NCBI GenBank assembly: GCA_964035545.1
Contig: OZ037771.1
Coordinates: 2,305,628 to 2,369,627 of the forward strand
Origin: Bugula neritina
Lineage: Eukaryota; Animalia; Bryozoa
Length of the DNA stretch: 64,000 nt
Direction: 5' to 3'
Part shown: positions 1 to 64,000 of the stretch, piece after piece
How positions within the stretch are numbered: the stretch's first letter is position 1
Layout of the letters: the number at the start of each line of letters is the position of its first letter
Position numbers and translations under genes: made by a program
Notes under the pieces: model-generated
What the model saw: only the letters and a program-made list of their open reading frames with translations
The model's database searches: none
Told to the model about the DNA's origin: nothing

Positions 1-266
1 TATTCAAGTAATTTATTTGATATGGCTGCTTAGTGTTCCCTTCGACAAGTTAATCTGAGAGTGAAACTGGTCACCACTCATGATAAAATCTCTGAAGGTT
101 TGAAGGATTTTTCTGGCACAGGTTTTTATCCAATTTTAGCAATTTCAATTATTATTACACAGTATATAACAAAAGTCTTTTGAGCGTTTGAGCCTTTTGG
201 TAGAAAAATAAAACAAAAAATGGGAAAATTTTAACGGGTAAACGTGACAGGAATTCAATTTCCTAC

Positions 267-3200
267 CTTTTTGACCAGGGTATCCTAAGCCAGCATATCC
301 TGGAAGGCCAGGTAAACCACCAATTCCTTTGTCACCCTTCATTCCTTCAAAACCAGGTGAGCCATCTCTTCCATTTCTACCAGGATAACCCATTGCACCT
401 TTGAGTCCAATGGTCAAATCACCCGGTTCTCCTTTATCGCCATTCAACCCAGATCTCCCTAACAGTTATGGATATTCATTGAAACATTCCCAGTGTTCAT
501 AAATATATTATGTTTTATATCTATCATAGAACAAGCATTATACTTGGTAGAATCAAATGAAACTTTACCTTTGTTGCCATCTTTTCCAGGCTCTCCTGGA
601 GACCCCTTCAAACCAGGAGGACCTCTTTCCCCTTTTGGTCCTGCTCCACCATCTGATCCGTCTTTGCCAGGATAACCTTTAGGTCCAGGAGCACCTGGCT
701 TTCCAGGAAGTCCACCAACGCCCTTATCTCCTACCAATCCGTATAAACCTGCAAAACCAAAAACAAACATTAGAAGAATTTTGTTCAGAACTACAAATGT
801 CCGACAGTAGTTTAGTTTAAATTCTGCATTTGGAACATTTACAGCATTCCTAAAGTCAGAACACAATAGTATGTAGAGTCTTGAATGACTATTTACAAAT
901 ACAAGTTCAAAATATTTTATTTTACTGATTTTATTTGAAATAACAAAATCACAATCGGAAATAGTACATAAAAATATTTTAAATCTGAAATAAAGCAAAG
1001 CATGAGGTTGATTGTCATATCTGGAGCCAGGAGCTGGATGCTGCCCTACAACAGAGAGAGAAAGAGCATGTCAAACAAATGACAGTGAGTGAGAGTACCA
1101 GACTGTGAGACCACAGCAAGTGAGCCAGGCCAGCCATGAGAGAGATCAGTCAAATACAGTTTGGAAAGGTTGACAGGCTGAAGCCCAGCTCACTGGCCCG
1201 TGGGCCCAGTGGCCCACTAGCCTACTGGCGTATTCACTCAGTGTTGTTTGTCAGACATGATTTCTCTCCCTGACTGGCCCAACCGACATGCCATTAAACT
1301 TTATTATCTATTGCCTATTTAATTATTATTTCTTGTTTATTTATTACTTATTGTTTATTTATTACTTATTGTTTATTTAGTATTTATCCATTACTTATTA
1401 TAATTATTATTTATTTATCATTATGATTTGTTTACACTAAACTTTTGCTACTCAAGTTAAATACAATACAAATAATTTCTAAACCAAAGCAAAGCTTAAC
1501 TTTTAAATAAGTTTTATTATTTATTCTTCTATTATAGCATAAAATTATAGATTGTGCATTTTTTCCAAAAAAATTAAAATATAATAATGCTGGCATTGCA
1601 TTGTATTAGTATGATTTCTAAGAAAAGTAACTAAAAACACACAAAATGAATATCTGTAAGATTCCACTTACCTGCCCCTTTGATTGCAGAACCAAGTCTG
1701 ATAATCCACCACACCGTCTACTGATAAGTTTATTACACAAACTCCACGTATGAATGGCAGTCAGAAATTTATAAAACTCTTAAAGATATTTCAGTTCTGC
1801 AGAGTTATTTTATCATCTTTGCATTTTACTAAATACCTATTTGCTGCGAATGAATGGAGGCATTGAACACAGTTTGAGAAAACTCGTGTTTCACTAAGCA
1901 TCATTAAATTGCTTTTATATTTTAATTCTTTTTATAAACATGATACATTTCAAACATATAATTGCTATTGAACAAAGAACTGCTATTAAATATAGCAAAG
2001 TTATACTGGTGAGTACATGCTAGAGTTACTTTGAACAAATAGTCAATACAAATCTAACAAGTGCATCTACTCACCGGGTAAAAAATTCCTGGGATGTTTA
2101 TGTAAAGGAGTCACCATCAAGGAATTAAATATCTTCATTTAATTTAATGAAACTTCATCAAAATATTAACTGGCGTTAAAAAATACAACTGATACTTGTT
2201 TGAGTTTGGATCTAGAGGGTCAGCTGTTTAACAACTCTGAATACCATATCATAAAAGATTGTCTGTCATGTGATCAGACTATGCAAAAATCCGAGTCGAC
2301 TTATAAAACAACACAGTCGGCTATCGGTAATGTACAACCCAAGTACTTACTACTTTGAGTTGTATAACGACTTTCTTTTCAAAAGTTGTAATTTTCATGC
2401 ATAAATTGAAAATAAATGCAACATAAAGAACAGTAAAATATATTAAATTAAACGTAATGTAAGTGCAATAAAATAGTCACAATGTTATACATGATTGTTT
2501 GAAATGTGGTATGCTATTACTTTAATAGGTGATAGTTGCACCTTGTTGAAAAGTAACGAAAATGAAACCAAATCTTAGCTCAGCTCACAGTAAAACTCAA
2601 AGGAGAATCATTGTAATATTGCTATGACATAACTTTAATTTATTCAAGTAGTTGCTAAGCAAATCATACCAAAAAGACCAGACTCCTACGGAGCTCTAGC
2701 AATACCCAACAGGATCAACAGTGTACAATCTCACATTTAAACAAGTTACTCTTTCAACACAACGACATGAACTTATATTAGTTTGACTGTGATAAAGACC
2801 AACCTGGAAAACCTCTGTCACCCTTGGGTCCGGGAAATCCTCGATCTCCTTTTTCACCATCTGGTCCAGGAAACCCACGTGGACCCTCCAGACCTGCATG
2901 ACAAAGCATTGTGTTAGAAAAGGTGGTTCTGAGAAATGTATTCTGTCTTAAACAGGTAAGCAACACTTTAGAGTAGAAACTGTTGCATTCTATTCTAAAC
3001 TTAATTACCAGGAATTCCTTTCTCCCCTGGCAACCCTGAAGGCCCATCGTCACCATTTCTTCCAGGAAAACCTGGAGCGCCAGGTTCTCCTTTGTCACCA
3101 GATACTCCCGGCAAACCATCGCTTCCTGGAAAGCCGCGTGGCCCAGTATTTCCTTTAGGACCCTAAAAGTTTTGGATAAACAAGTAACTTAGCTGCCGCC

Positions 3201-6200
3201 CATTCGAATGTTAAAACATAGTTGGTTCAAAAGTAATATCATCAAGTCAATTTTAAATTGCTAGCAGTTGAAAACCATAGACAGAGATGCACTAGGTACA
3301 TAACTGTGATAAACTACTGTAGTCAGAATATACACTCACTGGATCTCCGGTCAACCCAGCAGGACCAGGAAGTCCATTTACACCTGGCTCTCCCTTCACA
3401 CCGAGTTGGCCTGGTATACCACCTGGTCCGGGTTCTCCCTTCACACCAGGAGTTCCCTCTCTGCCGTAGCCAGGAGGCCCCACGTCTCCTTTTACACCTC
3501 GAGGTCCTACATATACCAAAATGACAAGTATGATATGCAATCTAGAGTGGCAGAACTTTTTTAACCTTTTAAAGATCAAGAAAACGGTATTGACATCTGT
3601 GAAGGCCTACCTGGAAGTCCAGGAAGACCATCTAATCCCTTAGCACCATCTATTCCTTTATCACCGGGAAGTCCTCGATCACCTTTGCTTCCTGGTAAAC
3701 CACGCTCTCCGAATGCACCAGGTAAGCCATCAATACCAGGCATACCCATCATACCTAAGTTATACAAACATGTTAAAATATAGAATTACACTATTATAGT
3801 GTATTACTAGAAATAAATCGCTAAATATAAATACTACATCAGCAACTAGTGACATAGAGTGTATAGGTTAAATTAGAAGATATACTGGTAATAATTTCAT
3901 ATGCAACTAAAATTATTTTACCTTTATCTCCATCTCTTCCGGGTCTACCTGGTGAACCATCTAAACCGCGATTTCCTTTACTTCCGGGGAAGCCATCAAC
4001 ACCCTGCAAACCTTTATCACCTGGTGGCCCCTCAGGACCCTCAAATCCTGGTTCACCTTTCTCACCTGAAAGAAATAAATATCTCATAAATACTCCACCA
4101 GCAAGCTTTTAGAACTATTTTACAATTACATTGTGATCATACCAGAGACATTTAGGAGAAGTAGGGGAGAAATTGAGATAGCCTAAGTTCTTTAATTTTA
4201 TTGTTAAATTTCAGTTTGGGGCAGGGGTTGAATTTCTCGCAAGAACATAACTTCTTATACTACCATTCTAATCTAGAAGACAGCCTTTTCTCAATTTCTC
4301 TATCACTGCACTTACCTCAGTAGAATTGTATAGCATAACCTGCTCATTAAATGCTGTTTGATAATTATGATATAATATTTGTATCGTCAATTCTACACAG
4401 AGGAAGAATAACACTATCTAATTAAACAATTGTGTGTAACATATCCAAATAAATGTATTAAACATCTTACCAGTGACGCCTGGAAGACCATCTAGTCCTC
4501 TCGGTCCAGGTAAACCAGGCTGTCCTTGATTACCAGGTGCTCCAGGAGAACCGTGTTCACCCTTATCACCACGTGGACCAGTAAGACCTGGAGTACCATT
4601 AATTCCGTCAAATCCTCTGTCTCCTTTATCACCTGACAAACCGACATCACCAGGAAAACCTAAAAAAGAATGGTTAAATCATCATATTTTTGTTCCATAA
4701 GTTTGTAGATAGTTGTACTATATTAGCTAACAGTAACAGTCCTTACTTTTCACCATTAGCAATTGCTACTAGCAATATTTACCAAATATAAGCTCTACAA
4801 CTATCCTTAATTACCAGCAATAGTTCCAGTTACTCGGTAGTTGCTGTCATGTGCTATAGGTACTAGGTACTAGCTAGAGTTGTATATTTGGAGCCCAGTT
4901 CTTACATTTTCATTAAAGCTACATCATTGAATAATAAGTTTATGTTTTCATTAACAAAACCGTTACCTCGTTCTCCCTTGTCACCGCTTGGACCTACACT
5001 GCCTGGAAATCCATCTCGTCCTTTATCTCCTATCATTCCCTTAGCACCATCTAAACCTGGTCGGCCAGTTTTTCCATCCAATCCTCTCAATCCCTTTTCA
5101 CCCCTATCACCTGTTTAACACAATTTTTATCCTGTGTGTAGGTGCCAAATACAAATAGAAAAGCCTAAAAACATTCTACAGTTTTAAATCCAATCTGAAG
5201 TTGGCAGCACAAACATGGTATAGGATTTTACAGTTTTAATCATCAAATAATATTTAACGAAAATCTACACCACAATTAAAGACAAGACATATATTAGCAA
5301 AATAATTACTTTTTAAAGCATAATGCAACTGCTTTTGATCATTTCAAAAACAATTTTAAACATATAAAAATGGGCAAAGATAAAGAATAGAAAATTATTA
5401 AAATATATATTATTTTATATAAAATGTAGCACAACTTTTTTGGTATAAATTTGAGCTTCAACCAACAGAATAAGTGTTTACAATGTTTGAATGTCTAGAC
5501 AAAACAACAGCACAAACCTTTATCACCACGATATCCTGGTAAACCGTCTAAACCTTTTATGCCAGGTTCTCCTTTAGCACCCGCAGCTCCTTGATTACCA
5601 GCTGCATCTTTTCCCTGTAATTGAAGACAATCACACTTGATTTCTTTAACAAGCAAACTGCACCACATCATGAAACAGAAAACTAGTCTTATCAAAGTTT
5701 ATATGCAAATTGAAATTAATTAATGCAATTATTGATTTATTGAGATAAAAAGTGAGCTAGAAACGTTATGTTGGTATTAAAAACTTTATGGTCAAACTAA
5801 TGGAACATGTCCAACAGATAAAATTGTTTAAAATTTTGGTCATTATAAACTTTTTCCTATCCTGATTTATTTTACAGAATACAATTTTAATCTAACTAAA
5901 AATATTTATCAAAAATGTTGAGAATAAGATATAATACCGGCAATCCTCGTGAACCAGGATCTCCAGTTAATCCACGATCTCCTTTAGGGCCCAACAAGCC
6001 AGGCAAACCCTTGTCACCTCTGGCTCCCGGAAGACCATCTAGTCCAGGATCACCAGGTAGTCCATCTAATCCGGGCTTGCCTGACACACCAGGTACTCCT
6101 TGGAATCCCTTATCTCCTCGTGGGCCATCTCTGCCCATTTCACCTGCAGCAACATCATCAGAAGAAACACTCAGTACTTGTTTTCTTTGCAACCACTGAA

Positions 6201-9200
6201 CGTAAGAATAAAAACTAAATTTTATTTTAAATAGTTGAAATATAAAGACGTACCTTTAGCTCCTTTATCACCATTCAAACCGTCTACTCCATCTAAACCA
6301 TCAAGTCCAGGTAAACCAGGCACACCCTTAGCCCCCTTTATAGCCTGTAACATTTCCACAGTCAAATGCATAAGATGCTTCTAGTTAAGAATACCAAAAC
6401 ACAACTCATTACAAATACATATTCGACCTTTAAAAGTACACAAATAATCGTACACTGTGGAAGTTAGTAATATTAAACCTGTAGGAAATACCAACAGTTT
6501 ATACCCAGGTGCGAGGGGAAAACTCCTAAAGCATATGAATATGTGACAAAGTATCGGAGTTACACTTTATGCTAGGATTGACATGTGTCTAGAAACTTAC
6601 AGTGGACTGGCCCGGCTCTCCTTTTTGACCCGGAGTTCCGCGTGGCCCGGTTAAGCCTTCAAAACCGTCTAAACCTTTGTCACCTTTAGGTCCCTGGAGA
6701 CCGACCCCTGGTAGTCCTTCAATACCTGGCTTACCATCTGCACCGGGAGCACCTGGTGTACCCTCTCTTCCAGGTATACCATTGAGGCCCTAATTTAATA
6801 GCCACAGGTAAACATAAAAGCAAAATAACATTAGTGTAAGCTTGGGAAATACTTCATAAAGGTATATATACAATTATACTATAATATTATATATTACAAT
6901 ATGATATATTGCAATATTATTACATGAAATAGATTAGTTGCTCATCAACAGACGAGTAACCATGGTTACGCTTACCGGCTCGCCCTTAGAACCGGGATTT
7001 CCTGGCATACCACTGGGACCTTGTGGCCCTTGAATGCCCTTAGCACCTGGTTCTCCAAAATCTCCCGGTACTCCCCTGGGACCTGGAGCTCCTTTTATGG
7101 GCAGCGGTGGTTGGCATTCAGTCTTCTCTCCTTTCATTCCTTTCTCTCCATCTCTGCCATCTTTACCTGGGAGACCCTAAACAGAAGACATAATCATAAA
7201 ATACAAAACGGAAAGAAATAAAATTACAGTTGAACTTTTACTGATCACTGCCTAATTGACCAATGAAATGAAAATAAATCAAATGAATTATAGAAACTTT
7301 CAATTTAATCAATAGACTAGTAGAAGTAAATCATTGGCAAAACTGTTCTTTTCCTAACTACTTCAACAAAAACTTTGGCTTTGAAAAAAATAGTTTTGCT
7401 AAATTATTGCATGCAGATCTGTAAAGTGTTTGCTCAATGAGCGTAGTTAAAAATAATGGCGAGTTGTGTTCAAATATAAAACAGATATTATTAATTGCAG
7501 TGAAATTATGCAAATAAAATATATAATTTTGTTTCTGTCTACCAACAGCTTGAAAATCATTTTTCTAAAACAGTGTAAATGACTATTGAAACAAACCGAT
7601 ACTCCTTTTTCTCCTTGTATACCAGAAGGTCCATCATCTCCAGGCTCACCCCTGTCACCATCAACTCCTGGTACACCGCGTTCACCTTCCAATCCGCTGA
7701 GGCCATTGAAGCCGGGTTCACCCTTACCTCCGGGTGTACCAGGCAAGCACACTCTGCATTCTCCTCCTTTACTACCTGCAGGAAAAATTAGACTGAGTCT
7801 GCAAGCAAGTCATTACTGCTAGTACATGGCGCACACATAAAATGAGTAACATTTTCTGCATTTTATCTCAGGATTTCAGTTTCTTTACCAGGAACATGAG
7901 ATTGGTCAACATATGCAAGAACAAGCCGACATTGATTTTAGTGCAATTTGAGTATGACTATGACTGCTACATAAAAGTGCATTTTATGGATACTACATGT
8001 ATGTAGTGCTGTGTTACAGCCAATACACATAAACTTTAATAATTATGACAAAAATGCTGCAAGACATAATCCAAGAAGTTAGAATTAATAGAGCTTAGCT
8101 ATCAGGACTTTGAAGTTTGGAAACACAAGAAAACACAAGTTTAGAGCTTTGGTTTATCAAAAGTGTTACATCTTGTATGTAATAGTTCAATATTACATGG
8201 TTTATGCTATGTAGTATGTAATAGCACGATATTACATGGTTTATGCTATCTCATGGAGAATAAACAATGAAAAAGAGATGTTGATCTCCGCCCAGGAGCT
8301 TCATTTTAATTACAGTTTCCTTATTACTTTGGAATTTTTATTTTTTCTTAAAAAGTAATGTTATTATATTTCACCTTTTGGACCAATACCTCCTTGGTCA
8401 CCCGGAATTCCTGGATATCCACGTGGACCGATGTCTCCCTTGGGACCAGGTGGGCCTCTGGGTGGTAGACCACCTGGCTCTCCTGGTGCACCAGGTAATC
8501 CAGTATTTCCCTAGAATAATTATGTGTTTGTATAATTATGTTTAATCAAGTCTATTCATATTACATTTTCTTGTTATTTTAGGCAATAGAAATTCCAAAA
8601 ATTTAGCAACCTGCTAGTATTTAATTATAATTTAGACTGTATATATTCTATATAATATGCATTTTATAGTACATGTATTATATACCCATATTCTATATTG
8701 TATAATATATTCTATACTATATGTATTTTATTACATTCTATAGAAAACTGTGATATAAAATCTAAATAAAATAACGACAATAACCTTGTCTCCAGGTTGT
8801 CCAGGAAAGCCCATATCTCCATCATTACCATCTCGTCCAGGTATAGATAAGCCAGGCAACCCTTTAAGACCTTCATTACCTTTCTCACCTTTCAGACCAT
8901 CTCTACCAGTTCTTCCATCTTCTCCAGGAATTCCTAATAACATACAACACCACTATACCATGTTTCTATATTACCACTATACCGTGGTTCTACATACTTT
9001 TAGAACCATTACAGCAATTGACAAAAAATGAAATAAACATGTGTCTATTCTTATAAGGAGTTCAAAATTGCATGATTACATAAATAAACAGGTATTTAGT
9101 GTTAATATTGAAGCTTCTTGACCTTATTTTCTAGATGACCTTCTCACAGCTTTCAAAATTATTACCAGTTTTTAACTTCAATCATTGCATAGAGATAGCT

Positions 9201-12200
9201 TTTCAATTGACATAACTTTGACAAACAACTTGATAATAGAAAATACATGTTCCAGGCTTAACGGCATGTGTGGAGGATGTTGTTTCTTTAATAACGGCAG
9301 TAAAATAACTTAAACCACCTGCATGCTGTTTTACCTGGGTATCCAGCTTCTCCTTTATCTCCCTTGGGACCAACTGGGCTAGGGGAGCAAGGTCGGCCAT
9401 TAAGGCCAGGAATTCCGGAATCTCCCTTAGGTCCGTCTTGTCCTGGAAAACCTGGGAATCCTGGTTCTCCAATGGGTCCCACACGGCCCTCGTTTCCCTT
9501 AGGTCCGGGAGCACCAGGTATTCCTCCATCTCCCTTACCCTATTCAATATGCAAACTAAATTATTTCATAAATAAAAGTAAATAATGAATACTTCATAAT
9601 ATTATTATTTAAATTTTCAGCAACCTATAATGTAATGCTTTTTATACCAGTTGAGTCACAGCATAATTTAAGAAGAAAGAGCAACAGAAAATGTTAAAGT
9701 TGATTTAACTGTCACTGTAAAGTAGACACAACAAAGCAATCAGTGATCTGCCAACGAAGTGTACTTACACCTGGGTTTCCTGGTGGTCCTGGTAATCCAG
9801 GTCTACCAATTTCACCAGTCCTTCCTTCCATTCCTTTAAGACCAGGATATCCATCTCTACCACGATCTCCCTTCTCACCTACATTTCCTTTCATACCATC
9901 TTGCCCAGGTGCACCTGGGAAACCTCTTGGACCCTGAAGTTAATAACAAACATGAAGGATAAGACCAATTAGCTAACAAAAATATTTCAGTTGGGATAAA
10001 TACACTTTTATGGTACACACCGGCGGGCCGGCTCCTCCACGAACACCCTTTTCTCCCTTCATCCCAGTTTGACCTGAGTAGCCTGGTGGTCCATCAACTC
10101 CATCATCACCAGACAATCCAAATTCTCCTTTGTCTCCCTGAAAAAGAAAAGAAATTATCACTGAATAAACAAATACATTTAAACACCAACTATGAAAAAA
10201 TGGGGAAACAACATTTCCACAAACTTATTACAACTCCTATAACTAGCTTTAAATTGGAAACATATTTAACTGTATTCAACAGGTGATGTTTACCTTTGCA
10301 CCTGGCTCGCCTCTTGGCCCAGGTCGTGCTATAACAGTAGTAGGGCCATCAACTCCAGGGGTTTGAGCGGGTGGTCCAGGGGGTCCCGGAATACCTTTAC
10401 CTCCTTTTGCACCCTTCTGACCACGTAATCCTATACCCCTCTCTCCTTTCATACCTTTAGCTCCAGGTAAACCAAGGTTTCCCTTGTCTCCAGTAGATCC
10501 TGTGAAGATCAGACATAGACTGGTGTATTATACAGGTAGGTGAGAAGAAAGTTCAGCCTCGTAGTCAAAAGACTGACCTGCATTTTTATATTGCTTCACA
10601 TTTGAAATATATTGATGAAAAAAGAAACTATTCAAAATGTGGTTAATCTAAAAATTATTCCTAACAGAGAAAGATGTGCTAATTTACCATCAATCACTCA
10701 GGGAAAATGATTTACATGTAACACCATAAAGTGTTAAGTTGGCAGAAAAGCTACAGCATTAAGCATCCTTTAAAATAAATAAATAAATAAATAGAGGAAT
10801 CAAAAACTTACCAACAAGCCCCTGCACTCCCCGATCTCCATCTCTACCTGGCACCCCATCTCTACCTGGAGGTCCATCTCTACCGATAGGGCCTGGTTCA
10901 CCTTTGGCACCTTTAAAGTTTGTTGCAGAATCTCCTTTAGGTCCGGGTGCTCCAGGTGCACCACGTCGCCCTTCTTCTCCGGTTGAACCAGGGAACCCTT
11001 GTGGACCTGCAAACAGACAGAAAAGTGTCTTAAGTGTTATTATTATTTGTCATATGGTGAACCTACATTGGGCCATACTGTTATAAGGCGTTGCATAAAT
11101 ATGTAAAATATAGAAATAGGGAAGAAAACATTTGCTACAAACCTGGCTCTCCATCAGTGCCGTTACACCCATCAATACCAGGTAATCCCCTTGGCCCTGC
11201 AGATCCTGGTAACCCAGGAATTCCATTCAATCCAGGAAATCCCGGCATACCGGATTTTCCCTAAAAAAGAAACTTACACTAATCAACATTTACCTAATTA
11301 GTGTAGTATTAGACAAAGCTAATAGTCATTATAAAGCATAAGTTATTTTCAAATATTTCATTATCGTCAAAACATTTGTGAGAGTTTTACTCTGTACTTA
11401 TGATCTGTCGATGCATTCTGGAACATTCATCAGTGCATATGTATGTTCTGTCTTCTCTTAATATTTGGTTTTGATTCAGCTACACAGCAGTCTGTTTTTA
11501 CAACATTAAATATCAGTAATATGCGAAATAATCACAAGAAGTGCAGACAACTTCTAATTGAAGGTGGCATACAGATTTATAAACGCACCAGATTGCCCTT
11601 AATACCGGGAGCTCCATCTCTACCAGGTTCTCCTTTCACACCTTTAGGTCCAGGTAATCCTTCCACTCCCCGTGGTCCTCGCAAACCCTTTAAACCCTGA
11701 GGTCCCAATGCTCCAGGATAACCCTTCAAGTTAAATGAAATACAAACATGTGTGTCTCTGTCAAATTTAAACCAATAAAGGTTAGTATGAATTTTTTTTA
11801 AATATTCAAATAAAATCTTATCTTTATGCAAAGTTTAAAATAATAAAGTATTTCATAAAACAAAATGACAACTGGTAGAGAAAACTGAAACTGTTTTCTA
11901 TTGTTTTATTATATTTATTAACTATCAGTGGGTGAAAATAAACAAAACAACTACTATTTAAAATACAAATGCAAATATTATAGCATTAAACAGTATACAG
12001 TACCCACCCTATCTCCTTTCTCAGCTATGCATTTACAAGTACCACCATTGCTACAGTCAGCCCCGACACAGGGCTCTTCGGGCTGCACCTACAAATATAT
12101 TATTCCATATTTCGTCATATAGAAAAGCCTTCTATAAGTGTATGCAGACAGTTGGAAAAAAAATACTAAAAAACCTATTCAAGCAGTTTGGCAAAATAAT

Positions 12201-15200
12201 GCATTTTAATCTTTAAAAATGTTGGAAAAGTTAGTAAAATAGTTCTGTAATATAATAAAATGTGTTTTAATTCAGTGCTGTAGTAATCAATAAATCAATT
12301 AATAAATCAATAAATCAATAAAATCGGTTTATACATCTAGCAACATATTAAATATTCTAGGAAAACTTAGCTAATGACGGCTACATAACATATTCCTAAC
12401 CCTTGCGGGTGCAGCCATGTATTTTCTCTGCTTTGCAATTGAAGCATATAATCACGTACTGATGTTATATAAATTAATACCTCATGATTTGACATTGTGT
12501 TGAACCACGTAACATAAAAACCTGAGCATTCAGTATACTTGCTTTGATAACTTGTGAATGATAAACTGTACTTTGATTAATAATTAATCGCAGCCATCTA
12601 ATAAATTATCTGCACATGTAAAACAACTTCCCTCTATAAATGACCCTCCATTGTAGTGGGATAAACACCCTGTCAAACAGCTATTCTTGGGACAGACATG
12701 ATAAATTAGTCTGCCTAATTATATTTGGGCAACAGAAGCCCCTTAAGATCCACGTTTGTATAGTGATAAAAACCTGCAAGGCCCTGCTAAGGCATTTTAT
12801 TTAGCCTTAGAATAAGATGATGAGTATTAGAGAAAGGGGGGGGGGTCTATTACAGTGAAAACTATTGCAGGTTTACAGGTTGGAATTGTAAAAGGTAAGC
12901 AATTAGCTAATACATCTGGATTTTCTAAAATTAATGTGATGGATATAATTATCATATTAGCTATAAGAGGTAAGTGCAAAGCAATTTTTACATAAACACC
13001 CTTGAGGTACCTCTTTTGGCAAAAAGGCCAAGTCACAGAACCGTTGGTTTGGTATTTGGTTTAGAGAGCAATATACCAAATTTTTGAAATGTATATATGC
13101 ACAATTCCAGTATATTATATCCACAATATTTGTAGGTAAATTGGTAAGTAGGAATTTAGGACTTGAAGCTTGTGGGATATATTGTATATAAATACTCAAC
13201 TCCATGCTAACATTGCTAATACCCATTGAAAAGATGTACTCAAATAAATAACAGCAATGCAACTTGCACTAATAGCTGCCACAGTGTGAAGAAGTCAACT
13301 AACTTTACAAAAAAAATTAATCTTTATGTAGTTTGAAAGGGGAATTTTTTTATACACTCCTAATGAATCAGAAGCCCGGATAGAAAATGCCAAAAATTTT
13401 AACACCTTAGTTCATAGCCTGTAAAAATGGCATTAAATGCTATAGCTTGAGGACCAGGAAATCTATCTCACCAGTGCGAACTCAGCTTTAAGTCGGCTGT
13501 TTTCGGCACGATTGCTTCGGGCTGCTGATTCATAGTCTGCATCTGATAGAAAGCCATTCTGCCATTGGTCCAATATTTCTCTGTACATCTTCTCATTCTC
13601 TTCAATTTGTAATCTCAGCTGGGTTGCCTAGCAACATAGTAACACAAACCAATAAGATTGTTCCTTCGCAACATAACAGAAATCAATAAGATTGTTCCTA
13701 AGCAAACTAAAAACAGTAATCAATAAGATTGTTGCTTTACTTAACACCTATGATTTCACTGATAGATAAAAGTACAATTTGACTGAAAAGATTTCTATAG
13801 TACTTTGAGCAGAAATTTTAATTATGCTAAATTTAGTTTGATTAAAATTGATTGGGATGTTATAACAGAAAAGTTGTGAGTGAAAAAAATAGCCCATGGG
13901 TAAATAACAGAAAGCATGCGCAGCATTAGGGGTTGTAATGTTATAAAACCATGAAGCAGTAAAACAATTGCAAAAAACTGAAATCTATTGAAATAAATCA
14001 CAATTACAGTTGAACAAATGCATCGAAAAAGTGTTACAGAGGTATCTTTTAAATTGTTTTGGCACTAAAACCTTTGACTTGTATGAATACCTACTCAATA
14101 TGCTTAACTAATTCATTATCTTCAGTGAGCGACTTTTGTTCAACAGATAAGTGTGATTTGATAAATTAAATTATTATTTTAAAGTGTTAGTCACCACTAT
14201 TAAAATTTTGGAACATCTAAAATAACTAAAAATATCTAATAGAAATGCTATACAGTTTGTTTATACACAGAATCCTGTTGAGGAGTAAATGTTCCTACAA
14301 TAGAAGATATTCACATATTAAAGTCATTCTGTGTCAAATTAATTCCACAAATTATAAACTGTAAATGTTTCAATGTGTGCAACATAATGCAAAACACAAC
14401 TAATAGTTGAGAACAAAATATTTTCAAAAGGTACTTTAGGAGTTATCTTCTTTTTTAATTTTTAACCTGCTGAAACTTTAGTTGAAAACTCAACTTTGAA
14501 TAAATTCAGGAAACACTAAAATTAAACTAAAACAAGTCAACTGCATGTGACTGAACTCTTTCACTGACCAACATAACTTTTTACTAGTAGGAATATTGAG
14601 TTGAGCGAGAGTATTAAGTTTGAGTACTGAGTGAGAGTATCAGTTTGAGTACAGAGTGGGAGTATCAGTTTGAGTACTGAGTGGGAGTATCAATTTGAGT
14701 ACTGAGTGAGAGTATCAGTTTGAGTACTGAGTGGGAGTATCAGTTTGAGTACTGAGTGGGAGTATCAATTTGAGTACTGAGTGAGAGTATCAAGTTTGAG
14801 TACTGAGTGGGAGTATCAATTTGAGTACTGAGTGAGAGTATCAAGTTTGAGTACTGAGTGGGAGTATCAATTTGAGTATTGAGTGAGAGTATCAAGTTTG
14901 AGTGCAGAGTAAGAGTATCAGTTTGAGTACTGAGTGAGAGTATCAATTTGAGTACTGAGTAAGAGTATCAATTTGAGTACTGAGTGAGAGTATCAGTTTG
15001 AGTACTGAGTGAGAGTATCAATTTGAGTACTGAGTAAGAGTATTAGTTTGAGTGCAGAGTGGGAGTATCAAGTTTGAGTACTGAGTGATTTTTACCTGTT
15101 ATTATAGAAGGTTTCAAGAATTAAAATTTAGTAAAACCTGCTAAAAAAACTGAAAATATTTTAGACCAATTGAAAATTGTTCCTGCAAATGATTTCATTG

Positions 15201-18200
15201 AAAACATGAGCAGAAACTGCCTGCTTTAGTCTGCTAAACTTTAGTAGCAAAACTTCCCTCACCTGTTGTAGCATATAAACTTAACAAGTTGGAACCTTTA
15301 CAAAAATACTCCTAACAATTTAGCTAACAGATCTGTTGGGAAAGATAACTCCACAGGTTCAATAGATAGACAGATCATGCAAACTGTACAAATAAAAACA
15401 AGCAGACGAACAGACATACAGACAACTAGACAGTCAGGTAGGTAGGTATACAGAGTGATAGAATAGATACAGAATGATAAAGTAATCAAGGATTTAACCA
15501 ATTTAAATAACATTCAGACAGATAGACAAGCAAATAGACAAACCTAAAGCTATGGAAAACTAAAGCAATGTATTCTTATTACATAGAATTAAACTATCGT
15601 AACTCATAAGCGCACAAGACTGGTGCAAAAACTAATCACAATGTAGCTTTACAAAAATGTAATTTAGAAGTTGTGTTCTTTTACCCGTTGCTGATTTGCA
15701 GTGGTTTGTATAGCATCAGATACTATTCCAGCTTGTGCAGTGGAAATCTACAATTGAGAGTTATATTATTATAGGTTTAAATTAGTCAAGAAAAACAGTG
15801 TAAGTTGGGGGAGGGTGTGGAGAGGACGGTGGCGTCATTAGAATAACTACATGTAGATAGATGAAGTTTACCAAAGCAGTAAAAATAGATAAAGTATATA
15901 AGACAAGGAGCCTGTATCTTGTAGTAAATTAGATGGTATAACATGACATTTTAAAAGCAGGTGAAGAATGCAATACCTCTGGTCGCGAAATAACTGCATG
16001 TAATGTCAGCAGCCCCATTTGAGTTAGCTATTTATATCATATTTCATTCTTGAGAATATCATGACAGTATAGATTTCAAGACTCAATGAAATTGACTATG
16101 AACTACTGGGGTATTTTGTAAAAAATGTGTATGAGCTGGAATTTACAACCCTTCTAATGTTTATGATACTAATTGGAACCAGGCTGTTAGGGCAAGCAAC
16201 AAACAGCAGCATTGTTTAATTCATTCATCCTGTGTAATTAGCTTTCAAGGGCTGCTCTGAAAGATTGAAAATCAAACAGGTTTCTATGCTTTTACAGCAA
16301 ACTCTAGCCGGCTACAACACAAGCTCGCATTACAAAAAATATGGTAGTTTTTATTAACATATGATAGAACGAACTAATGATTAGCCCTAAATCCTAACAG
16401 ACTAGAAACATAGTCTGCATTACTCTATAATGTACTGAAAGGCATAAGGGCCAAAGGCTTTCTGTATATACAAAAAGATTTCCGCACTCTGCAAAGAATT
16501 ATTTAGTAGTTATGCACGTTTAATGGGCAGTTACTAGCCAAGACGTAACAGTATGCCCTTTTTATAGCTTTCAGAAGAGATATTATGGAATATTCTAGTT
16601 CCTACTATAGCTGTGTATAGCAGAGTAGTCGTAAGGAGTAGAGTGTATATTCATACAGTTAGTCTGACTAAGTGTTTATAGAGAAACTTGCAGTGTTGTT
16701 AACCTAAACAGAGAACAAGGTCTAAGAAAACATAGCTTGTGCTACTAGGCTTTGCTGGTAAATGTTGGCAAACCTGTCTACTATCATATATATAAAAAAG
16801 CTATGAAACTGCACACTCCACAGCAGTTCACACCACACAGGCTAAGTAAAGCATGGACCTACTATCACATAAAGTTCAATTAAGCTAATCTCAAATATTT
16901 TTGCAGGTAAAGGACATCTCAAACTAAGTTAGAATTTATTTCATAATATAACACTTTCTAATGGCTACTGTTGCTCCTCAAAGTTTTAGTTTAAAAACTA
17001 GCAAATTTCTCAAACAGTATAATACTTATAGTAGCTAGAAATTTATTTAGAACTAAAGTACAACAAATGTTTGATTTACCAGTGTAATTCGGGCTTCATA
17101 CAGAGCCGTCTTCACTGCATCCTCCCATGATAACCCATAATTTTTAGCAGTTTGCTGCAGGAAGATGACATCATTGTTGCTATAGTAACCACTAGCAGAA
17201 GCTAGAGGGAGCCGATAGCCAGGGGGCAGTTTCTGCAAGGAGGTCTGGTAACCGATGGAGGAGTTCCTATACTCTCTTCTCCATTCATCTAGCAGATAGT
17301 TTACATCAGCAGCTGTCGCTATTCTCTAAGAAGAATATACAATTTATTATCTAGAATACTGGCACTGAGGCTTATAATACTGGCACTGAGGCTTATAATA
17401 CTGGCACTGAGGCTATTCTTCATTCTATGACTTTATGGTTTCACTCAAAATGTTTGATTGGCAGCTGGTTAGTTGTCAGTTTAAACTTTAGGCAAGCAGA
17501 AAAAGCAGTCTGGGTTTTTATCAAAATAAAATAGCTCTAAAAATCATAAATTAATTGAGAATACCAGCAGAAGCGTACCATAGGTTAGCAAGATTACACA
17601 AGAAAAGGAGAGACCAGACAACAGTAACAATATTATATAACCAATTGAAGGGTGAGAATTGGATTATTAGAATCTAAAGTAGTTTATCACAAACCTGCAT
17701 GAGGTGATTATCAAGCTTAGCAATGGCTTCCTGCTGAGCCGCAATCTTACTGCGCAGGTCCTGGCTGTTAGTACTAGGGTCCTCCAAATTAGTGTAGGCA
17801 GAGATAAGATTTCCATCATGGATTATGTACCGTGCCTGCAGATCCTTGATGTACGCCGATACCACAACAGCTGGTGCATCGGCCATGTACAGGACTGTAG
17901 AAGTTGTCTTCTCAGTAGTGTTGGTAGTGTTAGATATAGTTGTTAGTTTAGTGGGGTGGTACTTATCTAAACCCTCATGCTTGTCGGTGGGTAATGTAGA
18001 AGGTAGGTCTAGAAAATTCTGACTTTTAGCCTGTAAGAGGCCAATGCATTATGAGAAACAAACTAGAATAATGCTATGAGATAATAGAATACTGGATGAT
18101 AAACCAGCATTAGCAAACCCAGTTAGGCAATGCCAACATGCAAACCCCAAGCCCAAAGCAGAAAAAAAATCGATTAGTAACAAATTGAAACCTTAACAAG

Positions 18201-19588
18201 TGGACAGAACTTTCACCAAAAGCAAAAAATATTGTAATTCTTATTTATGAGTTTACTATGTAAAATGTTTTTTCTTAGCTATAAAATATTTATATCGAAC
18301 TGAAATCTAAAAGCAGGTGTAAATAAAAGAAAATAAAATGTCAATTGTTTTCATGGAGTAAATAATAAAGAACTTTTATTTTAGTTGCAATGATTTGTAA
18401 AATGAGAATTGCTAGAATCCTAATTATTTTATTTACATGAAATATTTGGGCAAAACATTAATGGTATTAACAGAACTAGTTCAATAACAGTAAAAGGTAG
18501 CAATTCATTACTGCCATCAACTTTATATCAAATAGAATTATAAATTTCTCATTTTAATTACTAAAATTAATGTCATGTTAATGTTAATCAATTTCTTTAT
18601 ACCCTGCATTATTTCTTTGGAATATAATAATAAGGATAAAAATTGGGCTGTTGGATTAAAATATTGCAACACCTGCTCTAGAATGTAATAAAACACAATT
18701 AGCAGGAAACTGCAGTTCAACAAAGAGTCATGAGACTGACAAGAAGCCTGTCTCACTACATCAGACTCAACATGTGATATTTCACTCTCTACAATAGGCT
18801 GTTATGTCTGTTGAAGCTAAGGATCATGCATAAAATTCAGAAAGGGGCCCTTCAAGGTGCTGATTTAGCTAGTTGAATTGTTACCTCACTGAGTTGAGCA
18901 TAGGCACAATCCAAGACCGCTATTGAGATGATAACACCAACAGAAAATCTAAAATATAAACAACAGACTAATTAGTAAGAAACTTATGCCAATGAAAAGG
19001 GTAATTGGATAAATATTATTGTAATTTATATTATAAAAATATGCATTATATTTTGAATTGAAATAAGGCAATAAATGCAATAACTAAACAGAAAATTTAC
19101 AATAATAGGATAATTTGGGTACACTTATTTTCAGAAATAAATAAATGTTTGCATTATTTTTTTTAAAGTCAAAAAATGGTGATAATAAATTATAGAAAAA
19201 TATGATATAAAATATTATTTTATTTTCATATTTAGTTAGAGGCAATGGTATCAAACACAATTTACTGTGATTCAGCTTACAAAACTAAAGCAAAACAAAA
19301 TGAAAATTGAATACTGGCTTAAAGAAAAAAATATACTAGCTAGCATATCTATGTATAACTTTAAGTATGTGTATAAAATTTAAAAATGGCATTACTAGCA
19401 CTATCTGACTTATAATTCCATGCAGTTATAAATTGAGAAATAAAAAAAATCGAAATTAGATTATTAAAAGACCAGCAAAAATTGACACTATCAGTCAATT
19501 ATACCACAAACTGTTTTGAAAATCAACAATAGTTATAAATTTTTTATTTAATTTTTGAGACTTAGAATCACCTGAGAATGGACTTCAT
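267..19588 (-). CDS. COL4A2: Type IV collagen alpha2-like chain (5' part; 3' end and NC1 lie beyond the window start), multi-exon
   Basis: Phase-consistent GT-AG exons: 19588-19572, 18948-18885, [18030-17695, 17325-17080, 15747-15685, 13627-13472], 12088-12008, 11723-11589, 11260-11143, 11006-10812, 10499-10294, 10137-10021, 9933-9769, 9539-9335, 8933-8785, 8510-8375, 7775-7597, 7176-6976, 6789-6601, 6344-6254, 6143-5938, 5614-5518, 5110-4967, 4659-4471, 4065-3922, 3754-3611, 3506-3340, 3162-3009, 2893-2804, 748-569, 458-267. Interrupted Gly-X-Y. 7S start [24 protein letters not shown] resembles the alpha2-type PCGGRDCSGGCQCYPEKG. 7S motif GIDGCNGT. Interruption GECRVCLPG. Head-to-head with an alpha1-like gene. 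Confidence 0.9.
13472..13627 (-). CDS. Phase 0-0 coding exon (52 aa) immediately upstream of the 7S exon
   Basis: gttgctag|GCA ACC CAG ... GCA CTG|gtgaga. [52 protein letters not shown], no stop. The next clear acceptor on - is the collagen 7S exon at 12088 (phase 0). Confidence 0.75.
14607..15087. repeat. Minisatellite, 25-26 bp unit
   Basis: Tandem variants of TTTGAGTACTGAGTGAGAGTATCA(A/G). Confidence 0.9.
15685..15747 (-). CDS. Candidate phase 0-0 exon (21 aa, [21 protein letters not shown])
   Basis: caattgtag|ATT ... CGG|gtaaaa; open and in phase with neighbouring exons. Confidence 0.55.
17080..17325 (-). CDS. Phase 0-0 coding exon (82 aa) of the same N-terminal domain
   Basis: ttcttag|AGA ATA GCG ... 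ACA CTG|gtaaat. [40 protein letters not shown]...[15 protein letters not shown]. Read-through of the donor would stop at 17053. Confidence 0.78.
17355..17414. repeat. 21-bp tandem repeat, about 3 copies
   Basis: AATACTGGCACTGAGGCTTAT. Confidence 0.85.
17695..18030 (-). CDS. Phase 0-0 coding exon (112 aa) of an unrecognised non-collagenous N-terminal domain
   Basis: cttacag|GCT ... ATG CAG|gtttgt. Open frame [20 protein letters not shown]...[17 protein letters not shown]...[24 protein letters not shown]. Contains ORF-track 17674..17886. Confidence 0.8.
18885..19588 (-). CDS. Signal-peptide exons 1-2 of the alpha2(IV)-like gene ([27 protein letters not shown])
   Basis: ccaccATG Kozak context at 19588. 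A 17-nt exon (AG|gtgatt) and a 64-nt exon (ttttag| ... GAG|gtaaca) give 27 codons: basic N-terminus, hydrophobic core, AYA-Q cleavage-like site. Confidence 0.85.
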
Positions 19589-20478
19589 GGTGGAAACACC
19601 AATCACCTAGTCCTGTTCCCCGGAGTGAGTGAGAGTAATCCTTCAGATAACCAGCTTTTTCAGTGCAAATCTTAGCTTTACAGAATTCTCCACTAATTTA
19701 TAAGCCATACATCTGTTCTTGCCTGATGCTTGGCTGGTTATTTAGAGAACTGACTACAAAAAATTGAAATGTGCATTTGCAAAGGCGTGATTAACCTGAC
19801 AACCCTAAGATTTTTAAAACAAACCAATCAGTTGGGCATGAATGAAAATCTCTCACTTCCCATTGGTTATTAAATTAAAATTCAGTCGCTCACGTGTTAT
19901 CCACGTGAATTTGCAGAATAAACCTACGCGAAGACAAATAACGTTATATTTTGCATAAAATATAAAGAAAAATATAGTATTTAAAACATTTTTTAATTTT
20001 ATTTTGTTATATTACATAAATAAATAACTTTTGTGTACTTTTTCAATTTTTTTAAAACTTGATACAACTGGAATCATAATTAAATGTACTGAAGTGTGTG
20101 AGGTGTGATTCGGCGACCAACCACCAAAACTTTGTAATGTGGACTCCATAGATTAGTAGCTCCGACCAGCTGCTGACTGACACTGAACCGGTAGTATGGC
20201 TATACTTGGTGATTGAATATTCTACTCAAATTAAGCATTTCAATTTGTTTTATAGAAAATATTACGCAATAATATAGATTACTTGATATCAAACCTCTCT
20301 GGGCTTTGCGAGGTGTTGGTGGTGGCTGCAATTGTCAGTGTGATTGTCAGCATCGAATACTAGCATTGAGTTGAGATTCGACTCAAGCATTGCTAGTTAC
20401 AACTGACTGCAACTTCTGGTCAGTTATACGAGTTAACCATTCGGTTACTGCCAGAATCACATTCTCATTCTGGACAAC
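19589..20478. promoter_or_regulatory. Bidirectional promoter and 5'UTR region between the divergent collagen IV genes
   Basis: 890 bp between divergent ATGs. CCAAT at 19824-19828, ATTGG at 19862-19866, two CACGTG E-boxes at 19891-19896 and 19902-19907. Head-to-head COL4 pairs with shared promoters are established. Confidence 0.65.
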
Positions 20479-23400
20479 ATGTCTACTGGATTAGGACATG
20501 CAAAACCAAAATGTTGGAGCTGGCTCTTGATCACTACAGTTCTACTAATGTTTCTCTTTGCTACGACAGAGTCGGTGAGTTAAAGTTTTCATTTGATGAT
20601 TTTACTGATTTTGTTCTCATTTGATAACCTAATGGTTAATTGTTGATAATCACAATACTATGTTTTGTAAAACATGGGTGAATAACAAGACTTATACATA
20701 AAGTGACAATTTCTAAAATGTTCTCTGGGTTAATAGGCATACATAGTTTTCAAACGTAGTGTGTCGATACATCCTAACCAGATATTTACTTCGGATTGAA
20801 GTTCTAAAACACCATGAAACAGATGAAGTTTTATTTATTCAATATAGTGCAGTAGTCACAGTACAGTACAGTCATTGCCCATGTCTATACTTGATAGCTT
20901 ATCAAGGAAATAGCAGTACATTTTATGAAATTGCAAAAATTCTTTTTATTTTGTATAGCTGAGTTTATGTTTAATGCAAAGCTACTTGAGCTTGATGGTT
21001 GTTTGTAGTATTGCACTGGCAGTTATATTACACACTATTGCTAAGAAAATCGTACACATAATTCTCTGTGAATGGTTTAGTTGGTCAGCTAGCACACTGT
21101 CTTTGAAAATAATTTTTAAAATACTTTCTATTTATGATTGCTGGGAGCTTATATTTATTTTAAAATGTTTGTCTACATACTTAGATGTAAAAATTATTTG
21201 AAACTTTTTTCAGAAAAATTGCTGTGACGTTCTAAGATATTTAAGCGGATTCCTACAACATGTTCCATTATAATATGTACTGAGTAGATCCTAGTGCACC
21301 TCAAAAGGCCTCATTAATTAGGTTAACAGCACCTGTATCTCGTATGGACATGATAGACATTTGTACTTGGCAGGTCTAAAGGGTGCATCATTCATAACCC
21401 CTGTGATCGCTTACATCTTTTCCGAAGATTTAGAAATATGCCCTTATTCTTTTACACTGACTGTTGAAAAATACTGCCTTCTCGCCCAACTGCCCACCAC
21501 TTATGGCAAACTTTCCAATTTTCAATATTTTCACCTATTTATGTTGATTAATAACTTCATTGTTGTTCTTCAGAAATGTGGAAGCAGAAGTTGTGATGAA
21601 CCATGTGAATTGTGTAAAGGAATAAAAGGAGAAAAGGTGAGATATAATAGTGTTTCCTGTTGGTGTATCCAGCAGGGAAGTAGCCATATTGTTGGCTTCT
21701 CAGGTATAAATATTTTCGCTTATTACCTCATATTGCTCTTGTGTCTGTAGGGAAGCATAGGATTACCCGGCCTTGCGGGTTTATCTGGTATGCCTGGAGA
21801 TTTAGGACTAATAGGATTTTCCGGTCCAATCGGCATACCTGGAGAGCCGGGTGATGATGGGGCACTCGGACCCAAAGGAGAAAGGGTATGTGACTTCACC
21901 TACCATAGAAATTAGTGTTGTACTGTGTGGTGTAACTTACATAGCAACAGCAGCAACAGCAGCAGCAGCCCCTTTACTTGCAGCTACTATAACCACGTGA
22001 TCACATCTCAGATTTTATAACTAAAATTTTTGGCCTACTGTATGTATAAAGTAGAGCAGCAATAAAATAATTTAGAGCCCCTAACTGCAGAATAGGGCTG
22101 CCTGTGCATGTGTACATGATAATGAGTACAGAACCTGCAATTGTGGTCTCTACTGCCTGTAGTCACAACAAATGATCATAAAAATTATAAATATTTAGTG
22201 TGTTTAATTAATTGCTGCCTGTTAATTACTCCAGTGCAAGCATAGGTATGCAGAGAGGCAGCAGCTGGTGCAGAATGATGCCCACTGGTAGTAGACTTAG
22301 TAGTTGTGTGCTAAAAATACAAATTCCAGATATCTTCCAGCATTTCTCTGTTCTTCAGAACAAATGAACAGACATTTAAATCATGATATTATATAGAGTT
22401 GTGTCTATGCCAAAATTCTATCACTTGTTTCCATTACTTCTCGTTATTATGGGAATAAATTTTCTTACCTATGAACTTATCGTTGTGCTTTCATTCCATG
22501 CAACTCTTTCCAAACACTGGATGAAAAATCCAATCGCATAATTCTCGAAGCTAGCTTGGAGACACAGTGTATATGTTCTTTAGGCATTTTCTTTAAGCAA
22601 TTAAGTACATGACAGATTTGTGTGTCTGGGATTTGGTATACCTTCACTAAATACCATGCTGACTCTTTTTCAGGGTTCAGTGGGCAGAAGAGGAGGTATC
22701 GGCATAATGGGTCTCAATGTGAGTAGACATCATTGTTTATAAAGTATGTGACTCCACCTTGTCAAGTTCATATTGTGTGTTTCTCTAATATAATTTATAT
22801 TTTTATAAATTTTTTCATGGAGACTGCAGGTGAAGAAAAAGCGTATAATATTATCTTGTTTATCATATAGATATCATATTCAAACTTATGGAAATATAAT
22901 TTCTTTAAATATGCTGCACTTTACAGAATTGGCATCTGATTTCATAGTTTGCTGCCAGCATGTCTTGTGCCTTTGTGTAAACAAATATTAGCTTTCAATT
23001 CCTTCACCATCAGTCATATTTCTTTACATTTTCTACAAGATTGTCATGTTGGTGATTTGGTAGAGAATCTATTTTAAATAGAAGAAATTTTAAATAAAAA
23101 TGTAGCCAATTGGAGTTATGAGAAGTTTTTAAAGATTGCCAGGATAAATAAATAGATTTGTGATGCACGAATGCCAGTGTATGCTATAATGTTACATGAT
23201 ATGGCAAGTTATGCTGCCAAAACTAACTTCAAATGCTGAGTGTGTCATCCAGATACTATATGAATCTCACCATGTATCCAGTTATCTCTGTATTTATACA
23301 ATGGATACATTTGGGAGTCACAAAATTTTAATAGGAAATTCCTCCCATATCCACAGAAACTAATATTTTGATGTTTGCTCATTCAGTTATCTATTGGCAA

Positions 23401-26400
23401 GTCACTATTTATCCGTAGGAAAAAACATTGTTTAGCCTGTGATAAAAACTTATTTGCTGTATTAATCTAGGGTCTTGATGGTATGGAAGGACCTTCTGGT
23501 GGTCAGGGGTTTCCTGGATGCAACGGAACAAACGTGAGTTTTCATCCATCTGTTTAACTTTGCTCGCATGTTTGGGTAAAGTCCTTGACATTTGCAATTG
23601 CGAGGAATTGGTGACTTTGAGTTTTGCTCAATCATCAAATATAGATTTTTGTTCAACTAATTTTTCTTACATCTGAAAATATTTTTAAAAGATGCCAATT
23701 AGAGTGATGTACTTTACCGAACTATTCTGTATCCAATACAAGGGTTCGGAAATTGAAAGATATCTGGTCAAAAACTCAAATTAAAGTTTTTATTGTTGAT
23801 AATAATTTGTTGAGGTGGTCATAAAAACTGCCAGGCTAGCATGACTCATAGGCTGAGAACTGTAAACCCTCTAACAATTATCTTCCTATAAAATAGTACG
23901 CAATAACTATACCTGCAAATTATCACTATTTAACAGTACCATTTCAAACTTAACAAACTATTTAACTGGCAATCTAGTTGAGTACGCAGGTTTTCTGTAT
24001 TTGTAATTAGAGAAAATGCACTGCTTGCCCAGCGTATGCATTGTTAGAGAAAGGGAGGAAACAGTATGTACATGGTTACACATTCTGTTATAATCACTGA
24101 CAGACACACACCTGCTCATGTCTGTCAGTGTGATCTGTCACTACATGCTTTGTTTTATGGCCCTAAAAAGCTGCATTTCACAGCCTGCACCGTAGCTTGT
24201 GCTGCTGCAACTAAACCAATCTGTAGTTTTACTGGTTTTATTGTGTTCTTCTGCTGCAGATTATTAAATTGCAATTAAGAATCACAAATTGGTTTGTGTT
24301 TTTGTAAATTTTCTGCAGCAAACTTTGCATTTTTTCTGCAGGTGTGTTTGACTAAAAAGGTCATTAAACGGAGAAAAAGAGTCAAAATAGCAATTTAATA
24401 TAATTTTTAAAACTGCGTTTGTGTTACAGTGTAAATAACTTGAAAAAGTTCTAAGCAAACTTCTTATTTTCAACTTGAAAATTATTTTCTTCAAAATATG
24501 CAACATCACCGCTCGTTGCAACTTTCTAACTTCTAATAGACAATGATGGTGGAACTCCATGGTATTTCTTTCCCAATATGTGATTTATTATAGCCATGGT
24601 AAAGTAGCACATCTGTCTCGCTCACTCATCTGACACCAGCGTAGGTCTGTCACAGGCCTGTTGCATTCCTCTTATGGTAACACCCTACATTGTGATGCTT
24701 TATGGTGGCCCTGGCCGGTAGTAGTAATATTATCTCACATAATTGAAATATTTCAATGTTTAGGTTACCTGCTAGTGTTACTTAACAATTGGGGCCATAA
24801 TATCAACTATGAGACAGTCTGTAGAGCTGATGGGCTGTTTAACTAGACTGGGAAACATGCACCTGGTTCTAGTAACACAATGCCTCATATCCAAACAGCT
24901 GCTATAAATCCGGGTGGACATTTTTGGTCATCTTCGATAAATTTTATAAATTTCTGAACGTAAATTAATATTTATATTTAGAGCGATGCCGTTCTTTTCA
25001 ACTCCCTATTTCAAATTATTTTGTGTTTTAGGGTTCACCTGGTGCACCTGGCCTGCTAGGTAGACCTGGTTCTCCAGGATTGCCTGGAGTTCCCGGACCT
25101 AGAGGATTCAAGGTAAGTTTAATTTTTTATATAGTCTGTAAAGATAGCAATTTTCACAAAATTTATAAAAAAGGAAACAAAATGCAACTTTTAATCACAA
25201 TACTTCCCTGTTTCATCTAAACCTACAGAATGTTGTATCATTACGGCAATATAGACCTGCCAGTTATACCCAACATTGTGTTTTTAAACTGTGGAGTTAT
25301 GTGTTATATGGTCTAGAAATAATTCTTTATATCAAAATATATTTTCTAACCTCATTACATTCATTATACTAGTAGTTCAATGGTACTTTTATACTATATT
25401 TTTAGTTATTTGACAATATAAAACAAATGTTAATGGCAGCAGAGTGTTTGACCTTGAAGTTTAAAGTTAGTTTATGATTTACTGCTTATGGTGATCCCAC
25501 TTACTCTCATTCTTCAGATACACATACCGGCACTTGTTGCGTAGACAATGAATATTTTAGCCATAATGTTTATGTATCAAAAACACCAGAACACTCTAAC
25601 ACTGTTATCTAATCACGGAATGTGTAAAAATTTGTCAAAGTTTATGCAAGTGTTGTATAATATTTACAATACACCTCTGTGATGTGTTGGTATGCGATAT
25701 TTCCTCCGGGGTAAGTGTTTAGGTTTGAAATGTTACAAAGAGCCAGCTGAAGGGTCCTAAATTACCTGCCAGACAATTATTTATATCTGGTATGATTGTA
25801 GGGCCCGCCTGGTGATGTAATTGGATTTGTTATACCGGGAGATCTCGGAGAGATAGGACCTCCAGGATTTCAGGTAAAGTGTAATTTCTGGTGTGAGAAT
25901 TTGACTGGTTGTTTTTTCATTTGAAAATCTTGATTTTTAGTTGGAAATATTCTGCAGAAAAATCCTAACGAATAATTTCTAGGCCTTAGGATGTCAAGGT
26001 CACTAGTGATTATTTAAATTTATTGATATTCCCTTACTAATTTCGCTTTTCTGTATGCCAAAGGGAAGACAACTAATAGATTTAGAAATTATTTTAGCTT
26101 GTGTTCAGATAATTAAACCAATTATACAATACACTAGATAAGTTTTAATAATTTTATGTAAGTAAAAGGACAAGCATTCAAGTGGAGACAAGCAGCTCAA
26201 AGTTTTTAGTTCTAATGGTTGCTGACTCTGTAACAGCGGCAGCAGCAGAGGATGTGAATATTAGTACACGAGTTATTAGTGTGGGCTAACAGCTACTTCA
26301 CATAGCTATAATGTGTTGTGTAAGAAAATAGCTATAAGATGTTAAAAGGTAGTAGTGCTAAATGTATGAGTTTCAGTATATGTAGTCTGCCAGCTATTGC

Positions 26401-29400
26401 TGCCGCTGCCAGCCAGAATAATGACAATAAATACAGTTAGACATAATGTGATACAGAAACATGTGGATATGTTATTGTAAGCTACACTGCTAGCTTGAAG
26501 CTGCCTTCAGTAGTCTGGTTATCACAGCAGCATTTGTTTGTTGGTTTAATAGAAGTTCCAAGACCATGGATGTGTTATTGGTCCAAACACTAAATAAATT
26601 GTGTTATTGGAAGGAAAATGTTTGCACCATTCTATACCCTTAAAACTCATATTTTCACAATGAAGTCACACTTGCTAGCCGAGATGGCTGGCTGCATTGT
26701 GTAATCACAACTGTGATCACAGTTGTGTGGCTGTTTCACTGTCGTGCCTGTCAGTGTACGATTATAGCTCCCTAGCTTTTTTTTCTCACTTGAGGGTTAA
26801 AAAATGTGATAATTCACACACATTTCTTGGAAGTCATACTAATTTGTAGTCTTCTATTACTTCCTTTAGTTACAAAGACCATTTGCATTTATATGTCAGC
26901 TGTCTTTAGCCAATGATGTGGTAATATTCTTTTTGTAAAGCTTGTATATGTTATTGAGTAAGGTAACTAACAATGGTAACTACAGAATTATGTTTTACAT
27001 AGGGCTTTCCGGGAAGAAATGGAAGACCAGGATATCCTGGAGAGCAGGGATATGCAGGTTTCAAGGGAAATAAGGTAGTGTGACATGTTATTAAACAAAT
27101 TAGTTTTTACTATTATATATACAAAGACATTAAAAACTCTACAAATAATTTAACTAATGCTGAACTGTAATCATAAAGAAGTTAAGGATCATTTTGTACC
27201 CTTTTACTAATTTATGCTTGCCATTGCACGTGCATATAGGCAAAGCTAGTGTATATATAGTATGACGAGAGAAGATAATTGCTGTTGATATAGTTTCATT
27301 GAATATTTTTAAACCTATAGATTTACAGCAACTTTTTAAAACTAGAAATGATAAAGTGATTCTAGTAATTTGATATTATTCTATATTGCTCTATATATAA
27401 CCTATATATTAATATATTATGGTATATTTTAATGCATTATTCTTTATTGTTTATAACAATTAACTTTCAAGGAATATAGATTGTAACAGCCCCATCTTCT
27501 GTATTTAACTCTTTCTCTTGTATTGACTAATGCAGCTGTATTTCTTATCATGTGTAGGTGAAAGTGCAGTTATGTGAATTAATAAGTAATATTGCATAAA
27601 TGATGAAATGCCATACTTTATGTCTACGTTATATCATCATTGTTATTACCCAGTTAGCTGAGCTATTGACCTTTTAAGCATCAAAAACTAGTAAACATTC
27701 GCAGTAAGAACTTATTTATACTCCCTAAAAGCAAAGCAAAGCGATTGCAGCTACTGAGATAGTAATTAGTATACTCATAATAGTATGCTGTAATCAATCT
27801 ATTTGCTTAATCAACTTACTAATAAACCTAGAATCTTATGCTCTAACTCTTTTACTGCAATATTGTGAAAACTGGTTGAATAGTTAGTGCAGTTGAAAAT
27901 ATGGTTGTTAAGGTAAGACAACTTTAATTATTAGCTTCCTGTAGGAGCTGTTCTTTGCTTGCTTCACACTAATTTGTTTGAATGTTGATTGATTCCGATT
28001 TGTTAAATCAAATTATTTGTCACTAAAAGGTTGACTCAGAGCAGCTAAAAATACAGCACCTGGTGGAAATAGTTAGTGGATGATGATTGTGTAATAGAAT
28101 GCATAAAGTGATAAGAAACAGGCACCTGCTGCGGGCTGGCAGGACATACCTGCTCAGGGTGTCACAAAAGTGTCAAGTGTGCAGTTGCTGCTAATTATAT
28201 GTTATAAATTTTATTACCTCATCTGCTGCAATTTATAGCTTTTTATATAAAAATCTAATTGTGAAGTTACATTCTGTTCATCTGCCCTGGAATCTGTTAA
28301 CACCTTAATAGAACAGTTGACATAACTGACCCTACTAGGTGAGAGTAAAATTTATCTGGCGATTTCCTCAGAATTCAAGCCTACATCTAGGTGTTGCAGT
28401 ATAACATATGCTCTTTGTGTGATAGAGGGAGAGACTGTTTTTGAATCCCTGAGTGTCCTAGGGGTACAATTATGTTTAGCTGGCTACTCCAACAGCTTTT
28501 GTCCTAGAAATTATTGTCATACAATGGGCACCATTCATAAAGCATTAATACTTAATTTGACATGCACAATTTTTATTGTGTAATAGATTTAAATTTCTGT
28601 TTGAGTTATGTTTGACCTTACCTTTAATAAGACACTCCAGGATGTAATTTCAAATATTATTTCTTTGCTGACCATAAAAAGAATTTCATTATTGTCAACG
28701 TTTTTAAAAAAAGACTCCCTGCCGAAATGATACAGTAATTCAATTGGCGTTCTGTAGTCTTTATATTTGACTCTATAAAACTATATTTCAACACTTTTTG
28801 CCCCAAAACCTTTAAAGTAACAGGGTCCAGTAGGCTTTGGTTTATACTCTGCATTGACATTTGCAAACAAGTGTTCGTTTAAGAGTTATTTTTAGTAACA
28901 ATCTGAAATGACACAGCGCCAAGCTGTCACCGAAACCAAACACAAGTTTCCTTTATTAAACACTGTAACATCTACCTATGTTAAACAATGACCTGTTGTT
29001 TGAAAGGACATCTGCTAAGGTCGATACAGGTCATAAAAGTAGACAGCCCCTTGAGCTGCCGGTCTCCCAGTTTATCTACAATGCCCCCAATTTTATAGAC
29101 TGTACTTATTTTAACATATTTTATTCACATTTGATTCTTGCAAATACTCCGTCGTGATGAAAAAATTTTTAGTGTAGGATATTTTTGTTGCAATGTGATT
29201 ATGGTGGTGTTGTAGGGTGCTCCAGGAGAAGACGGATTATCCGGACAGAAGGGTATGATGGGAGAAAGCAGCGAGTCTATTAGCGGAGAGCCGGTAAGTC
29301 AAGATTGATGTCAAGGTCTTTTTTAGTATCCCAAGGTATTAGATGATTTTACTGTTTATATGGCTTGAATTATAACAGGGTGAATTCGGTGAGCCTGGAG

Positions 29401-32400
29401 AACCCGGACCTAAAGGGAAGCTCATTGAAAGCTCTGAACCACCAGAGGAGGTGCTTGGAGAAAAAGGTGTGTTCATTTTGCACAGTTCTCTCATTCAAAC
29501 TTCTGTGAACAGCTTTATGATACTCGAGTTTGTATAACCTGTTGAGTTTGTATAAACTGTTGAGTTTGTATAATCTGTTGAGTTTGTATAACCTGTTGAG
29601 TTTGTATAACCTGTGAGAGTTTGTATGATCTGTTGAGTTTATATAACCTGTTGAGTTTGTATAACCTGTGAGGGTTTGTATGATCTGTTGAGTTTGTATA
29701 ACTTTGAAGTCTGTTTAAAATGAAATATATCTTCAATATAATATTTCAAGTTCCTCCATTTCTAGGTGGTTTACTAAAATCTTTCTGTTTAAATTGGGAG
29801 AATTCATAAATGTTTTCAAATCCTCAATGTTTGGTTGGCTGACTGAGTTGTGGCATGAGATATTTTGGTTCAATGTCTCTAATAATTTCTATAGTTTGAC
29901 TGGTTTAGTATTTCTTAAGAGTTGTCACATCTCAACAACTTTTGTTACAGGTCAGCCCGGTTTTAAAGGTATGCGCGGCATGCCTGGAGATAAAGGTTTC
30001 AGAGGGCGAGATGGACAGAGAGGCCTGGATGGTACCACAGGGCTGAAAGGTATGCTTGTTCACACTTCTCTGTCAGGTTAACTTGCTGATAATATTCAGC
30101 ATTTCCTTGAAATAACCTGGTGTTTGGATTTGTCTTTTCATGTTTGTAAGACTTAATTTATTGTTATTGATAACTTTTGACTATAAAAACAAAATTCAAT
30201 TACTTGTGTTTAAGGTTTATAAGATTATTTTCTCAGCACCATCAAGCTGCATCTATAATCCAGTTTTGCAGTAAATTGTCTATCAAATAAATAATGGTTG
30301 ATAATTTGCATAGACCCAAATTGTTAGTACTGTATTCCAATAACATAACAATTATACAATATGTCTATTTAAATTTATAAATTACCAGTTAAGCCTAATA
30401 TAAATTTATAGCTTTATACTAGTTGATGTGCTAGTATAGTACTGACAGTCACAGTAGTAGTATAGTACTGGTGGTCACAGTAGTATAGTACTGACAGTCA
30501 CAGTAGTAGTATAGTACTGACAGTCACAGTAGTAGTATAGTACTGGCAGTCACAGTAGCAGTATAGTACTGACAGTCACAGTAGTAGTATAGTACTGACA
30601 GTCACAGTAGTAGTATAGTACTGACAGTCACAGTAGTAGTATAGTACTGACAGTCACAGTAGTAGTATAGTACTGGCAGTCACAGTAGTAGTATAGTACT
30701 GGCAGTCACAGTAGCAGTATAGTACTGACAGTCACAGTAGTAGCATAGTACTGACAGTCACAGTAGTAGTATAATACTGACAGTTACAGTAGCAGTATAA
30801 TACCGACAGTCACAGTAATAGTATAGTGCTCACTCATTCAACTCACAGAAATCAAATACTGACCATAGCATTAATACTTGGCAGCTGAAAAAACTTAAGT
30901 TGTCCGCACTTGAAGTTGTCCATAATTACATAATAATTACTTATTACATGCCGTGGTGTAGTTACATGCTTCCAAGAGAGGAAAACTCTAGCTGAGCTAG
31001 TGGTCTATAGAATATCATGTCATAAAATACAAAGTCACATTTTAACTCAAACTTGGTATGATTTTTCTACAGAACACTAGTTCAACTAGAGTTTTCTTCT
31101 CTCTGAAGCTTGTAACTAAACCATTGCATGACATGATTAGGTGATTAGCATGTAACTATAGGTAGTGTGGTCTCTCCCCTTTTCCATGCACACAGTGAAT
31201 CAACAATGTTTCAGTTCATGACTGATTGTGTTACAGCCAAATGGGGAACTTCTCTCTACTAATCTGATTCAGTTGACTGACTGTTTTCTGCATGTGATAC
31301 AGACAATAATCATGGTCATGGTGTACAGTGCCACTGGTTAACATTGTTAGACTATTTAGGTTTTACGACTTGTACCAACTTTACCTTCCATGCCGTTAAA
31401 TCAACATAGATGTAGCCTAATTGGCACCATAACTGGAACCAATAAATATTATATTATTGTGATATACCATCATTAAGTTATATTATTATTATAATTCTTA
31501 TTATATCTTATTACATGATACCATTAAGTAGGTAGGACTTTACTTTTATATTGCTAAACAGCATAAGTAGTGTTGTTGATCAACAGGTATATGTGTGAGT
31601 GTGCGTATACTCAGGATATTGGTATGAATTGCATACAAAACTGTGTCCATAGTTGTTCAAAGAAAAATATATTTAGTCTGTGGTCCATAGTTTTATTAAA
31701 ATTCAATGACTTGAATGTGAAAACTTTACAGTTTACCCCCTATTCACACTTACCGTACCGTACGCCGTAACAGCAAATTTTAGCGATTTTTGTTAACATC
31801 CGGGCTAAATCGTACTCCGGTTTACGTTTAGGCGTTGATCAAGCAGTGCTTGATTCAAAAAATCACGGCGGGCTCCTATTGGGTAGAGTTGATCTGGTAC
31901 TAAAATTTAAAGAACATTTTCGCTAGTTTATTTTAATCGCTTATTTTTGATTTAATTTAATCAATTCAAAAGTTTTAAAAGATTAAAAAATCTTTATCCG
32001 GCTTGTTTGAATTAAACTTAGCTTAAAAATCTAGCTTTCCCTAATTACAAAATCAAGCAAACCAAAAACTTAAAAATGATTTGGACGGCTTAAATATTCA
32101 TTATTTAAATTAGTTTGCACAATTATTTTAAAAACGAATATATTTAAAAAAAAAGATTCTTTTCATGTAATTGCTTTTATTTAGTAAATAGCATTTATAT
32201 AACATCTTTTGATAAGAATGTTGCGAATAAGTTGTAAATAATATTCAAAGGCGTTCAAATCACCGCAGACAAGAGTTGGCTTTATTATGATTGGTCACAG
32301 CTCAACGTCATGCATTGTACTTTTACGGCAATGTGTGAACACCCGTTGACAAAATGCAACAGCGTCGCCATTTTATTTTTGCTGTTACGGCGTACGATAC

Positions 32401-35400
32401 GGTAAGTGTGAATGAGGGGTTAGCCTGTGATCTTTAACAGTGGACAGTGATAAAAGTAAACCCAATACTATGGTGTGCAGCATGAGCAGTATTATTCAGG
32501 TCTGTAAATTACAACATAGTGTTAAGAAAATATGATACTATTGTAATAAAAGTGATATAATATTATAATAGAATAAAAATGAAGAATAAAAATATTTGAT
32601 TTTAAAGCAGCTTCATCTGAATGAATGAATGTTGTAAAATAAATAAATACCATCGTAGTAATTATACCATGACAAATAAAATTCAATATAAAAAAGTCTT
32701 TGTTTATGGTAGTAGACTGGCTCTAAGTTTATAAAAGAAGGAGCTGGAAAAATAGAAGCATATTTGAATTTACTTTATGTTAACATATCTATTACAATTC
32801 CAATGCAAGTGATTCAGATTGTGAGCATTTTATGCTGCCTTCTAAAGGGGATATTATGATATCACTGTTCAGGGTATTAGGAAACCATATCATGTAGTCT
32901 CAGTTCTGTTTAGTCTCCTCCACATCCACCACCACCACTATCTCCCCCTCCACCACTACTTCCCCCTCCACATCCACCACTATCTCCCCCTCCAAAGAAG
33001 CTGTGTCCACCACTGCTCCAATACCCTCCACTTGATGTATTTCCACCTGTTGGTATATCAACACAAATGATTAAAACCCAACCAAGAAATAAATACTAGA
33101 AAAGCTGTTACTGTAATATGAACAACTGACAATAGATTGAATAATAGGGAAATAGCTATTATCAGTATCAATGCCACATGTACTTCAGCTGCAACTATGG
33201 TTAATTGTCAGACAAAAGTTTTTTTAAGAAAATGATAAAGTTTGTACAATGAAAGGTTAAACAGTTGAATATTAATATGACTGTGATAGTAAATTATAAG
33301 GGAAAGGTGAAGGAGGTAGAAGCATACCGTAGGTTTTCTTTTTGGTTCGTGCTCCACTGCTGTGAGTTCTAGATTTTCCAGCTGTAACAATTATAAAGTT
33401 GCATTTGCTGAAACAAGTACTGGGTTTCAGTTTAAGTGCACCCCTTTATAGTTTTACTGAAACTCATTGAAATTATATTTATGCCGAAGCTTACTTTCTA
33501 ATAGTGAAATATGACTCGCCTAATTGGATGACATTTGAAAACGTTATGAATCTGTAGTCAACAGTGAAGAATTATTTCAAATGAAATCAGACATATTTAT
33601 AAAAATTATAAAAAATCTCTCGAATTGCTGCAGCTTTATTTAAAGAGTTTGGGTCAGCCATTTGTTCTACAAGCTAGTAATTAAATGTCCATGTTACAAG
33701 GATTATCAGTATTATTTTGAGAGTTATCAAAAGCTAACAGTTTTGACTGATAGCTTTTAGAATGCAAGGCAACCCGAGAAATTGTTACCTTGGCTAATTC
33801 GAATTTTTGGCTGAGAATCGTGAAGGTATAAAGGTACCATCAGTAAGACATGTATGTAATAAGTAATTCATAAGTAGCAAGATGAAACTGCTTCTTATTG
33901 TAGCTTTAATAACATATAGGTAGGTATGTATCTTATTTGAAGCAGTTTTCTACTCTTATCTATATCACTGTAGTTCAGAAATTAATTATTTATATGTTTA
34001 TTCAATAAAAGGCAAAGTCACCACAATATAAATGACTAGTATAACTAACGTCAGCATAATATACTCATTGTGATAAACAGTAGCTGAAGTTTTTTAACTT
34101 ACAATTTGAGGACGTGTTTCCCATGACTTTTTCAGAGATTTTCTCCTGGTAAATCTATCTCCTTATTTAAAATAAACTATATCTTGCCTGAAAAGACTAG
34201 AATTTTAATCAGATACGAGTGGTTGCTGCTTCGGTTGTTGTGTTGTTTGTGTATGCCTGCGAGTGTATCCCCTGGATATTTATAGTAAATACTATTTCCT
34301 CCAAAGTGTAGGAAAATTCCTATTGTTGGGGATTCCCCGTTATTCACCATCAACATAAAATTATTCATTACAACATTTCGTCACTTATTGCGTAACATAT
34401 ATGCGCGCACAACGTTTTGTGCGCTAGCACTCTTTGAGGTTCAGTCAGTCGTATTATTCAATGGGAATAACCTATCGTCCCGGTTATCAGTTGCAACTAG
34501 CAATGCTGGAGACTTTATCAATTTCATTGAAAATAACTATGATGATTTCATTCGACACTTGAATGAAATATAAAAGAAATTTTGAATAGATTGTGATTCA
34601 ATCTTGCACAAAAATGATACTTTGAAATTATACAGCATAAAATTCCTATCCAGTTCTTGAAGGATGTTGTGAAAAAGCATTGCATGACGAGTCTAACAAT
34701 CTTATTATTTGTGCTTGACTAGGTTAGCAAATTGCACTGGGAAACAGCTTCATCACATGCTCATTGTAAACTATTGCCATAGATTGATAAATGATGATAA
34801 TCATACAAACTTGAAGTCATAAATTTGCTGTTTAGAATTGCCACTGAATTTTGTATTCAACACAGATCATAAAATTGATGCATTTTTAGTGAAAGCAACT
34901 TTTGAATGAATTTTAGCACATTGTTGATGCATACCTAAGGTGGATTTTTAATTAAGTACCTAGTTTTAATATTATTTATAATGTTATTTTCAGGATGGCA
35001 GACAAACATGATATATTATCATACTAGTTATGATCATTCTAAACTGGTAGTATTGGAAAGTCAAGCAAGCATTTTGTATTTACTATACATCTGTTTTGCG
35101 TCAATTCTTTACTGTATACTTTCAAAGAAAGTAATATATTATAGACCCCTCCACTCTAACAACATCTGCTATAGTTACTATACTATATATCTGCTATAGT
35201 TACTATACTATATATCTGCTATAGTTACTATACTATATATCTGCTATAGTTACTATACTATATATCTGCTATAGTTACTATACTATATATCTGTTATAGT
35301 TACTATACTATAATATATCTGTTATAGCTACTATACTATATATCTGTTATAGTTACTATACTATAATATATCTGTTATAGCTACTATAACTACTATGTAT

Positions 35401-38400
35401 ACTATAAAAACAAAGAGAACTAAACTGGGAAAACTAGAATGATGGGTGTTATATTCTCTTGTAGTTTTACATTCATTTTCTATATAATAGAAATTATCAA
35501 CTAAATGTATTATTTCTAGACCATGTTTTCACAATTGTGACTTTTCAAAGTTTGCGTAAGTGATGCAATATGCCAAGTATGGTCTCAATTTATAAATTCC
35601 AGTATCAAATTGTAGCTAAATGATTTTATTTATGAAAAAATTAGTTAAAGTTTCTAGTTGATTGTTACAGTCATTTTAAAAATTGTTACATAATTAGTTA
35701 ATTAACATAAAAGCATTTAGATGTTTTAGTATAAAATTTTCTTTACATAATAGTCTGTTAGCTGGAAATGCATAAAAAAAACAAAAAAATGAGAAATTTG
35801 ATCTTAAAAATGGAGAATGCAGTGGATAAATGTTACATACAAAAATTATAAAACATTATTGGTGGCTCATTTACTTCTGTAAGTCATATTGTAAATAATA
35901 TAATAAAAAGTCTGCCATTAACACCGCTACATTCCCCCTCCGCCACATCCGCCACCCCCTCCGCCACCTCCGCCACCTCCGCCACCATCCCCACCCCCTC
36001 CACATCCACCTCCTCCAAATCCACCTCCTCCAAATCCGCCTCCTCCAAATCCACCTCCTCCAAATCCACCTCCTCCAGCTCTCCTGAAGTGATTGTGCCC
36101 TCTGTTAGCTTTCTTCGCTCTACCACTGTTAGATTTTCTTGCTGTGAGAAATAAACACAGGCAGTTGTGAATAACTGAATAATCTAATCTAGCAGCCATT
36201 TCTTGATGACATCATCTAAAGAGTTTGCTTATCAATTCTTATATTGGAATTAAAATGTACATTTATAGGAGTTGTCCTCCTTTGCTACGTGTAATTCACA
36301 AATTGCTATTTGCGCATCTAAAATAAAACATAGTTACTGTAGTTTTTGATGATGAAAATAACTTTATACAAAAGCTTTATGTTCATATTACTTTGAATAT
36401 TTCACTTACAAGTTGAAGTTGTGTTCCCCATGATGTCTATTCAATGTGAATCCAGTAAATATATAGCGAGAGATGGTGAGAGATCTCTGTGACTATAGTT
36501 TTAGTTGTGTGTTTCTACTGTTGCCACTGACGTACTGTATGTAGACATAGGTGCTTGCATCCGTTATATAGTATCCATTATTTCCTGGCTATCGGGAAAC
36601 ACCGCTTCCACCTGAGGAACTTTTTACTATTGAATGCATTGTGAACAAGATACCTGTACATGCTGGTGCTAGGTGATTGCCAGTAAATGACCTTGTTATG
36701 TAATTAGTGGAATGTTGAATTATATAAATGTATTTATAAGTTGTGAGTCATGTAATCTACTGAGTGGCAGTTATACCAGGATATACTTTAATATAGCAGC
36801 AAGTACTATGAACAGGGAGTGCATATGCAATATTACAACACAATGATACAATACAATGCAATATAATATGTGTGTGCATTTGTATGTATTCAATATATTC
36901 TACTAATTACTTTCTATAAGCTAGAAGCATACAAAATTTCAAGTTCACTTCAAGCTGTGTTTAGAAATTTTTTTCAAAGTCTTTGTCTGCATAAAATTGT
37001 CATTGGTTGTAAAGTTGTGATTTATTTCCCCTGGCATTAACCTGGCGGAGCAAATAAACAACATTTTAAACAATTTTAAAAATGTGTAGTTTACACGGTG
37101 AAATAAAATGCTCATCATGATTTCCAGTCATGAAATAACTGCACATGATTTGTCTACTCTATAATGTGCTGCCGCAGTCTGTCAACTGCTGCCGCAGTCT
37201 GTCAACTGCTGCCGTGCAGATTTAGTTTGAAACTTTTTAACTTATCTCTTTGTCGTTTCTAAACTCTGTAGGAAGCAAAGGAGATTTTGGTCCTCTTGGA
37301 GTTGAGGGTAAAACTGGTAGGTCTGGTTTTGACGGCCGTCCTGGCACTAAAGGTCAACCTGGCGAGAAGGGAACTTCTGGTGAAGATGGATTTGATGGTA
37401 TTCCTGGTGACAAGGGTGAACCTGGTATACAAGGCCCTCAAGGTAAATGTAACTTGCATAATGTTAAATGTATAGCAACAATTATGTTTTGAAAACGTTA
37501 AAAATAGTTATGAAGGTAAGTACTTCATTCTGGACTAGTTTTTGCTGGTTTTTATACTTACTCAATAATAGAATTTTATGATGCCAAAAAATAATCTGTT
37601 TTTTCGAGAATTGTAAATATTGTCATAGAAGATTGTATTGAAGCTGTTAGGTAGTATCACCACATGGATACTATTTTATGAATGCAGGTGTACAAGGGGA
37701 AAGGGGGCCTGATGGGAAATTTATACCTTTTCTAAAGGGTATAAGCGGCTTGCCTGGAGTTCCCGGTAGACAAGGTTTGTTTTCTCTTTGTTTACTTATA
37801 ACTAATTGGCAGACAACACAGCAGTAATAATACTGTGCATTAACTTCTGCTCCAACAGTTGTCCAGTTAGGTATTCTAGCAGGCTCTATTCCAGTTCAGC
37901 CATTTTCTTTTATTAACAAATAATTTCTCATGACAGTAAAAATATATTCTAGAATTTGTGTTGGCCAGTAGTTTCTGTGATACTTTGCGGTTCAGTAATT
38001 TAACCAAATTTTGTGGTTGAATTACTTTTTATAGTTTTGTAGGAATTTAATTTCATTAAATAATTGAATGAAGTAGCTCGCTGACGATATTGTAGCTCAT
38101 TGCGTGTCTGAACTCGAAACTCTTGTAGTGTAGAAACCTACTGCTGCTTATATTGTTTATTTGTCATGTGTGCAGGGCCAATGGGAGATACTGGAGCTAA
38201 AGGAGCCCCAGGTCCAGTGGGAATTCCCGGTCAAGATGGGAATAAAGGTGCCAAGGGTGTTCCTGGAGAACCAGGTTTACCTGGTATACGCAGTCCTGTT
38301 AGAAGGTCTCCCAAAGGTGAGTCTAGTTTTTTTAATTTCACTCAAAAGTCAGTGAAACTTTTACAGTTTTAGGTTAGCTACTTATAAATATAGACTACTC

Positions 38401-41400
38401 ACAACACTCGACTATTCAACATTTTCGATTTTAGTCATGGATTCAATTATATCACTTTTAATTCTACACAATGTGGAAAAGCCGAGGCTAAACGTGAATA
38501 TCCCTTCAGTTGTTTATTAGAGCATTTCCTGTTGAATTAAGGAATATGTGAGCAAGCTGTTCTCAGTTATAACTTCTATTTGTGGCCCAATGAGGGTTCA
38601 AGAATAAAACTATTTTCCAGGTGACCGAGGTGATAATGGTCTTAGCGGTGCAGATGGTAGACCGGGTGTTCCAGGACTACCTGGAGAACGAGGTATGCCA
38701 GGAAATAGAGGGGAGACTGGTGACACGGTGTTTGGAGAGCCGGGTGTTGATGGTAGAGACGGAAGACCAGGTGTTGGAGGGTAAGTAGTAATTACTAGAA
38801 CACTGGAATCAAAGCGGCGAACAACTATATATATAGATATACTTTAGATATTCATACAGTAGGCAAGTTTAAGGAAACATTGACTAACTATTATCATATA
38901 TACAGTGCTGTGAAAAAGTTTAAGGACGCCTCCCTGTTTTCTATAATAGCAATGTTCCAGGCTAATTTTAAGACATAACTAAAGCATTTCCATAGGCATG
39001 GTGCTTATCAAAATGATCCTTAAGATCTCCTTAACTCATTCATATAAATTATAAGTGTCTCTTTTTACATCCTCCAAAAATTAGGGTAAAACAATGACAT
39101 ACTATGCATATATGGGAATTATTCAATGTTCTCACAATTTGTGTGTACTGTAGGACATCAGAATATTTTACTTGAAACATAGAAAAATATTATATGTAAA
39201 TTGTTATACACCTTATAGCAGCATTGCAACACACAGTGCTTTAAATTTTAGTATCAATATTTTGTTGGCCAGCCTATATTCTTAATCGCAAGTCGGCAGC
39301 GACGAGGCATCGACTTGTACAGCTTCTCCAACTCGTTTTCAGTCACGACATGATGCCATGCATGAATTACAAGCTCTATGAGTGTCACCTTAGTTGTTGA
39401 CTTCTGTGAAGAGACTATTTTAGCCATTCTTGACCATGAATTTCTTATTGGGTTCAAGTCCCGGCTTTGTGCTGGCCAGTTAAGCGTTGAGACCCTCTGC
39501 TTTTTTAACCACTTTTTAACTGTTTTTGCCCAATGGCATGGTGCATTGTCATCTTCAAATATGTTAATTTCATTTAAAAAGAAGTTTTTTATGATTGGAA
39601 GAAGTTTAGCATTGAGATTCTCTATATATTTTTGAGCATGATTAACATCATTCCAAAGCAACTACTGAGTCCGGCTACACTTTTTGATGTTATACAACCC
39701 CAGAACATAACACCGATAGGGTGCTTAATTGTTCGAAGAATACATTAGGGGTTATATTTCTCATACTGGTACCTTTTAACACAACAGTTTCCATCATGAT
39801 TCTTTACATTAAATATGGATTCATCTGAAAAAATTACTTTTTTTCTAATCATTCACTGTCTAATTACCAGGCTCCCTGGCCCACCGTAACTGGCTTTTTT
39901 GCTGCTTCTCGGTTGGTTGAGGCTTCCTCTTGCTTTGCGGCCATGTAAACCATGGCTCAGCAATCTTGCCTTATCAGGGATGACGAAGCTGGTGTTCCTG
40001 TTGATTCTGACTATTCTTTGCCTACTCAAGACTTGTTTTATGGCAATCTTTCTTGCTCATCCCAATGAGAACCTTGTCATCTCTAGGTGTGCTTATTTTT
40101 GGTCGGCCATTTTTAGGTCCATCTGCTACACTACCAGTGTCCATAAACTTCTTAATAATTTGATGTACAGTTGTCTTTACTTTGCTAACCTTTTCAGATA
40201 TTTTCCTAATTGAATAACCTTCTTTGTGCAAGAAAATTATTACAAACTTTGCCTCTGAAGGAAGATTTACAGCTCTCATTTAGTCTATGCGCAGCGCCCA
40301 AGTAGACACCATGTAAAAGCTCACAACTAAATGACATATTTCAAATTATAAAAGGAAGTCATACTTTATGATATCATGATGCCATGCACAAAGTCAAATT
40401 TCCCTATTTAGCCTTTTGTGGTTATAAAAGTTGATAAACTTTGGTTACATAAAAATACAGGAGTTGCGCTTCCCTAGCTGCTTGTGCAGTTGGCCCAAAA
40501 ATGGGTAGAAAACATCACAACAGCAAAAGTTTAAAAGATGGAAATTGTAGAGCACATTCTAAGGGTCATTTTGATATATAGAACTTGCAGGAAAATATTA
40601 AGAACTTACAAGAAATGCCTATTAAACAAGATACATAGAAATTTCTGCAAGCGTCCTTAAACTTTTTCACATCACTGTACTATACTCTGTGTGCATTTCA
40701 GCTGTTTGATTGCCTAATGCCTAACTTTATGGTTCATGTCTTGTTATGGCTCTTTGAATTCGAATGGTGTAGTTTTTTATTTATTTATAGTGAGAATTCA
40801 CAAAGTATTTATAATTAGGTTAAATGCTATTAGATTACAACTCTTGTGTACGTATAGACTATTATATCAGCTGCCTTATGTTGTTTATAGTATTGTGAAT
40901 AAGCTATATTGAACATAGAACATGCTACTAGGTTGAGTCATAAAGAGAGAATCAAGAACAACATGTACATATGTAGCCTTTTCTCTTAAAGCTTTTAGTA
41001 GCTTTTTTCTGAAAGCTTTTTATGGCTTTTTATTTTAAAGCCAGTATATCAACAATGCTATAATACAACATTGTTCATCAAAGAAGTGTCATCAGTTTTT
41101 TCAGCGAAACTTTTAGTGATCTCTTGAACTGTTGTGAACACTAATTGGTTGTAGAATACGCGGTAACCGTGGAGACAAGGGAGTGAAGGGTATTAAGGGC
41201 CGGGATGGTATATACATTGGTACACAGTCTAGGGTGGGGCCCAAGGGAGAGCCCGGCGACCAGGGAGGCGTTGGATATGATGGGGGTCCAGGAGCGAGAG
41301 GCTATCCAGGTATGTTCCTTTCATCACCTTTGTCCTATTCTACCACACTTTCCCATTTAGCTCAATGACAAAGTCCCTTGGTGTTCAATCTATTCTCAGG

Positions 41401-44400
41401 ACATAACTTGATAGCTAATACTGACTTTTGTATGCACTCAATGCTTGCTGGGTTTTAAGGAAAATAATCTGTAGTTTTACTGTTTCTACAAGAGTTGATA
41501 TTTTTTAAAGCAATTAATTATAACTGAAAGATAAACTGGTTAGTTATTTATCATCAAGAGTTACTCAATGGTTTGAAATTAGAGCCTGAGTTTTAAGGAT
41601 TGTTGCTGTATAAATATACCTGGTGTGTAGGTTTACCTGCTGTGTACCATATATACCTGGTGTGTAGGTTTACCTGGTGAGAGGTGTCCATATTGCCCTG
41701 ACGGCTCTGCTGGACCTAAGGGACAAGCAGGGGAACCTGGCTTGTCAGGTGAACCTGGAACAAGAGGACCCCCAGGATTTCCTGGTCAACTTGGAGCTAA
41801 AGGTTACCGTGGAAGGCGAGGAAGATCTGGAGACAAGGGTTTTCCTGTAAGTATATATATTAGATACATTTCACAGTTGTATTGTATCACACTGTTTATG
41901 AGTGAAAACCTACTAAAATCATATCATCTTTACTCTTTCTATATTTAAACCCCATTCATCTTGTGGTTTTGATTTTTTTCAAAAGTAAGCTTTTGATCTT
42001 AGTTTTTGCAAACAAAAGAAGACAATTTCCTAATTTAAGTTTTAATGATTTGTTGTTGAGTATGAATAATGTTCAGGTGAAGGTCACCTGGTCATGTGAC
42101 ATTGCTATTTTAGGGAGACATGGGTACGCAGGGCAGACCGGGACAGCCCGGATCACGTGGAGACATCGGTTCTATGATTATGATGCCTTCTGAAGAACCG
42201 GAGCCAGCTGAGATTGGGTTGAAGGGTTCCAAGGGTGAACCTGGCTTGCCTGGACCTTCTGGTGATGTCGGATTTCCAGGATTCAAGGGTCGTACAGGTT
42301 TTCCAGGTAAAGGGTTTTTGTTGTTGAATTTAAAATATTTATTTAGCATTTATTTTATTTTCAGCAGCTAAAAACCTCTAAGTTTGTTCGCTGTTTGGAA
42401 ACTTGAGTTTGTTTAGTCAACATTTGTCTGTTTTAGGACCGAGAGGGGACCGGGGTTTTAATGGGTTGCCTGGTGTGGACGGAGCGGACGGATTACCAGG
42501 TTTACCGGGTAGAAGAGGACCCAGGGGCCGGAGCATTGATGGGCTGAAGGGAAGTCGTGGTGACGACGGCATGCCCGGAGTTCCAGGTGTGAGAGGATAC
42601 CCTGGCCTGAAAGGTGAGATTTATTACACCGTGAAACGGTGCAGACTGGGGTACTTTATTCACACCAGTAAGCGCTGAAATTTTGCTCGTCATTTGAATT
42701 CTAAGTTTTAAATTGCAAATGATAACAGGCTTGGCTGTTTATGATGCTGCGTGTTTTGAGTTGACAAAATTGTGATGTCATGAGGTTGAGTAGGATATTG
42801 CTAGTACATTAAAGGGGTAAAGTAACTTGTCTATAGTAATATTTAGAGCTGTTCTGTCCTCTATTCACTCAGTAAGCTTGTCATAAACTTACGGCATTAC
42901 AGCTCTCTTTAGGGGTTAGCAAATGGGTGGCATATATAAAGGCACTCTTAAAGTTCATGAGAGGATAGAGAGGGTAGTCAGTGCTTCAATGGTTTACATC
43001 CTATTGCTCAAGACAGTTATTACGATTATGTAATTAAGTTTTATGCAGCTATTTGGAGAACTGTACTTACCTGCCATGGTTCTTTTGCAGGTCTACCTGG
43101 AGATGATGGGCTACCTTTTCCTGCTCAAGCGGGTGAGCCAGGATTTGTTGGCACGCCAGGATTGCCGGGAAAGCCCGGAGCTGATGGTCTACCAGGTACA
43201 ATTACTAGAGTTTTTTTGTTCAGCTAGTTCACAGGACTTTGTGAGAAGATGTACAATGTATTTCATTCAATTGAGCTTGTCGACTGTTTGCGTAGGTTCA
43301 CGTGGGGACTTTGGTATTAATGGTCTACCGGGATTGGTGGGGCCGCGGGGAGACAAAGGAGAAGATGGGTCAGACGGATTTCCTGGTGCAAGAGGAAGGC
43401 GGGGCTCAAATGGTCAACCAGGTGACAAGGGCATTCGGGGAGATTTTGGAGATGATGGATTCCCGGGCATGCCAGGAGACAAAGGTTACGAAGGAACTGT
43501 TGGACCGCGGGTGAGCATGTAGTCTACGTGTCTTCTGTAATATTATATATGTCTACCAACTCAACACTTCTGCAGTGTGTATTGACAGATATTCATAACT
43601 ACGGCGTTTCCAAGCCACATGTTCTGTTGTATATTAGAACTAAATTAAAACTGCTCTAATAATTTGAAGATTCCAGTGCGGTTTGCAAAAGTAAACATAA
43701 TTTCATAAATATATTAAAATAACTTGGTATTGGGTTTATGATTGCAAAAAAGCATTGCTCAATCACAAAAAATGAGAATTACTCTGAAAACTTAAATTAT
43801 GTAACTTATGATAAAGGAATTCATATTAGGCTTATTTTAAACTTTCAAATCTCTTCTATTTAATTTTGCACTAATCTGTAAAATTTACAATTTCTAAGGG
43901 ATATCCTGGTTTGAGTTATCCGGGTCGACAAGGAGCAAAGGGTGGGAAAGGTGAAAATGGAGAACCCGGTTTGCCTGGTCCTGCTGGAGAAAAGGGAGAG
44001 AAAGGAGAAATCGGAATAACTGGCGACTTTGGTTTTGATGGTTAGTTAATGATTGCTAAAGTAGAGTTTATCTTTTTTGGTCTCTGTAGAAGTACATCTC
44101 TCTTTAAGTACAGCAAGCTTGTGGTCTGTGTAAGAAAGTCATGTGATGTGATGCAATAACTTGTGACGTCATGTCATGCCATGCAAGAAGTTGTTATGTC
44201 ACATTTGTTTTGAATATATTAAAAGTTTATGGTTTATATTTGACTTTGATTTTTTTTAAATTCAGTTTAAATAGTATTTAATAGCTTGATATAATTTAAT
44301 AAAGTTATGCAATATTTTCAGCAAAGTTTTATAGTGCTTCACATATTCGCCACTGTTAAAGTTTAAACCTCAAACCAATAGAAAATTAACTTATAATTTC

Positions 44401-47400
44401 TGTTAGAAGGCGTCCAGCCTATCAAGATTCTAAGTTTATAAACTGAATGATACTTGTCCACCACTCTATTCATTTCCTGTGAGGTTTATTGTAGGGCCAG
44501 ATGGTCTTCCCGGCACTCCTGGTGCAAAGGGAGAACCAGGTATCGATGGCTACCCTGGATTCCCTGGTTCAAAGGGGTTCGATGGATTCTCTGGAGATAA
44601 GGGATATCGAGGTGAGAACTGCAGATGGCGCTCAACTGTGTTGTTGTATGCTTTGGGTTTAGTCAGGTTCAGCCATATTGTGCTTCTGTGAAATTCTTTG
44701 CTTATCCAAATTTTTTGTAATCAAAAAGTATGTGTGATGTCACAGAACATGGGTTTTGCTAACACACACAGCTGCCTGCTTTGAACTCAGTGGAATTGTG
44801 TGGCGTCAATTATTAGTTTCTAAAGTTTTTTTGTCCCGAGTTCAGATTTAATAGCAACACTAGGTTTTTATTCAGAAGTATGGCTGTGATTTTAGTTATC
44901 ACTATAACTAAAATCACAGCCATACTTCTGAATAAAAACCTATATGATGCCATGTATTTCAAATCTTGGTGGTGAACGAAATATTGTGGAACGTTGCATC
45001 ATGTATAATAATAATAATACACACAGGTCTAAAAGGAGATAAAGGTATGCGTGGTGAAACTGCCTTTAATGGGTTGGATGGAAAAGATGGAGCTATGGGT
45101 GCCCCTGGTGAAAAGGGAGATGATGGTACACCTGGACCCGATGGTAAACAAGGGAGAGTTGGTGACAGGGGAGCTGATGGAATATCCGGAGATGAAGGTA
45201 TACTTGAGGTTTATCTTCTATTCCCAATCATTATGCTCACTTGAAAACCTGTGTTTTGCACTACATTTCATTTGCATTTAGTTTATCTTTTTATACTAGC
45301 TTTTTAAGGAAAAATAATTTGTATTATTGTAATGAGAAGATCTAGATTTTGTTGCTGAAAGCTGTAAAAATTGTAGTTTTGTGTGTTTTCTCACCATAAT
45401 TGCTTCTGTGTTCATCCTCTAGCTCCAGGTAAGTGGCTGTCTTTTGATGTGCATTTTGATGGTTAGGTTGTGCAATTCATGTTCACTGTCTTAGCAGACA
45501 CCATTTCTGATACATACATTAGTTGTAATAATCAGCACAGCACTATTATGTTAGTATCACCTAGACACTTGTAATGCATAGAAAATGTGATGCATATGAA
45601 CAGAATGTCAACTGATTACATAAGATACCAACACATGTACAATATGTCTGCCTTGCTTACTGTGCATTGTATGTATTTGCATAATGTTGTGTGGCTGAGA
45701 ATTCTACAGTCCTACCTTCTTCATTCCCACAACTCTCTTGCAATTAATTGTCTTTCCGCAGTCACATGACTTATACTGTCACATGACTTATACAGTCACA
45801 TGACTTATACTGCCACATGGCTTATACAGTCACATGACTTATACTGCCACATGACTCTTTGCAGTCACATGACTCTTTGCAGTCAAGTTGCTTTCTTCTG
45901 TTGCATGATTCTTGTAGTTGATCTCCGAGAATGTTGACCATTTCTTGAGTTGTAAAATTCTACTCAGACACATGACTTGCGTGGTTGTATAATATATCTA
46001 ATTGTTGCACAGGTGTGAAGGGAAGACAAGGAGATACCGGTCCACCTGGTAAAGTTGGTCCTTTAGGTGACTTTGGTGAACCCGGGAGGAAGGGTGCACG
46101 TGGGCCCTATGGAGATCCCGGTAGAGATGGATTTCCTGGCAGAGATGGTAATATTCCAAATCTTTCCTTTGTCATAGTTCGTCCAATCAAGTGGAAATAT
46201 TTTCAAAGTTTTTTTCAATTCATTTGATGTTGAATTTCTTGAAAACGAAATTTAATATTTTAGGCATTCTGGGTCAGAAGGGAGTTGATGGACTGAATGG
46301 ATTGGATGGTCTTCCTGGTGCGCCTGGAGCTAAGGGTTATCCCGGACTAAGTGGAGACAAAGGTTTCCCAGGAATTGCTGGTTTTACGGGATTGGATGGA
46401 GCCAATGGTGTGAATGGTGAACAGGGATACCCTGGTCTTCCTGGAGAGCCAGGTTTTGGTTATGATGGCAGACCAGGTGGGTCTTATACCCCTGTTTGGA
46501 GGGTGACTCATAGCATGGTCTTTCTTGAAGTCACATATATCAAGTAGAAAGCTAAGTTTTGGCTCTCCTCCTATTTTATGTCTGTATGGACTGGTATACG
46601 GTTTGCTGGAATCAGTATAACCCATCATGTTGGCTCTGCAGACAACTTACACTATGTTATGTAGAAATTGACGTTTATTTTTAACTTATTTTTAAATGGT
46701 GAAAATTTTATGCATATGTGTATTGTGTTTAAATGGCGAACTTCCCTGTCATGAAGCATCTGTCTGTTTGCTGAATCTAAAATCATAGAGAGAAGCAAAC
46801 ATCTGTCTTCTGTAACCATTTTCATATGATTGGCTGTTGGTCTATTTACCTACTGAAATACTTAGATATGATTGGCTGTTGGTCTATTTACCTACTGAAA
46901 TACTCGCATATGATTGCCTGTTGGTCTATTTACCTACTGAAATACTCGCATATGATTGCCTGTTGGTCTATTTACCTACTGAAATACTCGCATATGATTG
47001 GCTGTTGGTCTATTTACCTACTGAAATACTCACATATGATTGGCTGTTGGTCTATTTACCTACTGAAATACTCACATATGATTAGCTGATCACCTGCATT
47101 GCTCTCTATACTCCCTGCAGGTAATAAAGGTGCAGTAGGTGACTCTGGTGTCAGAGGTCTAGATGGTTTGCCTGGGCCAAGGGGAGAGGCTGGCCTTGAC
47201 GGACCTCCTGGTATGAAAGGAGAAGTTGGTGTCAAGGGCTATAGTGGAGATTACGGTGGATACGGAGTTAATGGTAGACCTGGTGATCCTGGTGTCAAAG
47301 GTGCAGCCGGACAGCCTGGACTTCAGGGTCTCGATGGACTAGATGTAAGAATATTTAGTAACAGGTTCTGTATAAAAATATGTGCTTAAAGATGGTTTTG

Positions 47401-50400
47401 CTACTGAAAGCACAATTTTACGCAAGTTTTTATAATTGTTGTTTATATTGAATATAATCCAAAAGTCTATTTTTGCAACTGTTTTAACATTTATTATTAT
47501 GGATTTGAATAGTAAACCTATGTTTAAACAGGGGCTTAGAGGTGCTAAAGGGTATTCCGGCTTACCAGGAGACGCTGGCCCACGTGGTTTTGTGGGTGTC
47601 GTAGGTAACAAGGGTCCAAGAGGTGAAGATGGAAACGCCGGACCTAAAGGAGATCTGGGAGATGAAGGACCTCCCGGTAAAACTCATTCATAGAGCCAAA
47701 GCCACCTCTTTTATTATTTGTAAATGTGCTTTGGTTGCCATGACTTGGACTTACTCTTTATATAAATTTCTGACATGTGTCTCTATGAGATAAACTAAGA
47801 GTGTCTATACTTACATAATGCAGACCTCATCGTATTCTCAACTTGTGTTTCAAGGTCGAATAAAGGGTAAGTGCATGCAATGCACCAGTACTCTCTTATG
47901 TGTGCTGCATAGAAAAAATCACTTGGTCAACGTCAATTATTGACCAATCACATTGTAGGCTAGAGTCCAGTTCTTTCATTTCTCTCATCACTTATCTTCT
48001 AGTATTGCAGCACTGGGCAGTTAGACTTCTACAGCACTCAAGTTGTATTCTGGTATTTGAGTAGAGACTGTATGTATATTATGTCAACATAACCGCATGG
48101 AAACTGTTCACATTAGTCATAGTCTCTTATTGTTAAGTAGCAAGTGACAAGAATATTATACTGCAAAGTGATCACTTCGTGGTAGCATAGAGGCATGTGT
48201 TATAAATATGTTGGTTATGCACACTCGGAGTTGTACTCTCTTTGTTGTATATGTACTATATACGTGAATCATTGCTAATACTAGTAAACACACAGCGCAC
48301 TGTTTCATGGTGACACTTTCTTTCTCAAGTCATTTTCTTATTTTTTTTCATTTGTAATAAAAAAATAATATTTTTAATATTTCGAAGTGAATGTTTTTAA
48401 GTTATAAAATCTATCTTCTACTCACTAAATGCAATATTTTATGAGTTAAGTTGAAATTTAGGATTATTTTAACACTTGCCAGGTAAAAACTAACAGGTGT
48501 TATGTGTATTTTGACTGCACAGTGTACAAATACAAACTCTCAGGTTGATAGTTTTCATAACGAGGCTTGGAACTGCTCAAAGAAAACTTTACTTTGTTTC
48601 TGTAGGGCAGCCTGGAGACCCGGGAATGATCGGCATTGATGGTATGGACGGTCAACGGGGACAGCCCGGAGCAGACGGCCTTCCAGGATATCCTGGCCAA
48701 GCGGGTGATCCTGGAATGCTTGGACCTCCAGGTCGACCTGGAAGAAAGGGGCAAGATGGATTAGATGGTTGGTTGATAAACTGACATATATTGTACTCTG
48801 AGATTCAATGTAGGACTAAGTGAAGGACTACAGGAAAACATTTATGTTGTTAACTGACTCAGCATTCTTTACAAGTTTTTGATATAAAATATTTAAAAGC
48901 AGGTAAATTTTACATCAGCTATAAACAGCCAAGTGTGTACCTGCACTCTTCTCATCAGTAGCAACCAAAAGGTTTCTAGAATCTTCTTGGCATAGAAATA
49001 TACACATCATAGCACTAACCCTGCAGAATTTAAAAATACATAAATGTGTTCTTGATCCATTAGCTAATACGTAAATGGTGTCTTAGCTAAGTGTTTGGTG
49101 TTTATAATTTGTGAGGTATATTTATTGTGTTGGTTAAAGTTGGTGAGCCATAGTCATTTTTATACGAGTGCAGGTAGCAGACTATGTTAGTATAGCTATA
49201 ATATTTGGCAGTTCTCTCCCCTTGCTTGAAGTTTTAGTTATTCTGCTGTGGAGTTGATTTGATTTATGTGTAGGTAGGCAATTGCATTGCGTTATTTGGT
49301 AGATTGGAAAATTAACCTCATGGGTGGTGTCATTAGGTGCTGATGGATTACCCGGAGTTAAAGGACAAAAAGGTCAGAGGGCTACTGATATAGTTGATGG
49401 CTTACGAGGGGAACCAGGAGATAATGGGAAAGATGGGGAACCAGGTGTGAATGGTCCTAAGGGTCCTCCCGGAGATTTTGGTTTACCAGGTTTTGATGGA
49501 GATATCGGAGACTCAGTATCCGGGCCGAAGGGTAACCGGGGAGAGCCAGGAGACTCTAGTGGTTCTGGTACGTCCTCTGAGCTCTGTACCAACTCTGTGT
49601 GGTCTGCAGTAACTCTCTAACTATATGTAACTATAACTATTAACTCATGACTCTATCAAATGTAACTCTGTAGTTATATGTAACTATAACTATTAACTCA
49701 TGACTCTATCAAATGTAACTCTGTAGCTATATGTAACTATAACTATTAACTCGTGACTCTATCAAATGTAACTCTGTAGCTATATGTAACTATAACTATT
49801 AACTCGTGACTCTATCAAATGTAACTCGAGAAATCCATATTAGATGATAGAACAAAGCTATTATAGTAAGGTGGTCATAACACAAAGTATAACCCTGCTT
49901 CGTACTCGTAGTTGATGTTTATGCCAATGCATGCAGGTCTACTGCCTACCATGTATAAAAACGATTTAATTAAAATTGTGTTTTATTTTCCGTTTAGCGT
50001 CCCGAGGTATAAAATAGTGATTTTTGCAGTATAGTGCCTGTACTACACTGTACTACACTGTACTACGCCGTACTACGCCGTACTACGCCGTACTACGCCG
50101 TACTACGCCGTACTACGCCGTACTACGCCGTACTACGCTGTACAACACTGCATTCTACTTAGGATAGCATGTTCCTTCACTATAATGTTCCACTACTTTG
50201 GAATATAATGCATGGGAAATGTTCACGTTGTGAGAAATAAATCACATAGTAGATTGTGTACACAAGAATGAATTGTCAAACACACTCTGACTGAAGTTGT
50301 TTCTCTCACTGTTAATCATGCACTCCTTAGTTTTTAGTTGTCATTATAGTTAATTTTTTAGCTAGTAAGAACTCTCTCGCGCTTTGATAATGATATTATA

Positions 50401-53400
50401 TTATACATATTATTACATGTTTCAAGTGTCATTTATGTTTCTAGAAATTTTCCATCATTTTTTGAAAAAATTTTTTGCGTTCAATTGTGAATTATTTACA
50501 AACATTAAATGTTATGCAAAGACAGTTTTTAAATCAACTCTAACAGTTTTAATCCTCTTGAAACGCACTATCTTTAAAAAATACTATATTCACTGGCTTT
50601 TTAGGACAAGTGGGTGATGCTGGTGAACCCGGACCCCCCGGTCCTAAAGGATTCAAAGGAATAAAAGGACTGCCGGGAGATCCAGCACGCAATGGACTAC
50701 CAGGACCTCCTGGTGATCCAGGCCTGGACGGTCCGAATGGTAGAGATGTGAGTATATAGTGGATGCTTGAAGACTTTGGTTACAATTTTGGTGGAACATT
50801 GATATGATCAAATAATATTTACATAATACCCAGCTCCTGTGATCTCTCTTCAATATTTGTGTTTAATAAAGAGTTATCCTTCCTTGGATAAATATCACTC
50901 AGCGAGATGACAACTCTCAAGTTTCAAAGCTCATTTCACCTTTCTATAGATTCTGATTCAGAGAGTCCTAAATAGAGTCACGGCAACTGGGCCTCGGAAT
51001 GTGGCAGTGGCAGCAGCTAACAATTCTGTACGGGATAGCATTGCTTATTTCTTATTCTTTTTATTTTATTTTAAGTAACTGAATCCTGTTTTTCAGGGAT
51101 TATTTGGAGTAGAAGGATCTCCTGGTCAGAAAGGTGAACAAGGAAACCCTGGTCCAAAAGGCTATCCAGGAGTTAAAGGAGAACCAGGAGATTCTGGACG
51201 TTCAGGTTATCCCGGTATTAAAGGTGCAGATGGTCTTGATGGTAAGTTGAAGATTTTAAACAAGGGAGCTGCAAAACTGATATAGTTTTACGCTAAATTT
51301 GAACTTTAACAGAATGAAGCTGGTAATAATTTTGATTGAAAGTTTCAAGTTTTGTGTTAAATAACTAACTTGTAGCATTGTGTGTGCACCAGGTCTGAAA
51401 GGTCAAAAAGGTGAAAAGGGAGAGAGAGCAACTCTAGGTAGTAGCACACCACTCAATGAGAAGGGTGTACCTGGCAAACCTGGACTGCCTGGTCTACCAG
51501 GTCCTAGAGGGAATAATGGTCTAAAAGGACTAGACGGGCTTCCAGGAGTAAAAGGCATAGCATCATTTATATTCTTTCCAACAAGTTTTAATGCTATTTA
51601 GTTTACTTTCTTCGAGCTGTATATTAGAAACCTGTTGCACTTTGAGCCACATCTTCGGAATAATTCACCAAGCCTGGTTTTCTTAGTACTTCTGCCTTTT
51701 GGATTTAAATGTTTTTTTTAATGTTAAAAGCTCACATTTTGATGGTTAGTTTAAATGTACATATTATTTGTCAGTGTATACCACACTGTGAATAATAAAT
51801 AAGAAGATATGATTAATTGAAAATTAGGCAAAGTTTTACTAATAAAACTTGTGTTAATAAATTAAGCAAATATTGAATTATGTTGCATGTCATAACATTT
51901 CATTTGTTTTTAAAAAAGTGTAATTTTTTCTACTTTATATCATGCAGGAGAAAAAGGATATCCGGGTATTGCTGGTAGAGATGGATTCCCAGGTTCAAAG
52001 GGTGAAAAGGGAGACAAGGGAGTTCGTGGCAAAGATGGCTTGCAAGGTTTGGAAGGGTTACCTGGATTAGATGGTTTACCAGGAAGTGCTGGGCCTCCTG
52101 GAGGTCATGCTGGAATGTTAATCACCAGGTGAATGCTGTACTCTGCAAGCCAACTTAACCTTTTCAAATGACTTGCTTTAATGTGGCATTGCTATCTGTT
52201 TTATTTCTCTGCCAACCTCATTATCACTTGGTACTGTAACAGTTTGAAATTATGGTCAAATCAGATTTCGTTAAATATGGTAAATATTTTTATGATTGGT
52301 TGCTTTAAATCTTACTTCAATGTTGATTTTATTAAATTGCAGTTTTATTGATTTGGCTTTTGGTTTATTGTGTGAACTACTCTTTGCGCAATCTGTTCTA
52401 TAAGGAATACTATCAACGTCAGCAACAAGTAAAACTACTATTATAACTTACATCACAAGTTGTGCTGCAGGCACAGCCAAGCCACCTCAGTACCCACATG
52501 CCCTGCGGGAACTACCAAGTTGTGGAGTGGATATTCGCTACTCTATACTCAAGGAAATGGCTATACACACGGACAGGATCTTGGTGAGATAAGGCTCCTT
52601 TATCAAAGCCACACTTAGGAACATTTGAAGTAATCATAGAGTTAAAGAAGCCATTCTACTTGATATTTATGTTTTGTTGATTTGTTGTTCAGGTGACAGT
52701 GGCAGTTGTTTGAGGAAGTTTAGCGTGATGCCATTTATGTTCTGTAATATTAACGAGAGGTGTACGGTAGCCAGCCGCAATGATTACTCATATTGGCTTT
52801 CTACTGAGGAGCCAATGGCTGCTATGAAGAATCCAGTGAGAGGACCAACTATTGGTGAGGACATGCAGTACTCTGTGCTGCTTTGTATTGTGTAGTAGTA
52901 GTAGCAGGAAATTCAACAGACTGGTATAAAAATAAGACTTGATAACTCTGACAAGTAAAGTACTTGGATAATGTGGGCTTAAATTATGTTACTTTGAAAG
53001 ATAAAAATGGCAAAATAAGGTGCTGTAAGATGATTGTTGAATTTCACATCATTACATGCTCTTAAATAACTTTACCCTGCTATATCTTATCATATATCGT
53101 ATCGTATAATACTATTCATTGAACTGAAGTTCATATTTTTGTATTAAACATTCCAGATTTCAGAACTTTGATAATGAAAGTGATTTATGGCAGTTGACCT
53201 TTGTGTGAAATTGTTGCCATTCAAACTTTTCATCTCTTCAGTTTTCATGTATATACTAATCATACAATATGAATATATTAATGCTTTCTGTTTTTCTTTC
53301 GTAATTGAAATAGTCCACAATCCTCTAAGTGTTGAATTGAGTATTAGAGCTAACCAGTGCAGACAGCTATTAAGTGTGAAGAGATGAAGCAATGTACTAT

Positions 53401-55210
53401 TCATATTTAGCTATGTTCTATTCTATACTCTGCCGACACAACAAAAAGGTACTATACACATGTACAGTGGTGAAAGTGATTTGTCTCACATAGTTGTCTT
53501 GTTGTCTTTCAGCCAAGTATGTTAGTCGTTGCTCAGTTTGTGAAGCTCCATCCATGACCATAGCTGTACACAGTCAGAGTGTGACAATTCCAGACTGCCC
53601 GGCTGGTTGGTCATCTCTGTGGATCGGCTACTCCTTCGCCTTCGTATGTCTGCTACTATATACAGTATAATATATACAGTATAATATATACAGTATAATA
53701 TATACAGTTTAATATATACAGTATAATATATACCGTATAATAATTATATACAGTATAATATATACAGTATAATATATAGAGTATAATAATTATATACAGT
53801 ATACTAGATCTGTACTATATACAATATACAATTTAGCTACACAGCGTACAATATACAGTATACAATATCCATACAGTATACCAAATACAGTATACTAAAT
53901 CTCGTTATAATTTGATAAACTACTCGCTCAAAGATTCTGAATAGTGGAACCATTTTTTGTAACATTGGAAAGTTGACATTTACCTAACTCATCATTGATA
54001 TGGCCACAATATTTACCTTGTTCTGATGTGTTCGATTTTACTAAACAGAATTAGGTTTGTATGTCTGTTTGTGTGTCTGTCTAGTCTTCGGGAGCTGGAG
54101 CCGAGGGTTCTGGTCAGGATTTGCAGTCTCCGGGATCTTGTCTTCAGGAGTTCAGACCCACCCCTTTCGTGGAATGTCACGGAGTTGGTGAGTTGGTATT
54201 GTGTTACAGCTCAGTATACACTGGTTAGTGTGTGGTACACTGGTTAGTGTGTGGTACACTGGTTAGTGTGTGGTACACTGGTTAGTGTGTGGTACACTGG
54301 TTAGTGTGTGGTACACTGGTTAGTGTGTGGTACACTGGTTAGTGTGTGGTACACTGGTTAGTGTGTGGCACACTGGTTAGTGTGTGGTACACTGGTTAGT
54401 GTGTGGTACACTGGTTAGTGTGTGGTACACTGGTTAGTGTGTGGTACACTGGTTAGTGTGTGGTACACTGGTTAGTGTGTGGTACACTGGTTAGTGTGTG
54501 GTACACTGGTTAGTGTGTGGTACACTGGTTAGTGTGTGGTACACTGGTTAGTGTGTGGTACACTGGTTAGTGTGTGGTACACTGGTTAGTGTGTGGTACA
54601 CTGGTTAGTGTGTGGTACACTGGTTAGTGTGTGGTACACTGGTTAGTGTGTGGTACACTGGTTAGTGTGTGGTACACTGGTTAGTGTGTGGTACACTGGT
54701 TAGTGTGTGGTACACTGGTTAGTGTGTGGTACACTGGTTAGTGTGTGGTACACTGGTTAGTGTGTGGTACACTGGTTAGTGTGTGGTACACTGGTTAGGC
54801 TGTGGTCCACTGGTTAGGCTGTGGTCCACTGGTTAGGTTTAAATATTGACTATTCATAGGTATAGTGTAACTCGCCGTCGCTGCACTATCAATATTTCTA
54901 ACAGTCTAGACTCTAGAAGATGTGAAGATGAATTCTCAACACCTACTCGGTCAATGTTAATATCACAGTTCATGTAATCCAAAGCTAATGGGAAGTTGTA
55001 TTCTCACTGAAATGCGTTCCTCAGATAAATAAGATTTATTGTACTAAAGACTATTTTACAGGAACCTGTAACTACTATGCCACTGGTCTTGCCTTCTACA
55101 TGAGTATCATCGACCCCAACAGCCAGTTTGTTAAGCCGAATCCAGCAACGTTTAAGGATGGATCACTGCGAGAGAACATATCCCGATGTAATGTTTGTAT
55201 GAGGTTGTGA
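20479..55210 (+). CDS. COL4A1: Type IV collagen alpha1-like chain, complete, about 1770 aa
   Basis: Exons 20479-20574, 21574-21636, 21751-21885, 22674-22718, 23471-23533, 25032-25112, 25802-25873, 27003-27074, 29216-29293, 29379-29466, 29951-30049, 37272-37442, 37688-37774, 38176-38316, 38621-38780, 41155-41309, 41668-41846, 42114-42306, 42437-42613, 43091-43195, 43296-43510, 43899-44040, 44495-44611, 45027-45197, 46013-46147, 46264-46476, 47121-47344, 47532-47676, 48606-48767, 49337-49567, 50605-50747, 51097-51241, 51393-51554, 51948-52128, 52471-52583, 52693-52854, 53513-53643, 54085-54187, 55062-55210 (5304 nt, phase-consistent). Signal peptide; 7[22 protein letters not shown] and GCNGT; NC1 carries the alpha1-type [12 protein letters not shown]. 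Confidence 0.95.
29526..29702. repeat. 18-bp minisatellite, about 10 copies
   Basis: GAGTTTGTATAACCTGTT variants. Confidence 0.9.
30432..30827. repeat. 26-bp minisatellite, about 15 copies
   Basis: TAGTATAGTACTGACAGTCACAGTAG variants. Confidence 0.9.
31736..32419. mobile_element. Non-autonomous MITE, PIF/Harbinger-like
   Basis: Terminal inverted repeats of about 42 bp (CCCCCTATTCACACTTACCGTACCGTACGCCGTAACAGCAAA / its near-perfect reverse complement), TTA on both flanks, AT-rich non-coding interior, 684 bp. Confidence 0.85.
32910..34124 (-). CDS. Nested antisense micro-gene B: 70-aa paralog of micro-gene A
   Basis: Exons 34124-34103 (ATG GGA AAC ACG TCC TCA AAT T|gtaagt), 33381-33328 and 33046-32910, all GT-AG and phase-consistent. 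Product [70 protein letters not shown]. Same 22-nt first coding exon as copy A. Confidence 0.75.
34277..34395 (-). promoter_or_regulatory. Promoter of micro-gene B: TATA box, two NF-kB/Rel-type sites and a C/EBP-type site
   Basis: TATAAATA at 34284-34277 (-), AGGAAATA 8 nt upstream of it, GGAAAATTCC at 34311-34320, GGGGATTCCCC at 34328-34338, TTGCGTAA at 34388-34395. Confidence 0.6.
35164..35390. repeat. Minisatellite of about 25 bp between the two nested micro-genes
   Basis: ATCTGCTATAGTTACTATACTATAT variants. Confidence 0.9.
35927..36431 (-). CDS. Nested antisense micro-gene A: 78-aa basic, Gly-rich peptide with N-myristoylation motif
   Basis: Exons 36431-36410 (ATG GGG AAC ACA ACT TCA ACT T|gtaagt) and 36141-35927 (ttctcacag|). 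Product [34 protein letters not shown](GGGGF)3[10 protein letters not shown](G)13CGGGGM*. TATATAA at 36570-36564 on -. Confidence 0.75.
36564..36603 (-). promoter_or_regulatory. Promoter of micro-gene A: TATA box, AGGAAATA element, degenerate kappaB-like site
   Basis: TATATAA at 36570-36564 (-); AGGAAATA at the same 8-nt spacing as in copy B; GGGAAACACC at 36594-36603. Confidence 0.5.
38903..40677 (-). mobile_element. Tc1/mariner DNA transposon, full length but defective
   Basis: 27-bp TIRs CAGTG(C/A)TGTGAAAAAGTTTAAGGACGC (1 mismatch), flanked by TA; internal transposase remnants. Confidence 0.93.
39254..40279 (-). pseudogene. Disrupted Tc1 transposase
   Basis: N-terminal HTH segment with GRPK (40279-40022) ends in a premature stop. 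VIFSDES near 39820-39837. C-terminal FEDDNAPCH...[15 protein letters not shown] has the catalytic E of NPIEN changed to R. Confidence 0.9.
44861..44942. repeat. Perfect 39-bp inverted repeat with a 4-nt loop
   Basis: TAGGTTTTTATTCAGAAGTATGGCTGTGATTTTAGTTAT-cact-ATAACTAAAATCACAGCCATACTTCTGAATAAAAACCTA. Confidence 0.95.
45423..45428 (+). CDS. Candidate 6-nt microexon (adds Ala-Pro)
   Basis: ttctgtgttcatcctctag|CTCCAG|gtaagt; phase 1-1, matching flanking exons ending 45197 and starting 46013. Confidence 0.55.
45760..45885. repeat. Tandem repeat of about 17 bp
   Basis: GTCACATGACTTATAC(A/T) variants. Confidence 0.8.
46823..47085. repeat. 42-bp minisatellite, about 6 copies
   Basis: CATATGATTGGCTGTTGGTCTATTTACCTACTGAAATACTCG; explains ORF-track 46826 and 46837. 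Confidence 0.92.
47855..47866 (+). CDS. Candidate 12-nt microexon (G-R-I-K-G)
   Basis: acttgtgtttcaag|GTCGAATAAAGG|gtaagt; phase 1-1, between exons ending 47676 and starting 48606. Confidence 0.55.
49613..49827. repeat. 53-bp minisatellite, about 4 copies
   Basis: TATATGTAACTATAACTATTAACTCATGACTCTATCAAATGTAACTCTGTAGC. Confidence 0.9.
49998..50006 (+). CDS. Candidate 9-nt microexon (A-S-R)
   Basis: ttttattttccgtttag|CGTCCCGAG|gtataa; phase 1-1, between exons ending 49567 and starting 50605. Confidence 0.5.
50040..50150. repeat. 10-bp tandem repeat
   Basis: TACTACGCCG / TACTACACTG. Confidence 0.9.
52108..55210 (+). CDS. C-terminal NC1 (C4) domain exons of the alpha1(IV)-like chain
   Basis: [27 protein letters not shown]...HGQDLG...[18 protein letters not shown]...SRCSVCEAP...AVHSQ...[14 protein letters not shown]...[26 protein letters not shown]...SRCNVCMRL*. 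Confidence 0.95.
53657..53800. repeat. 14-bp AT-rich tandem repeat
   Basis: TATACAGTATAATA. Confidence 0.85.
54218..54837. repeat. Homogeneous 19-bp minisatellite, about 32 copies, in the last alpha1 intron
   Basis: GGTACACTGGTTAGTGTGT. Confidence 0.95.
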
Positions 55211-55406
55211 GCACAAGATATTGAGTAGACAACTACGAGAGCTATTTTGCATTGTTACCAAGGTAACCAGTATTGTATTCTAGGTCATAAAAATGTTTGT
55301 TGAATCATTTAGTTTTAGAGATACTCGCGAATATCGTTAATTTATAATATTGAAATTGTTTGTCATCTATAACTTTAGCCCTAGTAATCAGTTACCAATA
55401 CAAAGC

Positions 55407-55412
55407 AATAAA
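55407..55412 (+). terminator. Candidate polyadenylation signal of the alpha1(IV)-like gene
   Basis: AATAAA about 200 nt after the TGA, followed by U-rich sequence. Confidence 0.45.
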
Positions 55413-56175
55413 TTGTGTATATATTTTTTAATATCCACTGCTGATTTTTTTACTTCTTTGTATAATTTTACATCACGTTCTATAGAGCTTAATTTGATGA
55501 GGTAACTCCTCATATATTTTTAGTTTTTGCAGGTAATTAGTTATGATCAATGCGAAATTAGTAGCTAATGTATATACCTCACACGTGTCGAGTGTGACTT
55601 TAATAATTGTTTTTCTTGGTATCTTAGCAACAGTAGTTATATTTGAGTTTTACAAATCAGGTGCTGTATTTAATCACAATATAGTTTATATATAAATATA
55701 ATTTTCTTATATAAAACATAGCTATCACTCTCTAAACCTGATAATGAATAGTTTGCATAATGTATCTACAAATTATTCATAAGAAATATTTACAAGGTAA
55801 TTTAATTATAAACGTGAAAATATTAGAAAATATTAAAATAATTAATTTACTTCAGCACATGGACTTACAGCCATAATTGACAAGACTGACAATTAGAAAA
55901 CAGTTCACTAAAGACTAATATTACACAATGACCATCTTGGCAAAAACTCAAATTTATAGATCAACTGTAAATGAGTCATAACTTATGATTGAGCAACCAA
56001 TCAGCACCAGGATGCTGTGCCCTGAACAACTATGGCAGCCACGCGGCTGGTCTAATTGATAGAGATGATTGTCAGCAATCAACGTAACATTTGCATTGTT
56101 GTGCTATTATATAAATACTGTACTGAGCACCATTCCGGTAGTTGTCTTCTCTTCTATAACAGCTGAGTCATCACT

Positions 56176-59100
56176 TTAAACAGGAGAGCCTTGATTGACT
56201 GTTATATCCAGCTGACTACAGAACTCATCAAAATCTTTTAGTTCATTCTCAAAAAGGTCAAGGTTGAGTTGCTCGAGTGTCTCAGAAATTGTCTCCCCGG
56301 TGTTTAGCAATACTAAATCTTCTTTCCGGTGAAACTTTTTGTAAAATCTGCCTATATCGTGTTCCACAGTAGGGACTGCAAACGGCATTTTCTAAAAGAA
56401 AAGTCATAAGTCACTACGTCATCACCTGGCACGTTAAAAATGTAGTCAAGAGTAGCTAAGCTACAAAGCTGCGACATTTTACTCAAGTAAATGTGTTTTA
56501 TAGCTTAGATTTCCAGTAATTTCCACAAATATTATTGAATGATACGGTAACCTTACTGAGACGTTTAAAAATGCTCTACCTTAAAATATAATTTTATTAC
56601 ATTTCATGTTGTTGTTACTTTTTTTTCTACTTTGAATCTACCATACAAAGTGTTTTTCTATGACAAAGCAAAATTAAATTAATTCATAAAAAGCAGTAGA
56701 CAGTAAACTAGATTAAACAATGGAATCTAGAATCTTCCCCCATTCAAAACTGTTCCATATCATTAGAAAGTTTGATATTCACTATGCATGCGTGTGTGCA
56801 TCCGAAAATATACAGCAAGAGGCATAGTAATAGTTTTGACAATTAATTGTACATAAGATTAAACAATACTTTAAAGACAACAGATTGTATGATGTTCACA
56901 TTTCACAGTGATCCAAACACTGTAGGTTGAAATTAGTACAAGTTTTAAGCTGTCTAATGATAGTAAAGTGCAGTAGACCATTACACATGGTCAGTGAATT
57001 TAAGAGACTTACAACATCAACTAGTATGAAGTCGTCAGCTGGTTTCTTGTACTGCTCCATGAATTCTGGATCGTCAAACAGAGATGTAGAGAAATCTTTT
57101 GTATGCGTCTGGCAAGAGAGAACAACTCAGTGAAAACATGACAATCAGGTAAAGGCAAGTAGTAGTTGTGAAAAATTACACACACACATGTTACACTCTA
57201 CTCACAATAGCGTAGTGATAGAAGTAACTAGTAATAGTACTTACTGGTAATAGTACTCACTAGTAACTAGTACTCACTAGGAAGCTAGTAATAGTACTCA
57301 CTAGTAACTAGTACTCACTAGTAGCTAGTAATAGTACTCACTAGTAACTAGTACTCACTAGTAACTAGTAATAGTACTCACCGACACATCTGGCGAGTGC
57401 GGAGGAAAGAGGGCGTCAGCATCACCAGTTTGCTCAGCTTGCTCCATGAGAATAGAGAACGGTACTTCCTCTTCTAGACTCACCTGACTGGCTCTTCGAG
57501 GAGCAAATGCGAAGCCATTACTCCGCCGCAGTTTGTCTGGTGTACTGGAAGTCAACAAGTGGAGATAATCAGTAACTCCTAATAGTACTAACACTGAGAC
57601 TACTATTTGTACTAGTTCACTTTATGACTCATAATTGTCTTAATACTAACCACTGCTACCGACTAGACCAATAACGCCAATTATAACAAACATACAAACA
57701 TGTGTAAATAAATAAATATATATAATAGTATAATATAATATAGCAATACACACTCACCTAACTCTGTGTGGAGAACTTGAAGAGTCAGGGTCATCGCTGC
57801 TGCTTAAGGGTTCATTCAACACGCTGCCGAGAGATTTGGGTAGAGGTTTACGAGGACTGTTGCTGGGGTGATGAACTATCTCATAGTCTGTAGGTGGTGT
57901 GCTGCTGCATGAGTGTCTACCGTCAGCAACGTCCTCGTCAGTCCACACTGGTCTGCAGTTGTATGGAACACAGGTTATAACAGCGAATGGTAAAAGCTGT
58001 TGAAATTAAAAAGAATTACAAAACATTTTTAGAGTTGATTCAAGAATTATTTGAGGATTTCCTAAGATAGAATTTGAGTTGGACTCGTAATGATAACAGT
58101 TTTGCTTACGAGTGAGCAAAACTCGCTCTGCTTGGCACCACAAAAGGGGTTTTCTCGGTGCTGAAGTAATTTTCCCTAACATCCATATGCTGATAGCTGT
58201 TGGTGGGAGAGAAAAGGAGTTTTGCCCTACAAGAGTTAGTAAAAGTGAACGTAAGGTGCTAAGTATTTACTATTCAAGCTGCACGAACCCACACTTGTAT
58301 CGACGATGTAATCAATCAATAAGTAGCAACTAACACAAAAACTAGCCTAAACTACCACCGCCATACATTACAGCAATCACATAACTTAGGTTACAACAGA
58401 AAAATATGTAATCAGTTAAAAGCACTGAAATACATAAACAACTCAGTTGGCTAAACCATCGGGTTACAGCTTTTCCCTGATGCAATTTATTATTCATGAA
58501 AAACAAGATAGCAAAGAAGTTGAGATAGAATTTTTAGTGAATTGATTAATTGCCATTACACCTGGACAAAAGGCACAAGAGAGTCTTACAAAAGACTGCA
58601 CTGCATGCTACATGCATACCTGCAATGCACCCCCAGCCTCACTGTGCCTAGCGGAGTGACTGATGAGCCGATATGGGTATGGGTGGGGCCGTTGAAGGAG
58701 TCGCCCATCTCTGAGAGCTCTGGAGGGCCATGGTAGAGTCTGTAGCATATGACAAACGTATCGGATCTCTGGTTACGAGCCAAATAGTAGCCGTTCTTGT
58801 CTCGGGTCATGCAGATTAGAGATCGCAGGAGTCGAGTTAGTCGCTGGTATACTTTATACGACACCTGGAATACAGGATACAGAGAATGCGTAAACAAGTT
58901 GCTTAATTTCTACATGTATAGAAGAAAACACAATTGCTGTAATATAGAAACATCAGTTGTTTTCAATGTGAAGGTGTTTGCCATAATACTCTGTTCTGTA
59001 TTAAGGAGGGGACAAATCCTGAAATAGATGCTGTATACTGAGTTGGAACATAGATATGAATGCAATGGTGGTCAATGATGAGAAATACTAGATGTAGACA

Positions 59101-60113
59101 CTAGTATAGATATAGACATTAGTATAGATATAGACACTAGTATAGATAGAGACACTAGTATAGACATTAGAGATACATGATATACATTATTTCTCTTATG
59201 TTGACCCCTAGAACATATCATAGTAGCTGAACTTTCATAAACAGATCATCAGTCAGTTGACCTGACAGGTTGACAGTTTGATGAAGTGTTTAGGTTGATA
59301 AACATATGATGCGTTGCTGATAGGTTAATCGGTTGATATGGTAACTTTTGAATGATAATTAAATAATACTTCTACAAAGCATGAGGGAAGTTTGCAGCTG
59401 AAATATCTCCTGCACTCTGACATTAATTCTAAATTTTACAATCCACCAAGATCTCTATTAGTACAACTCCACTCATGCATTTGGCAAGTTCAACTGAGTG
59501 TCAAAAAGATGAGAGTGACAAATATGGTGATACTTACCTTGACATTAGCCCTCTTGTCCACATCCATTGTGATGGACCACGTTTCTAGGACCATTTTACG
59601 AGCTTCGTTAGTAGCGAGGAATATTTCAATGTTGACTGTGAAAGCCTCGAGGACATACACATCGACAAGGCACTGTTTCATCTCTTGTAGCACTTCTGGC
59701 ACATCAGTTATAGCCAACTGGAACTGGAGGAAATATTCAACTCACAGCATGAAGCGCACAATACAAAAAAAATGGCAAACAATTTACACACAAGAATCCC
59801 TCTAAAATTAGAAAATGTGATTAAATAAAAACAAGAATATGGAACTTGAGATATCACGGGTTGACAACAAAAATTAGCTTGAGTTCAAGCACCAGGCGAT
59901 ACAGTCAACATCGCGTACTGACTGACAGGTTACATTGATATCTATATCACTCACCCATTCAGATCCTGAGGCAGCAACTTTACATTTATTAGTCATCCGA
60001 TTCCCAAGTCTTGACTGGACGATGACTTGAGCAGCTTTGTAAATGAAAAATCGAATATATCGCTCCAAGTCCTTCCTCTCTTGCAGAGACAGGAGGATTT
60101 TGGAAGCCATCAT
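56176..60113 (-). CDS. ATG13: Autophagy-related protein 13 (about 458 aa)
   Basis: Exons 60113-59955, 59723-59538, 58864-58620, 58226-58110, 57952-57758, 57544-57382, 57108-57013, 56391-56176 (phase-consistent). HORMA motifs QERKDLERYIRFFIYKAAQVIVQSRLG, EWFQLAITDVPEV, MVLETWSI, VSYKVYQRL, GSSVTPLGTVRL. LIR motif DDFILVD. C-terminal DIGRFYKKF...LKDFDEFCSQL. Confidence 0.93.
57226..57381. repeat. Tandem array built from the ATG13 intron 5' splice-site sequence
   Basis: On -: GTGAGTACTATTACTAGTTACTA / GTGAGTACTAGTTACTA units starting at the donor after 57382. Confidence 0.85.
59095..59165. repeat. Tandem repeat of about 20 bp
   Basis: TAGACACTAGTATAGATA(TA) variants. Confidence 0.75.
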
Positions 60114-60214
60114 ATAACAGATATTCCTGGGATAACAGCTGAAACAATTACCAGTTTTCAGTTAGTGCATAGTTTTTTTTTATTTTTAATAAACTCACGG
60201 AAGTTTATAGTCGC

Positions 60215-60403
60215 TATTCCTGTGAGAAACCTCTTATGGAAAGAGTTTTTGTTAGATCGGGCTAAGAACTTATTTAAATGAGACACAGGAGCAATTATGA
60301 CTGGATGCTCTTCCTAATATCACCAATGGCCTTTGTCCGGGCTCGAACCCATGACCTTCGGTTTACTAGGCAAATGCTCTAACCCCTAGACCACAGCTGC
60401 TCC
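60215..60403 (-). mobile_element. tRNA-derived SINE upstream of the first coding exon of ATG13
   Basis: On -: GGAGCAGCTGTGGTCTAGGGGTTAGAGC (A box) ... GGTTCGAGCCC (B box). The tRNA-like head lacks a good acceptor stem and continues into a non-tRNA body (ccattggtgatattaggaagagcatccag). 3' boundary approximate. Confidence 0.7.
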
Positions 60404-63400
60404 TTTCTTTTTTTAATGTTATTCAGTTATTGTCTTACCAATTTTAATTTATCACTATGATTAATATAGTGTTAGTCGCACAGCCAAAGTCCATAGGTAC
60501 ATTGGCTTTAAGTATTTTAATACACTGGAACTGAATAAAAATTATTAAACTTGAAATTAAAAGGAAAGTTACACTTTGACATTGTCCCTATCTGCATCAC
60601 TCTCATGTTCATAGTATGTAATTATAAAATATATTCAGAGATAGTATTTATTACAAAGGTAATGATAATTGATCAAAATAATTGACCTTCAAAAATTCAA
60701 TTAAAATCAGAGTAATTATAATAATGATATTCATACTGATACTATAAGCATGAGATATAAGTACTACTATCATTATTAGTGTAACACCAACTATAAGTAT
60801 CACTACTAATAAAAAATAATATAAAATATTAAATTTAATATCACATAATGTTTTTTAGTATAATTATAATAACTACTATGACCGTCATTATTTTCATAAT
60901 TGTTGAATTAAATTTTATCATTCATTATGATAAATTCTATTGGCCATCATAATCATCATGAGTATAATTAATACTATAATAATAAATATAATCATTTATT
61001 ATGTATATCAGTGGAAACAACTAACTCACTGCGACTATGAGAATGAGTGTTATATTTAGTGCGACTGATACTGATAGTCAAATGACAAAGAAAAAGTTTG
61101 AGTTTAGGTTTAAGTTGAGTACTACTATAAGACTAGTGAAAAGTCTGTTTGTCATGCTCATAGTCATACTCACGCCCTGATAGTTGACACTGATAGTGAC
61201 ACTCATAGTGAGATAATCATAATGATCATGATACTAATAGTCACTGGCATTTGCCTTTGGACATACTCAATGATATAAAATTACTATTAGCCCTATATTG
61301 ACAATGTTACACTCATACTCGTGCTAATACTCATACTGATACTGTCACAAATTGAGTACAAGTTCATTACAAGACCATGTCCTAGTAAATTGTGAAAAGT
61401 CCGTCAGGTCATGCTAATGCTCCTACACTTGCCATTGGACTTAGAGTTGCTGTTAGTCAGATACTGATGAAGTGATGGTAATACACTCATACTTATACTT
61501 AATCTCATACTGATAGTCATAGTGATAGTGAATCAGAATCACTATCAGAATGTGATACTCATACTGAGTCTGATCCTCGTACTGGTAGTCAATGTCATAC
61601 TGATACTCAGTTAATGTTATAGTCATAGAATTAAACTGACAGTCGTAATGATACTAAATACTTAAAGTTTAAGCTTTTAATACTAATAGTAATTACTAAT
61701 TGAACTTACGCAAAAGAGTCGGGGGAGATAGTGGCGGATTCCTGAGCCTAGAAGTAGAAGTAGATAGATCCGAGGGCACCACAATTAGTATTACGATTTA
61801 CTCTCTCCGAGAGGTCTTGGGACTTAACCCAACTAAGATTGAGATCAAAAGTTATTAGAACTAAATTAAATAACCTAAATCAAAACATTTACTGCTATGT
61901 TGATACAAAAATTGATACACAGACATGCTTCCATACTGATGTTGATACTGGAACAAAAACAATGAACTTGAAGTCTTTTCTCTTTCGGCCAACATAAAAC
62001 TTTGATTTGACCGGAAACTGTTCGTATAGGCTAGTTTCTTTTCAATGCTCGGCGGGAGTTATCCTCTGAAAAGAGCGTTAGGGGTTTTCTGCCCTGTTAG
62101 TTTTCAAACATTTAGAGCTTAATCTCATAGTTTTAAATAACTAAGTATTTATTTTTGTAAAAAAAAGTGTTTTGTTTTAAATTTTCATTTTACTTTTCAA
62201 TTAGATAGGTCACTAATTGAATATCTGCAGAAAACATTTCACAGTTTTACGCCGCCAGCATTCGGGTATCCTATTGGCTAATCTCAGTGGATTTATTTAT
62301 GAGCTGCTATAGGAACGGACATTCATTGTATAATCTGGTAGTTAGAGCACTTGTTGAATAGCGATAACGAGTGAATAAGTGCAGCACATCTACTTTGCGC
62401 TACTGTGCGGTCGCTTTGGATACTACATTAAAGTAATTGTTCTATCTAATTATTCATTTTCTTCACAAGCTTTTCACTAAATGGTATTATTCAAGAAATT
62501 AACAGATGTCTGTTGAGCCAGTGTGTATTGGTGACAGCATCTGTCTGTATTCGGAAGAAACAGATGGATTTATCTATTCTCTTCAAAGCAGGCAAGTCAT
62601 TCACTTTCACTTTCAGTTTCACTGTCATATTTAGATTGTTGGGCTCATTTAGCCGTACTTTTAGCTATATAAGTGTGAAAAAGAGCAAATACTGTCTCCT
62701 TGTAGTTAAGGCTGATAATTTAACCTATTTTGGTCTACCTTTTCTTTAAGCAGTAAAATGATTAAAACTTTCTCCATGGTAATTTAGCATAATATTTTTC
62801 TCATTCTGATCAACTAATTGTTTGATTATTTGTTCATTCAATAAATATTAAATTAGAAGTTTTTTTTACAAACTTTAAACCCATTTGAAGATAACCTTTA
62901 TTACTGCACTCTCATACTAACCGTAACTGTGACCAACTGTGGGTTCATTGATAGTCATAGTGATAGTGTATACCCTGTAGTGGTAATCACTCACTATGAC
63001 TATAGAATTCCAATATCAATATGGTAGTAAAGTGCACTTTTTCAAATTTTGTCTATATAGCAATACCAACAAATGAATCTTACTAAATATATTCTGTATT
63101 GTTATCGATTGTTGTAAGAAATATTTAATATATTATTTTTCTTATAGTTATTAGCATTTTATTCGTTTTATTGTAATATTTAGTAAAACTTAAATTTAAA
63201 GGCTGTTTGTCAAGCAATCAATAATCAATAATGCATAGTATTAGTTAATGAGTGAATTTCATCTATAATAACATGTTTAACCGCTTTCTCATATACCCCT
63301 CTCTAACAGCAATTTATGCAATCGACAATTATGGAATCTCAGTATTTTTATTTACCAGGGATATATTTTAGTCACTCCTATTTTACAAATATGTTATATC

Positions 63401-64000
63401 ACGGGCCTACGCGTTTGAGTTAAAATCATTCATGCTTTTTTCGTTACTTTCTCAGGCATGTCCAGAAATATAACGATTTTCTCTAAGCTACTCACTTGTG
63501 GCCAGACCTCTCAACTGCTCCACACTCTAATTCATAACTTTCAACTGCAAAATTGCAGTAATTGGAAATATCTTGTTGCCCAACTTAAATACCATTAAAT
63601 ACAAGATTACAATTGTCAGTTACACCATTAAACAGTTTATAAGGAAGACATGTTTTGCATACTTGTTAGGGTTCATATCTTTGGTCACAAGTCTGTAGAA
63701 TTTCACTAAAACTTAAATTAAATTAAATATAGATGAAATCCTAGTCATACTCATAAAGAGACCAACATAAATCCTGACAGTCAGTTTGGTGCATTAAAAT
63801 AGCAAGCAAGCATAAGAAAATTTCAGCTAAAATGTTCTACCACCCAACATACCTGTACAAAGAAAGAGATAATCTAACTCAAGCAATTAAACTTATAGAC
63901 TCATGCAACCGTATTGATAGAAGATAAAATACTCCATTGCTGAAATTATGTTTTGAATAGAATTAATTCTTATAGTTTTGCAGCAGGTTGACTGAAATTC

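Follow-up and report, generated by a model that had tools for sequence, protein, structure and literature searches.

Four conserved exons of an alpha2-like collagen IV gene from Bugula neritina probably encode a non-collagenous N-terminal module

A Probable Non-Collagenous Module in a Bryozoan Collagen IV Gene

Four exons, designated A to D, were recognized between the signal-peptide exons and the first 7S exon of an alpha2-like collagen IV gene from the bryozoan Bugula neritina. They lie in the window, the whole stretch of 64,000 nt that was analyzed (contig OZ037771.1, positions 2,305,628 to 2,369,627). Judging from the sequence comparison, exons A to D are genuine coding exons, conserved and restricted to a lineage. 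It is fairly likely that the alpha2-like collagen IV mRNA includes them in frame, after the signal peptide and before the 7S exon, and the gene probably represents a collagen IV with a new type of N-terminus.

At the N-terminal 7S end of collagen IV, one of the best conserved matrix proteins in animals, four protomers become cross-linked into a network. In canonical collagen IV chains, the signal peptide is followed directly by the 7S region and there is no N-terminal globular domain. This rule of signal peptide to 7S may not be universal in bilaterians.

Identity of the Collagen IV Gene Pair

The alpha2-like gene, on the minus strand, is arranged head-to-head with an alpha1-like gene on the plus strand, with a short common promoter region between them. 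The first exons start at 19588 and 20479, respectively. This pairing is also kept in L004, a sibling contig, and in the more distant L008 and L022. The first coding exon of the alpha2-like gene (19572–19588, minus strand) was read directly; it has 17 nt, ATG AAG TCC ATT CTC AG, and ends in a split codon. It is identical to that of L004 at 17/17 positions, and its flanks are identical at 48/50 and 47/50. The second signal-peptide exon (18885–18948, minus strand, 64 nt) encodes ...QLSE at its end, finishes in phase 0 at the donor |gtaaca, and is conserved in L004 and L005.

The first 7S exon (12008–12088, minus strand) is in phase 0 at both ends and encodes four Cys residues. It is followed by many short ORFs of the Gly-X-Y exons (145–11831, minus strand), and the NC1 exons are found 1.8–3.6 kb past the window start (G000:C7:2302048-2303848, minus strand). 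In this NC1 region, two C4 repeats (PF01413) were recognized above the cut-off through profile match, and the NC1 pieces matched collagen IV NC1 structures in PDB with e-values down to 1e-120. The three characters used to recognize a collagen IV gene, namely NC1, a long Gly-X-Y region with a Cys-rich 7S start, and head-to-head pairing, are thus all present.

The gene shares with the COL4A2, viking and let-2 type the pairing with alpha1, the Cys-rich 7S (C-x3-C...C-x-C...EKGDR), a long Gly-X-Y region with interruptions, and the two C4 repeats of NC1. One NC1 piece aligns slightly better with alpha2/alpha4, with no 2-residue difference; it has an alpha2-like length, and its scores differ by a slight margin (122.9 bits for alpha2, 120.7 for alpha5, and 114.6 for alpha1). 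The second NC1 piece shows no preference between alpha2/4/6 and alpha1/3/5. Canonical chains of the COL4A2 type are not known to have an N-terminal globular domain, whereas the bryozoan gene has four conserved extra exons, about 267 non-collagenous residues, before 7S.

The partner (20479–21636, plus strand) is clearly alpha1-like, and its NC1 piece at 52695–52889 matches best with alpha1, alpha5 and alpha3 chains. As the initial annotation described, this chain passes directly from the signal peptide in exon 1 (20479–20574) to the Cys-rich 7S in exon 2 (21574–21636), with nothing between them. An Rfam search of 12000–20500 gave no match.

Structure of the Four Exons

The open, GT-AG-flanked exons proposed in the initial annotation were all confirmed on the minus strand. 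Exon A (17695–18030, 336 nt, 112 aa) has the acceptor ctcttacag and the donor CAG|gtttgt. Exon B (17080–17325, 246 nt, 82 aa) has the acceptor cttcttag and the donor CTG|gtaaat. Exon C (15685–15747, 63 nt, 21 aa) has the acceptor ttgtag and the donor CGG|gtaaaa, and exon D (13472–13627, 156 nt, 52 aa) has the acceptor gttgctag and the donor CTG|gtgaga. All four are in phase 0-0, and none of them encodes Cys. Their GC content is 0.43–0.47, against about 0.33 in the introns.

Exon A is open right at its acceptor and has no usable ATG upstream; it therefore depends on the signal-peptide exons. The sibling contig encodes the same 31 residues at the start of this exon. The module is a single copy in the genome and confined to the alpha2-like gene; the other collagen IV locus does not have the module exons. 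The proposal of a lineage-specific module on one chain agrees with this distribution and with the conserved layout described below.

Conservation in Three Lineages

At least seven distinct sequences, all of them from environmental or host-associated assemblies, contain homologues of the exons. For exon B, a HMMER search of a library of 1.84 billion proteins revealed seven true homologues. They are exon-sized ORFs, each ending at the same position in a GTN codon with a phase-0 GT. P0002 and P0011, also matched by HMMER, were discarded as repeat proteins, as were P0009 and P0010, judging by their scattered short matches. No new members were added by the exon B profile in a word-indexed protein search; exon A and the exon D alignment gave no match in such searches. 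A JGI scan with the exon alignment returned only two short contigs, both of the L022 lineage.

Three deeply diverged lineages were compared: the window with its sibling contig, L008/L024, and L022. The order is the same in all three, with the alpha1 gene on the opposite strand followed by a signal-peptide-like exon, exons A, B, C and D, 7S, and Gly-X-Y. In every lineage the module exons have GT-AG sites and lengths in multiples of 3 nt; exon C is always 63 nt and exon D always 156 nt. The exon A homologues are 342 nt (L004), 300 nt (L008) and 327 nt (L022) long, all in phase 0. Upstream of exon A, L008 (2685–2757) and L022 (7349–7424) each have a signal-peptide-like exon whose split codon is in the same phase. 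The counterparts of exon C are 63-nt phase-0 exons at L008 4929–4991 and L022 11161–11223. These two are close to each other (BLOSUM score 42, next candidate -7), and their likeness to exon C of the window is weak (20–27% aa), while the latter is 90% identical to that of L004. Exon D is the best conserved part of the module, with 52–63% aa identity in L008 and L022; the 7S exon is 71–78% identical in L008/L009 and L022. Overall, homologous module exons show 38–66% aa identity with identical boundaries in several lineages, and the introns are unalignable. The initial annotation made its reading depend on the conservation of these ORFs in relatives, and homologues with the same boundaries do exist.

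Between the window and L004, the introns show an ungapped identity of 0.905 and 47 indel events. The exons contain two indels, both in frame, against about seven expected at the intron rate, and no stop. The dN/dS values are 0.88 for exon A, 0.54 for exon B, 0.33 for exon C, and 0 for exon D, where dN = 0. The 50-nt flanks of exon D are identical at 49/50 and 48/49 positions, above the intron baseline of 0.905.

Chance open frames, or decaying pseudo-exons without a product, are contradicted by the comparative data and are hardly credible as an explanation of exons A to D. Exons A and B diverge between the sibling species about as fast as the introns do, which would fit such an origin, and so would a 16-nt duplication in the sibling contig L005, which breaks the frame of exon D; both are also points against the extended chain. 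Against it are the identical boundaries at the above aa identities with unalignable introns, the in-frame indels without stops, the absence of nonsynonymous change in exon D, and a confident structural model for exon B (see below).

It is also very improbable that the signal-peptide exons and exons A to D constitute a separate gene, with the collagen gene having its own unrecognised first exon near 7S. Nothing specific favors such a gene except that no RNA joins exon D to the 7S exon. The interval from exon D to 7S is 1383 nt in the window, 525 nt in L008 and 732 nt in L022, and an inspection of the listed ORFs revealed no ATG-started signal-peptide-like exon in this interval of the window or L008. 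Moreover, the 7S exon begins at a phase-0 acceptor in all three lineages, and tight linkage and co-orientation are kept across deep divergence.

Probable Splicing of Exon D to the 7S Exon

The strong donor noticed at the end of exon D holds up in the comparison. In three lineages, a consensus-like, phase-0 donor marks the exact point where homology stops (CTG|gtgaga, CAG|gtaggc and AAC|gtgagt), and exon D thus behaves in sequence like an internal exon whose phase-0 donor is conserved. Read-through past this donor would add tails of 2, 5 and 49 residues, which are unrelated among the three lineages, so exon D does not end in a conserved C-terminus.

These observations bear on the main competitor of the extended chain, in which the transcript ends after exon D, either by polyadenylation within the intron or at a terminal exon that escaped recognition. 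Its product would be secreted and non-collagenous, with about 295 residues, and the collagen mRNA would always skip the cassette. The stop two codons past the exon D donor in the window is compatible with it, but early stops past the donor are equally seen after exons A, B and C. In L008, AATAAA is located about 75 nt after exon D, which is a point against the extended chain; the window does not have AATAAA within about 600 nt of exon D. The alignment between the window and L004 on the 3' side of exon D reaches about 300 nt (to about 13171), where identity falls to 0.69–0.86, and includes no second conserved block. The phase 0-0 of all four exons would be needless for a product of a terminal exon. 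The competitor also draws on the fact that exon skipping yields a canonical collagen N-terminus, and that a run search returned no RNA run with the module exons. Taken with the unrelated tails and the conserved donor, a short product appears unlikely, though considerably less so than a separate gene.

For the in-frame inclusion in the collagen chain, the signal-peptide exon ends and the 7S exon begins in phase 0, so the cassette can be skipped with a canonical chain as the result. The skipped product is in frame (AYA|QLSE-VQPEEPC). An alternative cassette is thus equally compatible with the reading frames.

The run search, performed with a 7.6-kb stretch, returned only the DNA run X1. An RNA run containing most of the module exons would hold about 10% of the sampled words; none was listed, which speaks weakly against abundant constitutive inclusion. 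No spliced transcript-derived ORF with the module appeared in the protein searches. The DNA run over 12000–14590 gave contiguous contigs with no joints and, being DNA, has no bearing on splicing. Strain divergence, or runs outside the search, would equally explain the absence of a listed RNA run.

Predicted Fold and Search for Known Relatives

The sequence features listed in the initial annotation (the sequons SNTTNTT and NSS, LLDEW/ILDQW, REYR and RSNR) are all present in the module of the window. A Thr/Ser/Asn-rich stretch with an N-x-S/T sequon is found in every lineage. In AF2 models, residues 1–53 of exon A have low confidence and are followed by helices at 54–82 and 89–111, and exon B forms a confident three-helix unit (pLDDT 93.4), which has the motif GYYSNxDVIxLQQxAxxYGLxWExAVK. 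Two helices are seen in exon D by eye. A joint complex prediction, with the exon A helices, exon B and exon D as separate chains, scored 0.00 and gives no verdict. The module reads, on these models, as a predicted disordered linker of about 50 residues with an N-glycosylation sequon, followed by Cys-free helices.

The positions of REYR and RSNR do not read RxxR in other lineages, and only L022 has an RLRR near the end of exon D. Their suggested role as a propeptide-cleavage signal is not borne out. A furin-cleaved propeptide was considered and rejected, as the RxxR sites are unconserved and no conserved R-x-(K/R)-R is seen.

Family and fold searches were run exon by exon. In Pfam, no exon gave anything below E = 0.009 or near the cut-off, and TSPN, VWC and Frizzled domains are absent from the module. 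For exon B, the PDB profile search gave 0 matches, Foldseek against PDB gave no specific relative (best E = 2), VIA-align gave generic helices with a best Z of 5.7 and no specific relative, and the ESM Atlas gave generic helical rows only. The helices of the initial annotation are thus supported by prediction, and these exon-wise searches found no known relative for them. The module exons read as belonging to no described Pfam or PDB family, and the module would define a new domain family without known relatives.

Comparison with Other Collagens and Implications

There is a precedent for the gain of lineage-specific non-collagenous domains by the collagen IV scaffold gene (bioRxiv 10.1101/2023.10.18.563013). 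Compared by description only, those domains are from non-bilaterian or unicellular lineages, with an unclear relation to alpha1/alpha2; bryozoans are unmentioned in that survey. A search for descriptions of an extra N-terminal domain in bilaterian collagen IV found none. Fibrillar procollagen N-propeptides are described as highly diverse (PMC7619536). They and the N-terminal variants of collagen XVIII resemble the module in having a non-collagenous N-terminal part before the helix that varies among lineages or isoforms. This likeness concerns working, not family, and there is no sequence or fold relation to the Cys-free module. No conserved furin-type site was seen in the module, and its removal as a propeptide is not indicated.

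If the extended chain is produced, it would begin with a signal peptide and a disordered Thr/Ser/Asn-rich linker of about 50 residues that is probably glycosylated. Next would come about 215 all-helical residues without Cys, belonging to an undescribed family, and then the normal collagen IV parts, namely the Cys-rich beginning of 7S, the long Gly-X-Y stretch and NC1. We know of no earlier case of such a chain in a bilaterian collagen IV. It is a tentative proposal, at somewhat less than even confidence, that bryozoan-type animals have an undescribed extracellular all-helical Cys-free domain family on one collagen IV chain, before 7S.

Basement-membrane protomers would in that case have a cap, globular and glycosylated, at the end where they tetramerise. 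Speculatively, such a bulky cap, on one chain per protomer, might lie at the overlap of the four protomers in the 7S hub, and might modulate or delay 7S assembly, by analogy with the N-terminal non-collagenous domains that vary in other collagens. A conserved 30-kDa domain on one chain before 7S would alter hub packing; these animals would offer a natural experiment on the control of 7S assembly and a handle on this poorly understood step. An alternatively spliced cassette would serve to switch protomers between a capped and a canonical form.

The Collagen IV Gene Pair and the Module Exons

Four open stretches had been placed by the initial annotation on the minus strand, after the signal-peptide exons and before the 7S exon of an alpha2-like collagen IV gene, and their coordinates hold: exons A (18030-17695), B (17325-17080), C (15747-15685), and D (13627-13472). 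All four have GT-AG flanks, lengths that are multiples of 3 nt, phase 0-0, and no Cys. Their GC content is 0.43-0.47, compared with ~0.33 in the surroundings, and the module that they encode has a single copy in the 216-Mb genome. Judged by its sequence and the comparisons below, the module is real, conserved coding sequence.

The collagen gene itself was read in the window on the minus strand from the first coding exon (19588-19572) and the second signal-peptide exon (18948-18885) to the first 7S exon (12088-12008). Gly-X-Y exons extend from the 7S exon down to the window start, and just beyond the window, on the same strand, the NC1 is encoded by exons containing two C4 repeats. In every defining feature tested, the gene conforms to collagen IV. 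Its NC1 is slightly, not decisively, alpha2-like, and the partner has an alpha1-like NC1 piece. The partner lacks an insert, as previously claimed: its signal-peptide exon (20479-20574, plus strand) is directly followed by the Cys-rich 7S exon (21574-21636, plus strand).

A second set of C4/NC1 matches was observed outside the window (G000:C7:2297398-2298982, minus strand), ~3 kb past the NC1 of the gene and on the same strand; two of these matches are interrupted by stop codons. Another collagen IV NC1 locus is present at C2:16095457-16096856 of the same genome. The former may be an additional copy of NC1 or a pseudogene, and the latter may belong to a third gene for collagen IV.

Conservation of the Module

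Seven true homologues of exon B were obtained in an exhaustive HMMER search, each an exon-sized ORF from a metagenome or Logan assembly. All contain the motif GYYSNxDVIxLQQxAxxYGLxWExAVK, and in each one the homology ends at a GTN codon. In the homologue P0004, exon A-like and exon B-like parts are united in a single ORF through a short open intron that is read through.

In the sibling contig (L004/L005, ~90% ungapped nucleotide identity), every exon and splice site is kept. Ungapped identity is 0.905 in the introns, where 47 indel events occur in ~5.1 kb, while the module exons (801 nt) contain two indels, both in frame, and no stops. Identity is 0.905, 0.870, 0.937, and 0.981 for exons A to D, with dN/dS of 0.88, 0.54, 0.33, and 0, and the intronic flanks of exon D are identical at 49/50 and 48/49 positions. 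Thus, exons A and B evolve fast, and exon D, including its intronic flanks, is strongly constrained. The helical half of exon A (0.81-0.89) and exon B (0.87) diverge as fast as the introns (0.905) or faster, which may mean that selection on the surface of the domain is relaxed or diversifying. In L005, one of the two sibling metagenome contigs, a 16-nt tandem duplication, ATATTGGACCAATGGC, shifts the frame inside the counterpart of exon D (13418-13654). The frame is undisturbed in L004, and the duplication may be either a genuine null allele or an artefact of assembly.

The full context was read in two longer contigs of much more distant relatives, L008 (= L009, L024, L025) and L022 (also L006, L012, L013). 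They carry, in L008 and L022, respectively, alpha1 exon 2 on the opposite strand (426-364; 4893-4834), a signal-peptide-like exon whose split codon has the phase found in the window (2685-2757; 7349-7424), exon A (3576-3875, 300 nt; 8085-8411, 327 nt), exon B (4453-4698, 246 nt; 8973-9215, 243 nt), exon C (4929-4991; 11161-11223, both 63 nt), exon D (5297-5452; 13440-13595, both 156 nt), and the 7S exon (5978-6064; 14328-14411), next to which Gly-X-Y exons follow in both. Amino acid identity to the window is ~22-30% for whole exon A, with a conserved core, 38-48% for exon B, 52-63% for exon D, and 71-78% for the aligned part of the 7S exon; only exons B and D can be aligned at the DNA level. 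In these two lineages, exon C was assigned by position, length, and phase. Its copies in L008 and L022 are strongly alike (BLOSUM score 42, next candidate -7), and their likeness to exon C of the window is weak (20-27% amino acid identity).

Properties of the Module

Family and fold searches, run exon by exon with Pfam, PDB profiles, Foldseek, VIA-align, and ESM Atlas, gave nothing specific; with the exons compared singly, the module matches no described family. Exon B is predicted to fold into three helices (pLDDT 93), the model of exon A has ~53 low-confidence residues followed by two helices, and two amphipathic helices are recognized by eye in exon D. The linker is rich in Thr, Ser, and Asn and carries an N-x-S/T sequon (NTT, NSS, or NAT) in all lineages, a composition that fits a secreted, glycosylated segment. 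The module is free of Cys in all lineages. The RxxR sites pointed out in the initial annotation are not conserved in other lineages, and furin removal is therefore not indicated.

A survey of COL4 genes reported extra domains only in ctenophores and the filasterean Ministeria, and did not mention bryozoans (bioRxiv 10.1101/2023.10.18.563013). No published description of such a domain in bilaterian collagen IV was found in a limited literature search. The module-bearing chain probably represents a collagen IV variant with a new N-terminus.

Probable Connection of Exon D to the 7S Exon

A single sequencing run, of DNA, was recovered, and its contigs span 12000-14590 without joints; the support for splicing of exon D to the 7S exon is comparative, from three lineages. 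In all three, exon D is exactly 156 nt with phase 0-0, and its homology stops at a good donor (CTG/gtgaga, CAG/gtaggc, and AAC/gtgagt). Reading on past this donor yields tails of 2, 5, and 49 residues. The tails are unrelated, and thus exon D does not close with a conserved C-terminus; exons A, B, and C likewise have early stops behind their donors. A short secreted product that terminates after exon D is considered rather unlikely. The next acceptor with coding conservation belongs to the phase-0 7S exon, 525-1383 nt downstream, which opens with (V/A)QPEEPC in every lineage. Inspection of the listed ORFs between exon D and the 7S exon in the window and L008 revealed no first exon resembling a signal-peptide exon.

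Exon A lacks a usable start, and its disordered first 31 residues, counted from the acceptor, are unchanged in the sibling contig; the module therefore appears to depend on the signal-peptide exons of the collagen gene. The small remaining likelihood falls to a separate gene or to the absence of any product. In-frame inclusion of the module in the collagen chain is the favored reading, with a modest lead in probability over even chances. One run search listed no RNA run above its threshold, even with the module exons supplying ~10% of the query words. This counts weakly against abundant constitutive inclusion, and strain divergence or unserved runs are other explanations.

The signal-peptide exon can also be joined to the 7S exon in frame (AYA/QLSE-VQPEEPC). 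Strongly conserved intron flanks are typical of regulated exons. Given that skipping would stay in frame and that the flanks of exon D are conserved, an alternative cassette is a live possibility within the reading of in-frame inclusion.

Possible Role at the 7S Domain

In an alpha1-alpha1-alpha2 protomer, a single capped chain would position a ~30-kDa glycosylated helical domain at the very N-terminus, and the overlapping 7S segments would meet four such caps. Other collagens have variable N-terminal domains, and by analogy the simplest idea is that the cap might govern 7S assembly sterically or kinetically, or offer a docking surface at 7S.

Conserved Blocks and Repeats in the Introns

Two non-coding blocks in the intron between exons B and C (16100-16350 and 16600-16800) show 95-99% identity to the sibling contig against the intron baseline of 90.5%. 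They have no open frame, no Rfam match, and no alignment in the distant lineages, and may act as an intronic enhancer for the two collagen genes. The intron between exons C and D contains a 25-nt tandem array (14602-15088, ~19 copies, 88% matches), which is much shorter or missing in the sibling contig. Directly upstream of the exon D acceptor, a tandem repeat of 34 nt x 2.8 (13640-13737) reiterates an acceptor-like motif, and a perfect repeat of 21 nt x 2.9 (17355-17414) is located directly upstream of the exon B acceptor; both correspond to large gaps in the comparison with the sibling contig.

Follow-up and report, generated by a model that had tools for sequence, protein, structure and literature searches.

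Two antisense micro-genes in a collagen IV intron of Bugula neritina: candidates for inducible, myristoylated glycine-rich peptides

The largest intron of a type IV collagen gene in the bryozoan Bugula neritina holds two small spliced genes, which we call A and B, lying on the strand opposite to that of their host and encoding glycine-rich peptides of 78 and 70 residues, respectively. They display the anatomy of genes, coding-type conservation with each other and promoter motifs beyond chance expectation, in a genome that also contains Rel genes. The explanation we favour, with a probability of roughly 0.38, is that the two products are Rel-inducible, myristoylated, disordered cationic peptides that would line membranes in defence or in the response to wounds.

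The window analysed here is a stretch of 64,000 nucleotides, and its modelled plus-strand collagen IV gene has an NC1 domain (PF01413) at 52674-52892. The host intron, the 11th of this gene, is 7,222 nt long and by far the largest, as the first-pass annotation had stated, the next largest gaps measuring ~2.1-2.4 kb. Two spliced minus-strand genes had been proposed within it; we confirm their exon/intron anatomy, with the junctions 36410>36141, 34103>33381 and 33328>33046 falling correctly on the sequence (table 1). The genes lie 2.3 kb apart, and a search of the host intron for Rfam RNAs returned none. Their antisense nesting is probably ordinary.

Table 1. Features of the host intron and of micro-genes A and B (positions within the window).
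Feature	Positions	Strand	Remarks
Host intron 11, type IV collagen gene	30050..37271	+	exon map
Gene A, kB-like site, 9/10 match to GGGRNNYYCC, 33-24 nt before TATA	36594..36603	-	weak, putative
Gene A, core promoter: AGGAAATA element and TATA box (TATA start 36570)	36564..36586	-	12/16 identity with gene B upstream of TATA
Gene A, coding exon 1, 22 nt, MGNTTST + 1 nt, myristoylation motif, strong Kozak context	36410..36431	-	donor rank 6/400
Gene A, intron, 268 nt, GT-AG, phase 1	36142..36409	-	acceptor rank 8/417
Gene A, coding exon 2: basic segment, Gly tail with two Cys, stop	35927..36141	-	
Gene A, candidate poly(A) signal AATAAA, ~300 nt past stop	35625..35630	-	putative
Gene B, C/EBP-type site	34387..34396	-	consensus from established knowledge
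Gene B, kB site 1, exact H2-type 11-mer GGGGATTCCCC	34328..34338	+	11-mer of the H2 EMSA probe (PMC2193891)
Gene B, kB site 2 (GGAATTTTCC), 36-27 nt before TATA	34311..34320	-	
Gene B, core promoter: AGGAAATA element and TATA box (TATA start 34284)	34278..34300	-	
Gene B, coding exon 1, 22 nt, MGNTSSN + 1 nt, strong Kozak context	34103..34124	-	donor rank 5/400
Gene B, intron 1, 721 nt	33382..34102	-	interspersed-repeat remnant within, ~33400-33830
Gene B, coding exon 2: basic segment, 6 K/R in residues 10-23	33328..33381	-	donor rank 3/400
Gene B, intron 2, 281 nt, phase 1, weak acceptor	33047..33327	-	acceptor rank 200/417
Gene B, coding exon 3: second GNTSS, Y/W/F-dotted Gly/Ser tail, two Cys, stop	32910..33046	-	

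Both genes open, as first described, with a 22-nt coding exon ending in T before a gtaagt donor, and the basic segments, aromatic-dotted Gly tails and paired Cys in GGCGG context are equally present. These Cys are residues 54 and 73 in A, 51 and 67 in B. Exon 2 of A has 8 Lys/Arg within residues 9-28 and four GGGGF repeats, its tail containing a 15-nt tandem repeat, and B repeats the GNTSS motif internally at residue 27 (P=0.0012 by shuffles). The three donors (ranks 3, 5 and 6) fall in the top 1.5% of the 400 GT sites of the intron, and the first acceptors rank 8 and 16 among its 417 AG sites; the acceptor of the second intron of B is the least secure part of the gene model. Kozak contexts are good in both genes, no upstream ATG lies more than 22 nt after the TATA box, and gene B has none at all after it. 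Contigs from one DNA run match both genes, with no variant in the coding exons.

Are A and B genuine, related genes? Their likeness in exon 1, and in the acceptor plus exon 2, is significant against shuffles (p<=0.001), and similarity is confined to exon 1, the acceptor with the start of exon 2 and the 16 nt before the TATA box, introns and UTRs being at chance level. In exon 1, Gly2, Asn3, Thr4 and Ser6 are kept; codons 2, 4 and 5 differ at the third position, and two residues are replaced. The Gly tails also vary mostly at third codon positions (codon entropy at positions 1/2/3: 0.68/0.62/1.75 in A and 1.48/1.08/1.77 in B), and their mixed, GGA-rich codons differ from the nearly pure GGT repeats found elsewhere in the genome. 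Compared as proteins alone, the basic segments show no significant likeness (p=0.17). A pattern search of the genome finds the exon-1 pattern only at A and B in 216 Mb (control 0); a looser exon-1 pattern, taken alone, gives 6 matches against 9 in the control, which is chance level. On sequence grounds A and B look like real, old paralogues, and their duplication within the intron is plausible. The further claim that the copies had kept exon phase and promoter layout holds in part: the phase is common to both genes for intron 1 alone, B having an extra intron, and the promoter likeness is limited to the TATA-proximal 16 nt, identical at 12 positions, a score equalled by none of 414 comparisons with other TATA-like sites.

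The strongest functional clue is the promoter of gene B, with its kB and C/EBP sites. Two kB sites within 300 nt of its TATA have P~2e-4 by shuffles; a pair of this type is expected by composition 0.36 times per genome, the pair pattern having been fitted after the site was seen. One of the two is the very 11-mer carried by the H2 EMSA probe (PMC2193891). Because this promoter is single-copy in the genome, we reject the possibility that its kB sites are the remnant of a repeat. This evidence needs to be qualified by genome-wide counts: the 11-mer occurs in 219 copies against ~13 expected, partly via repeats and MITE ends, and the kB+TATA pattern 82 times against 49, many of them in repeats, which alone is not informative. 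Consensus kB sites near the core promoter, as befits an NF-kB target, are found in gene B, whereas gene A has only the 9/10 site, at a similar spacing to its TATA. The genome contains two Rel-domain genes. The NF-kB-type sites of gene B point to an inducible role in defence or wounding. A third strict kB match in the vicinity, at 38219, belongs to the coding sequence of collagen, and a sigma-70 promoter scan was set aside as irrelevant for an animal.

The predicted products, of 6.4-6.6 kDa, have a net charge of +7 (A) and +3 (B, with +6 in its first 30 residues plus 2 His), contain 76% and 70% of disorder-promoting residues, and lack Gln. Their maximal 9-residue hydropathy (0.31 in A, -0.04 in B) leaves no hydrophobic signal or transmembrane stretch, so that the first-pass description of an MGxxxS N-terminus with a basic patch and no signal peptide is borne out for both. 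MGNTTS and MGNTSS have Gly2 after Met, Ser at position 6 (where S/T/C is required) and no Pro or aromatic at position 3, in line with MGxxxS/T as the working myristoylation consensus (bioRxiv 2025.03.14.642691; PMC4692089), even if one review's list of residues allowed at position 5 leaves out Thr, which is Thr5 of A (PMC4692089). PKC-like S/T-x-K/R sites lie in the basic patch at residues 7, 8 and 13 of A and 8 and 20 of B.

In the mechanism that we propose, infection or wounding would lead Rel/NF-kB, with C/EBP, to switch on gene B and perhaps A. After Met removal, N-myristoyltransferase (NMT) would acylate Gly2, and the myristate together with the unbroken basic segment would attach the product to the cytoplasmic side of acidic membranes, from which the disordered Gly/aromatic/Cys tail may project and self-associate through Gly-loop or LARKS-like contacts and disulfides. 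The peptides would form a quickly made membrane-lining layer of defence or barrier, like the leaderless proteins loricrin, LCE and hornerin of the epidermis, and their cationic disordered part could act against microbes. Myristoylation or palmitoylation boosts killing by disordered peptides rich in Gly, Ser, His and Arg (PMC6399351).

The absence of a signal peptide had been considered unusual for Gly-rich peptides, a view we do not share, given that loricrin and the LCE proteins are assembled beneath the plasma membrane (PMC8348711) and that fragments of hornerin and LCE act against microbes (PMC6399351). Loricrin and LCE resemble A and B in being leaderless, disordered and Gly/Ser-rich with scattered aromatics and Cys (PMC8348711), and by analogy a similar sub-membrane location is proposed for the latter. 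They differ in their Gln/Lys transglutaminase termini, and no homology was detected between them and A or B. Loricrin and LCE are vertebrate-specific and are not known to carry an N-myristoyl motif. The secreted Gly-rich antimicrobial peptides of invertebrates, acanthoscurrin, ctenidin, holotricin-3 and armadillidin, are likewise small and cationic, with aromatic-Gly repeats and 39-56% Gly as the range of the comparison; they have signal peptides, which A and B lack, and often C-terminal amidation. The anchors of MARCKS, BASP1 and Src (SH4) share the MGxxxS N-terminus, nearby basic residues and PKC-like sites, whereas A and B have no acidic rod, MH2, effector domain or catalytic cargo, their cargo being the Gly/Cys tail; with no homology or Pfam match and a pI of 11.5 (A) and 9.2 (B), they do not belong to the MARCKS/BASP1 proteins. 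The GGCGG tails of GRDP-like and TIGR04222 proteins similarly combine C-terminal Gly runs with interspersed Cys, and the assembly has larger genes elsewhere that carry tails of this kind, but A and B have no globular domain before the tail by Pfam or NCBIfam. CIDAMPs are also cationic, Gly/Ser/His/Arg-rich and poor in order-promoting residues; they are proteolytic fragments of large skin proteins, N-lipidated synthetically, while in A and B the whole product would be acylated by NMT. N-terminal myristoylation improves the activity of synthetic CIDAMPs, for which a net charge of +4 is reported as necessary (PMC6399351), a minimum that A exceeds and that B surpasses in its first 30 residues but falls short of as a whole. 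FAST/sORF2 fusogens have 63-107 residues, MGxxxS/T and a polybasic region as well (bioRxiv 2025.03.14.642691), but their defining transmembrane helix is absent from A and B.

Searches for relatives, in which separate exons rather than joined sequences served as queries, gave no homologue in a set of 5.8 billion proteins or in 1.84 billion representatives, a weak search for low-complexity sequence, nor in viral contigs or the ESM Atlas, where the best score of 0.80-0.81 is chance level. Pfam and NCBIfam gave no match, and the PDB only Gly-linker matches. In a local calibration, self-matches would score E 3e-20 and 4e-11, and A and B miss each other with bias correction; diverged relatives would therefore escape. 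Pattern, protein and DNA searches of the genome, which share this weakness for low-complexity sequence, found no third copy, other GGCGG matches being GGT microsatellites, larger genes or contaminant contigs. In a metagenome scan for exon 1, the 14 of 16 matches examined (all but two from human-gut metagenomes) had neither the donor nor the Gly tail and are attributed to chance, and the search for orthologous introns via the adjoining collagen exon reached none. A likeness to microcin B17-type thiazole precursors was dropped for want of evidence for a modifying enzyme. The undescribed family announced by the first-pass annotation comes down to two paralogous micro-genes with no detectable homologue, in one genome.

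How else could these genes be explained? Most plausible among the alternatives, if unlikely in itself, is that A and B are membrane-tethered signalling modulators akin to MARCKS and BASP1, in which myristate and the Ser/Thr-studded basic patch sequester acidic lipids or calmodulin until phosphorylation releases the peptide, possibly as a Rel-induced feedback regulator with the Gly tail as a spacer that is flexible or forms condensates. Proteins of the MARCKS type are acidic rods that carry a single dense, basic effector domain, and ~60% of the A and B chains consists of Gly, Ser, aromatics and Cys with no recognisable binding motif, which argues against such a role; the PKC-like sites in both patches, the lack of a signal peptide and the existence of acylated signalling microproteins such as the 76-aa CLMB (PMC13143143) speak for it. 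Somewhat less likely again, the peptides could be constitutive or developmental structural components of an epithelium engaged in cuticle formation or budding, their genes sharing a locus with one for the basement membrane, the kB-like sites being incidental or belonging to another gene. Their loricrin-like Gly/Ser/Cys make-up (PMC8348711), the TATA promoters and the genomic frequency of kB 11-mers would fit, yet two kB sites and a C/EBP site right before a single-copy TATA promoter are unlikely by chance.

Direct killing is slightly less probable still: as gene-encoded antimicrobial lipopeptides made by NMT, A and B would act inside phagosomes, or once vesicles or cell lysis had released them, and the second GNTSS of B could become a further N-terminus for acylation if the peptide were cut behind its basic stretch. 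The composition suits CIDAMPs, which lipidation boosts, and the kB and C/EBP promoter and the internal repeat of B agree with this; but the peptides lack a route of export, the activity of CIDAMPs was determined at pH 5.5 and low salt, unlike seawater or cytosol, and two copies fall short of the expansion usual for families of antimicrobial peptides. It is a long shot that disordered, cationic micropeptides, leaderless and induced by NF-kB, are converted by the animal's own NMT into antimicrobial lipopeptides of natural origin, the ribosomal counterpart of the synthetic myristoyl-CIDAMPs; the internal GNTSS of gene B might then provide a second fragment open to acylation. Equally improbable is that A and B have no function, being G-rich mini- or microsatellites in which an ATG and words resembling splice sites arose by chance, or else pseudogenes in decay. 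The tandem repeat in A, the chance-level count of the loose exon-1 pattern and the one weak acceptor suit this explanation, and low language-model recognition (1253, 1305) is uninformative either way; against it stand two independent cases on one strand, both of which have a TATA box, a Kozak ATG, a 22-nt exon, a top-ranked donor and an in-frame tail, similar only in functional parts and varying at third codon positions.

The value of A and B is limited for now, with two genes in one genome. If expressed, these products of 70-78 residues, invisible to standard annotation and homology search, would join a lipid anchor to a basic patch and a low-complexity tail of Gly and Cys, all driven by a promoter of inflammatory type. 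As concrete candidates for effectors of immunity or wounding they could be tested cheaply, in a group in which such molecules have hardly been described, and they would put to the test the idea of leaderless, lipidated, disordered peptides as a natural class of defence.

The stretch under study (C7:2305628-2369627 of a 216-Mb animal assembly with 35% GC) carries two type IV collagen genes lying head to head on opposite strands, an arrangement that resembles vertebrate COL4A1/A2. The eleventh intron of the plus-strand collagen model is, at 7,222 nt, roughly three times as long as the next largest gap, in agreement with the first-pass annotation, which had called it by far the largest; within it lie, in antisense orientation, the two small spliced genes that the same annotation had described, here called A and B. 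Both models translate cleanly, gene A from two coding exons (78 amino acids, 56% Gly, pI 11.5) and gene B from three (70 amino acids, 39% Gly, 21% Ser, pI 9.2). In each, a 22-nt exon 1 ending in T before gtaagt is followed by a basic stretch devoid of acidic residues and then by a Gly-rich tail, dotted with aromatic residues, whose two Cys each sit in a GGCGG context and in which no enzyme or binding fold was found; neither predicted peptide contains a hydrophobic stretch. The earlier observation thus stands, and its interpretation is supported in part. A collagen intron also holds Tc1/mariner-type transposase fragments with HTH and DDE_3 domains, and the exons that we take to resemble the autophagy gene ATG13 received no confirmation from Pfam. 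Nothing in our analysis points to a functional tie between the A and B peptides and collagen IV.

Positions of the collagen genes, genes A and B and neighbouring elements in the window
Feature	Position	Strand	Remark
Collagen IV gene	283-18030	minus	head-to-head partner
Collagen IV gene	20480-53000	plus	host of A and B; exon map begins at 20480 with signal-peptide exon
Host intron	30050-37271		
C4 (NC1) domain	52674-52892		
Gene A, exon 1	36431-36410	minus	
Gene A, exon 2	36141-35927	minus	
Gene B, exon 1	34124-34103	minus	
Gene B, exon 2	33381-33328	minus	
Gene B, exon 3	33046-32910	minus	
Gene B TATA box	34284		core promoter
Gene B kB site	34311-34320		directly upstream of TATA
Gene B exact H2-type kB 11-mer	34328-34338		upstream of TATA
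Gene B C/EBP-type site	34387-34396		upstream of TATA
Gene B internal GNTSS	33044-33030	minus	residues 27-31
MITE	31735-32420		just downstream of gene B
First AATAAA after gene B stop	~32376		carried by the MITE
Transposase fragments	39254-40279	minus	
ATG13-like exons	57358-60113	minus	presumed

How firmly can A and B be regarded as genes? A genome-wide search for the exon-1 pattern returned, in its strict form, only the A and B sites, with no match in the control, while a looser pattern occurred at chance level. At the DNA level the two genes are significantly similar only in exon 1 and in the acceptor with the start of exon 2 (p<=0.001), their introns, 5' and 3' UTRs and wider promoters being at shuffle level. 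The 16 nt upstream of the TATA box are identical at 12 of 16 positions, a level that 414 comparisons with other TATA-like sites never reached; of the promoter layout claimed to be conserved, this proximal part held, but the wider promoter did not. Similarity limited to these segments suggests an old duplication after which the functional parts stayed under constraint. Variation in the tails is concentrated at third codon positions, and the Gly codons are mixed and GGA-rich, unlike the nearly pure GGT repeats found elsewhere in the genome. Splice-site matrices trained on the host collagen placed the three donors at ranks 3, 5 and 6 among 400 GT sites and two acceptors at ranks 8 and 16 among 417 AG sites; the second acceptor of gene B, at rank 200 of 417 and near the bottom of the range seen in the collagen gene, is the weak point of the model, and no other AG yields the Gly-rich frame from its beginning. 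Kozak contexts are strong in both genes, with no ATG more than 22 nt downstream of the TATA start, and one DNA run, probably from the source sample, contained no coding variants in either. Both are very probably functional genes.

Exon 3 of gene B opens with a repeat of the peptide's own N-terminal GNTSS (P=0.0012 in shuffles); this repeat may be left over from an internal duplication, or cleavage may turn it into a further site of acylation. Just downstream of the gene lies a MITE present in many copies, with terminal inverted repeats of 43 nt.

The gene B promoter, which is single-copy, contains two NF-kB/Rel-type (kB) sites within 300 nt (P=2e-4 in dinucleotide shuffles), and its 11-mer has served as an NF-kB EMSA probe (PMC2193891). 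Gene A has only a 9/10 kB-like site, at nearly the same distance from its TATA box. The genome encodes two Rel-domain genes. A paired-kB pattern, fitted after the gene B site had been seen, matched 29 times at about 20 loci (control 0; 0.36 expected by composition), many matches being MITE ends or tandem repeats and a few unique, among them a kB cluster situated between the exons of a TRIM-like gene (L078). The 11-mer itself is over-represented, with 219 copies against about 13 expected, an excess that may be explained in part by a repeat family with hAT-MITE-like ends bearing paired kB-like sites (loci L075, L084, L085, L095 and L098). Two further unique clusters consist of three kB sites before TATA-like words at a CCCH zinc-finger locus (L079) and of two kB sites plus TATA at C6:15570282 (L089).

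Exon-by-exon searches found no relatives of A or B in large protein sets, the ESM Atlas, Pfam, NCBIfam, PDB or viral contigs, nor did the genome yield a third copy; the joined models were used only in translation, in composition analysis and in a single calibration of scores. According to this calibration a near-identical protein would have been detected, but under composition correction neither A nor B retrieves the other, so that the blank search means no close match in the collections rather than lineage specificity. Membership in MARCKS, FAST, loricrin/late cornified envelope and GRDP/TIGR04222 proteins was rejected, as was a secreted Gly-rich antimicrobial peptide, a defining feature being missing in each case. 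Elsewhere in the assembly, locus L045 (G000:C3:10108000-10117999) holds a convergent paralogous pair of larger, presumably GRDP-like genes with long terminal GGCGG tails, the last exon of which has no Pfam or NCBIfam match. Two contigs (L041, G000:C36; L073, G000:C115) show telomere-like CCCCAA repeats and frames apparently reading TAA/TAG as Gln, and are probably ciliate contamination; a gene on C36 apparently starts with MGCC and ends in a GGCGG tail.

Everything beyond gene anatomy and motif statistics we infer. The N termini MGNTTS (A) and MGNTSS (B) fit the MGxxxS/T myristoylation consensus, as the first-pass annotation had recognised, and presumably the same N termini are found in the AMPK beta subunits and cyclin Y, which are myristoylated. 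On its own, myristate gives only weak membrane binding, a basic patch providing the second signal; eight Lys/Arg in A and six in B lie close behind the motif, together with PKC-like sites. A MARCKS-like signalling modulator, with which these features would agree, is an unlikely reading. A constitutive structural peptide, to which the Gly-rich tail would be suited and the kB sites less so, appears less probable still, and a directly microbicidal lipopeptide, for which the basic part would speak, ranks lower again. Least probable is that A and B are not genes, a reading that could appeal to the weak acceptor of gene B and has the codon pattern and the other splice sites against it.

We favour, at a probability of somewhat over one in three, Rel-inducible peptides of defence or wound response, because the tail shares its make-up with barrier proteins that lack a leader, loricrin among them, and that are Gly/Ser/Cys-rich, disordered and assembled beneath the cell membrane (PMC8348711), and the basic part matches cationic intrinsically disordered antimicrobial peptides, the activity of which increases with N-myristoylation or palmitoylation (PMC6399351). 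By analogy, A and B may work like myristate-plus-basic anchors bearing a loricrin-like tail: Induced through Rel, they would line membranes in defence or wound response.
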